From Octopus vulgaris (lineage: Eukaryota), in contig OX597814.1 of the NCBI GenBank assembly GCA_951406725.2, forward strand, positions 68,324,001 to 68,388,000: 64,000 nt of DNA. The letters run 5' to 3'. Under the pieces are notes generated by a model, which was not told the DNA's origin, searched no databases, and was given only the letters and a program-made list of their open reading frames with translations. Every line of letters starts with the position of its first letter. Within the stretch, counting starts at the first letter, position 1. Below are positions 1-64,000 of the stretch, piece by piece. A program made the position numbers and the translations under genes.

Positions 1-1090
1 AACACAATACAATAGATGATATAATTCCTTTAGTGATTAACTGGCACCTAAATTTCGCTGGCATTTCAAAAGTGTTGCATGCAATTTACCAGTATGTGGC
101 GAAAAAATATGCTCGTTTCAAAAAGATATTTCCTCAGCCGCCTATTGTAGTCTTTAGACGGAATAAGAATATAAGAGAATTATTGATCTCTATTTCTGAC
201 TCCAAGAAAAGGAATATTGGAGTATCTGCACGATGTACCATGAAAAACAGCTGCAAGGGAGGTAAGCCCTCTTCATTGTGCAACCACATTTGTCAAGTGT
301 ATTCCATCAGGAATCATAACAGAAATGTTGTGATTTATACAGTAGGTGGGACATGTGGAGATTCCCATTTGGTGTACGCGGTTGAGTGCACGAAACACAA
401 CTCGATTTATGTTAGTTGTACAACAGAACAATCAAACAAAAGATTTAATGGGCATAGATTCGACTTCAGACAATAACATCAGTTCGACAGAGCTTGCTGA
501 AAATTTCGTTTCAAACGGCTGCAATTTTGAAAAAGACTTAAAAGTGCATATTCTCAGAAAATTTTCTGAATCTGCTTCACTTTCACTTCTCAGAATGCAT
601 GAGGAGAAATATGTTTGTGGGTTATTAACATCACGCCCTGGAGAAATTAATAAAAGAAAGAATATCCTCAAATATATACAAAACTGTTTGATTAAATATT
701 CTTCATTTTCTCTATTTTCTTTCCTCCTTTTCTGTCTTTTTCTGTCTTTTTTTTTCTTTATTCTCTTTTCACCTGTTTAAAGACTGATGATGTCATTCCA
801 TCAGTATGGCGGATACATACTTCACCTCCATCATCATTCATAATCTCACCATTGTGTCCTGCCCCAGTTACATCTTGATTGGGCTGGAGTGTCTCTTGTT
901 TATTTTCTTGTGAAAGGGACGCGTTCTAATGGTCAGGTAGTTAGTCTGGAATTTTGAATTTTTATTTTGAACTTGAAAAAGACAGACTTACTGTTGAAAT
1001 ATCGTTCAACCAATGGAATATATCTATTACAATCGAATCGCGCTCTTCATCTTGACTGTTTACCTTTGTGAAGAGTTACGCCAATCCTTT
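1..1090 (+). mobile_element. 3' fragment of a degenerate Penelope-like element (GIY-YIG endonuclease end plus 3' UTR/pLTR)
   Basis: Frameshifted ORFs 33-476 and 346-780 give VFRRNKNIRELL, a Cys-rich linker, LVYAVECTKHNSIYV...NKRFNGHRFD and LRMHEEKY, typical of PLE GIY-YIG C-termini. An HHR motif follows. Confidence 0.75.
967..1009 (+). ncRNA. Minimal type I hammerhead ribozyme motif, U3-A8 core variant
   Basis: ttgaac-TTGAAAA-a-gacag(actta)ctgtt-GAAA-ta-TC-gttcaa. Stem I is ttgaac/gttcaa, stem II is gacag/ctgtt, and stem III is ultra-short. Confidence 0.6.
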
Positions 1091-1271
1091 TTAAAATAAT
1101 AATGATAATAATAATAATAATAATAATTCCCTTTTCTGCTTTATTGTATACCGCGTATATTTTTACCTTTTTATCATTTTATTATATGTAAACTCCCACA
1201 CTTTATTGTATTGTCCCTTTGTATTGTCCCTTCCTCCATCCTTCGTCCTGGTGGCAAATATAAGAGATCGT

Positions 1272-1463
<192 letters not shown>

Positions 1464-1464
1464 T

Positions 1465-1841
1465 TTCAGTAGTTTTATTTTTATAGCGTGCTTTCACTTC
1501 ACTACCGAGCGCATGTGTGATTTGTTGTGATGCTCTGATGGTTATTGTATGGAAAGTGTTCTGCGTAGGATGTGTGCAGTGCCTAGTAGTGCAATTTTCT
1601 GTATGTTATATGTGTTTGTAAGTCCTGGTGTTTTTGTTATGTATTTGTCTGAATATTTTTTTATCATGCCTAATGCACCTACTATGATAGGAATTGTTTC
1701 TGTTTTTAGATTCCACATTCTGGTTACCTCTATTTCCAGGTCTTTGATTTTGAAAGTTTCTCCATTTCTTTTAGAGATACGTTGTCATCTGCCCCGGTAT
1801 TGATACATCAATTAGAAAGCATTTTTTTCCTTCATGATCTC
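1465..1841 (-). mobile_element. 3' fragment of an R4/Dong-type LINE, same family as 53670-56500
   Basis: It is the near-identical reverse complement of about 56102-56500. The antisense ORF MESVLRRMCAVPSS... occurs at both loci, and the fragment ends in the trinucleotide tract. Confidence 0.9.
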
Positions 1842-2099
1842 CGAGATTTCTACAGATCTGTAGATACAGCACTAAGAACAACTAATAAGTATTAGTGGGC
1901 GATCAGAATAGTATCTAGCCGGACGCAATAATTAGTCTAGAGTGGGGCGCTAATATCTTCACAAACGCACTTTTGCAGTTCAAAGTGTTTGAAAAATATT
2001 GCTTAGATCTCTGAAAGGCTTCATTGTGAAGCTTTGAGGTTGAATTTCAATATTTTTTGTTAGATTGATAGATGGTGTAGTGCAAGGTATCGAGCGTTT

Positions 2100-2630
2100 C
2101 GGATATTATGTGTTGACATAATTATTTTACAAACTCCAGCGTTCTCCAGTTTTGGGGTTAATTCCCTACTCTCCCTTCTATATACCAATGACTTACTTGA
2201 CATCACATTCAACGATACCCACTCTTATGCAGGAAACACAGCTTTTTATTGCTGTCTCACATTTCCCAACCATGTGTATCTGCTCGCAAGCTAGACACAC
2301 AGAGTCAATCAACATTAATTTTATGAACAGAGACATACAATAGGAATATGCAAGCATGTTCTTTTCAACACCTGCTGCACAAACATACATCCTAGACTAC
2401 ATCTAGAAAAGAGCCACCTATCTGATTCGCATAAAGTCAGTCACTGATGCACCCCAGCCTCTCGCACACAAACCATTTGTATTTCTTCTTTCAGTCACAT
2501 ATACTGTGTCTAATTCCACAGGCTATGCACTAATCACTATTTCCAGCCCTTCCTCCCTAGAATTCCGTCTCTCTAGAAGCCCATCCATCCACCACCACAT
2601 GTCTTTTTCGAAGGTGCTGACTTATAAATG
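2100..2630 (+). mobile_element. Highly degraded CR1/L2-like LINE RT remnant
   Basis: Fragments resemble 'THSYAxxxxL' (YADD-like) and 'AAQTYILDYIxKRATYLI...PQPLAH'. Many lesions. Confidence 0.35.
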
Positions 2631-3641
2631 TCCCTGAGAAGTATTAACGAATCAATCTTGCGAATGAGGAAGGGCCTGCGGAGAGCAAGGGCACCATTCT
2701 TCCCCTAAGCTCAATATGTAAAGAAATAATAATAAATAGAATAAACTCATGAGCCAGTTACTGGAAATTGTGCAATTTGGGGGAGCAGAAATCAATAAAA
2801 CATCGGGGTGTATTAGTTAAGTGGGAATTCATGAAGACTTTCATTAGAATGTCATTATTGTAGAGAACGCTTTGACAGTAGAGACTTTATCCGTCTATTA
2901 GCAGAGGTACATAGAAAAGCACTACATATAATATAATTTTCGACCATTGATTTGACGTCAAATGTTTGATGTATGCTTTGAAAAAGAATGGCAAAAATTC
3001 GTTTGGAGCGGCGGGGATATAGGTGCAGCTTGTCACTAAAGATATATGAACATGTCAGAAAGATTTCCTTCTGTTTTAGCAACAGTCCTTTGCAACGGAT
3101 AGGTGATTGGGAGTATACCCAAGCATATGAGCCGAGAAGTGATGATATCGTTGAGAAAAGATCCAAGTAAAAAGTACATAATATACAAATTTAAACCTAT
3201 AATTCTGCTAAACATAAAGTTAAGAATTTTTAACTAAGATCTTCGCCAAGAAGTCGGAAATGCTCAAACATTTGCGATCACCAGCAGGTTTATCAACAAC
3301 AACTTATTGCGTCCATCTAATGCGATACATTGTAACGCACAGCTTTTGTTTTGGTGGGGTAGTGCTAAATTTAGTTCAATCTGGTTTCTGACAGTCAACT
3401 TTTGTTATGACAGCTATTTTGAATAGCGAAGTCTTCCACAGAAGCTGAATTGCGGCAATACATAACGGTATCTGTTCAGCGATCAGACTATACACAGACA
3501 TGCAGGAAGTATATAGACACCTTTAATTTTCAAAATTTCTTATCTAAGCATCTTAATATGTTTTCAGCGGTGTAGAATTTACAATGTAATTATTCTTTTT
3601 CATTCCAGGGGCCATTATATTAAAAATTTGCGAAGAGTAAA

Positions 3642-4365
3642 CATGCCACGCACAAAAAAATTGTTGGGCAATCTGAGGCTGGTCTTAGCCAGCGAAAAAT
3701 TACCGAAAATCTTCAAACTCCTCTTGCTACTATTAATAGAATTATAGTACAATTACAATTCAAAAGCCAAGGAAAAGAATCAACAGATTCTCGTCCCGGC
3801 CGACCCGGGCCTTCAGAAAGGAAACTTCGCTGTTTGAAGAGAATTGTGGAAAACGAACCCCGTTCGAAGGCATCTGACATTGCAAAACAGCTAGAAGTTA
3901 GTCCAAGAACATGTGTTACATATCTGCATAAGATTGGGGATTATAGACGAGCAGCTTGAAGAAAACCTCTCCTTCAACCAATTAATATCATGAAAAGAAA
4001 GAAATAGGCTAAGGAGATGAGAAAAATCCATTTCATTTTGGTATAGAGTGATTTTCTCAGATAAATCCAGATTTGCATTATTTTCAGACAGCGGACGTGT
4101 TTGGGTCTGGAGGCTTCCCATTCAAGAATTTGATTTGAAACGACTCCAACTAACTGTGAAATATGGCGTTATCTGTGTAATGGTCGTTTTGAGCTTATCG
4201 AATGTGTTGGAACCATAAACTCTGAAAAATATATCGAAATACTTAAGAAAGGACTACTTCCGATGTATTCACACGATAACATAACGAAAAATGAGTTTTT
4301 ATTCATGGAAGATGGGGCTCCATGCCACACAGCGAAAAGGAATCAACAACGGCTGTCTGAAAATC
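3642..4365 (+). mobile_element. Degenerate Tc1-like transposase remnant
   Basis: Broken frames give MPRTK..IVGQSEAGLSQRKI, VIFSDKSRF..FSDSGRVWVWR, INSEKYIEIL and FMEDGAPCHTAK. Confidence 0.75.
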
Positions 4366-4369
4366 AATA

Positions 4370-5418
4370 ATGGCTGTCTGCGCATGCGTGCTTATAGTTT
4401 GAGCCTGATCGCGCCATTTTTCTTTCTGGCTTTATAGTGTAAGCAATATGCACGAACGAAGAAGAGCAATAATCTGATTTATCTGGTCAGAAGGCGTTTC
4501 AGATGTGTCAGGAGACCTGTCAACATCCACCACTGACGAGAAGATTCAGTAAGCTCGAGAGCCTGGTTATGGTGAACCGACGAGCTATCATCGATGAGGT
4601 AGCACGTTCTCTGCAGATTAGACATGGTTCTTCCGATCAAATCATACACGATGAGCTTGGCTTCCATAAAGTCTGTGCAAGATGAGTGCCATGAGAGCTT
4701 ACTGCAGAACACAAGCGCAAACGTCTTAAGGACTGCCAACGTTTACTCGATCGCTACAACAATGAGGGCGAGGAAATTTTGAACAGAATAGACACAGGAG
4801 ATGAAACGTGGGTCCATCATCATGAGGCAGAATCCAAAAGACAGACTATGGAGCGGAAACATCCTGGCTCACCAGTGACGAAATTATTCAATGCTCAGTC
4901 AACTATAGACCCTTTTGGGGCACTAAAAAGGGTCTATAGTAGAATATATCTGGAAAAGAAGTGTACGATCAACAGTGCAAGATACAGTGCTTTGCTGGTC
5001 AACAAACTGAAGCCAGCAATTTGCACCAAACGCCAAAGCCTATTGTCGAACAAAGTTTTGTTGTTGCATGACAAATCATACCCATACACAGCCGCCCAGA
5101 CCATTAAACCATTAATCAATTGGCATTTGAGCAGCCTACAGCGCAGATCTTGCCCCTGCCGTCTACCATATCTTTGAACCGCTCAAAGATGGTTTACGAG
5201 GTCGTCGATTTCCTACAGTTGAAGATGTGAAGGAAGCAGTGCATAAATGGTTGCACGACCAACCGAAAACTTTCTTGGAAGGAATACGTAAGGTTGTGGA
5301 ACGCTGAACCAAGTGCATCGAAAAGGAAGGAGACTATATAGAAAAATGACATACTTGTTTATCCCCTGTTTTTGTGAAGATACATTGAAAAAGAAGAGTG
5401 TGTATAATTTTTGACTCT
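4370..5418 (+). mobile_element. Degenerate mariner transposon
   Basis: IIHDELGFHKVCAR*VP*EL (WVPHEL-like), TGDETWVHH, LLHDK, YSADLAP (YSPDLAP-like) and KCIEKEGDYIEK* ending near 5349. Confidence 0.9.
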
Positions 5419-5659
5419 AAGATGTAGAACAGTGAATATTAAATGACCTGAGATGCTCGTCCTGCATTGGTTTTGATTTCCTTCTCTTTTAATATATACC
5501 TGCTGACTCGGAAATCTACACGGATCCAGCCTCAACTGTGAGCTTGGAACCTAACACATGACCAATTATAGCACTTACGCAGAGTAACCGTTGGTTTAGG
5601 TCATCAGTTAACTAAACCCAATATATCATATATATCCATATAATAAAAATAAATGCGCC

Positions 5660-5792
5660 CTTTATAAAGTTTCAATGACGTATGTGTTCCCCAGCTGGAC
5701 GGAACGCCAGTCCATCGCAGCATTACTCACTTTTGCCAGCTGAGTGGACTGGAGCAACGTGAAATGAAGTGCTTTGCTCAAGAACACAACGC
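5660..5792. repeat. SINE fragment (CORE/V-domain-like)
   Basis: ctggacggaacgccagtccatcgcag...gagtggactggagcaacgtgaaatgaagtgctttgctcaagaacacaac resembles conserved SINE central domains. Confidence 0.55.
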
Positions 5793-5793
5793 A

Positions 5794-5909
<116 letters not shown>

Positions 5910-6119
5910 TATATATTTATATATATATATATATATTTATATACGTTTAAATATTTGTTGTGCAAGATTTTTTATGTGAAGTCGTGTGTTGAAACAGATA
6001 TTGTTATATTTCGGAATGGTCATATTGCCAGTTTAGCCAATAAAAACACACGCACTATATATTTGGTGTTATTTTGCTTCAGTGATATTTATTTTTTACA
6101 TTAATCTTAATCTTATTTC

Positions 6120-6164
6120 GGCCAAAGTTCTTTCGTCACACTCCTGTGACTGCATCAGTGGTCC
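6120..6164 (-). ncRNA. Hammerhead-like motif in the Naiad 3' UTR
   Basis: Reverse complement of the copy at 8281-8325. Confidence 0.5.
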
Positions 6165-6640
6165 TTTGTTTTCTTCTCACTTACTTGTGTCTCTCCTTAC
6201 TAACCGTCAGCCATTTTGTATTTCTATTGTATGTCTTCATTTGCGCATGCTTATATCTCTATGTGCGTCTATGTTTATTTAGTGTGTGTGGGGGGGGGAT
6301 GCCTGTAATATTTGTATCTTCTGGTTATATACATTCTTGTAATTTGTATTTTGTTTTTGTTGTTGTTGCTTTTGTTCTAATTTTGTTCATGTGTTTACAT
6401 CCACCCATTATTATCATTACATATGCTTGTATGTATGTATAACAACAATATTAGTAATAATAATAATAAATCTAATCGAAAAAAAAAAAAAAAGAATATA
6501 CATATATATATATATATACATACATATACATATACATATACATATATATACATATATACACACATATATACACATATAGATATTCATTTCTATTTCTTTA
6601 ATTACCTGTGTATTTATTATGTTTGCAGGATCCACTATTG

Positions 6641-7947
6641 TCATATGTTGTGGTGTGCGCTATTGCTCCATTCTAGTTTTCTATTCAGGCTAGGTTTATT
6701 TTCTATTATATGTGTAGCTTCTGTAATTTGTCTAATTGTTGCATCTGTTCTATGTGTGGACAATATCTTAATCTCTATGTTATTGATTGATCCCCCGTGT
6801 TCTTGTTCGACGTGTTGGTACAGAATCGATGAGCTTTTACCTTCCTTGAGTTGTCTCCAATGTTCATTCACCCGCTCACCAATGCTTCTTGCAGTTTCCC
6901 CTACGTATGTTACTGTCTTGTTACTGCATCGTCCCTCTATACATCTTATACTATAGACCACATTTCTGGCTTTACAGTTCGTTTGTGGGCTAAATCTACA
7001 TACAGTGCAATAGTTATCCGTACAGAGAGTTCTACTAAAAGGATAGCTTCTACCAATTATAGATCTGATAGGGTTGCCTGGCTTTTCAACAACCTTAATT
7101 CTTAGTTTAAGTTTATCTAGGGTCCTTCTAAAGCGGTACGCTAGTTCACCTCCAGGGGTGGTGTCAACGAACATGACACTCTGGTATTTATGGCTATCAT
7201 ACCAAGAGTTGGCCTTCCCTATTTTCTTTTTTGTCCTTTCTATAGTGTTCCATGACTTGTTCCTATAGAGTGGGCAAATCCCATTCCTATCATTACATAA
7301 TATATTATCAAATTTCTTCATGGCTCCTTTGTATACTCTGATCCTTTCTTTATGGCTGTAACCTGAGAACTGCATGCGGTGAATGAAATACTGTATGTGT
7401 CTCTTTAATTCTGTAGGCTCGCACATGCGTGACACATTTCTCATTATTCTGACGAGGTCTGCCATCAAAATATTGAATTTGGCATTGCCCGCAATGGCTG
7501 AGTTCCGGTGGATCAGGTATTTTGAGGCCATAGGTTTTGCATAGTATGAATGAAGGATTTGGGTTTGGGTTTTATTTTTCACAATTCCTAGCCAGAGTTC
7601 AGTGTCTAGTACTGGTAGTCTATGGTTGGGGTGTTTAGTGGGGTAGTCTATTGTGACCTTAATACTCTGGTGGATGGAGTTAGCTATTTGCTGGATGCTC
7701 TCCAGAGTATTAGTTTCTATTACTATATCAACAGTACTCTCTTGTGGGGGTGCCTTTACTACTATGTTGATATCATCAACATAGCGAGAGTACATGTTTA
7801 CGAGTATGGATTTCTGCAGTAGGCATTCTTTAAGCCTTCTGTCCCACCATACCATGAAGAGGTTGGCCACATCACCAGCGATACTAACACCGATGGCTGC
7901 CCCCTCGTCCTGGGCATATATTTTATTATTAAATTTAAATGTGTGGC
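6641..7947 (-). CDS. PLE reverse transcriptase (C-terminal half) plus GIY-YIG endonuclease, 5'-truncated
   Basis: Open frame: AQDEGAAIGVSIAGDVANLFMVWWDR, RYVDD, LPVLD, CTDNYCTVC, NVVYSIRC...C...YVGET...EH...H and IRQITEA. Confidence 0.9.
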
Positions 7948-8280
7948 CTTTTTTTTTTTTTTTTTTTTTCGATTAGATTTATTATTATTATTACTAATAT
8001 TGTTGTTATACATACATACAAGCATATATAATGATAATAATGGGTGGATGTAAACACATGAACAAAATTAGAACAAAATCAACAACAACAAAAACAAAAT
8101 ACAAATTACAAGAATTTATATAACCAGAAGATACAAATATTACCGGCATCCCCCCCCACACACTAAATAAACATAGACGCACATAGAGATATAAGCATGC
8201 GCAAATGAAGACATACAATAGAAATACAAAATGGCTGACGGTTAGTAAGGAGAGACACAAGTAAGTGAGAAGAAAACAAA

Positions 8281-8325
8281 GGACCACTGATGCAGTCACA
8301 GGAGTGTGACGAAAGAACTTTGGCC
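8281..8325 (+). ncRNA. Hammerhead-like motif in the inverted pLTR
   Basis: ggacca-CTGATGC-a-gtcaca(ggag)tgtgac-GAAA-gaac-TT-tggcc. Stem II is a perfect 6 bp; the core is non-canonical. Confidence 0.5.
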
Positions 8326-8446
8326 GAAATAAGATTAAGATTAATGTAAAAAATAAATATCACTGAAGCAAAATAACACCAAATATATAGTGCGTGTGTT
8401 TTTATTGGCTAAACTGGCAATATGACCATTCCGAAATATAACAATA

Positions 8447-8983
<537 letters not shown>

Positions 8984-9153
8984 AAAGTTTGTTTGGTAAA
9001 GCACGTGGGTGAATATATAAGAAAATAGTAAAGTGTGAAAAAACGACAGAAGGCTTAAATGTTAAAAAATATATATATTTGTGTCAAAATGTCTGGAGAA
9101 TATTGGAAAAATTTTTTTCCTTTCCTTAAAATGACATAATTTAAAGTTTTTTA

Positions 9154-9193
9154 AAGAAATTACCGGTTTCGCGTGTAGCTTTTCAAATTTCTT
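9154..9193 (-). ncRNA. Minimal hammerhead ribozyme (inverted pLTR copy)
   Basis: Reverse complement of 12657-12696. Confidence 0.75.
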
Positions 9194-9539
9194 GTGACGT
9201 TATGTTTATATTGCATGGAGTTATCGTTGTATTTATTTTCAGGAGATTTCTAAATAAGGGGAGGTAGTGAGTGATTTCTTCCGGTGTAAGGGAGATAATC
9301 GCTTAAATTTTTTTTTCTTTTTCCCTTGTTCATTTCTCTGTGTCAGTATGTTCGGATGGTTTTTCCCTTTCCCTTGTTAATTTCTCTGTGTCAGTATGTT
9401 CGGATGGTTGAGTCTGTGTTTGTACTTTTCAATGAAGAATGTTTCCTTGTTCAGTCTCATTTGTGTTGATGATCCGAAAGCACATTGGTAAAATGGGAAG
9501 ATTAAAAATTGTGGCAGTAGTTGCTTTGCGCATTTCTCA

Positions 9540-10214
9540 ATGTGGGAGAAAAACATGGACTTCTTCCAAAAATATAGTGAAACCTTCAAAAATGAATTGG
9601 GTACAAATAATCCCTTCCTTAAGAAAATTACAATAAATAAAAAAGAAAAACCTAACAACCCACGAACAACCCCCAACTATCCTCCATACACTAAAAACAG
9701 AAATCACCCACAACCAACCTTTACAAACCACGCTAGACCTAACAGGGAACTAGCTGACAGAGGACGCGTCTATGAAAGAAATTACACCAAAAACAGAACA
9801 AACCAACAACATCCTAATACCAGACCCAACCACCATACAGCACAATACGACACTAGGATAAGAAATACACCACACACAAATCACTACTACCCCATGAACC
9901 AAAACTTCTGGTCCCCACTAAACACAAGACAAACGCAAAGAATCACTATGTCAAGCAACATCCCACATACAAGAAGTTCGAAACAAAAATATTTCCCATA
10001 CGGAAATTTTACACACACCACAAGCATTAACAACCATAGATTCCCACACACACACAACGATCGGAGGCAACAATACCACCACTCCCCCGACCAAATACCA
10101 CACAACCTCACAGACAACTCATACAAACAAAATTACACCCAACATTTTTTAGCCAGGGACCAGGGACACCAGGACACAGGCTGGAACCTAGTAATAAGGA
10201 AAAACCAAAGATAA
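9540..10214 (+). CDS. Upstream low-complexity (N/H/P/T/R-rich) ORF of the PLE, probably 5'-truncated by the inversion
   Basis: 224 open codons beginning at the inversion junction and overlapping the RT frame, which is -1 relative to it. Confidence 0.5.
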   Translation: MWEKNMDFFQKYSETFKNELGTNNPFLKKITINKKEKPNNPRTTPNYPPYTKNRNHPQPTFTNHARPNRELADRGRVYERNYTKNRTNQQHPNTRPNHHTAQYDTRIRNTPHTNHYYPMNQNFWSPLNTRQTQRITMSSNIPHTRSSKQKYFPYGNFTHTTSINNHRFPHTHNDRRQQYHHSPDQIPHNLTDNSYKQNYTQHFLARDQGHQDTGWNLVIRKNQR

Positions 10215-12475
10215 TCAATCTTTCAACCAAACCTCTTTCTAACATAAAAATTGACATCCTCGCAAAAGGGCTCAAATTTACACCAACTCCACGCAGAGCA
10301 AACCTAAATGAACTCAAGGATAATATAACAGAATTTTGCAGAAAATTAAGACTAGCAGAAGCATCAAACAGTTTCAATACTGAAGATGAATCACTAGTCA
10401 AGAACAAAAGTGAACACATCCCACACAGAGGAAGAAATAAAGATCTTGACGAATTCTGTAACCACATTGAGAACTTCCCTACCATACTATACATAAACAG
10501 AAAGCTAACCCAAATTTTAACACTACACAATGGAAAGAACTGATAGAACTCCAAAATGATGAAGATATAACCATTAAGGAAGCGGACAAGGGAAATGCAG
10601 TTGTAATAATGGATACATCATACTACAGAAATCTTGTAATTTCCTTGCTTGATGAAGACCTACATTATGAAAAAATTACCAACTACACCCCACAAAAAAT
10701 AATGAAAACTCTATCTTCACTAATTAAAACCCATGAAAAGGAACTGACAACCAAAGAGATTGATTTCCTAACAAACTTTAAATGCAAACCTAGCCTTTTC
10801 TATGGTCTGCCAAAAATTCATAAAAGTCAAATTATAAATGAAACCATTAAAAAATCACCAAAGACATACATACACACACCTAATCCGGGGGACCTAAAAC
10901 TACGACCCATTGTAGCTGGCCCAACCTGTGAAACACACAGACTAAGTCTACTTATGGACATCCTCCTGAAACCCTTCCTTAAACATATCGATAGCCATAT
11001 CAGAGATGACTTAGATATGTTAAACCACCTTCCAAAAAAAAAACAAGGAAGAAACAATCCTGGTTTCATTTGATGTAGTAAACTTGTATACCAGTATACC
11101 TCACAATTATGGACTGGAGGCAATACAGTTCTGGTTAGACCAATTTCCGGAAGAAATACCAAAAAGGATCAGTAAGGAATTCATTACTAAATCAATTGAA
11201 TTCATCCTACACAATAACCACTTCATGTTTGACAATACATTTTACCGTCAAAAATCCGGAATTGCTATGGGTACAAGGGCAGCACCAGTCATTGCGAACT
11301 TAACAATGGGATACATGGAAATAATCATTTACCAGGAATCTCTATCAATCTTTGGAAACTCCCTCTCTCAATACATAAAAGAGAATTGGAAACGATTCCT
11401 AGACGATTGTTTCATTCTCTGGAATGAAAACATAGATAAACTCCAAAAATTTAAAAACCTATTGAACAGCATAAACCCAAATATACAGTTCACAATGGAA
11501 TACAACCAAAATGAGCTCCCGTTCTTGGATATACTAATTAAAAAAATTAACCTCAAAATAGAAACAGACATTTTTTACAAAGCCACAGACGCCAAACAAT
11601 ACCTTCTTTTTAATTCATGCCACCCAAGACACACTAAAACAAACATCCCCTTCAACCTTGCAAGAAGGATATGCACAATAGTGTCAGAACAAAATACCAG
11701 GAACTTTAGACTGCAAGAACTCAAAAACACCCTAATTGACAGACATTACCCAGCTCAACTCATAGAGGATGGGATTAGACGTGCAACAGAAATCAACATA
11801 GAAACTTTAAGAAAAGTTCAACACAACAACACACCTTCCCCGAAAATACTACCTTACATATCTACATACAACCCCAGAAACAAAGAAGCCTTCACCATCA
11901 TCACCCAGAATTTAGCAATACTTCATAAAAACCCAAAATTAAAGGAAATTCTAAACATACACCAAATCATTAAAAGCTACAAACAGCCTAAATCACTTAA
12001 AAAGATTCTCACAAAGGCAAAATTGTCTTCTAAAATTACGGATGCAAAAGTAAAAAAATGTGGTAGATCGAACTGTGCAACATGTCCTAACCTATTGGAA
12101 GGATCAGAATTCTTCTTTAAAGAGGGACAGAAATTCAAGATCAAATCTAATTTTACTTGTGCCTCTGAAAACATAATTTATGTCATTAAATGCTCGGGCT
12201 GCCACCAAGACTACGTGGGTTCCACGGGACTATCACTCAGGCGTAGATGCACACTGCATCGACAACAGATTGCATTCCCAGAATATAGAATGATACCTTT
12301 TAGTGAGCACATTGAGAAATGCGCAAAGCAACTACTGCCACAATTTTTAATCTTCCCATTTTACCAATGTGCTTTCGGATCATCAACACAAATGAGACTG
12401 AACAAGGAAACATTCTTCATTGAAAAGTACAAACCCAGACTCAACCATCCGAACATACTGACACAGAGAAATTAA
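10151..12475 (+). pseudogene. PLE RT plus GIY-YIG ORF with two frameshifts (about 10500, and the A-run at about 11035-11043)
   Basis: IINLS..LAKGLKFTPTP, KEADKG, FYGLPKIHK, RPIV, SFDVVNLYT, GIAMGT, RFLDD, LPFLD, CGRSNCATC and IIYVIKCSGCHQDYVG. Confidence 0.92.
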
Positions 12476-12656
12476 CAAGGGAAAGGAAAAACCATCCGAA
12501 CATACTGACACAGAGAAATGAACAAGGGAAAAGGAAAAAAGATTTTAAGCGATTATCTCCCTTACACCGGAAGAAATCACTCACTACCTCCCCTTATTTA
12601 GAAATCCCTGAAAATAAATACAACGATAACTCCATGCAATATACACATAACGTCAC

Positions 12657-12696
12657 AAGAAATTTGAAAAGCTACACGCGAAACCGGTAATTTCTT
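12657..12696 (+). ncRNA. Minimal type I hammerhead ribozyme, U3-A8 core variant
   Basis: aagaaat-TTGAAAA-gc(tacac)gc-GAAA-ccgg-TA-atttctt. Stem I is 7 bp, stem III is the palindrome ACCGGT, and the cleavage triplet is GUA. Confidence 0.8.
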
Positions 12697-12955
12697 TAAA
12701 AAATTTTAAAATTATGTCATTTTAAGGAAAGGAAAAAAATTTTTCCAATATTCTCCAGACATTTTGACACAAATATATATATTTTTTAACATTTAAGCCT
12801 TCTGTCGTTTTTTCACACTTTACTATTTTCTTATATATATATATATATATATATATATAGCCTTTTTCTATTTGCAATATGCATTTTCGTTGATTTTTCA
12901 TATTTTACCCTTACATTTCCACGTGTATCTTATATTTCTTTTCGTAACATATTTC

Positions 12956-12990
<35 letters not shown>

Positions 12991-13007
12991 TATTTGCAAA
13001 GGCTTCT

Positions 13008-13138
13008 CTTTGTAAATACTGATAGGGCACAGAAAGTGTGTCAATAGCCAGATGGAGACGATGCTCTCCTGGGCTACAACCTACAGTAGCATCCACCCTT
13101 AGTAGTTAGTCACATTTAGTTGGCAAATATACTTCACA
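13008..13138 (+). repeat. Structured repeat 'X', 3' part (direct repeat of 15331-15433 and 34150-34258)
   Basis: Shared sequence ctttg(t/c)aaatactgatagggcacagaaagtgtgtcaatagccag...ctcctgggcta...gcaaatatacttcaca. Confidence 0.85.
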
Positions 13139-13390
13139 TTGTCGTGCAGCTACTGTTTATACCTTTTTACACTTTTTCGAGATCAGTGACTTTTCGTCAC
13201 TGGAAAAAGGTAGTGATTTTTACCTCTTTCGGGAGAATTTTTGATTTTGGATTCTACGTTTTTTTGTTGCTGCTACTGAGTGAGGTCGTTTTCATCCGTG
13301 TTTTCTGTTGATTTTGAACTGTTGTTTTTGTGAACTGTTTCTTTTGTGTCAGTTATTTTCCCCTGTTAACTGAAATTTTTTCTTGCCTTT

Positions 13391-15230
13391 GTGACGCTGA
13401 TCCAGAAGGACCCAAGCAAGGGAGATAACATTAGTAACTATAGGCCCATAACTCTGCTTAATGTAGAGTTAAAGATTTTGGCCAAGGTGTTAGCAAAAAG
13501 GTTGACGGCTGTCGTGGAGAAGCTTGGTGGGAAGGCCCAGACTTGTGCAATACCAGACAGGTCGATCCAGGACAATCTTCATCTCCTCCCCAACACCTTA
13601 GAGAGGGTAGGTAAAAGGATGGGCATTGGTCCACTTAGACCAAAGTAAAGCATTCGACAGGGTAGACCACCGGTACCTGGGGGCTGTCCTCAAAGCGGCT
13701 GGGATAGGCCCTGGCTTTCGCAGGTGGAGCTCCGCTATGTACGGCGGCATCAAGTCCACCGTCCAGATAAACGGTTACCCAACGGAGCCGTTTTCGATCA
13801 AGCGGTCTGTTCGTGAAGGATGTCCCCTGTCTCCGATTATGTATGTTCTGTCACTGGAGCCATTGCTGTGGTGGCTGGAGACGTTAGGCGGGCAACCATA
13901 TTGAGATTGGATACGGTAAGTTCACTTCTGCTTATGCGGATGACGTCACACTCATCGTGTCTAAAGAAGCACAACTACCTCATGTAAAAGATGCTCTCCG
14001 AAGATACGAAGCGATGGCAGGAGCAAAGGTTAACAAGAACAAGTCCATTGGTTTGCGCCTTGGCACCTGGAGGAACAAGCCGATATCATCCAGTGTCGTC
14101 GGACACTGGACAGATGATCCTGTTAAGTTGCTTGGAGTTTGGTTTGGTTCAGACTCCCAAACAGAGAAGAATTGGAGCGAGGTACTGGATAAGGTGGAGG
14201 CCACAGTACGGAAGGTCCGGAAGGTCTCTGTCCTTGAAGGGTAGAGCGGAGGTGGTGCAGGTGTTTATAGCATATGTAATCACCTGCCGCCTGTCCGTTG
14301 TGCCTTGCTCCAATTTTTGGCTAAACAAGCTGGTACGACTCCTCTTCCGCATTTTGTGGAGACGGGGAAAGCCACTTGTGAGGCGCTCCGTATGCTGCCA
14401 AGAACCACTAAAGGGTGCTTGGGGATGCCCTGGCCAATGATGCGCAGACATGCGTTGAGGCTGAGACATCTCTGGTGTGGAGTCCGTTGGCGGAGGAGTT
14501 CTTGCCACGACCGACTTCTCTGGAGAGATTTAAACCCGATTTCATTAAAAGACGTAAGCTGACTTTATGGCAGAAGGAGTGCCGTCAGGCACTCTGGCTG
14601 ATCCACAAGACGGGCAAAGCCGGCTGCGGGAATACCGTTCAGCATGCTTTTGTAACATGTCGGGAGCTATCTAGCTTGATAAGTTACGTAGAACGTGTTG
14701 TCGCACCTGGGACGAGTACAGCTGTCGGGTGGATCTATAATAAAGATGATACCGCCACCTGGACTCACAAAGGAAGGTAAGGCTTGTTTTTACTCTACGG
14801 TTGCAGTACTAAAAGAGTGTGTATGGAGGACCAGAATGGAAGGTTTTGTGACAGGTTCCTTCATCTCCGGCCCCGGTTTGCTATATTACTTCAGATGCCA
14901 TCTGAAGAGCAACATTGAGTTGGAAAGGAAGACCCTGCCACCGAGTGATTACGAAAAACGAGGGAAGGATGTGGGGCCTTATAGGCTGCCGGGTTCAAAT
15001 TTTTAACCTGCATTTTCCCTTTTTCTTTTTAGCTTATGTTATGTTCTCTAGTTTTATTTTTAAAAACACAAAAGTTCTCGTTGTAAAGGCAAAAGTAAGC
15101 CAAGGTTTCGTTTATGTCATATTACAATTAAATTTTTAAAAGTCTCATTCGAACACATGTAACATTTTTGTATTTGTCTTGTTATGTCCTTTTCTATGTT
15201 AGATCTCATGATCATAATAAAGATTTTATC
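13391..15230 (+). mobile_element. Internally deleted L1/Tx1-like LINE (RT region and 3' UTR)
   Basis: NYRPITLLN, LDQSKAFDRVDH, SVREGCPLSP and AYADD. Homologous to 30226-32443 and ending in AATAAAGAT. Confidence 0.9.
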
Positions 15231-15246
15231 GAAGACCAGTGATTGT

Positions 15247-15294
15247 CGTGCGCTGACGATGACAGGTAAATACTCAGAAACCCAGGTCCGTGCG
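15247..15294 (+). ncRNA. Type I hammerhead ribozyme at the start of repeat X
   Basis: cgtgcg-CTGACGA-tga(...)tca-GAAA-cc(ca)g-GTC-cgtgcg. Canonical core with a GUC triplet. Confidence 0.75.
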
Positions 15295-15875
15295 TATCGC
15301 GTCAGGTCGACGATGGGAAGGATGGTTTCGCTTTGCAAATACTGATAGGGCACAGAAAGTGTGTCAATAGCCAGCTGGAGAAGATGTTCTCCTGGGGCTA
15401 CAAGCTACATTTAGCAGGCAAATATACTTCACAAACACACACACACACAGAGGGAGGGAGAGAGAGAAAAAGTAGGAAGATAAATTTTTTTCAACACATA
15501 AATACTGAACAGTATATATAATAGATAAAATCCTTTTAAGGACAGAAAAATATTTCTACTTCTTATACGATATGTTTCAACACTTCAAAAGCAATTATGT
15601 TTATTTACATATGACGTAATATGTACGTATGTATGTATGTGGGTGTGTATGTATGTATGCAATGTATGTATGTATGTATGTATGTATGTATAGATAATTA
15701 TAAAACGGAGAAAAAAGACAAGAAACAAACAACAACACGAGGACTGGCACATGTAAAGTATTAATAATGCGTTCAGAGAAACAAAAGAGTGGTTGCTTTA
15801 CGTTTCGGAAACAGGAAGCTTAGGGAAGTCCAAAGGAAAAGGAAGAAGGAGGAAAAACACTGCCAACAGTCGACG

Positions 15876-16039
<164 letters not shown>

Positions 16040-16049
16040 TAGGAATACT

Positions 16050-16980
16050 TCACTTTACGGAAGTAACGGGTTTCCAAAAATCTGGCTGTAACTGGAACTA
16101 CCGTTATGCGAAATTAATTCTTTTTTATTGATTTTCCTGTTATCAAAAGAGATAGCGTCCCTACGAAATTTTTCGAAAAAATTACTTGAAAACTCAGAAA
16201 AAGGAACACGATACTAAACATGCACAGTAAGATACAGATACATAAAAACAATAACATTTCAAGAAAAATATGTTAGGGGGATGTGGGACAATTTTTATTA
16301 TTTTATAGTCCATTATCACCAACATCAGCTTGAGAGCTGAATGACTTATCCAAAGTTGTTTGTTGTTTATGGCGCATCATCTCTTTGTGTAGCTCAGTGT
16401 AGAAACAGAGCTCATTGTAAATGCTTCTCGTAATTTTTATATTATGTCCGCTATTGGGATCATTATCAGAAAACACCTGCAGTCCTTCCTCTATAAGTGC
16501 CAACTTTTGTAATCAATTTATGTGGTTTAGATGGAATTCCCTTTGTCTCATCTGTAATTTCAGCTTGTTCTTTTTATGATAATATCAGCTCCTCGTTATA
16601 TAAACTTTCTCTCTGGAAATTAGCAACTCAGTTACATCATCCTCTTTGACTTCTTCAAATTCACTTCTGAAAAGACTCACAGTCATACATGTTTTCTGAT
16701 TTGAGCGCCAAATCAGAGGTAGATTAAACTTTGTGTAACGATTGAACGACTTTGAATTTTCGGAGTGATACACGAGAAGGGGCTTTAATTTCATACCACC
16801 AGCGACATTTCCTCCAAAAAAAGTGTCAGATGATTTTTGGAAGCTTTAAATCCTTGTGAAGATTTTTCTTTCGGAAAAATGCAGTTTCATCAATATTACA
16901 TACTGTGTCTGGTGTGTGGTCTCATCAGAAATAATTTTCTCCAACTACTCGGGATAATTAGTAGCAGCCTCTGTGGCGTT
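16050..16980 (-). mobile_element. Degenerate Tigger/pogo-like DNA transposon
   Basis: GGNVAGGMKLKPLLVYHSEN...LPLIWRSNQKTCMT..LF, FEEVKEDDVTELL and QTTLDKSF. Confidence 0.75.
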
Positions 16981-18017
16981 TGGTCAGAGGTTAAGGACAG
17001 ATGAGAATTCTGTAATACAATAATTGTATTCTACCAGTCCCAAGTTGAATTCCAAGTGTTGGTAAATTTAACGAGGCAAATGCCATTTATCTCCCCCTTG
17101 ATCTCTGACGTCATCCAAGATGACGCCAACCAAGATGGTGTGAATCAGCTAGAAATAGCAACCCTAATACTTTTAAATCAGATCCCAATGCTGGATGTTT
17201 AAGAATCAAATGAAGAGCAGATTTTCAATCCTTTGATCAACCTGATTCCAAAAAGGTCTAATATGTCTATGTAGAGCAAATGTAGATTGAGATACAGGCC
17301 TCCTAGACGGGCCGTCAGAATTTCGCTTTTACTATGATGGTAGGCAAAAGTTGCAGAGTGACTAAAAGACCGAGTGTTTCTTGCGCTGGTCTTTATCAAC
17401 AGATAAGTTGGCACTTACCAAACATCATTATTAAAGCATCAAAGTTAAATTAGTTTCTTGAAAGTCTTAAGTAATCGACATGCCGAAAAGGCAGTAAAGA
17501 CTATATAAAAAACAGAATCTCAAACACGGAACATAAATTCTATGCAGGAATGAGCAGACGTTCGTGTACTTATGAGTGTATACATGTCTCTGCGTAACTA
17601 TGTATATTTGCATGCATCTCCACTTTTGTTTATGTAATTGTCCGCATACATTTCTGTTTATTCCCGTGCGTTTTTGTATTCTTGGTATGTTTTAATGTAC
17701 ATTATATATATCCATGTCATTGGCTTCATGCATAAATGCATCTGACTACAAACCGTTACGACAATGTTATTTGATTAGATGAGCCCAACTTTGCTGAAAC
17801 ATTACTTTTTGATGTCACTGTCCACACTTTTGGATTTTGTGCACACTCTAAATAAAGGACGTCTGTAGCCGTAAACACAGACGTGGAGATACACTAGCTC
17901 GCGCACGTACACAGACGCACACACACATACAACACATATCTACATATATATATAAACAAATCTCTTTCTCTCTCTCTCTCTATATATATATATACATACA
18001 TATATATATATATATAA

Positions 18018-18129
18018 GGACACAGGAAATGTGTCAAGGCTGACAGGAAGCGTTGATACTTCCTAGGGCTAAATAGCGGTGGTGTGATTCCCTGATGGGA
18101 CTGTCACGTTAAGTTGACAGTATACAACT

Positions 18130-18131
<2 letters not shown>
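18018..18131 (+). repeat. Diverged relative of the repeat X 3' structured domain
   Basis: Same hairpin order: gacaca/tgtgtc, aggaag/cttcct, actgtca/tgacagt. Confidence 0.5.
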
Positions 18132-18225
<94 letters not shown>

Positions 18226-18629
18226 AGAACGCAAAACATCCAGACAGACGAAGCAAACAACCAGGGACAGGTCATTCGGAGTTTTCTATCCTCAGTCGAG
18301 TTCCAGATTATTTTTGCAATTTCGGCTGGTTATACTCGAGATTGCTCCAACCTGGCCAGCCCCAAGGAACAACTAAACTAAGAGCATTAGATTCCTTGGA
18401 AGCAAGCAGCGAATGTATACGAAAACAAGGACGGAAAAAACGGAGAAATATTACACAAATACAAATGCAATTAACAGGACATAACAACAGGTGTCTTTCG
18501 ACTAAGGACTAATTAAATTAAGCTGGCGTGTGTGGACATAAAATTTGACAGGCACAGGGATGAATATAAATGTTGCACGGATGGTAGTCGAACCAAGAAA
18601 GATAGGTCAGGCAAATCGACTCCAGGACT

Positions 18630-18958
18630 TATTCTTTGTAAGACTAGTATTTATTCTATCGGCCTCTTTTTGCCGAACCGCTAAGTTACGGGGACATAAA
18701 CACACCAGCATAGGTTGTCAAGCAATGTTAGGGGGACAAACACAAACACACAAACATATACACACACATACACACACATACACATACATGTATATGACAG
18801 GCTTCTTTCAGTTTCCGTCTACCAAATCCACTCACAAGGCGTTGGTCGGCCCGAGGCTATAGTAGAAGACACTTGCCTATGGTGCCACGCAGTGGGAATG
18901 AACCTGGAACCATGTGGTTGGTAAGCAATCTACTCACCACACAGCCACTCCTGCGCCT
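18630..18958 (-). repeat. tRNA-derived CORE-type SINE (octopus OR-like)
   Basis: The minus strand begins ggcgcaggagtggctgtgtggtgagtag...ggttccaggttcattcccactgcgtggcacc...gcaagtgtcttctactatagcc, with A/B-box-like motifs and a core domain. Confidence 0.75.
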
Positions 18959-19841
18959 AGCTACTTACCACACAGCCACTCCATATACTTGGAAATGGAT
19001 GCGTGGCGTTCAATTAATTAATAATATAAATAATATATATATATATATGCATATATACACATATACATATCTGTGGATATATGTATATGTCGGCTTATAT
19101 TAGAGAAGATATAGAATTAGTGACGATTAAATATTTTGTTTACGTTATTATGTTGCGCCTAACCAATTATATTATATTATGTTATATATGATATCATATT
19201 ATATCATATATATATATGTACATACATTTACAGACAATACAAATAAAATTGGTACAATCCTATACAAAAGTTTATCAAAGAATGAGATTTAAGTGACACC
19301 TTATGCCGATGAAGATTCAAAGCTACACTTTACATTTGCCTAAAAGCGTAGATGTTAATAATAGGTTATCTTTAACATTGTACAAAGAGATACTGTTACT
19401 TCATTTACTTTTCTTTCGTTGACTACATACACAAGTTCCCGACCACTCTTTTCCTCCCTCAGATGTACACATACATCTACACACACACATAGACATAACT
19501 ACAGCTAAGTAGCGCACTAAGCACCCTCGAATTTGACCATTTTGTCCCACAAATGTTTTCTACTGCACCGATGTTCTCAATATTCAATACTAGATTGCCA
19601 ACATGCTTTCTAACATAACTGAAATATAATGACTTGAAAATATGTTCAGCTCTTACATTTGGGCGATTTAACGAAATTAAGGCCCATAAAGTTTTCCTCT
19701 ACTGTACCAAATTTTATACCTTTTGAATTCCCCTGATTTAGATCTTTGAAAATTTATCTATGTAGATACTCGATAAAATACCTTTTATTGCATATTAACA
19801 CACATATACGTGAGCGCACACATGCATATATATATGTGTGG

Positions 19842-19907
<66 letters not shown>

Positions 19908-19932
19908 CATATATATATACATATATATATAG

Positions 19933-20059
<127 letters not shown>

Positions 20060-20512
20060 AGCGAACTTTAGATTAGTTAAATATGTTAGTGATATATTTC
20101 AATTCTTAAAAGGCAAATTCACTGCAGTTACCGTAGAGAAAATATTTCTCTTATGGTAAAAAGGTGTGAAAACACCCTATTAGTTCAGTGTCACCATCTA
20201 TTGGGAATCCTAGACATCGATGTTTGATGCTACTTGGCTTTTATCAATGAGATGTACCTAAGAACTGGTACTCTGAACAAATCTTATAAAGCAATAGCTT
20301 TAAGTAAAATACAGTCAACAACGTTGACTTATTTGCGCTGGTAGATCGCGCGATGTCTGAGATTTCTGATAGATGGCGTCACTGAACAAACTGGGCATCA
20401 TCACACCATTTTACTATAAGAAAAGTATTTTCTTTACGGTAACTGCCATGAATTTGCCTTTTAGCAGTTGAAATATGTCACAAACATGTTTGAGCTAACC
20501 TAAATTTTGCAT
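20060..20512. mobile_element. Palindromic MITE
   Basis: Imperfect inverted arms at about 20060-20222 and 20352-20512, for example aaaaggcaaattca/tgaatttgcctttt and cagttaccgta/tacggtaactg. Confidence 0.7.
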
Positions 20513-20976
20513 GTACCTAAACACTGCGCGGTGCTAACGTTTCATTATATATATAATATGCAAATGTGTGTGGGGGTGCATGTGTTTGGAGGTTTTTGAA
20601 ATATTTAGAAGGAAAAGAGCAGGCTATTCTGGAATGATACAGTTCCGAAGTGGGATAATTTGAGGTAGCTTACTGCTAAACCAAACTACAGATGATGTTT
20701 GATATATAATGAAAAATATCTGACATAGCGGGTCCGGTAGAAGATACACGATAATTATGTCTAAAGTCATTTAGAAAGCAGTAGGAAACTTGTGTATAAT
20801 ATAATTAGGCAAAAATGTTTGCTAGTATTTTTAATTTCTATGAATGAGTATGTATTCGCTTATGACAATCTAAATGCATCAGTGGAATTGATTAGCATGA
20901 AGTGCAAGTGCTTATCTTTACTAGTAGCTATGAAATGATGTGGTTATCTTTATAAAAACAAATATCATCTACTTAC

Positions 20977-21152
20977 CCCATGTGAACCATCGGAGCTTCT
21001 GGTCCTACTGGCATTCCAGAGCCAATAGCACAAAGACAAGACACGAATTTTACCAGCAGAGTCCCCATACTGAACACATCTGGTATGTAAGTCCCATTTA
21101 AATAAGCACTCACTTGAGGCATTCCCGAACCTCCAGCAGACGGTTTCAAAAA
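20977..21152 (-). CDS. CLC chloride channel/transporter exon (selectivity-filter motifs)
   Basis: ttttag|FLKPSAGGSGMPQVSAYLNGTYIPDVFSMGTLLVKFVSCLCAIGSGMPVGPEAPMVHMG|gtaagt. It contains GSGxP and GxExP signatures and starts in phase 0. Confidence 0.93.
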
Positions 21153-21199
21153 CTAAAATAAATATAAAGATTCACAATAGCCTTTCTCCTGCCCGTATA

Positions 21200-23530
21200 C
21201 TTTAAGGTGGTATTATATAGATGTAGAATATTTAGAAAATATTTGTGGAACAAGTTTCATACATTTGCAAAAAAGAAGAAAGGAAAATCAAAATTTTACA
21301 AACTTTACTCTTCCAGCTTTCCAGTGAGAGTCGTGCAACAACAGCCCTTCTCCGAGTATAATCTTAAGTCCTATCATGAGCCTGCTGCTTCCAGGCCCAA
21401 ACATATTTTCCAATACCTCCGCCATAGTCCTCGAACAGATTTTGACAGATTCACCTCGCTTCCTACACATAATCTTTGGTTTTTACTTGAGAGAAGTTAT
21501 CAATGGTTTCTTCATGGACATGTGTGGCACACAGACAGTCATTTTCAGCTATCTCACGGTGACAGTCACCCCTAGGTTACTCAATTTGGATTTTTCTATG
21601 CTTCTTTTAATCGTGATGTGCTCATGCCATGATATTCTTACTTTGATACTAGGACATTTTTATAGATTGTACTAGTCTTTTTTTTTACATATCTCGCGGA
21701 TATACATCACCGTTGGTAAATACATGTAGAATCTGGTGCTGATGAAGTATATGGACCATATAATGTTTAGGCACAAGAAGATAGCTGCAGGTTTCTCGAG
21801 TGTCTTCTCTACATCGCTTTCCGAGTTCCAATATTTAGTAGATTGAGTGCATATACACTACATAACATATAGAAATGAGGTACTTAAGTTTTCAACAAGC
21901 AAGATACAAATATGACAACAAGTGAATGAGTTTGCGCGATATCGAATCTATTTGGCCAAAATAAAGTATCTGGCTAAGGGTAAAACGATTCACAGCACAG
22001 AATTATATCTTTGGAAGTTTCAGGAGAGCATAAGTATGACTCACCCTACAGTAACACGTTATATTACGTGTCTATACCAGCGACTCTATTCAGAATAGTT
22101 CAACAAATTATCACATAGACACAGTAAACAACTCGTGGAAATGTTTGAAGAATGTGTGCAATATGCTACAAACTAGAGTTATGAATTATGCTGACAGTCT
22201 ACTGCAGGCAATGTCAATCATCATAGTAAGCGATGTGTCAGATATAATTAATGACAATGAAGTGGGAAACACAAGAAAAAAGAATGAAAAAAGAAAAAAA
22301 ACGCATGCCCAACACAATACAATTGTAGCAGGAGGGGTGAACACCCAGGAATCTGTACAAAGATGCCGATGGAAAGGACTCCCAACTAGCGGAGCTTAGA
22401 CACATTTTGAAAGACAAACTCAGAACACTTCGCAGGGCAGAGTGGCACACAAAACGAAAAAACACAAGGATTAGGAAGTAGAGATTTTCAGTTTCCAAAC
22501 CGTTAAGATTTTCGAAGAAGCTGTTTGACGAACAGTAAAGTAGGTATCTCAAGAGTTGAGTGGATATAATAAATGTCTTCACCACTCCTGAATACGAAAG
22601 AGCTGGAGTTTCTCAAAACGAAATCCTTATGAGAACAGGCCCTATGGGGCTTGGCCTGAATAAATCAAGCCGAAATTTCAGTATGTTACTAACGTTGTAA
22701 AGTCATACTCTGCTCACGGACCCTGCAGAATACAGTGCTGCGTTATCCGAGGTTCATGCTGTAACTGTAGAAGTATCTAAAAGAGATCTGACGCAGAGAG
22801 AAAGAGAGAGAGAGGCAGATAAAGAAAGAGAGAGGGAGTGTCGCTAGCTAATGGAGAATTTTAGTAGTGTTTAGATCCAAGATCCACAAGGGCAATTCTA
22901 AAAAGATCGAACAGTTTTGAACCATTTCTCTACTTAACAGAGAAGAAAAAACGTTTCAGTTATCTTGTTCGACGGTTGGAAAAAATTTTTTTCCTAAATA
23001 ATGGCTACGTTGATACATAAGTACAGAAATGCATGATCTCTGACACCTGGCTACTTAGAAAAGGCAGTTCTCATGTATGCATCTCTTAACAGAAGCAAAG
23101 AAAGATCACGAAGTTCTGGTGATTTTGCGGTTATCACTCACAAATGCCTATGAGTTGAGGCTGCATCATCTCAGTATATAAGTTACTATAACTGGTTGCA
23201 CCATCTCAGATATCATTATTGCATTAACCATGAAGATAGTGGTCAAAGTAGCAGTGGTGGATTGTCATGGATTCAAGACAAAGATTGGCGCGCAGAAGTC
23301 ATTAATAAGAGCTACTATCATAGAAAACTTTAACTGCAGCCTGTAGGACAAAGATGACATCTGCAAAAATCACAGTGGCTTTAAGGCCTCGATCATCAAG
23401 CTGGCAAATCTTGGTTGTCCGATCAATCTGATGGTGTACTGATAAAGTCTGAGTTTACCAGCATGCCATCCTGCTAAGGATATCTTGACTATTCGTACTA
23501 TACGATATCAGTATATCAGCTGTATAGCCC
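21200..23530. mobile_element. Highly decayed RLE-type (HERO/NeSL-like) LINE remnants
   Basis: Scattered residues such as LRRAEWH..RK...FSKKLF, NNGYVDT.VQK and GCTIS. Many stops. Confidence 0.35.
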
Positions 23531-23719
23531 AGACAAACAAGATCGATGGTTCTATGAAATGTTAGTTTTGTATATTAAGAAACCTACTCAAAGCCTAAAC
23601 AATGGCACCCTTATTTCGATTATATCGGATTGATTGTATATGTACATCCAGAGAGACAGACAGACAGCCAATCAACCAACCAACCATACATACATACAAA
23701 TATACAGAGGCAGGGAGAG

Positions 23720-23777
<58 letters not shown>

Positions 23778-25105
23778 TGAATTAAAGCTATAGAGGACCA
23801 AAAATCCTAAGAGAACTTAATACCCGGCATGCAGTTAGCTGTAGAGACAATATGTACATTTTACAGATTTACTCTTAATGCAAAAATGTCTACTTTCTAT
23901 AATTACAATTACTTTTCGGGAAATAGAAATTCTGAATCCTTAAATACTTCCGGAAATTTCTTTGTGATTCAAAGTTTCATAAAAATCTGAATTGTGATCA
24001 TTAACATTATTTCTTTACTGAATAGGACATCAAAAATTATTGAGTGAGTAGTCACACGGCGTCATTATATATAATTTGAAAACGTATATAATGCGGCTTC
24101 GTAACCGTATATCAAAATTTAAATGTAAATACGCACTTACAAATAAATGGAAATTATCTAATTAATGAGGTAGCATGTGATTAACAAAGCCACTAGTGAA
24201 TCTTCTATAGATTTTAACAGCCGCGATGTAGTAGTATTATAGTTAGTTGCTATAAATGTAAAGGTGATGTCTTAGATAGAAACAATTACAGAGGTATCAA
24301 ACTGCTGGGCCAGGTCATGAAAATTACAAAGAGAGTTATAGCTCAATTGATTAGGAATAGAATTAAACTAGATGAGATGCAGTTTCGCTTTATTCTTAGG
24401 AGATGTACCACAGATGCCATCTTCTTAGTCTTGCAACTTACTTGGTAATCCTGCCGGTGCTGGTGCCACTTAGAAAACATCCAGTCCACACTGTGAAGTG
24501 TTTGGCATTATGGAAGGTCATCCTGCTGTAAAAGACATGCCAGAACTGACCTGTCCTGTGCTGGTGCCACGTAAAAAGCACTCATTCCACTCTACAGGAT
24601 GTTTGGTGTTAGGAAGGGTATCCAGCAATAAAAAAACCATGCCAAAACAGACACTTTTTCCTGGGATAGCCTTGTATCTGGTCGACTCTTGTCGAACCGT
24701 CCAACCCATGCCTCTATGGAAGACGAACGTTAAATTTTATTGTCAAATTTTGATTAATCACATTGACCATCTGCAGTTCATTCTTTGGATCACATTCTTC
24801 TAATGTGTTAATGATAAAGGGATTTTTATGTATGAGTGTATGCGCGCGCATATACAAGAGTATGTTTGCATGTACATAAATATTACACGCGTGCGCGCGC
24901 ACACACACATTTACACGTGCATGGTCATGTGTGTTTGTATTTTTGAAGAGATATTATAGTAGCTGTATTTGAAATCTTGCTACTTTCATTTATAGGCTAG
25001 CGAAAAATTGACATTGATAGAAACTGAATTCAGTGCTCCATTTTGTATGTTTCTAAAATCAATCAATACGGTAGTCATGTAAATTTAGAAACAGCGTCTA
25101 CTCAC

Positions 25106-25186
25106 CACGACGGATGCCGAACTAATAAATACAAAAATCACTGCATAGCCGACGCTCCACAGCCACGCTAAGTCATATTCTTCTTT
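25106..25186 (-). CDS. CLC chloride channel/transporter exon
   Basis: ataacag|KEEYDLAWLWSVGYAVIFVFISSASVV|gtgagt. It is 81 nt, phase 0-0, and joins both neighbouring exons in frame. Confidence 0.85.
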
Positions 25187-25442
25187 CTGTTATAAAAAGA
25201 GAACAAATTCCATATAGCAATTTTTTTTTCCTTTTAAGAATTAAATAAAGCATAATATTTTAGCTGGTGCGGGAATGAAAAATTGCATCACTTGTCACCT
25301 GAAATTTTCTATGGCTTGCAACCTTCACGCAAATATATTCAGAAAATATATTCAGAAAATTATGCTATGTAGCAAATAATCACATATACCTAGCAATCCC
25401 GATATTCTAGCCAGTAATGAAGTATAGAATATCGCAATATTC

Positions 25443-25571
25443 TTTTCTACTCTAGTCACAATGCCCGAAATTTTGGGTGAGGGGGCCAGTCAATAAGCTC
25501 GATCCCAGTACGCAACTTGCACTTAATTTATCGACTACGAAAGGATAAAAGGCCAAGTCGACCTCGGCGGA
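25443..25571 (-). repeat. SINE fragment (Nin-domain-like); related copies at about 38160-38370 and 61665-61770
   Basis: Shared motif: caact(g/t)gtactt...tcga...cgaaaggat..aaggc...gtcgac.tcggcg. Confidence 0.6.
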
Positions 25572-25789
25572 GAATATCGCAATATTTTAGCTGGTGATAA
25601 TAATGACGGCGACAACAGCGACGTGGAGAGATGAAGATGATGATGATGATGGTACTAATGATTACTCAGGTGCCTACATTTGTTTAAATTGCTTTTTAAA
25701 AGGATTGTTTCCATCAGACAATTTTGAATTTGTTATTAATTTTCCCCCACCAGACTGATAAGTGATTAGGTAACTAGCTGGTTAATCAG

Positions 25790-27512
25790 TCTGGTGGTAA
25801 GATAAGCCAGGTCGATTACCTCCTCATCAGACAACGAGATAGGATGACGCTCGCAAATGCGGAGTCTTTCCTATGTGAAGAATATACAGCGCAACATAGC
25901 CTACTAATTAGTGACATCAGAAATAGGAGTAGAAAGACTCTGAGAAATAGACCATACTGGAAAAGAAGGTTACGGAAGCTCAAAAACCCAGCAAACTAGC
26001 AAAAGTTTAGAGGCACTCTACTGGAAGCCTCTTATGATAGAGAGGAGGAGGAAGAGGAGGAGGATGGGACATATAGCTTAGAGAACAACTGGAAGCTCCT
26101 GTGGGCAATTTACTGGGGGTTGCTGACCAAATCTGTGGATGGTGTAAAGTCCCAGCTAGGCCAAGGGTGACATGGTGGTGGAAGGAGGTGGACAGTGTCA
26201 CAGGTTTACATAGCAAGAGGAATAGCAGAAGGTAAGAAGTTTGCCAATGTTCTACAGCGTGAGTATCAGAGGCGTGAGGTGTTCAAGATTGCAAAGCAGT
26301 GTATCAGAAAGAATAGGTGGTATGTGAGAAATGTGTGCAAATGGATAATGGTATACTTGTACTTAGTAATTCAGAGAAGAAAGATTCATGAAGATGCCAT
26401 TATGAAAGGTTAATAAATGATTGAGAGAAGGAGAGTCTTTCAAATATCGAACCAATTGAGGGACCAGTCAACAGAGTTGATAGTAGTATAATAGATAAGG
26501 CAACTAAAGATATGAAGGCTGAGAAAGTCCATGAACAATCGGGTATCACTGCCGAAATTATTAAAATATCAGGCAGTGTGGGATACAGCTTAGACATTCG
26601 CCTGGTTAATCGGGTTATTCAGGAAGGGATTATCCTCAAAGACTAGTGTAGTAGTATTATAGTTAGTTGCTACAAAGGCAAAGATGATGTCTTAAAAACA
26701 ATTACAGAGGTATTAAACTGCTGGACCAGGTCATGAAAATTACAAAGAGAGTTATTGCTTAACTGATTAGGAATATAATTAAACTAGATGAGATGCAGTT
26801 TTGTTTATTCTTAGGAGATGTACTACAGATGTCATCTTCCTAGTGAGATAGTTGCAAGAAAAGTATTTGGCCAAAAGTGAACCCATGTACTTAGCTTTTG
26901 CCGACCTGGAGAAAGCTTTCGACAGGGTTCTCCGCTCTCTTATCTGGTGGTTTCTAAGGAATCTAGAAGTAGAGGAGTTCCAAGTATAGAAGCAAAACCT
27001 GGAATCAAAGGGCCTTGAGTTAACCTAGCAAAGATCAGAGTTGTTGTTAGCAAGAAACATAAGATTTTGTTTCCATCAGGTAAATGGCTATGCTCAATAT
27101 GTGGGTAAGGAATGGGAAGAAATTTCATTCGCTGCACGCAGAGTAAACTATGGACACATAAAATACGCAGTAGAATCACAGATAGATTAACAAATAAAGT
27201 CGCTTTCGTATTTGACAGATGTGCAGGAACAATAAGCACTAAGAGTACAAGGTACTCTGTGAAGCGTCCAGAAGGTTCTCATAAGGTAGTAGAGAGTTTC
27301 TGCTACTTAGGTGATCAAATCAGTAACGGTGGTGAATGCTCTGAAAGTATTGTTTCTAGAAAAAGAATAGGATGGAGGAAGTTCAGGGAACTACTACCTC
27401 TGTTGGCAAAGGAAGGTCTCTCTCTTACAGTGAAAGGTAGATTGTATGGATGTCTGTGTACGAACGGCTATACTCCATGATAATGAGACATGGGCTCTAA
27501 ATGCGGAGGACA
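25790..27512 (+). mobile_element. Degenerate RTE-clade LINE (partial related copy at about 24228-24440)
   Basis: IDYLLIR, RVTWWW, TTDVIFLVR.LQEKY, AFADLEKAFDRV, a Cys-rich CSICG...C...WTH insert, VESFCYLGD and GWRKFRELLPLL. Confidence 0.8.
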
Positions 27513-27515
27513 TAC

Positions 27516-27556
<41 letters not shown>

Positions 27557-27759
27557 CTTTATATATATATATATATACAGACATCCATATAATCTACCTT
27601 TCACCGTGAGAGAGAGAGAGAGAGACCTTCCTTTGCCAACAGAGATAGTAGTTCTCTGAGCTTCCTCCATCCTATTTTTTTTTCTAGAAACAATACTTTC
27701 AGAGCATTCACCACCGTTACTGATTTGATCACCTAAGTAGCAGAAACTCTCTACTACCT

Positions 27760-28730
27760 TATGAGAGGAAGGATATTATCCATTTAATGAAAAGCTTCGG
27801 ACTTAGTATAACTATAGATACTAACATAAAGGTTGTCAATTTCTTAGACGTTTCCTTAGATCTAAATAAGAACATTTATAAGCCTTATAGGAAGCCCAAT
27901 GATAGACTTCGTTATATTAATGTAGGTTCATGCCATCCCCCTATAGTATTCACAACTTTAGTTAAAAATACTAGTAAGAGAATTTCTAGCCTCTCCTCCG
28001 ATAAGGACATTTTTAATAGCGTTGACCCAGTATATAATAAGGCTTTAAAAGATAGTGGTTTTAGCGAAAAAATAAAATATACACCTGTTACTAACCCCAA
28101 AAGTATAGATGAGGAAAAATAGAAATAGGAAGATCATCTGGTTTACACTCCCTTACTCACCCGAGGTGACCATCAATATAGGTAAATATTTCTTAGTACT
28201 GATAGATAGATATTTTCCAGTTAACCATACTTATAGGAAGATATTCAATAAACAAAATTTAAAAATTAGTTTTAGTTCAACTACCAATTTTAAAAATATA
28301 ATCGCACATAACACAGAAAAACCACAAGAAAACAGCTGTTCATGCAGGAATAAAAAATTGTGCCTGCTAAATGGAGCTTGCATGTCCGAGACCATCATAT
28401 ATGAAGCTACCGTGGACTCTATAACTACTAAAGACACCGTTTCGACGAAGAAATACGTGGGCCTTACAGAGGGTAATCTCAAGGCCAGGTTCAATAACCA
28501 CACCTTGAGTTTTAGGCACTGGAACAAAATGGTAAGCGACAAAATTATCCAATCATATATGTCATTAAAAGATAAAGGTGTCAATTACAACATCCATTGG
28601 AAGATTTTGGCCTAATGTAAGCCCTACACAAACGGCAGCGGAAGGTGCGGTCTATGCGACATGGAAAGATGGCTTATCTGGAAAAGTAGCTTAGACCCTA
28701 CTACATGTCTAAACTCAAGGACAGAACTTT
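27760..28730 (+). mobile_element. Penelope-like element fragment (RT thumb plus GIY-YIG; a third PLE lineage)
   Basis: VNFLDVSLDL, YKPYRKPN, S.HPP, RKIIWF..PYS, CSCRNKKLCLLNGAC, IIYEATV..YVGLTE and CGLC..E...LNSRTEL. It is cut off by the L1-like ORF2. Confidence 0.85.
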
Positions 28731-28752
28731 TCGAATAATTTTCTTTTTTTCG

Positions 28753-31700
28753 ATGATTAAGTTAGGTTGTATAAATGTGCGTGGAATGGGGTCGAAATGG
28801 AAACAGGCTTGTTTTCGGGACGACCTCATTTCACATAGAATCGATGTAGCTATTGTTACCGAGTCCAAGATGAAAGGACCCCAAGCGTTCTCACCACTTC
28901 TCAATGGTTACGAGAAATTTATTTCTCCTAGCCGGGAGGGAGGTGCAGGCGTGGCAGTTCTTTTCAGGAAGAACTTGGACTTACAGGTAAGTACTGTCTT
29001 TCTGGACCCAGAAGGTAGGCTGGTTGTCCTAGATGTGACGAACGTGAGTAAGCAGTCCTTCGGGTTGGTGGCTCCTAATGGACGTGGGCAGACCGGTTTG
29101 TTTCGGGAACTGGAGCACTTTCTAGTGACGTCCAAAACGGTAGTCTTGGTAGGGGATTTCAACACCATTCTCGATGCGCGGGTGGCTGGTGTAGGCTCGA
29201 GCGATAGGAAGGGGAATCCTGGCCTCAAGGCTCTACTAGCGAGCTTTAATCTAGTAGACCGTTTTCGACTGGATGAGCCGAACGTTGGACGTGGAGTAAT
29301 AACGACGGCTCACGCAGATCGTACATAGATAGAGTATTTGTTAAGGAACGAGATAGGAATAGTGTTAGCTGTCCACAATCCTCTGTTGTGTCTTACACGG
29401 ATCACAAACTTGTGACGTGTGAGGTACAGGTAGATAAATGCCATAGACAAGGTCCCGGTACTGGAAAATGAACAAGTTTATTTTGACTTGTGAAGCTTTC
29501 CGTACCCGGATTAAGGAATTAGTACAGAGGGCATTATGTGGCACCATCATTAATAATAGATGGTGGCTCGCCCTCAAAAGAGCCATCCGTTTGGAGTCCA
29601 TTAGATTTAGCAAGCAGCTAAGTTTAGATAGGACTAGAATAGAGGGCGAATTAGTTAAGAACTTAGACGAGGCTATGGAATCTGGCTGTGCATCCGGAGT
29701 GTTGGCAGCGAGAGCGGTATTGTACCGTCACCTCAACGCCAAGCACGAGGGGTGTAGAGTCAGAGCTAAGTTACGTGCAGGAAAACGAGAAGGTATTAAC
29801 GTTGCCGGATGGGCCCGTCGTGAGGAGAGTCAGAAGGGCAAAAAGTCCTGTATTATGTCCTTAACTGACGAGCAGGACCGCAAGATCTATGGACAGGAGG
29901 AGATGCAGAAGGTCCTTCACCAGCATTTCGCACGGCTGTTTGGGGGCGGTGGTCCGCTCGAGCGTGGGGAGACCTTAAAGGACTTCCTAGCTGGTGGGAC
30001 TCGGCTCTCGGCAGGTGAGGCGGAGTGCTGTGAAGGATCGATCTCTCCCGCGGAGGTAAGAGGGGTTATGGCCGAGTGCGCCGGGGAAAAGTCGCCGGGG
30101 TTGGATGGTCTGCCCTATGAATTTTATTGTTGTATGCCGGACTTGTTCGGGGACATACTGGCAAGCGTCTATGCAAACTGGCAACAGAATGGGAGGATTC
30201 CCAGCTCTGTGAGTCGGGGAGTTGTGACGCTTGTCCAGAAAGACCCGAGCAAGGGGGACAGTATTAGTAATTATAGGCCCATAACTCTACTTAATGTAGA
30301 GTTTAAGATTTTGGCCAAGGTTGACGGCTGTCGTGGAGAAACTTGTCGGGAAGGCACAGACATGTGCAATCCCAGGCAGGTCGATCCAGGATAATCTTCA
30401 CCTTCTCCGCTACACTATAGATAGGGTCGGGAAATTAGACGGCAAAGGAGGGGCATTGGTCCATTTAGACCAAAGTAAAGCGTTCGATAGGGTAGACCAT
30501 CGGTACTTGGCGGCGGTCCTCGAAGCGGCTGGGCCCTGGCTTCTACGGGTGGATCTCAGCTATGTACAGCGGCATCAAGTCCACAGTCCAGATAAACGGT
30601 TACCTAACGGAGCCGTTTTCGATCAAGCGTTCAATTCGTCAAGGGTGCCCCTTGTCCCCGCTTCTGAATGTTTTGGCTCTTGAGCCATTACTGCGGAAGC
30701 TGGAGAAGTTGGGAGGCAACCCTAATGAAATCGGATGCGGTAAGTCTGTTTCTGCCCATGCGGATGACGTCACCCTCATCGTGTCCAACGGAACACAGCT
30801 ACCTCGGGTGGCAGGTGCTCTCCATAGATACGAAGCGGTGGTAGGGGAAAAAGTTAACAGGGACAAGTCCATCGGTTTGCGCCTCGGCACCTGGAGGAAC
30901 AAGCCGATACCGTCCAGTGTTGTTGGACACTGGACGGATGGTCTTGCTAAATTGCTCGGAGTCTGGTTTGGTCCAGACTCCCAGACGGAGAAGAATTGGA
31001 GCGAGGTAACGAGCAAGGTGGATGCCATAGTACGGAAGTGGTCCGGAAGGCATCTTTCCTTGAAAGGGAGGGCGGAGGTGGCACAGATGTTTATAGTCTC
31101 TGTCGTCACCTACCGCCTGACCGTCGTGCCTTGCCCCGATTCGTGGTTAAACAAGTTGGAACGACTCCTTTTCCGCTTTTTGTGGAAAGGAGGAAAGCCA
31201 CTTGTGAGACGCTCCGTGTGTTGCCAGGAACCGCTAAAGGGTGGACTGGGGATGCCTTGGCTAATGATGCGCAAGCATGCGTTGAGGCTGAGACACCTCT
31301 GGTGTTACCTGAAGGATGATAAGGTGTGGAGTTCGCTGGCAGAGGAATTCTTCTCGCGACCGGCCTCTATGGAGGGATTTACACCCGGTCTCATTAAAGG
31401 ACGTAACCTGACTTCATGGCAGAAGGACAGGCACTCTGGCTGATCCACAAGATGGGCAAGGCCGGCAGCGGGAATACCACCTCGGTGTTCTATAAAGGGC
31501 TGGTAGAGGGAAAAAATGACGACGTCCTAGGAAGGGCTCTGGGGTTCGATGAGGATCAACTCTGCAACCTGTTTAAGAAGACTTTCAGGTCGGGGTATTT
31601 GGATAATTACCAAAAATCCCTGACCTGGCAGTGCTATAGGAATGCATTACCTGTTCGCGAGATGTTATCCAGGCACGGAATGTCAGTGCCACCGACGTGT

Positions 31701-32099
31701 CCAAGATGTGGGTTGGACGATGAAACCGTTCAACACGCTTTTGTACAATGTCGGGAGCTGTCAGGCTTGATAAGTTACGTGGAACACGTGTTGTCGCATC
31801 TGGGACGAGTACAGCTGTCGGCTGTATCTATAATTAAGATGATACCGCCAACTGGACTCTCAAAGGAAGGTAAGGCTTGTTTTTACTGTACGGTGGCAGT
31901 ATTGAAAGAGTTTGTATGGAGAACTAGATTGGAAGGTCTAGTGAAAGGGTCCTTTATCTCTGGCCTCGGTTTGTTAAAATACTTCGGATATCATCTGAAG
32001 AGCAAGATGGGGTTGGAGAAGAGGAGCCTGCCACAGAAAGAGTATATGGAACGTTGGAAGGATGTGATGAGAAAGGTGGGTGAGAGTAACCCAGCTTAA
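28753..32099 (+). pseudogene. L1/Tx1-like ORF2 (APE endonuclease, RT, C-terminal zinc finger), several frameshifts
   Basis: MIKLGCINVRG, VLVGDFN, YTDHK, KSPGLDGLPYEFY, NYRPITLLN, KAFDRVDH, RQGCPLSP, AHADD and CPRC...ETVQHAFVQC. Confidence 0.93.
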
Positions 32100-32567
32100 T
32101 CATCGAGGAAAGGAAAATCAGCTGCTGGGATTTATAGACTGCCGGGTTCAAAATTGAAACTGGTGCCTTGCATTCCCTTTCACTGTACATAACTGTTTAA
32201 AATAAAGAAATAATAAAAAAAAGAAAACATACGCACTAAAAGTTCTCGTGATAAAGGCAAAAGTAAGCCAAGGTTTCGTTTCAAGGCAAAGTAAGCCAAG
32301 TTTTCCTACAAGTTACATAAAATTTTATTTTTGTAATTTTTATAATTTCATTCGAACTCGCATAGCATTTTTGTAATTGTTTTGTCCTGTAATGTCCCAA
32401 TTCTATGTTAGATCACTTGATCATAATAAAGATAAATCCAATCGAAAATCGCTTTTTTTTTGGTGTCGGAATTTTTTATTGCGTTATTGGTGTGTCGAGG
32501 TTGTGAGTTCGAGTTCGTTGGTGGAGGCCGTTGAGACGTGGTGAATTTTTTTGGAGATGTTTCGAAA

Positions 32568-33870
32568 ATGCAAGCCCAGACGTATGCGGAAGCAGCAGAC
32601 AGAGGCTTGACTGCGAGTGAACTAGAGCTGGAAGAAGTGGTAGTCGAGAAAGAGACTTTGGAAAAATATTTCGACGGCTTGAAGTAGGAAGATGATTGTG
32701 TAAGAGTCACACCGTCTGAAGAAGAAGCAAAAGAAGCGGAGAAACGTATGATAACATACAGAACGTGGAGCGTGGCTTCAAAGAAAATAGAAGTGGCAGA
32801 GACGGAGGAAATAGAGAAATGTCTGCAGGGAATTGAGGGAGAACCTACCTTTTACAAACGAGGAAGAAAATACGCTACAGTGGTCGTCCATTTTAAAAAT
32901 GAAGATGAAGCAAGAAGGAATGTCACGAAAATTTTGAAATCTGAAAGATGGACATTATTACCAAGTTACTGCGGAAAGAGTGCAGTAAGAATAAGAATCG
33001 GTAGGATTTCGCCGGAGCTTAACATGGAAAGGATTCTAGCGGCAGTGGTTTTCAACTGCAAGGAAAGCGTTGAGGTGTTGAAGGTGGAAAGGTCAACAGA
33101 AGTAAAGTGGTGGGGTTATGCGGTGCAGGCATTGGTCCACATTACTATGCCAGACCTCTATAACATCCCGGAGGAGTTGGTGTTCCCCGACGAGACACGT
33201 CTTAGAGTCGTGGTGGAGGAGAGACCCCCAGTGTGTTACAAATGCAAAATAAGAGGCCACATGAAGGATGTGTGTCCGCTGGGAGAAGTGCAGGAGAAAC
33301 GAAGGAGTGGAAAGATACGTGTGTAGAGGAGGAAATCATCACTACAGATAATGTGGAAAGTGGTGAAGAGTTGGAGAAAGAAAATAGAAAGAGAACGCGG
33401 GTGAAATCACCACCCAAAGAACAAAAAGAGGAAGAAAAAAGCGAAAAACAAGATTACTGACGAGAGGGAAGACCGAACGTGCGAAGGGAGTGATGCAGAA
33501 GCAAAAGCAAGTGAACCAGCAAAATTAACTGCAGAGGAAGAATGGGACAGAAGAATGGAAGAGCAGTTGAAAGGTCTATAAGAGAAGAGGAAGACCCAAA
33601 GGAAAGAAACACAGAGTGGTAATGTTATATTTCAAGGACAAAAATACGGAAAAGATGTTGGCAGGTAGGAAAAGTTTAATTAGAGTAAAGTTGAACCCAG
33701 AAATATATGATGACCAGTGGAAGGCGGTAATCGTGGAGAGAGAGAGATTGGAGAAAATGAGAGATGATTATAGTGTATGTGAATGATTATATGTACGTTA
33801 TGACACTTTGCCAGCTATTGTGGATCAGGAGAGGTTGATAGAATACCTGACAGATGAACGACCAGTATAG
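32568..33870 (+). pseudogene. L1/Tx1-like ORF1 (gag-like, CCHC zinc knuckle) lying downstream of ORF2
   Basis: ATG at 32568 (MQAQTYAEAA) is in frame with the 32748 ORF after one stop. It contains CYKCKIRGHMKDVC (CX2CX4HX4C) and an E/K-rich tail. Confidence 0.7.
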
Positions 33871-34071
33871 CAGAACTGTGTTTTAAATGAAGCTGCGAGT
33901 TATGGGGGGCTCGTAAGCCGTTCCATCTAATCCATTATAAATATTCATTTCACTTCATATTTTTCAATTTTTTTTATTATATGTACCCCATGTCCTGATT
34001 GTGATGTCCCCTCTTAATTCGGGCCTTAGTGCCTATAATAAAGATAAATCCAATCGAAAACCGGTGATTAC

Positions 34072-34116
34072 CGTACGTTGACGAGAGGCAAAAACCTCGA
34101 AACTATAGCCTGTATG
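34072..34116 (+). ncRNA. Degenerate hammerhead at the start of repeat X (second copy)
   Basis: cgtacg-TTGACGA-gagg(caaaaa)cctc-GAAA-ctatag-CC-tgtatg. It is positionally homologous to 15247-15294 and has two core changes. Confidence 0.55.
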
Positions 34117-34317
34117 TATCACTTAGGTTTTCGAGAGGGGATGACCTCCCTTTGCGAATATTAGAAGGCACAGAAAATGTGTCTAAAGCCAGCTGGAGAC
34201 GATGATCTCCTGGGGCTAAAAGCTTCAGTAACACCCACCCCCAGTGGCTAGCCACATTGAGATGGCTAGTACACTTTATGTTATCATTGGATATGTTATA
34301 CAAAATTCATATTTTAT

Positions 34318-34407
34318 ATCTCTGAAGAGCAGAAGCGTTGTCTATAAATGCTTATCGATATAGGATTTCATAATAGGGACAACTCATCTGTGAAACGATC
34401 GTAAGAT
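34318..34407 (+). ncRNA. Type I hammerhead ribozyme with an extended stem II
   Basis: atct-CTGAAGA-gcaga...(gttgtc/gacaac)...tctgt-GAAA-cgatcg-TA-agat. Canonical core, palindromic stem III and a GUA triplet. Confidence 0.75.
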
Positions 34408-34637
34408 GCTTTAAATATTTAATTCAAAACTTTTAAACTGTCATATACATTATATATTTATATTTATACATATTTACATATATTTTTTTACATATTTATA
34501 TTTATTTATTTATATATTCTTAATACAACTATTTTGCCACGTTTATATCTTTCTGAGGAGTTTTGATATTGATTTCCTTTCCTAATGTTAATAATAGTAT
34601 ATTAAAAAATATGTATGTATATGTATATATATGTATA

Positions 34638-34701
<64 letters not shown>

Positions 34702-34735
34702 TACATACATATATATGTATATATACATATATATG

Positions 34736-34813
<78 letters not shown>

Positions 34814-34816
<3 letters not shown>

Positions 34817-36430
34817 TTGCGGTCAAAAGGTTCAGAACGGCATTGTTTTTGTCAGAAAAGTAGGTATAAGTTTTTATTAAAGTTGTCTCTTCACAGACAA
34901 TAAATACAATATTAATTGGTATTGTCTGAGATTTTGGTGTAATTTGAGTGGATAATACAAAAGTTATGGATGATATAGTGATTTACTGCAAAAACTATGG
35001 TGGCCAAAATGATCAGAACGATTGAAAAAATAACAAAATAATCAAAAAGTGACGGAGAATGCTGGAATTATTTCATATTTAGTGTGAAGCCCTTTAGCTT
35101 CAATCAAAGTTTGATATTTTCGACTGCATGGGGAAATGAAATTTTCATTTTCTTGCTGGGTGACCTTATTCCATTCTTCCTGAAGGACATTCCATAATTG
35201 CTCGGTTGTTTTAGGATTTCTGGCTTTCAAACGTTCTCCTAGAATATTCCACACATTTTCAATAGGATTGAGGTCTGGGCTTTGAGCAGGCCAATCCATA
35301 ACAATAACCTTTTCAGCCTTGAGGAAGTTCATGACCACCTTAGCCTTGTGACATGGGGCATTGTCCTGCATGAATATAGGTGGTCGCTTAGTTGAATTTC
35401 TCAGCACAGGCAAGACGTGATCTTTTACATGTTGTTTATAAACTCCTGCATTTACCTTTCCATGTAATCGCAGCAAAGGGCCCACAGCATCTCCAGATAT
35501 CATCCCCCAAACCATGACACTTCCTCCACCGAATTTAAATCTAGTCTTAAGGCATTTAGGTGACAATATTTTACCTGCTTTTCGACGAACGTACCTTTTC
35601 CCATCTGGGCCAAATAACATAGACTTAGATTCATCACTGAAATGCACCGTTTGCAATTTTTCTTGAGACCACAACACATGTCCGGTTGCAAAGGTAAGAC
35701 GACACTTTTTATTCTTGGAGCTGATCAGTGGCTTCACTGCAGGTGCTCTTGCTTGTAGGTCATGTTCAACTAAAGGACAAGACACAGTTTTTCGAGATAC
35801 AGTTTTCTTCAGTACAATGCTCATTTCCCAAAAAACAGCAGCAGCAGTTTTAAATCTGTCCTTTTTAACCAACTTTACCGTAGCACGATCTTCTCTCTTG
35901 GTCGTTTTTCTTGGCCTACCTGTAGACTTTCTTGCTTCACACGAACCACAATCATCGTAGACCTTAAGAATACCGTGAGCAACACTTTTTGACTTGTTAA
36001 CAATCTTTGCAATAGACCTAATACTTAAATTATCCTTCTTTCGAAGCTTAATAATCTGTTGACGAATTGGTAACGGAGTAAGTGGCATTATATTAACAAA
36101 GTACACTGCAAATATTCTTACTAATGTTTAGTAAACGAACTGTCACGTAAACAAATTCAAAACATTAGAGTTCGACGGTTAAATATACTAAAACATGGAG
36201 TAAAAGCAACCGTTCTGATCATTTTGGCCGCCATGGGTTTTGCAGTAAATCACTAAATCATCCATAACTTTTGTATTATCCTCTCAAATTACACCAAAAT
36301 CTCAGTTAATAACACATAATATCGTATTTATTGTCTGTGAAAATGATAGAATATAAAACAGCTTTGATAAAAACTTATACCTACTTTTCTGACGAAAACA
36401 ATGCAGTTCTGAACATTTTGGCCGCAACTG
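34814..36430 (-). mobile_element. Full-length Tc1-like transposon with long IR/DR-type TIRs, TA target
   Basis: TA|CAGTTGCGGTCAAAA...TTTTGGCCGCAACTG|TA. TIRs are about 210 bp, with an inner repeat ggccaaaatgatcagaacg at 35002-35020 and its complement at about 36211-36229. Confidence 0.95.
35042..36088 (-). CDS. Tc1-family DD34E transposase
   Basis: Uninterrupted ORF with GRPRKT, FSDES, GGGSVMVWG and QDNAPCH. There are 34 residues between the second D and the E of SPDLNPIE. Confidence 0.93.
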   Translation of the reverse strand: MPLTPLPIRQQIIKLRKKDNLSIRSIAKIVNKSKSVAHGILKVYDDCGSCEARKSTGRPRKTTKREDRATVKLVKKDRFKTAAAVFWEMSIVLKKTVSRKTVSCPLVEHDLQARAPAVKPLISSKNKKCRLTFATGHVLWSQEKLQTVHFSDESKSMLFGPDGKRYVRRKAGKILSPKCLKTRFKFGGGSVMVWGMISGDAVGPLLRLHGKVNAGVYKQHVKDHVLPVLRNSTKRPPIFMQDNAPCHKAKVVMNFLKAEKVIVMDWPAQSPDLNPIENVWNILGERLKARNPKTTEQLWNVLQEEWNKVTQQENENFISPCSRKYQTLIEAKGLHTKYEIIPAFSVTF

Positions 36431-36825
36431 TATATATATTTATATATATATATTATATATATGATCTGTGTGTAATTACCATAACAAATAACAGGGAGAA
36501 TGTAATGTATTCCGAAAATCTATCGCCCAAAGTACAGTGCATTGATTTTTACTTATTAGAAAGAAGAGTGATGGAAGTTGTAAGTCAATCGTAATCGTGA
36601 GAGCACATGAAGCACATGAATCACAGAGATCGATGACGACATTTAATTTTAAAGCTTATTGTTTTTATCTTCGCTGCGAGAAGTGTGACGAATATAATCA
36701 TATCATAAGACAAGTCAAGTGGACATAATTGATTGAACTTCTCACTTTTGTCACAAAATCATTATGACATTAGAGAATTAAAAAAAATTTTGTGCTCAGT
36801 GAAAAATGTTGCCATAGTTTGTGGC

Positions 36826-37214
36826 AACAAAAGCAGCCTAGCATTCAAAGAGATCATCGTGTTGCATCATCTGAAACCACCTTTCTGCTAGTTCTTTGAT
36901 CCCACACAGATACTAGTTCTTGTCCTTCGAGATGAGCTTCCCTGCTGAAGCTTCCACCTCCTTTTAGTTGATGAAGAGTGGCGGGTGCAGGAAGTGAGCT
37001 ATATTTTCAAGAGGAGAGCTTCTGTGAAGGAGTTCTTTGCCTCGAAGGACAAGAACTGGTGTCAGTGTGGGATCAAAGAACTGGCAGAATGGTGGCTTCA
37101 GATGGTACAACACGATAGCCTCTACTTTGAATGCTTGGATGCTTTTGTTGCAGCTTGACGAATAAAGCAAACAAGTTCCCAAAATATTGCAAAATTCTTG
37201 ACTCAACACAGTAA
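36826..37214. mobile_element. Mariner-derived fold-back element
   Basis: About 36826-36930 is the inverse of about 37041-37151. The right arm reads KEFFASKDKNW..GIKELAEWW...DSLYF, a mariner C-terminus. Confidence 0.7.
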
Positions 37215-37336
37215 CCCTGATTTCTATGAAATACTGTAGTAGTGTGCATTCCACTATATTGACATTTTTGTTATATATTTTGTGGAGTACGGAAGGTTGA
37301 AGGACAACGTCAACACAACGTTATTTGTTGTAACGA

Positions 37337-37409
37337 GCCGAAATAGCTCAGTTGGGAGAGCGTTAGACTGAAGATCTAAAGGTCCCTAGTTCAATCCCGG
37401 GTTTCGGCA
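37337..37409 (+). tRNA. tRNA-Phe (GAA)
   Basis: GCCGAAATAGCTCAGTTGGGAGAGCGTTAGACTGAAGATCTAAAGGTCCCTAGTTCAATCCCGGGTTTCGGCA forms a cloverleaf with a GAA anticodon. A TTTTT terminator follows at 37426-37430. Confidence 0.93.
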
Positions 37410-37778
37410 TCCAGTGGTTGGACTATTTTTAAAGGTGGTGCGCCAGCATAGCAGCGGTCAAATGACTGAAACAAGTAAACTAAACTAAACTCTACATAAT
37501 AACTGGTTTGAGTTCCACGAATTCATTAGGATTAACAAAATACATTTATTCTATTCTTCGGCAATTATTGCATTGCTACATTTAAGAAAGGGTAATAACA
37601 TCACCATAATAATGCTGAATAAGAGACACTAAGACTACTATTTTGTTAAGATCAGTTCTAATATCTTCATAAAGGAAAATAATATTTAATGCCTCCTCAA
37701 ATAGAAAGGCTGATATATTATAAGTAGATTCAGTACCTTAATTAATTACATTTTATAAGCTATTCTAAGAGCACTTAC

Positions 37779-37908
37779 CTCAAATAAACTCTCTTGCATG
37801 TGTAGTTTGGTATTAAAAAGCAGAGTTATACCCTGGTGCAGCAAAAATCCGATGATTCCGACAGTCATTCCAATTAAGCCCATCACGACCCAACGCAATG
37901 TGTTAAAT
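37779..37908 (-). CDS. CLC chloride channel/transporter exon (first transmembrane helix, CLC-6/7-like)
   Basis: taatag|xFNTLRWVVMGLIGMTVGIIGFLLHQGITLLFNTKLHMQESLFE|gtaagt. It is 130 nt and ends in phase 0, matching the 25186 exon. Confidence 0.88.
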
Positions 37909-39519
37909 CTATTAATAACAAAAATTACAATAACAGTACTACAGCTGAAACTACTACGACCACTAAGATTAAATAATAATAATCATATTTGTTAGGAATT
38001 TTTGCACAATGATAGCAGCTGTGAGGAAGGGGCAAGTCGATTACATCAGTTCCAGCGCTCGACTAGAACCCGAGAGGGACAGAAAACTCAGAATGTATAA
38101 CTGTAAGTTTTTTTCCAGCATGTCAAAGATTCTGTCAGCTCGCCACCTTAAAGATGATCCTTTCTACTATAGGTACAAGGCTGCAACGCTTGGTGAAGGT
38201 GCTAGTCGATTACATGAATTCAAATGCTCAACTGGTACTTATGTCATCAAACCCGAAAGGATCAAAGGCATTGTCGACATCGGCGAAATTTGAACTTAGA
38301 ACGTTCAGACGGACAAAATACCGCAAAGCATTTTGTCTAGACTGCTAACTGTTTTGCTAGCTTGCCGCCTGACCACGTCAGTCGTAACAGATATATGACC
38401 ATGACAGTGGCAACAAAATGCAACAACAACAACAACAACAATAGAAGCAACAGCAGCAGCAAGAGTAACAACAACAACAACAGCAGTGTGTGCACATCAC
38501 GGGAAACGTAAGCAAGAAAATGAAATAATAATGAGGATTATGAGAATTTCTTTAATGGCGATAATAATAGTAATAATAATAATTACAAACACACCCTTTA
38601 GCCTGGTAAGGCAGATTATATAGAGATGGAATCTCAATAAAAATACTCGTAGGAAGGAAAATTCCAGAAATCACTCTCAAGGAATCACGAAAAAAAAAAA
38701 CAATAATGAAATAGTTAACGGCGTGAAGGAAGCTGGAACCAGTTACGGCGAAGGTCTCACGCCCGGTATGGAAGTGATTGGTTACGGATGATCTTTACAA
38801 AGCAACAGATCACATACAAAACCTGCGTGCAGCTAGACACAAGTGGACGAGTACGCTATACTCATACTCATTGAATGTAATGAAAGAACAAAACTAGAAG
38901 GCAGTAGTGGAGGAGGACGACGTACATAATTTCAATGTCAGAAAATAAATTAATGAATCAAGTGAGCGTGATTAGGCCGAAGAATTAGTTAACTGAGGCA
39001 GAAATATTTCAGATTACTGAACGTTTAAGGGAAGCTGCAGGTGAGCAACAAAGGTTGATTAGAGTAGAAACTGAAGCTAAAGAATGTGAAGTTAAAGGCA
39101 GAGAGTAAAATAGACAACAGGAACACGGAAATTATAATAGGACTATTAAGGCTGCTGAGGAGAACTGTTACAAATTGAACTTTGTTACTGATGAGTTTGA
39201 TTATAGAGAACAAGGACAATTATAGATTATTCACTTCAATTACAAAGAGGAGTAAATGAATGCTCCTGAAGAAAATATCCCGATAAGTATGTGAAGGGTT
39301 CATAGGGGAATGATGTATGTAATTGTCAAAAAGATAAATGCTGTTATATCACATATCCAGACAGCGGACATAACGCAACAAGGACGACGGCGGAGGCGGT
39401 GGCGGCGACAGTGGTGGCAGCGACGGCCACGGCGACGACGACAACGATAACGACGACGGTGACAACCATGACGACGAGGGTGACGACCATGACGACGAGG
39501 GTGACGACGACAACGATTA

Positions 39520-42360
39520 CAAAACGCTTTTGACCTCATACCGCGTTCATGGATCCTGAAATCGCCGTTCATCTTCAAAATTTCATCCGTAATTACAAAT
39601 TTTCTGAAGCAAAATATGTTATAGTGGAACACGAATCTCCAATTATATCACTCTAATGGAGTACTAGCTTCAAACAATATTAGCATCAACTGGGGAATTT
39701 TCCAAGGTGATTGACTTTCGCCTTTAAAATTTTTTCATAGCTTTAGTACCTCTTAGATGTGAATTTAACAGAACAGGCTATGGTCATAAGATTGAAAAAA
39801 AAAAAGCCTTAAAACTCTACGGCACAAAAAGTGATGAGTTTGAAGGCTTGTTACATACTGTAAAAGCATTCAGTGATAACATCGGAATGGAATTAGGTCT
39901 TGATAATTGTGCCAAGGCCACTTTCGAGAAAGGGAAATTGATAACACCAAATTCAGTCGTATTAAGTATTGAAACAGATACAAGAACTTGAGCAAGAACA
40001 AACCTATAAATACCTAGGTATAAAAGAAGGTTCTGACATTCAGCGAACGATTAGGAAGGAATGCTATAGAATATGAGTTCTGAAAACTGAGCTAAATGCA
40101 CATAACAAGGCATTCGCCATAAATTCCTTAGTTGTTCCAGTTGTTACTTAAAGCTTCAATGTGTTGAATTGGAATATCCGTAAAAGAAAATCGACGGAAA
40201 AAATCATAAGTTGCTGATTTGTAATAAAATATACGCCAAAAGACAGACGTGGATCTGATTTTACTTTCCCAGAGCTCTAGGATCTAGAAGCTTAATCTAC
40301 AATTGGTCTGGCCACATATCTTGAAACACCTAAGACTGGATGTTAAAACTCGTTGAAAAGCACGGGAGGCGTAAGAAGCTTTATTCTATCTTGGAAGAGA
40401 GGAAATAATTTTCTATTGATTTCATGCTGAATATCCTGAAGGAAATGTGGCAGCTGTTGCTGCAAAGAAAGTAACATAAATGGCAAAGGCAGTAAAATTA
40501 ATTGGCTGGTAGGTTGGAGCAGAAATCTCTGCATGGAAAATATGTGACCCGTTGCAAGCATGCATATGTTGACCAGAAGCATCTTCATCAAAGGCTACGA
40601 AGCATGGGCTCAAGGTAAATAGAAAAGGTTTCATGTTAGCTGCTCAATATCAAAACTTCTTGACCCGGAACTACCAAGTCAACGTGATGAAAAATTGAAT
40701 AGATCTAGAGTGCCGGTTCTGCAATGAGGAAATTGAAACAATGGAGCACCTAATCTTTGAATGTAAATTTTAATCGGTAGTAAAGTGTAAATCAAAACAT
40801 GACACTGTTTGATATGCCAGCATCATAAAATCAAAATTGGTGACAAGTAGTATAAGCATGACTTTGAGACTGTAGCTGAGGGAGAAAATGGGATCTTTTC
40901 TAAAAGATGGACAGAATTTTCTACTTAACTAAATAATTTGAAACTTCGTATACTCTTGGAATGTGTCAAAAGAAAACATTAATTTCGAAAAGTTTTTTTG
41001 AGAAAAATGTATTTTGTAACTTTTAGGTAGTTTAATTCTTCGAATTTTAACCAATCGTATTCTCTGTTTTGACCTCAATTCATTTTTTTCTGCCGTGTTA
41101 TTCGTCCTTATCCATGTCTTCTGTCTTCAAAAGCTTCTCGCATGTTTATTTCAATGTCATCCCAGACTTACGGAACGATTACCTGTGTGTGTGTGTTTTT
41201 GTTGTGTATGTGTGTGCGTGTGTGTGTTTGTTGTGTGTGTGTTATTGTTGTGTATGTGTGTGTGTGTGTTTGTTGTGTGTGTGTGTTATTGTCGTGTATG
41301 TGTGTGTGTGTGTTTGTTGTGTGTGTGTTATTGTTGTGTATGTGTGTGTGTGTGTTTGTTGTGTGTGTGTGTTATTGTTGTGTATGTGTGTGTGTATTTT
41401 TGTTGTGCATGTGTGTGTCTTTTTGTTGTGTATGTGTGTGTGTGTTTTTTGTTGTGTATGTGTGCGTGTGTTGTGTATCTCTTAAATCGAGGAATTTCGT
41501 CGCCCAATAAAAATATTAACGATATTTTTTGAAATTTGATATCGTTAATATTTTTATTGGGCGACGAAATTCATCGATTTAAGAGATACACAACACAGGC
41601 ACACATGCACAACAAAAAAAAAACACACACACACACATACACAACAAAAAGACACACACACATACGCACACATACACAACAAAAACACACACACACATAC
41701 ACGACAATAATACACACACATACACGACAATAACACACACACACAACAAACACACACACACACAACAATAACACACACACACAACAAACACACACACGCA
41801 CACACATACACAACAAAAACACACACACACAGGTAATCGTTCCGTAAGTCAGGGATGACATTGGAATAAACATGCGAGAAGTTTTTGAAGACAGAAGACA
41901 GAAGACATGGATAAAGACGAATAACTCGGCAGAAAAAATGAATTGAGGTCAAAACAGAGAATACGATTGGTTAAAATTCGAAGAATTAAACTACCTAAAA
42001 GTTACAAAATACATTTTTCTCAAAAAAACTTTTTGAAATTAATGTTTTCTTTTGACACATTCTAACAGTATACGAAGTTTCAAATTATTTAGTTAAATAG
42101 AAAATTCTGTCCATCTTTTAGAAAAGATCCAGAAAATGTAACGAGTCTTTGGGACTTTCCGGCACATACAGACAGTACCATCAACGCGAATACGCCGGTT
42201 ATTGTGGCAAAAGACCAAAATAATATCTGTTTATTGATTGACAGGAGTATCCAATGTGGTCATTATATTTCGGCAAAAGAATTTGACAAGCTCAGCAACT
42301 ATAAAGATTTTGCTCGTTGAAGAAATCAAGTATTGAGAAGAGCATTGTCGCTATGCGAAC
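39520..42360 (+). mobile_element. Decayed R4/Dong-type LINE related to 49829-53640, split by a fold-back element
   Basis: Colinear with about 51615-53465 (NAFDLIPRSWILKS...NTNLQLYHSNG). It resumes at GENV..LWDFP after 42130. Confidence 0.85.
40891..42130. mobile_element. 1.24 kb fold-back (palindromic) DNA element with an 8-bp TSD
   Basis: GGATCTTTTCTAAAAGATGG...CCATCTTTTAGAAAAGATCC. The TSD AGAAAATG is at 40883-40890 and 42131-42138, and the arms meet at about 41526-41538. Confidence 0.93.
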
Positions 42361-42479
42361 GACTTCCACTGTGTAAATGATATTTTTTGCATAACTTTAT
42401 TTGATTTGGTAAATGAACAACCTGGGGTGTTTATTTACATGGCCTACCAACGTATACAGTGAGATTCTCTTCCCTACGT

Positions 42480-43250
42480 GTCACGAAAACACACGGGAAT
42501 AAATGGAACCAATATTGTTGGAGGCCAATACACCGCAAGGCTTGACAGAGAAGTGAGCCTAAGTAAAAGCCAACAATGGATCAAATGCTCTGGACTAAAA
42601 GCTGAAAAGAAGGACTGCTTCTCGCTGCACAAGGCCAATGTCTGAATACGAACACGTATAAAAGCAAAATAATGAAAACAGCACAATGAGACAGTTGACC
42701 ACATTATCTCTGGCTGCCCAACCTTGCCAAATTTGAATATATATTGAGACATGACCGAGTAAGTAGTTATATCAACTGGACAATATATCAACACTACAAC
42801 GTAAAAACTGATTATAGTTGGCATAAACATGTGCCAAACAAGATACAAGACAACGTCCAGGCCACAATCATCCAACAAAGAAATCAAAACGATAAAGAAA
42901 TAAAAACTAATCACCCAGGCGTAATCAAGGATTGAGAAAAAATCACCTGCTTACTGATAGACATAATCACTTCTGACCAAAATATTGTTCTAACAGAAGT
43001 GGAGAAGTCGTCAAAGTACAACGACCCCGAAACTGAAATATTCAAGATGTGGTTCATGAAGGTGAAAACAATACCAGTAATAATTGGAGCATTGATCATG
43101 ACAAAAAACATGAGTAAAAAGATAGAAGCTATACCTGGATCCTCAACACTACACAGAATCCAAAAAAATTAGCCCTACAAAGAGAAGCCCACATACTACG
43201 CAAGACAATATCGATTCACTAATGAAACCTAACAAAACAATCCACATGCA
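42480..43250 (+). mobile_element. Decayed 3' fragment of an R4/Dong-type LINE
   Basis: SQQWIKCSGLKAE, ETVDHIISGCP.LA..EYILRHDRV and IPVIIGAL. Confidence 0.7.
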
Positions 43251-43479
43251 CAAGACACACTCTATATAGCAAATATCCAATGAAATAAACAACCAGCTGC
43301 AGACTAGTTGCACACGCATTACACACACAACACACAATACAAGCATTAATACAACAAATGACTGCGTCACACTACATGAAAAAAAGAAACTGATGCAATA
43401 GAGTATCGGGAAGAATTTGCACTCCTCAAACAACGAAAAATAACACACAACGTTGCGCGGATTACAAAAGACCACGTAC

Positions 43480-46400
43480 CCGAAAATTGAACCAAATTCT
43501 GATTGAAAAATCAGCTACTGGATCAAATCTTCCCAACACACAGGAGCTGGACGTACCCCACAACCGGAATATTCCAACAGATGGCCATCCATGCTCGTCA
43601 CCAAATAATCAAAAGAAAAAGAAGGTAAAATGGTCTAGGGAAGATAATAAAGAAGTTCTTGGGGCCTTCTACCATGCCATATATTTCCCCACAGATAAAT
43701 CTAACACTGTACAAACAAACTTAAACTGGAGACAGAAACACCCTGAAGTAAGACCCTACATAGACAGTAACAAACTTGCCAACATCAGAAGAAAATTACT
43801 GACTGAAGTAGAGATTGATCAAGTTAGACAAGCAATATCGGATAAAATGAACGAAGCTGCAGCTAGAGAAGATAATACAGAGGAAATAATTATAGACCAG
43901 CCCAGGGCTGATAAAAACGAAGTAAGGATTGAAAGAGTTAGTATAATTGATATGCAAAGTGAAATACTCCCTGAACCAATCATAAACACAAAGACAGATG
44001 AACATCAAATAGATAGAGAAAGTCACACAAATATTGACCCAAGAGAACTACATGAGCTAAAAAATCAAATCATGATTAAATGGCTGAAAATTAAAGAAAC
44101 CAGCAATTAAAATCCGCAACTCTAACCAAAACATGAAAATAATTGGTAAAATCCGGCTTGCACTTAAGGATATAATTTCAGCTAATGATGTTGATATCAC
44201 AAATCACGACCACCTATACTATGCATCCGCGACAATCTCAACGATCCTATGTGGTGTAAAGATTAGAAAACGGCAACATTCCCACAAAAAGCCTTCTTGG
44301 CAAGAGCGTCTGCAACAACAAATTAAACGATTTAGATCTGACATTGAATATTAAGGCTCACAAGACTACCAAACCTACAAAAACCCAAAAATTGCTGAAA
44401 AATACAATATGAAAACTATACTTGATATTGATGCCACCATAGAAACCATCAAACAAAAGGTATCTGCCAAAGCTGCCCGCATAGCGAGGTATGAAAAGCG
44501 TGTTAGATTTTTCAAGGACAACAACATGTTCAAAAATAACCCCAAGAATTTTTACAGGAAGATAGGAAAAACAGCGTTTACTGTAAATTATGTACCATCA
44601 AAAGAAGAAGTGCAGGGATTTTGGAATAAAATTTGGGCAGAAGAGAAAAAACACAACGAAAAGGCCCCCTGTATTGACAGAATATCTACAGAACTGGACC
44701 CCTTAGAAGAGCAAAAGTGGGAGGGTGTCAAGGTAGAAGATCTGCTCTCAGGAGGTCAAGCAAATGGAAGTCTCCAGGAAAGGATAAAATTCCTAACTTC
44801 TGGCTGAATGCCTTCCCAGAGAGCCATGAACTGCTAACAGAACTGTACAATGATGTTTTGCAACACCCTAGTTGGATGCTTCCTTGGCTAGTTAATGGGT
44901 TAACATTCCTGCTTCCAAAAAGTGAAGAAACAAATGAACCAAAAAACTATAGACCCATAACCTGCTTAATAACTATGTACAAAACGCTAACATCTGTCCT
45001 GACGGAATATACTTATAGTTTTTTAACAGACAGCAGCATATTCCCTAATGAACAGAAAGGATGTAAACGTGGATCCTACGACTGTAAAGATCAACTACTC
45101 ATCAATAAGATGATCTTAGAAGATTGTCACAAACGACACAAAAACTTATCAATAGCCTGGATAGACTATAAAAAGGCTTTTGATAGCCTACCACATAGCT
45201 GGATTAGGAAATGCCTTGGAAATGTATAAGATAGCACCTACTCTGCGAAACTTTTTGACTGTAAGTATGAGATCATGGAGAACCACACTAACTCTGAACA
45301 GTGACAATGAATCCCTAAATGTTGGTGATGTAAAAATTTCGTGTGGCATTTTCCAGGGTGACTCTCTGTCACCACTCTTCTTTTGTTTAGCCTTAATACC
45401 TCTCTCAAAACTGCTCAATGACGCGCAGTACGGGTATAAAATGTTTGATAAAAATATAAATCATTATCATTTACATGGATGATTTAAAGCTCTTTGCAAA
45501 AAATGACCAACAACTCAAGGGCTTACTACCGATAGTCAAACAATTCAGTGACGACATCAGAATGCAATTCGGACTCGATAAATGTGCAAAAGCTACCTTT
45601 ATCAAAATGACAGAAACATCTAACGTTAACCTTGACCAGCAGAATGTCATAAAGGATTAGGCCCAGCGGAGAGCTACAAGTACCTAGGAGTAATTGAAGG
45701 GAACGGAATAAGGCATTCAGAGATGAAGGAAAGGATCAGGTGAGAATGTTATCGAAGAGTGAGAGCAATACTCAAGACAGAGCTGAATGCAAGAAACAGG
45801 ATCGAAGCGATCAATGCATTAGCCATACCAGTTGTGACTTACAGTTTCAATATCGTTAACTGGTCAATTACTGAAAAATGTCAGCTCGACAGAAAAATAA
45901 GAAAACTGTTGACAATGCATAGAATGCACCGCCCTAAGGCAGATACAGAACGACTTTATCTGTCAAGAAAAGAGGGAGGCCGTGGTCTTTTGAAACTGGC
46001 AATAACAATGAAGATTGCTACAATTGGCCTAGACACCGACCTGAAAAAGTCTGAGGACTGGTTGTTAAAACTTGTCTCAGTAACAAACCAGGCAAAGGAA
46101 TATCTAAGTGAATTCTGAATACAACCAATTTCGGAATTAGAGATAGACATACAAGAAACAAGCAAAGAAAAAGCCAAGCGCATGAAAACCCGTGCCAAAA
46201 CTGCTGCCTTAGATATTCTGAATAATAAATGGCAAGAAAAACCTCTCTATGGCAAATACCCAAAGAGAGCGAATAATGCAGATATTGACAAAGCCCTGAC
46301 CCATCAATGGCTAATGGTCTCTGGCTTAAAATCTGAAACAGAAGGGGTTTATCATAGCAGCTCAAGATCAATGCCTACCAACAAAAAACTACCAGGCCAA

Positions 46401-47210
46401 CATATTAAAGAACGGCAGTAGCCCAGCATGTCGTGTATGCCGACAACAAAATAAAACCATTGATCATGTTGTCTCCAAATGCAGTCTTCTAGCGCCTACA
46501 GAGTACCTCAGCAGGCATGATAGAGCTGCACAATATGTTCACTGGGTAATTTGCAAAAACCTGGATTTGCCCCATGACAAAAATTGGTGGGAACATAATC
46601 CACCTCCAATGCTTGAAAATGACCACATCTCACTCCTCTGGAACTTCACCATTCAAACTGACAGAAAGATAGATGCAAATAGGCCAGGCATCATATTGAA
46701 ATACTTCAGACAAAGAACATGCCTCCTCATTGATATGACCGTCTCAATCGATATAAACGTATCTGTCAAGACCTACCAAAAACTGGGCAAATATAAAGAT
46801 CTTGAAATAGAAATCAGCAAAATGTGGAACCTGAAGACTAAATCAATACCTATTGTCATGGTGCCCTGGGAATGATAGCGAAAGGGACTGATTGCTACCT
46901 AACTCAGGTACCAGGAAACCCCAAAATGGCAGAAATTCAAAAGATAGTGCTCATGGGAACTCCTCATATCCTACGCAAAATACTCTCTATGTAATCCCAA
47001 GGTTTAAAACAAACTTTTTTTTTAATGTATTAGACATTCACTAGCACAGCACCAAAAAAAATCCCAAATATATGGCACACTAGGCATAACAACAACGTGA
47101 ACTTCCAACCTGTTGTCTCTTGAGGTCTCTGGGTGAGACTTGGAGCCAACTTGTACAGACATAAAGCAAAAGTCAAACATAGAATAATAATAACAATAAT
47201 AATAATAATA
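43480..47210 (+). mobile_element. Near full-length degenerate R4/Dong-type (RLE) LINE, family B
   Basis: KWSREDNKEV, KSPGKDKIPNFW, QKGCKRGSY.CKDQL, GIFQGDSLSPL, YMDDLKL, a CCHC motif and ANRP.II...LID. Ends in (TAA)n. Confidence 0.9.
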
Positions 47211-47823
47211 ATACTCAACTTTCTCAAAAAGAGATCAAGTGATAGAAGATAAAAGACCGGACCTACTGGTGGTGGAAAGGATACACCACATATGTATAGT
47301 TGATGCTTCATGCCCCTTTGACTCATAAATAATCAAGAAAGAAGGCAAAAAAATAAATAGATACAACCATCTTAAGTACGAAATAGCCCGGCTATACAGA
47401 GATGTACTCGCATAGCAAGTGATTTGATCTGAGATCGTGTGCTGGAACGAAAATAATTGCAGCGTGGAAGGTGTTTGTAAGCCATTTAAGAAACACACAA
47501 AAGCCGTTCGATTCACTTCAACATTTAAGTTTAATTTGTCAAAATATTTTCGTCGCTAAAATCTGCGACTTGTTCACTGACAAAAAGCCCGGCTATAGAA
47601 AATAAAGAAAGAGAAGACAGGGCCAAATATTGTTGTGTCCTTGGAAAGGAAATTAGAATAGAGTGCCCAGTGGAACTTTTACAAGAGGTTTGCCTCATTG
47701 GCATGACCTGAATAATCAGGATAACTGAGAAGAATAGATAGCATGGTACCGTAGGCTGCACGCAGCAAGCCCGCTACACATATAAGACTCCAGGAGCTCC
47801 AATAAAACCTGTGATAAAGAGAA

Positions 47824-47894
<71 letters not shown>

Positions 47895-48059
47895 CTACTG
47901 AATAATAATGATAATAATAATAAAAGTTTTGGGTTTGAAAGTTTAGGGAGGGGCATCTTCCATGGGGACAGCCTGTCCCCACTGATTTTTGTACTCTGCT
48001 TGATACTACTAACATTTTGTGCCGAAAGTGACTTTGGAGTCCAAGTCAGTGGCGAAAGA

Positions 48060-48930
48060 GTCATGGGCAGAACTCGCGCGGGACGCTCGGTGCAGGTCGT
48101 GGATGCTGAAGACGATTCTTTCTTCTCCCGCGTTTTGCCTCCTCATTCTGTTTTCTGCCCTGCTCGAGGAACTGGCTCCAATGCGGATAGCAGTTCTCTA
48201 TGCTGTCCTATCCATGGCAATCTGTTCACATGAGGATGGCTGGATGTTAGCTTGAGCCAAGGTCCGTTTGAGCTGGTCTTTAAAATGGAATTTCAAACCT
48301 CCTCTGGGTCTTGTTCCGATTGCAAGCTTTTCGTAGAGCTTGATCTTAGGGGGATGGGAGGGCTCCATACGCTGGACGTGACCTGCCCAGCGGAGACGAT
48401 GGCGAAGAATGGTGGCTTCGACACCTGGTATTAAGGCGCGGCGAAGAACCTCGTTGTTGGTAACGTGATCTTCCCATTGTCGTAGCTTCAATTGCTGGAA
48501 GCATTCAAGGCGCTTGAAGTCACAGTGGTATAATGTCCAAGTCTTACAAGCATAGAGTCACAGTGGTATAATGTCCAAGTCTTACAAGCATAGAGTTGAC
48601 AGGACACTAGCACGGAAGACCATGATCTTTGTCCAGATGGACAGCGCATGACTGAAGAAAATATGTTGCTGAGTCTACCGAAAGCAGAGTGGGCCACCCC
48701 AATTTATTTTTCCACGTCCTTTTCACATGTAGCGGTCTTCGAAAGGCTACTTTCAAGGTATGTGAAGTGCTCAACTTCTCCTAGGGGTTGGCCGATGATG
48801 CTAATGTTTGTTAGTGGACTGTTCTGGTCTGGTGCAGATTGGCTCAGTGTCTTGGTCTTTAATGTGTTTACCTGCAACATGAAGCGTTCGTAAGCCGCGA
48901 TGTAAAGCTCGACCGTACTTTGTAGGCCAT
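48060..48930 (-). mobile_element. RTE (BovB-like) LINE 3' fragment with an internal 38-bp tandem duplication at about 48520-48597
   Basis: AHSAFGRL, LYACKTWTLY, WEDHVTNNEVL..A, LRWAGHVQRM and RPRGG...FKDQLK. Confidence 0.85.
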
Positions 48931-49302
48931 AAATATAGCATGCCCAGCTGACTACAAGGTATGCGATAAGGAAGAGAGAAAAGTTGATCGATATGACAGG
49001 TTAGCTTGAAAGGTTATGCAGTTCTGATCGCTGAAAAAGATAGCTGGTAGTAGTACCAATAATTATCGTAACACTGGGAACCATGAGTAAAAATCTTGAG
49101 AAGTACATGGAACAAATAGGGGCGCATTAAGGGTGGACCACTTGCAGAAAACAACACTACTTGGAACCGCTCGAATACTCTGGATGGTGCTCGAATAATA
49201 AGGGGTGTTACTTTAGTTCAGTGGTAGTGAACAGTTGACTGCATAGTATATCTCCAGCGTAAAAAGCTGTGCAAAGACAATAAAGTAGTAGTAGTAGTAG
49301 TA

Positions 49303-49370
<68 letters not shown>

Positions 49371-49828
49371 TAGACACACACACTCAAAGAGTTCAACCAA
49401 CACTCTATTGTTAACCAAATATGAAAGTATTATTTGACAGGCAAGAACTCTGGCGTTGAAGACAGTCAGCCAGCCAACGAGACAGACAGACACTACTGTG
49501 ATGATAAAAAAAAAATAAAATAACAATAATAAGATACTGCTGTGACTACACATAAAACAATATCATTGATAATGATGGTGGTGATGGTGATGATGATAAT
49601 GATGATGGTAATGGTGGTGATAATGATGATAGTGATAATAATGGTGATGATAATAACAACAATAAGCCGACTCCGGCTGCTATAATGGTACGATTATAAT
49701 TGTAACGGCAATGATGGCCGCCTCCCCACGAGCCAATCAAAGCTAAAAAATGATAACATTATCGTAGCACCAAAATGTTTTTGGAAACTAAAAGGAAAAC
49801 TAAATCAGTATACCAAATCGCTTGTCCT

Positions 49829-52800
49829 ATGGTTAATCTGGAAGCGCGTCCCCCAGGGAAGAGCCAGCCTGGGTTCGAAAAGTCATCAACTGGCACAAAC
49901 TCTTCTCCGAATACGGACATGGATGGTCACTTGAACGGGAAATCCCCCAACTCGAGCCCTCCAAGTTCACCACCACAACCACCACAGAAAGAAAAATGTA
50001 AGCGGAACAAATGGACCCGAGAAGAGTATAAAGAAGTAATATACGCTTATTACTATGCATTAGGTAGGCCATCTCAAGAGAGACACACCGCAAACTCTTA
50101 CAGTATATGGAGAACACGGAATCAAGACAGTAGGCCCTATTTGGACGAGAACAAATTAGCAAATGTGAGGAGGGATATCCTTAGAAATAACAGACTCACA
50201 GACAGTGAAATAAGCGCGATCAAGCACGCAACGGAAAATGACATAAATATAAGACACAAAGGAAATGAAGAATCAGATGAACAGTATAGCCCGCCACGAG
50301 GCTTAATTGAAAGACTGCCATCTGACCAAAGTACGCAAAGGCCTGAAGATACAAGAAATTCTATTGTACCTGTTAAAGATAGCCAGGAAAACGAAAAAAA
50401 ACAACAGTAACTGAAGATCTCGCATTTGCTGAAGAACACAGAGAGTCTATGGCAGAAATGAGGCAGAAAATCCTGAATACGCTTGAAGTTGTAAGACATA
50501 CAAGTATGAATGATAGAGAACCACTTCATAAACTCTCAAATACAAACCAAAATAAAAAACAAATCCAAATTGGCAACTATGTAACAAATGAAATAATACG
50601 AGAATTAAAACCTGATTTTACTGAGTTAAATGAAATTATTTACGCTTCTGCTAGGGCAATTGAAACCAGCTGTATGCCCCCGAAAAAACAAAGAAAACAA
50701 AACCTGGGAAGAAATCAAACCTGGAGAAGTAAAATTGAAAAAGAGATTGAATTTATGAGAGGGGAAATATCAATATTAAATGAAATGATATGTGGAAATG
50801 ATGTAAGATCCAGAACAGGAAGAAAGATGAAGAGAAAATTTGGATCCTCACCAAGAGAAGAACTGATATCAATAAAAGAAACGCTGAAACAAAAAGTCCA
50901 AGCAAAAGCCCAAATAATACGAAGATTTGAGAAGAGAAACAAGATTTACAAGCAAAATAAGCTGTTCACATCCAATGCCAAAAAATTCTACAGAGAAATA
51001 GGGAAGGAGAAAGTAACCGTTAAAGACCCCCCTCCATGGAAGAAGTTCAAAACTTTTGGAAAAGGATTTGGAGTGACAAGAAGACGTACAACATAAATGC
51101 AGACTGGATTATACAAACTGAAGGATCCTACCAAAATTTTCAACAACAAGCATGGGAAGACATCACAATAGCAGACCTAAGAAAGGCACTCACGAAGGCC
51201 CATAATTGGAAATCCCCCGGTAAAGATAGGGTGCCGAATTTCTGGCTCGCATCGCTCCCATGCGCACACGGTAAGCTAGTTCAGCTGCTCAATGGAATTA
51301 TGAGAGACCCAAAGAAAACACCTGAATGGTTAGCAAGTGGCATTACTTACCTACTCCCAAAGAATAACGAAACCAACATTCCAAAAAACTATCGGCCTAT
51401 AACCTGTCTATCCACCACGTATAAAATCCTAACATCTATCCTGGCGGAGAAAACATATGCGTTCATGGAGAAGAACGATATTTTCCCCATTGAACAAAAA
51501 GGGTGCCGCCGAGGCTCTTATGGATGCAAAGATCAACTGCTAATCAATCGTATGATCCTTGAGAACTGTCACAACAAGCGCAGAAATCTCAGCACCGCAT
51601 GGATTGACTATAAAAAGGCCTTCGACAGTATACCGCATCCATGGATCTTGAGATCGCTGGACATCTTCAAAATTTCCCCTGTGATTTCAAACTTCCTGAA
51701 GCACAATATGTCGTTGTGGAATACGAATCTCCAATTATACCACTCTAATGGAGTACTTGCCTCAGAAAATATAAACATCAACTGTGGAATTTTTCAAGGT
51801 GACTCACTTTCACCTTTAATATTCTGCATAGCCCTAATACCCCTTACAAGTAAATTAAACAGAACAGGGTATGGGTATAAAATTGCCAATAAAAAAATAA
51901 GCCATCTATTTTATATGGATGACTTAAAACTTTATGGTAAAGACAATAATGAACTTGAAGGCCTATTGCGCACCGTGAAAGCATTCAGCAATGACATCGG
52001 GATGGAGTTTGGACTTGAGAAGTGTGCCAAGGCCACTTTCCAGAAAGGGAAAGTGAAGACCACAAATTCAGTCGTGTTAGATGTTGACACAGTCATAAGA
52101 GAGCTTGAGCAAGAACAAACATACAAATATTTAGGGATAAATGAAGGCTCTGGTATTCAGCATGCAAGCATGAAAGAGAAGATCAGGAAGGAATGTTATA
52201 GGAGAGTTCGTGCAGTCCTGAAATCTGAACTAAATGCACGTAACAAGGTGTTAGCTATAAATTCCTTAGCAGTTCCAGTTGTTACTTATAGCTACAATGT
52301 GTTGAACTGGAATATAAGTGAAGTAAGGAATATAGATAGGAAAATACGCAAGCTGCTGAGTTGTAATAGGATGCATCACCCAAAGGCAGACGTAGATCGC
52401 CTTTACCTTCCCAGAGCCCAAGGAGGTCGAGGCCTGATCCAATTTGAACTAGCTTACAAAACAACCACAATTGGACTGGCCAAATATCTCGAAATATCGA
52501 ATGACTGGATGCTAAAGCTCGTGGAAAATCACGAGAGACGAAAGAAGCTTCATTCTATCATAAAGGAAAGCAAAAAATTTGCTATTGATCTCGTGCAGGA
52601 TACCCAAACTGAACAACCCGAGGGAAGTACGGCAACTATTGTTGCAAAGAAGGTGAAGATGATGGCAATGAAAAAAGCGCACGAGCAATTGGCTGATAGG
52701 TGGGAGGAGAAACCTCTGCACGGCAAATATGTGACCCGCAGCAAACAAGCTGATGTTGACCAGAAGCAAACCTATCAGTGGCTACAGAGCTCAGGGCTAA

Positions 52801-53640
52801 AAGCAGAGAGCGAAGGTTTCATCCTGGCTGCTCAAGATCAAAGCCTATTAACCCATGAACTACCAGGCCAATGTGATGAAAAATGGAGCGGACCCAAAAT
52901 GCCGATTCTGCAACGACATGATTGAAACAGTGGACCACCTAATCTCTGGATGTAAAGTCTTAGCACCAGTGGAGTATAAATTAAGACATGGCAGAGTTGA
53001 CCAATGTCTCCACTGGCTAATAAGTCGGCATTACAATATCAAAACTGCCGACAAGTGGTATAATCACCACCCTGAAGCTGTAACTGAAGGAGAAAATGTA
53101 ACCATTCTGTGGGACTTTCCAGTACATACAGACCGAACCATCAAGGCCAATAAACCAGATATTGTTGTGAAAGACCAAAACAATAAAGTTTGCTTATTGA
53201 TCGACATGAGCATCCCCTGTGATCATAATATCTCAGCGAAAGAGTTTGACAAGCTCAGAAAATATAAAGACCTACTCATTGAAATTGAGAAAATGTGGCA
53301 TCTCAAGGCGGTTACAATACCAGTGATCGTAGGAGCACTAGGAATGATCAAGAAGGGAACCGAAAATTATATGAGAATGATCCCTGGATTACCATCCCTG
53401 CAAGAAGTGCAAAAGATTGTCTTAACTGGTACATCACACGTATTGAGAAGAGCATTGTCGTTGTGAGAACTGTTGCTGCTCATGTATTTTAATTTAGCTT
53501 AAAAAAAATTTAAAAAAATGAACGAACTATTGAGTTTGGTTTAATGGCCTACCAATGTATACTATGAGTTTCTTTGCCCTAGGAGTCGGGAAGACACTCG
53601 GCAAGAAATGGAAGCAAATTTGAAAGAAGAAAAAAAAAAT
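49829..53640 (+). mobile_element. Near-intact R4/Dong-type LINE, family A (single ORF with one stop and about two frameshifts)
   Basis: ORF pieces 49775-50410, 50449-51096, 51036-52925 and 52855-53466. RT motif YMDD, zinc finger CRFCND..ETVDHLISGC and RLE motif KPDIVV..LID. It abuts (TAA)n. Confidence 0.95.
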
Positions 53641-53669
53641 AATAATAATAATAATGATAATAATAATAA

Positions 53670-56500
53670 CAAACAAACCCTGTGTATAAATAACATCCAA
53701 AACAAAATACAAAAAATAAGAAAAGATCTGTCGATTCTTAATGAAATCAGTAGACAATGAACGCTACTGAGCAACAAAAAGAAAACAAAAATACTCCGCA
53801 AATACAACATCACACAAAAAGATTTACCTGAGATAAAAGAAAAGCTAAAGCAAGATATCCTTGCCAAAGCACAAAGGATCCGCCGGTACGAGAAACGCCA
53901 GCGCTTCTTTGAACAAAACAAAATTTCAACTCCAACCTCAAAAAGTTCTACCAAGAACTTGGCAAAAATAAAATAGAAATTACTGCAGCACCAACGACAG
54001 AAGAAGTGGAAGAATTCTGGAGAGAAATATGGTCGGCGAACGAACAACCAAAAGAAAAAAGGAGTATTGAAATAACAAATTCAGCATTTGAGCAACTTTG
54101 GACCCCCATAACAACTGAAGAGGTCACCCAGGCACTGCAAAGACTAAGCAACTGGGCATGACAAGATCCCCAACTTCTGGTTGAAATATCTAACAGGAAT
54201 GCACAAAAAGCTGGCTGAAAATTTTAACAACATACTAGCAGAGCCAGAGACAATGCCTGAATGGCTCACGAAGGGGAAAACCATCTTAATTCCCAAATCA
54301 AATGAGACAGCAAAACCAGAAAACTACAGACCAATAACCTGTCTCCCAAAATGTACAAGGCATTTACTGCAGTGATATCGCAAAGGTTGAACAAGCACCT
54401 GGACGAAAACAACCTGTTTCCAGAAGAGCAGAAAGGATGCCGCAAGGGCTCATACGGCTGTAAAGATCAACTAATGATCAATAAAGCCATAACTGAAGAC
54501 AGCCACAGAAAGAAGAAAGGCCTCAGTATGGCCTGGATTGACTACAAAAAGGCGTTTGATAGCATCCCCCACACATGGATCCTCGAAACACTAGCTATTA
54601 ACAAAGTAGCACCAACAATTATAAAATTCATTGGGCACTCTATGAATAAATGGCAAACAGTGCTACAGCTCCAAACAAAAGAGGGACTCATGAAAACCAA
54701 AGCCATCCCCATTAGAAGAGGAATATTCCATGGAGACACGCTCTCTCCACTCCTTTTCTGCTTGGCACTGTCACCTCTACCTGATATGCTAAATAGAACT
54801 GGATGCGGATATAAATGTTACGGCAAAACGATCAGCCACCTTTTATATATGGATGACCTAAAACTATACGCTGCAAATGACAAACAGCTGGAAACACTAT
54901 TAAAGACAGTTCATGGATTTACCAAAGAAATAGATATGAAATTTGGATTAGAAAAATGCGCCAAAGTAACCATGAAAAGAGGAAAACTAGTTAAGAGTAG
55001 CAACATCACACTAGATAAAACCAATGAAATAAAAGAATTAGACCAAAGCCAAACTTACAAATACTTAGGAATCCATGAACTAGATAAGACACAACACACA
55101 CAAATGAAAGAGAAAACAAAAAAAGAATATTATAGACGAGTTAGATCAATACTAAAAACAGAGCTCAATGCTAAAAACAAGATAATAGGTATTAACACTT
55201 TAGCTGTCCCAGTTATAAGTTACAGCTACAATATCCTTAACTGAACACTAAATGAACTGACCAAAATAGATAGGAAAACAAGAAAAATAATTGACAGGGT
55301 CTAGGATGCATCACCCAAAATCTGACATAGAAAGACTATATATACAGCGTATAGAAGGTGGTAGAGGCCTTATACAGCTGGAAAACTACTATAAAATAAC
55401 CACCTGCAAAAACATCTACTTCAGAAGGAAGGAAAACTGATACAAATAGCGGCAAAACACGAGCAAAACAAAAAACTGTTCTCAGTATTTAAGGAAGCTG
55501 ACAAATACAAACAAGAAATCATACCACCTAACAAATATAAAGAAGAAGAAAAAGAAGATGAAGAAACAACAAAAGCTATAAAACAAATGAAATCCAAACT
55601 AAAACTAGAACAGCAAAGAACCATGATAAAACGATGGCAAGAAAACCCCTCCACGGTAAATACTGGACTAAACTAAATGCAAAAGAAATAGACAAAGAAA
55701 AATCCCAGCAATGGTTGAGAAGCTCGGGACTCAAAGCAGAGACAGAGGGATTTTTAATTGCAGCACAAGACCAAAGCCTCCCCACCAGAAATTACCAAAA
55801 ACATATAATGAAAAGAAATATAACAAGTAACTGCAGAATATGTGGAGATGGACAAGAAACAATAAATCATATTATCTCTGGCTGCCCAGTCCTGGCTAAG
55901 AAGGAGTATATTCACAGACACGACAGAGTTGGGACCTACATACACTGGAAGCTATGCCAACAGTATGGAATAACAGCATAAAAAAGATGGTATAGGCACA
56001 CACCAGAAAAGGTCACAGAAAATGAGAAAGCAACCATACTCTGGGATATGCCAATATACACAGATAGAGAAATTAAGGCCAACAGACTAGATATAGTTGT
56101 CAGAGATCATGAAGGAAAAAAATGCTTTCTAATTGATGTATCAATACCGGCAGATGACAACGTGTCTCTAAAAGAAATGGAGAAACTTTCAAAATACAAA
56201 GACCCGGAAATGGAGGTAACCAGAATGTGGAATCTAAAAACAGAAACAATTCCTATCATAGTAGGTGCATTAGGCATGATAAAGAAATATTCAGACAAAT
56301 ACATAACAAAAACACCAGGACTTACAAACACATATAACATACAGAAAATTGCACTACTAGGCACTGCACACATCCTACGCAGAACACTTTCCATACAATA
56401 ACCATCAGAGCATCACAACAAATCACAGCACATACCCAAGGCACACAGAGCTGCGCTCGGTAGTGAAGTGAAAGCACGCTATAAAAATAAAACTACTGAA
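53670..56500 (+). mobile_element. 5'-truncated R4/Dong-type LINE, family C
   Basis: EQKGCRKGSYGCKDQL, YMDDLKLY, CRICG..ETINHIISGC and NRLDIVV..LIDVSIP. Bounded by (TAA)n on both sides. Confidence 0.93.
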
Positions 56501-56538
56501 TAATAATAATAATAATAATAATTATAATAATAATGATG

Positions 56539-56614
<76 letters not shown>

Positions 56615-56632
56615 TGATAATAATAAATAATA

Positions 56633-57190
56633 AATGCCTTGATGCAGTACCAGACAGTGGCTCCCGTGGCTTCTAATCTTAACTGATTGGAAGTGTTATC
56701 ATGTAAATTGTTTGTCTTGGTATAAAAGATGGGCCACAGCAAATATTCTGCTCAATACCACAGATTTGCTTGTCAGTTGTTTGACCTTAACCAGTTGAGC
56801 ATGTCCCTTAGTGGCTGACAATATGTGCATCTCTGATCACGAGTAGAAGTAGTGGGGAGCATCATAGCCATGTGTTGAGAGGGATTCTTTGGGGATTTGG
56901 ATAATTAACCCTTGGAAACATCGGTGTTTCGTTCAACATCCTTAAACAACCCTTATTTAGGGACCTTTTGAGCGGGATGGGTTACTCGACCAGAAGAAAA
57001 TTCTAACTGTGCCCCACCTGCAAATTCATGTGCTGTTTATCTTGATATGAGATCACCATGTCGCACACATGTGGTTGTGATGCATGTGCCTTGTGTACCC
57101 TTATCAGACGGGTAGTCATGACTGGTATACTGGGCTTCGTATATTTTATCCCAGTGTCACTTGATGGGATGCACTGCTCTTTCACTCAAT
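56633..57190. repeat. Non-coding interspersed repeat flanked by (TAA)n; partial second copy at about 59090-59400
   Basis: Shared sequence cagggaccttttga.cgggatggg.tactcgaccagaagaaaattctaactg...cagacgggtagtcatga...cagtgtcac. Confidence 0.75.
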
Positions 57191-57200
57191 AATAATAATG

Positions 57201-57279
<79 letters not shown>

Positions 57280-57289
57280 CAACAACAAC

Positions 57290-58539
57290 ATCAATAAGAT
57301 GATCTTGGAAGATTTCACAAATGACACAAAAACTTGTCGATTAAGAAATGTCTGAAAATGTATAAAATAATAGCATCTACTCTGCGAAACTTCTTGTCTG
57401 TAAGTATAAAATCATGGAGAACCACACTGATTTTGAATCGTGACAATGAATCTCTTAATACTGGAGATGTAAGAATAAATGTACAAAAGTTACTTTTATC
57501 AAAGGAAAAATCACAAAAACATCCAACGTTAACCTTGACCAACAGAATGTTATAAAGGAGTTAGAACCAGCGGAGAGCTCCAAATCCCTAGAGGTATTTC
57601 AAAGTGATGGAATCAAACATTCAATGACGAGGGAAAGGATCAGAAGATAATGTTATCGCAGTGTAAGGGCAATACTCAAGACAGAGCTGAATGCAGGGAA
57701 CAGGATCGAAGCGATCAATACCTTAGCCATACTTGTCTCCACTTACAGTTTCAATATCATTAACTGGTAAATTACTGAAATATGTAATCTTGACAGAAAG
57801 ATACAAAACTTGTTGACAATGCATAGAATACACCACCCTAAGGCAGATACAGTACGACTTTACCTGCTAAGAAAAGAGGGTGGCCGTGGATTTTAAAAAC
57901 TGGAATTAACAATGAAGATTGCCACAATTGGCCTCAACACCTACCTGAAAATCTCTGATGACTAGATGTTAAAACTTGTCTTAAACCACCTCCAATGCTT
58001 GAAAATGACTACATCTTACTCCTCTGGAACTTCACCATTCAAACTGACAGAAAGATAGATGCGAATAGGCCAGACATTATATTGAAAGACTTCAGAAAAA
58101 AAACATGCCTCCTCATTGATATGACTGTCCCAATCGATATAAACGTATCCGTCAAGACCTATCAAAAACTGAGCAAATGTAAAGATCTTGAAATAGAAAC
58201 AATCCCTAAAACAATCCTTGTTGTCATAGTTGCCCTAGGAATGATAGCAAAAGGGGCTGATTGCTACCTAGCTCAGATACGAGGAAACATCAAAATGGCA
58301 GAAATTCAAAAGATAGTGCTCATGGGAACTGCCCATATCCTACATAACATACTGTCTATGTAATCTCAAATTTTAAAACAAACTTATAATTTTCTTGTTT
58401 TCTAGAACAATACAACGTGCAAAACCAAATATAGGTCACCCTAGGTATAACACCAACTTGAACTCCTAACGTTTTGTCTCCCGAGGTCTCTGGGTGAGAC
58501 TTGAAATCAACTTGTACAAATACAAAGCAAAAGTCAAAC

Positions 58540-58608
<69 letters not shown>

Positions 58609-59090
58609 AAATCTGAAACATAGCAGCTCAAGATCAATGCCTACCAACAAGGAACTACCAGACCAACATATTAAAGAACGGCAGTAGACCAACATGTCGT
58701 GTATGTCAACAACAAAATGAAACCATTGATCATGTTGACTCGAAGTGCTGTCTTCTAACGCCTACAGAGTATCTCAACAGGCATGATAGAGCTGCACAAT
58801 ATGTTCACTGGGTAATTTGCAAAAACCTGCAAAAACCCCATGAAAAAAAACTGGTGGGAACACAAACCACCTCCAGTGCTTGAAAATGACCACATCTCAC
58901 TCCTCTGGAACTTCACAATTCAACCTGACAGAAAGATAGATGCAAATAGGCTAGACATCATATTGAAAGACATCAGACAAAGAACATGCCTCCTCATTGA
59001 TATGACTGTCTCAATCGATATTCCAAAACCTGAGCAAATATAAAGATCTTGAAATAGAAATCAGCAAAATGTGGAACCTGAAGACTAAAA
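57290..59090 (+). mobile_element. Two deleted family-B R4/Dong fragments separated by (TAA)n
   Basis: Homologous to 45100-47180; MLENDxIxLLWNFTIQxDRKIDANR occurs in both. Confidence 0.85.
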
Positions 59091-59399
59091 CATCTCTGAT
59101 CATGAGCAGAAGTAGGGGAGGGAGCATCAGAGGTTTGGATAATTCACCTTTGGAAACATGGGTGGTTCGTTCCACATCCTTAAACAACCCTTATTCAGGG
59201 ACCTTTTGATCGGGATGGGCTACTCGACCAGAAGAAAATTCTAACTGGACTCCACCTGCAAGGTCATGCGCTGTTTATCCTGATATGAGATCACCATGTC
59301 GCGCACATATGGTTGTGATGCATGTGTCTAGTGTACCCTTGTCAGACGGGTAGTCATGATGGGTATACTGGGCTTCGTATATTTTACCACAGTGTCACC

Positions 59400-59760
59400 A
59401 TGCAAGTCTGATATATAAAAGTAAATCTTATACGGTAGTCCATCCAGACTAGGAGAATTGCTCCTGTACAGCTCATCATCACTTTTGTATTTCCGCGGCT
59501 GTTATAGGCATTTCGCAAGGTTCCGTCCTTTTGCAGAGAGTAGTGGCATGCCGTCGAGTAGGCACTGAAATCTATCCTGCGTTCTGGACTGTCATTCGTC
59601 CCAAATAGTTGGGCGAAGTGTTGTTGAAACGCCGCACACATCTGCTCGGGATCGAGTACTGAGCACCTATTTTGGTCCACTAAAAACCAAGTTGTGGCTT
59701 TGTTTCCATGTTGCGCATCTGTTACTCAGGTCTATTGAGCAGCTTCCGTTCCTCCTTATT
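59400..59760 (-). mobile_element. L1/Tx1-like ORF2 fragment
   Basis: DQNRCSVLDPEQMCAAFQQHFAQLFG resembles DEQDRKIYGQEEMQKVLHQHFARLFG at about 29870. Confidence 0.6.
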
Positions 59761-59779
59761 TTAGCTCTGAAAATGAAAC

Positions 59780-61600
59780 AATAATAAGAAAATCTATTGT
59801 CAAGGAAACAAAAAGCATGCAGGAAGAAATCAAGAGGAACTGCTCTGCTATATATGGATAGTAGACTATTAAATTAGGTACGAGTAAAGAAGAATTTAGC
59901 TGCTGGATGGATGGATTACAGAAAGGCTTGCGACAATGTCACACACACAGTTGGCTCTTGGATTATCTTAGGACGCTCTGAGGCAATGAGAAGAAAAACA
60001 ATTTATTGGAAAAAGCAATGAGGTTTTGGGAAGCAGAACTGACATATGCTAGACAATCTGAAAATATGCAGGGTAAATTTCAAGGGAGACTAGCTCTCTC
60101 CATTATTCTTCGCCATTGCACAAATCCCTCTGACAAGTATACTGAGAAAATCTAGGCATGCCTATGTGCTAACTAAATCCAAGATGAAAATAAATCGTCT
60201 ACCTTGTATAGGTTATCTCAAGATGTATACATCAAACTTAGACTCTTTGGTTCAAACAGTGTGGATATTCAGTTAAAAAACTGGAATGCAGTTTGTGGTA
60301 AACAAGTGCACTGTACAAATTATTAAGAGTGGTCGGAAGATAAACTCTGATGGCATAAAATTACCACATGACAATATCATAAGATCGTTGTGGAATAATA
60401 AGGTACAAATAACTAGGTTTTGCTGCAGAACGATAGCATAATGGGGGCGGGGGTGAAATAATAGAGGAGGTCACTAAAAGGTACAAGAGGAAAATTAGAA
60501 AGGTGCTCGAAACAAACATCATCAAAACCAAAAATACATATGAGATATACTGCTCCCTTTCTGAATTTAACAAAGGCTGAACTATAGAACTTGGGTAGAA
60601 AAACTAGAAAGTCCCTCACAATATACAACGCACTTCGCCCTAAAAGCAATACCTGAGTGGCTCTACCTACCAAGAAATGAAGGTTGTAGGGGATTACAAA
60701 ACGAAGATGACACTGTTAATACTACAATACTAGTTCTGAAAAATTGCAGAGTAAAAAAACAGTAATATGCAAAGTGAAGAAAGAATACTGTCGGCAGCAA
60801 AAGATACCAAACATGTGATCGAAACAGTAGGAGAATTTAAAGAGAAAAGGAAGAACAATGTAAGCAACTGCAAAGAAATAGCATTACATGGACAATTCAT
60901 GCAAAAACAAACGCGCGAGTAAGGGAAATAAAGATGACTGGCTCTGGGTGATGGATAGAAACTTGAAACGAGAGACAGAAACGCTAATCATAGTCGCTCA
61001 GAAACAAACCCTTAGAACAAATCTAATAAAGGTAGAGATCGGTAAATCTTAGTGACATAGCAAATGCAGGAAAGGAGATGAAAGGATCAGTTATCTTTTC
61101 AGTGTGTACAGTATACTAACACACAAAGAATAAATCGCAGACATGACTGTGTTGGCAAAAGATGTGCATTGGGATGTGGCTTCGAAACAACATAAAAGTG
61201 GTATGAGCTCAAACCAGAGGCTGTAATAGAAAATGAGAATTACAACAACTTGTGGGATTTTCCCCATAAAGATTGACCATACTATTGAAGCAAGAAGACC
61301 TTGTATGATCATAGAGGACAAAATAAACAGTGTAAGATCATAGATTTTGCAGTTCCCCATGACAGCACACGCGATACCAAAGAAACTAAAATAAACTGGA
61401 AATATCAGGATTTAGCCAGATAGCTGAGGAAACAATGGGAGACCAAGACAACAAATATTCCTGTAGTGATTGCTGAACACCTAAAATGAGACCTAAAAGA
61501 CTGAAAGAGATTGGAAATTGAAACTGTAGAAAAGTACCATCCTATATTCTGCAAGAACACCAAGGAAGCTTATTGAGAATTGAGAAAACTTGTTATCACC
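59780..61600 (+). mobile_element. Heavily decayed R4/Dong-type LINE
   Basis: WMDYRKACD, FQGRLALS.LFF and LHGQF, plus NLWDF..IEARRP remnants. Confidence 0.65.
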
Positions 61601-62201
61601 AAATAGCCAGATAAAATACCTGCTAACTAAATTGACATGCACTAGCGTAAACATATTTTCAAATTTTGGCACAAAGCCAGCAAATTCAAACGAGGAGCTA
61701 AGTCAATCACAGCGATCCCAGTACTGAACTAGTAGTTATTTAACCGTCCCCGAAACTATGAAAAGCCCTAAGAGTAATAATAATAATAAACTTGTAATTT
61801 GGTCTTTCGAAATCGATGCCGGGAACATGATGTTGTTCTTATATGCTCACATTTTATTGTACAACAATAGACACCGTATTGGGATTAAACAGAACAAGCC
61901 TGTTATAGCCTTTTAAATAGTTCACGATTGCTGTATTTCACTTGTCACTTTATCACTTGTACTTCAAAAGCCTGTCGGTTGCGATGTTTTTTTCCGACAG
62001 CTTCTTTGTATAAACCTATTAAATTACCGTCTAACCTAACATTTTTTACTGCGTGTCTTTACTGAACCTAAGATGTTTTATTCTAATCTTCCACTTAAAA
62101 ATCTTTATACTTATTAATGAACATATTTAATAGGGCTGCACCTATCCCGAATGCGTAAGTTGAAAACCAGCAAGTAGAAATTGTACTCTGCGCGATCCAC
62201 A

Positions 62202-62232
62202 TCCACTAATCATTTCTATAAAAGGCAGGATG

Positions 62233-62270
<38 letters not shown>

Positions 62271-63348
62271 TGATTGTAATTTAGGCACGTCCACAAATTA
62301 GCACGCATGTAGCTCAAATTTTAGGAGGACATTTGTCAACATCCTATCTGGGTTTTGTCAACTTATTTTTTCCCGAGGCACCCACGAATAGGGTAAAAAC
62401 CTATTTTCAACCATTTTCAACCATAGCTTTTAACCATAACAAATATCAGCCATTGGTTTTTGATGGCGTCTAACAAAGAAAATAAGATAAAGAAAAGGGG
62501 AAGAAGGAGGCGGAGAGTTTCACAGGAAAGACAAAGTGAGAGGGAGAGAGAGAGAGAGCCATTGCTTTTTTGACGGCGTCTAAAAAAAATAAAATAGATA
62601 AAGGAAAGTGAAAGAAGGAGGCAGACGGTTTCACGGGAAAGACAAAGTGAGAGAGGGAGAGAGAGAGTCATTGCTTTTTTGATAGCGTCTAACAAAAAAA
62701 AAAAGAAATAAGATATAGAAAAGTGGAAGAAGGAGGCAGAGAGTTTCACGGGAAAGACAAAGTGAGAGAGGGAAAGAGAGAGTAAGTTATGACGTTCATA
62801 AAAAATAAAATGTAAAATGTTTTGTTTTTTGTTTTTGAAAGACACTATATTTTATAATCATAGTATATATTCTTTCTCACACAACAATTACAATATATTT
62901 ATTTTAAATCGTTCATCTTTCTCCCCCCTTACTCTCTCTCACACACATTACTTTGGGTGCGAAAGTGTTTTGTTTTTATTTTACGCCGAGTAAAAAAGTG
63001 TTTTGATGACAATCCATTTATTTAATAACAAAGAAACAAAGAGGTGAGTAACAATTTGTCAGTGAATTACACAATATAGATGGGTACAATTTGCGAGGCT
63101 TCCACCACACCTCACTCCGTTTCACGACCACAAAACGGGTTTTGAGGCCAGAGTAATTGATTTCACGCAAAAAAAAGATTTTGTTTTTCTTAGTGAAAAT
63201 CGTGCGAGTGTTAATCTACAAATTTAACATTTTTTCCATTCATTTCTGTTTATGAACATGTATGCGTGCACAAAACATGCAATAGGTGTACGTACGTACG
63301 TACGTGTGTGTATGTGTGTTCGTGTCTGTTGCCCATATATATTTATAT

Positions 63349-63386
<38 letters not shown>

Positions 63387-63509
63387 ACTAATTTCAACGG
63401 ATTTCGCCCAAATTTGACGTCTATATTACTTAGTTTGGTTTGAAATAAAGAACTTAATTAGCTTAATAATCGTAACTTAATCCCGGGCAAGGCCGGGTTA
63501 TACTGCTAG
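62202..63509 (+). mobile_element. Non-autonomous Helitron
   Basis: A|TCCACTAAT..TATAAAAGGCAG 5' end. The 3' hairpin cccgggcaaggccggg is followed by CTAG|T. Three internal tandem units of about 110-120 bp lie at 62447-62782. Confidence 0.75.
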
Positions 63510-63834
63510 TGTAAAATATTGATCGATACACCATCTGAAAAACCCACTGAGGATTTTCAAATTTCAATTTATTGCATTCGGGAAAGATATTGAAAACCTT
63601 TCACATATTTGCAAAAGCCTGGGCAGTTTTGACTGTTTACACTTTCACCTAATTTCCCAATCTTATTATGTGATTAAAATCACACCAGACATAAAGTAAC
63701 ACTGATGAAAAAGTATAAATGGTGTTTTTGACTAAGAAATATCAAACCACCGACTGAGTACAAAAAGATTGTCCTCTCGTTTAGACCAAATCTTTCAGAA
63801 ACAATGTGGGACAGAGGAAGTGGAGGATGCACTT

Positions 63835-63960
63835 CCCGGGAATTTTAGTTTTACTGATGCTCAATACATTAATTCTTAGTGTCTTCAGATCATTTAGAAA
63901 ATCTACTTGCAATTCTGCTGACTTCAAGACATTCACATTGTTGAATCCCATTTTCACAAT
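63835..63960 (-). mobile_element. Possible L1-like endonuclease N-terminal remnant
   Basis: The minus strand reads VKMGFNNVNVLKSAELQVDFLNDLKTLRINVLSISKTKI, similar to the ORF2 start at 28753. Confidence 0.4.
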
Positions 63961-64000
63961 ACGGCCGTAGATGAAAATGGGATATTACCGCGCTTTATAA

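Follow-up and report, generated by a model that had tools for sequence, protein, structure and literature searches.

The locus described here raises the question of whether a non-LTR retrotransposon can carry its two genes in reversed order. In a 64-kb stretch of Octopus vulgaris DNA (hereinafter, the window), a decayed full-length ORF2 (28753-32099) is followed by a decayed full-length ORF1 (32568-33870), and an exact 26-bp repeat brackets the ORF1 cassette. We favor, with a probability of roughly 0.55, the interpretation that the locus consists of two separately inserted non-LTR units, the second of which is an ORF1-only half-LINE, and is not a single element with reversed genes. The reversed order is likely the outcome of an ordinary back-to-back insertion and not a new design. 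The features of the locus, and those of a comparison locus in the same window, are the following.

27767..28738, + strand: Penelope-like element (PLE) fragment, with the end of the RT and a GIY-YIG-like region; C-terminus lost at the junction with ORF2; approximate 5' limit
28736..28752, + strand: TAA, then 14 nt of T-rich spacer up to the ORF2 ATG
28753..32099, + strand: unit 1 ORF2, with APE endonuclease, RT and zf-RVT (Pfam PF03372, PF00078, PF13966)
32100..32422, + strand: unit 1 3' UTR, with a small hairpin (by fold) at its end, before AATAAA
32423..32448, + strand: first copy of the 26-bp repeat (AATAAA at 32425, then 18 nt)
32449..32567, + strand: unit 2 leader, 119 nt, T/G-rich by sequence
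32568..33870, + strand: unit 2 ORF1, with two RRM-like domains, a CCHC knuckle, a charged linker and a conserved C-terminal domain
33871..34034, + strand: unit 2 trailer, 164 nt, with a GGCC-N-GTGCC hairpin at 34022 that immediately precedes the repeat
34035..34060, + strand: 26-bp repeat, copy 2 (AATAAA at 34037)
34061..34286, + strand: repeat X, structured and non-coding; either the far end of the LINE 3' tail or an independent repeat that served as target
34316..34408, + strand: hammerhead-like motif, core and three stems by pattern; probably the 3' portion of the PLE interrupted by the block
13001..15433, + strand: comparison locus, with a partial X (13001-13145), a T-rich segment, an ORF2 copy from 13389, its 3' UTR, and X to 15433

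The three ORF2 domains all score above the cut-off, in separate frame pieces, and the ORF is colinear with relatives of ~1150 aa from residue 4 onward, that is, over its full length; the damage, evident as indels relative to the second copy in the window, amounts to at least five frameshifts and small deletions. With this domain complement and a type I ORF1 both present, the locus belongs to an L1/Tx1-type APE non-LTR retrotransposon, although the order typical of such elements, ORF1 upstream of ORF2, is absent at both ORF2 copies in the window. The original observation that ORF2 starts shortly after a PLE breakpoint with no ORF1 upstream was borne out: the ATG is at 28753, and no ORF1 similarity was detected in 28500-28760 (best E-value of 0.035 among 150 ORF1 relatives). 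Because the PLE-like frame stays open to the TAA at 28736-28738, the gap between the two elements is about 15-25 nt, with the exact breakpoint uncertain. This junction also removes the end of the PLE ORF and accordingly resembles a deletion or truncation scar.

The PLE fragment had no Pfam match above the cut-off; its Atlas neighbors carry GIY-YIG on 17-27% of members, and it is similar to another PLE-like ORF in the window (11024-12472; E-value of 4e-5). The C-terminal Cys/LNxR motif, which we take to be characteristic, is part of the basis for this assignment. The hammerhead-like motif on the far side of the block received no Rfam call, and its MFE fold is no better than those of shuffled sequences. 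The sole tRNA in the window is located at 37337, 3 kb away.

The ORF1 cassette has the properties of a self-contained unit. A zinc-knuckle ORF1 with its own leader and trailer had been noted downstream of ORF2, and a profile search recovered zf-CCHC, at an E-value of 0.0089, which falls below the curated Pfam cut-off. The N- and C-termini of this protein of about 430 aa match those of its relatives, so that both ends are complete, with about three frameshifts and two internal stops in between. Word-index protein searches gave no match for the ORF1 piece or the endonuclease piece, and the relatives came instead from an exhaustive protein search with ORF1, which yielded 340 at E<=0.001, and from an RT query. 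The predicted structure (pLDDT 87.5) best matches tandem RRMs in the PDB, with E-values of 1e-4 to 1e-3 and low TM-scores, and a PDB sequence search with ORF1 returned nothing significant; in the Atlas, the protein falls in a ZCCHC3-like cluster (0.91). By itself, this ORF1 matches the ORF1 of canonical sister-clade elements at an E-value of about 1e-11. No ORF2 remnant was found in the trailer (the best E-value, 0.029, falls in X). The leader could not be aligned significantly with the T-rich segment at 13140-13388 (z 0.83), nor do the two leaders resemble each other significantly. The GGCC-N-GTGCC hairpin occurs once in the 64 kb, with about 0.22 occurrences expected on both strands. Since the cassette holds this hairpin, a hallmark of the clade located before AATAAA and present here as the sole copy, it is best regarded as a second unit with a LINE-type end of its own; because the ORF2 tails in the window lack the hairpin, the cassette is not simply derived from the family of unit 1. 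Thus, this copy combines a complete ORF1, no ORF2, its own leader and a hairpin-then-AATAAA end, and is shown to be an ORF1-only unit. The window contains a single copy of the cassette, so a replicating family of such units stays putative.

The relatives bear directly on the gene order. In the RT tree, the window RT and a group of array-forming LINEs are sisters (support 100/99), and the genomic context of this sister clade is available for 37 overlapping loci (L001-L037; contigs CAXXMW010000002-18) of one assembly, which are non-independent array copies. All 51 ORF1 C-termini for which 300 nt or more of downstream sequence is available run into ORF2 (50 by script, the last one by eye), and none of the 37 loci contains an ORF1-only or reversed unit. 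These elements form head-to-tail arrays, in which 5'-truncated units also occur, so an ORF2-to-ORF1 adjacency is their normal junction. The geometry is the same as well: array units begin 11, 12, 17 and 18 nt after the previous AATAAA (four comparisons), and the distance at this locus is 18 nt. The reversed order, as a principle of element design, is therefore not supported. The hairpin followed by AATAAA is found at 48 of 48 relative ORF2 ends with 900 nt downstream, although in the relatives the hairpin-to-AATAAA distance is 16-28 nt and includes a second stem, compared to 3 nt here. The relatives share the homologous ORF1, the terminal hairpin and the junction geometry with the locus, but are distant (47-49% identity in RT, 22-25% in ORF1), uniformly canonical, with an ORF1 of 630-700 aa, a 3' UTR of about 700 nt and no X-like segment. 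The flanks at four of their array ends are unrelated, two of these flanks being just 62 and 81 nt long. The next branch out in this tree, which contains no labelled Tx1 reference, includes a locus (L038) adjoining a piece of 5S rRNA, a target known for Tx1 families (PMC4494074).

Both copies of the 26-bp string that had been reported from 32423-32448 and 34035-34060 are present and identical, and the identity extends 0 bases beyond either side. No longer exact repeat exists in 28700-34320, and 200 dinucleotide shuffles gave a maximum of 15. It can be a target site duplication (TSD), a shared end, or both, and the earlier reading as a long TSD or shared 3' end fits this geometry. By ordinary alignment, the two tails show no significant similarity outside the repeat (z 0.06-0.40). 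Three 7-mers at similar offsets are common to both (p 0.006-0.013, post hoc), and the same test against the 15-kb copy is weaker (p 0.04-0.25). Pairing of the trailer with the repeat gives p 0.023 at a 50-nt window and p 0.63 at 70 nt. Neither a TSD above 5 bp at the flanks of the whole block nor poly(A) beyond four A's was detected.

At the comparison locus, which lacks ORF1, the second ORF2 copy (85% RT identity to the first) is preceded by T-rich non-coding DNA and begins mid-RT, and for this reason is uninformative with regard to ORF1. Deletions are common within this window. Removal of the cassette recreates, as originally noted, the junction between the ORF2 3' UTR and X that is seen at 15214-15245; the two are in register and differ by a 4-nt indel as well as a few substitutions. 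The unit 1 3' UTR is 69% identical to 14974-15213, and the identity of the two X copies, 72%, is in line with this value; we count the restored junction and the agreement of these identities in favor of two units.

Repeat X is present in the window in four copies with similar right ends, the fourth at 18016-18125, and its fold is unusually stable (z -3.05; 0 of 200 shuffles as good). Both ORF2 copies that have a 3' end adjoin X, yet the 5' flanks of these copies share nothing. X probably formed the distal part of the 3' tail of unit 1 and was displaced downstream by the insertion; that it is instead a 5' UTR belonging to a following unit, which requires two 3' truncations at nearly one point, appears improbable. 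X has no Rfam match as a known RNA family, and an HDV-like ribozyme was rejected because P2, P3 and P1.1 misfit, as judged by eye against the consensus. Covariation of the stem between the repeat end and X was rejected as well: 16 of 18 cells pair, with one two-sided change, a result equaled by 246 of 500 shuffles, and RNAalifold found zero two-sided changes in this stem. A degenerate X pattern had no match in the genome contigs searched, nor did an X profile in 41 retrieved loci.

Under the two-unit interpretation, unit 1 would be a canonical L1/Tx1-type LINE from which truncation or a later deletion removed the 5' part and with it ORF1, and the whole block would lie inside one Penelope-like copy. 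Unit 2 would be a non-autonomous half-LINE that borrows the ORF2 protein in trans and whose RNA would end in the hairpin of the clade plus AATAAA. It probably inserted at the AATAAA of unit 1 by priming at the matching AATAAA in the 3' UTR, in which case the 26-bp repeat would comprise about 9 nt of shared end and a 17-18-nt duplication or junction. Of the earlier proposal of a HAL1-like ORF1-only unit, the unit itself is upheld by the complete ORF1, the missing ORF2 and the terminal hairpin; the further step to a split two-component LINE would need a natively ORF1-less ORF2 element and stays hypothetical. The counter-proposal of two truncated tandem copies survives for unit 1, whose features are compatible with truncation of a canonical copy, but not for unit 2, which is untruncated at both ends and lacks ORF2 internally.

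That internal loss could also be accidental. Unit 2 might stem from a different subfamily, as a canonical ORF1-ORF2 copy that was inserted in tandem and lost ORF2 through a single internal deletion, in which case an ORF1-only family would not exist. We regard this as a serious though clearly less probable explanation: every relative with genomic context is canonical, deletions are frequent in the window, and an ATG 16 nt past the ORF1 stop reads MKL, faintly like ORF2 starts. However, this likeness ends after three residues, and both breakpoints would have to hit a few tens of non-coding bases, sparing ORF1 while erasing all of ORF2. Far less plausible is a native element of the order ORF2, ORF1, X, from which the 15-kb copy lost ORF1 via recombination between the 26-bp repeats. 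The direct repeats flanking ORF1 and the junction produced by excision agree with this scenario, but the arrangement is seen once, the sister clade is canonical, the cassette has a terminal hairpin of its own and, as a weak argument, the 22 ORF1-matching proteins scanned, seven of which exceed 500 aa, all lack RT and endonuclease domains.

We consider it unlikely that the locus represents a split LINE, in which ORF2-only and ORF1-only elements with a common 3' end each provide the protein missing from the other, and in which a joint ORF2-ORF1 insertion arose, for example, by a template jump from ORF1 RNA to AATAAA-cut ORF2 RNA. The proximity of the ORF2 start to the 5' junction, about 25 nt at most, speaks in its favor, given that uniform 5' truncation would end at most 25 nt from the ATG in only about 0.5% of cases. 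Moreover, neither ORF2 copy has an ORF1 upstream, with T-rich non-coding DNA preceding the 13-kb copy; the same 26 nt end both units; and the block appears to lie within one PLE-like copy. Against this, the 51 sister-clade junctions are all canonical, the junction at the ORF2 start removes the end of the PLE protein, as expected of a deletion, the 13-kb copy starts mid-RT, and the arrays of relatives contain 5'-truncated units. A weak further objection is that the segment 28736..28752 is possibly a remnant of the linker between the ORF1 stop and ORF2: the 14-nt spacing equals that of most relatives, although the sequences do not match and a stop at one fixed position is expected by chance in about 7% of cases.

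The two-unit interpretation has parallels in several systems. Tx1-clade elements share the APE-RT-zinc finger ORF2 (PMC4494074) and the RRM/CCHC ORF1 (PMC5203782), and, together with tandem SINEU passengers, preferentially use other repeats as targets, with sequential tandem insertions around a TSD (PMC4494074). The tandem R1 dimers of Drosophila likewise arise by double insertion at one site, with an identical 33-nt duplication between units and with 5'-truncated tandems among them, but target rDNA, belong to a different clade and consist of two canonical units (PMC5932611). In Dictyostelium, TRE5-A.2 keeps ORF1, lacks all of ORF2 and is mobilized in trans (PMC5391098). Together with TRE5-A.1 it resembles the locus as an APE-RT non-LTR element with an ORF1-only derivative and with TRE tandems at one target, but differs in targeting tRNA genes and in its unrelated type of ORF1; furthermore, trans-mobilization was demonstrated there (PMC5391098), whereas for the cassette it is putative. 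HAL1 (half-L1), HeT-A and Ag-Sponge are ORF1-only derivatives that arose repeatedly through the loss of ORF2 (PMC5753468, PMC5786205, PMC13534243); they come from the L1, Jockey and CR1 clades, in contrast to the cephalopod cassette with its type I (RRM and CCHC) ORF1. The available text on Octopus vulgaris repeats reports 13 recently active L1-Tx1 families (PMC13282606), and the literature searched, which excluded Repbase, Dfam, and Bao and Jurka 2010, describes neither such a split pair nor a half-element from cephalopods or from Tx1.

If real, a split pair would be at odds with the cis preference usual among L1-like elements and would offer a natural two-component LINE for asking why ORF1-only elements persist. 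The preferred interpretation, with two separately inserted units, is not surprising but would be helpful for repeat curation. If it is correct, the locus would add a cephalopod case of the RRM/CCHC type to the independently arisen ORF1-only LINEs, and the 3'-terminal hairpin, kept across distant hosts, may be a recognition or priming signal for the RT.

The two coding units considered here lie in an AT-rich setting with many microsatellites and with retroelement fragments throughout:

28753-32099, plus strand: ORF2, with endonuclease, RT and zf-RVT domains
32568 to ~33870, plus strand: ORF1, with an N-terminus resembling those of its closest relatives; the related proteins P0119 and P0122 end at the same point

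As the original prediction observed, ORF1 is located downstream of ORF2, and an exact 26-bp repeat is present at both 32423-32448 and 34035-34060. The identity does not extend by a single base on either side, and 200 shuffles of the region produced no exact repeat longer than 15 bp. Elsewhere in the window only two sites approach the 26-mer (3 mismatches): positions 6457 and 7991, where another element has its A-tailed ends. The likeliest reading of the repeat is a shared end plus a duplication.

Both frames are decayed, ORF2 by at least 5 frameshifts and ORF1 by approximately 3 frameshifts and 2 internal stops. The alignment with full-length ORF2 relatives (~1150 aa) begins with their first residues, which makes the ATG at 28753 the natural start; comparison with 150 ORF1 relatives detected no trace of ORF1 upstream. 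The nearest named RT relative comes from Argonauta hians (56% identity), a single named hit that points to an octopod as the likely host. Older, diverged fragments resembling the same ORF2 clade are found at 803-937 (a weak match), 3043-3306 and 59558-59764 (minus strand). The window also contains two RT-bearing elements (5793-8648 and 9013-12838) with long inverted terminal arms of 94-98% identity, the second with a weak GIY-YIG match and resembling Penelope-like elements (PLEs); palindromes that fold back around microsatellites or short spacers (27277-27766, 36824-37151, 40891-42130); and a tRNA-Phe(GAA) gene (37337-37409).

An exhaustive similarity search with ORF1 yielded 340 relatives. 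For its 212-aa core, modelled at pLDDT 87.5, the structural matches are tandem RRM proteins, and the core ends in a CCHC knuckle; the protein is thus a predicted type I ORF1 (RRM plus CCHC) in the definition given in PMC5203782. No RT or endonuclease was detected in any of 22 ORF1 relatives scanned, which were drawn from 150 listed matches, and no trace of ORF2 in the trailer of the cassette. An ATG-started frame (MKL...) at 33887-33916, 16 nt past the ORF1 stop, faintly resembles an ORF2 start, probably by chance. In its observed parts and their completeness, the cassette is anatomically an ORF1-only element, seen as a single copy in the window.

The cassette carries its own LINE-type end. 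In relatives, a GGCC-N-GTGCC hairpin followed by AATAAA is present in all 48 testable ORF2 ends, 681-767 nt downstream of ORF2; the other occurrences of the motif in these sequences are 20 within ORF2, on the opposite strand and with no AATAAA, plus one where a locus end is cut off. The window has it once in 64 kb (~0.22 expected anywhere), at 34022-34034, directly 5' of the second 26-mer. Because the trailer has no other AATAAA, the signal of the cassette is inside the 26-bp repeat. Kept across distant clade members, the hairpin is a candidate RT recognition or priming signal. Weaker signs agree with a separate end: three 7-mers, picked post hoc, lie at comparable offsets in the cassette tail and in the ORF2 3' UTR (p 0.006-0.013; p 0.04-0.25 against the second ORF2 copy, at 15 kb), and the last 50 nt of the trailer pair with the 26-bp repeat (p 0.023), an effect gone at 70 nt. 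Plain alignment of the two tails gave no significant similarity.

Genomic context came from a contig scan that yielded 41 loci; the 37 that overlap (L001-L037, contigs CAXXMW010000002-18) come from one assembly titled a bacterial MAG. Many of these contigs consist of intact ~6.4-6.9-kb ORF1-ORF2 LINEs in head-to-tail arrays, in several subfamilies with similar ORF2 and different ORF1 and UTRs; this is likely eukaryotic DNA in a bacterial bin. Their RTs form the sister group to the clade of the window (tree support 100/99), and a piece of the window ORF1 matches their ORF1s at E ~1e-11 (within these loci) and 22-25% identity. In all 51 cases where an ORF1 end has enough sequence after it, ORF2 comes next, usually across a 14-nt linker, and none of the 37 loci contains an ORF1-only or reversed unit; these counts are not independent, as a few subfamilies supply all the copies in the arrays. 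As the units run head to tail, the next ORF1 lies ~1 kb past each ORF2. The 3' end in relatives is fixed 11-18 nt past the terminal AATAAA by four comparisons that used array ends and units truncated on the 5' side. In the window, the start of the cassette is 18 nt past the AATAAA at 32425, and that of X, a structured non-coding repeat (34061-34286), 18 nt past the one at 34037. Splice-donor-like GTAAG/GTGAG motifs occur in relatives, within the ORF1-ORF2 linker and the UTRs, and both tails in the window carry them as well (32263, 32291, 33913). At a separate locus (L038:4422-4534), an A-run at the end of a more distant ORF2 abuts a 5S rRNA gene that lacks its first ~20 nt, which suggests 5S targeting.

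The 15-kb ORF2 copy, 85% identical in the RT, reads through a diverged 26-bp repeat directly into X, the junction predicted for excision of the cassette, apart from a 4-nt indel and a few substitutions. The four window copies of X have similar right ends and variable left ends, a pattern typical of a retroposed 3' tail. The fourth (18016-18125) lies between microsatellites and is more diverged (~60% identity); a partial copy opens with a short perfect fold-back of ~17 bp (12985-13025), like a 5' inversion. X reaches 249 nt past AATAAA, compared with 235-290 nt between two AATAAAs in the 3' UTRs of relatives, and is 72% identical between the two ORF2 tails (adjacent 3' UTR, 69%). Its fold beats 200 of 200 shuffles, with a first stem that uses the last bases of the 26-bp repeat; covariation is not significant. 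In our judgement X is probably the tail of the LINE, less probably a separate target repeat, and only with low probability the 5' UTR of a following unit; whether tail or target, the cassette would be a later unit placed at AATAAA. Another mobile element lies 500 bp downstream of X, a Tc1/mariner copy (34781-36462) whose inverted ends measure ~250 bp; its minus strand carries a 360-aa frame for a DDE transposase.

We favor, at a probability of about 0.55, an ORF1-only non-autonomous unit inserted in tandem behind a 5'-shortened canonical LINE. The upstream LINE would have lost its ORF1, and the cassette would be a separate, later insertion, primed at the shared AATAAA and mobilized in trans. 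Alternatively, the second copy was canonical and lost ORF2 by a one-off deletion, which appears unlikely; the cassette is not a simple deletion derivative of the family of the upstream copy, since the hairpin in the ORF2 tails of the window differs from GGCC-N-GTGCC.

A split two-component LINE is a still more doubtful explanation. Its best point is the ORF2 start, in that a random truncation so close to the ATG has a chance of ~0.5%, for a locus chosen for being odd. Weakly against it, the ATG is preceded by TAA plus 14 nt, a spacing equal to that of most linkers in relatives (chance ~7%), without sequence match. Moreover, the same junction cuts a PLE-like ORF, and no TSD was found flanking the whole block. 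A deletion or truncation scar accounts for all of these features and for a hammerhead-like motif downstream of X, which Rfam did not call. A native element with reversed ORF order is very improbable given the canonical order in relatives: of the original interpretation, the ORF1-only anatomy with its own end stands, and reversed order as a design is not supported.

No cephalopod or Tx1 half-element, or split LINE, was found in the literature searched; Repbase or Dfam, outside that scope, may hold one. Tandem insertions around a TSD are described for R1 (PMC5932611) and for SINEU-3, likely mobilized by Tx1 elements (PMC4494074), and recurrent ORF2 loss is described as common in Drosophila telomeric elements (PMC13534243). 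The cassette resembles HAL1, HeT-A and Ag-Sponge (PMC5786205; PMC5753468). TRE5-A.2 lacks ORF2 and is moved by TRE5-A.1, in a family that forms tandems (PMC5391098); like it, the cassette has no ORF2 and sits in tandem, and may have been mobilized in trans. The locus is a decayed tandem pair, in which a LINE copy is followed by a probable half-LINE.
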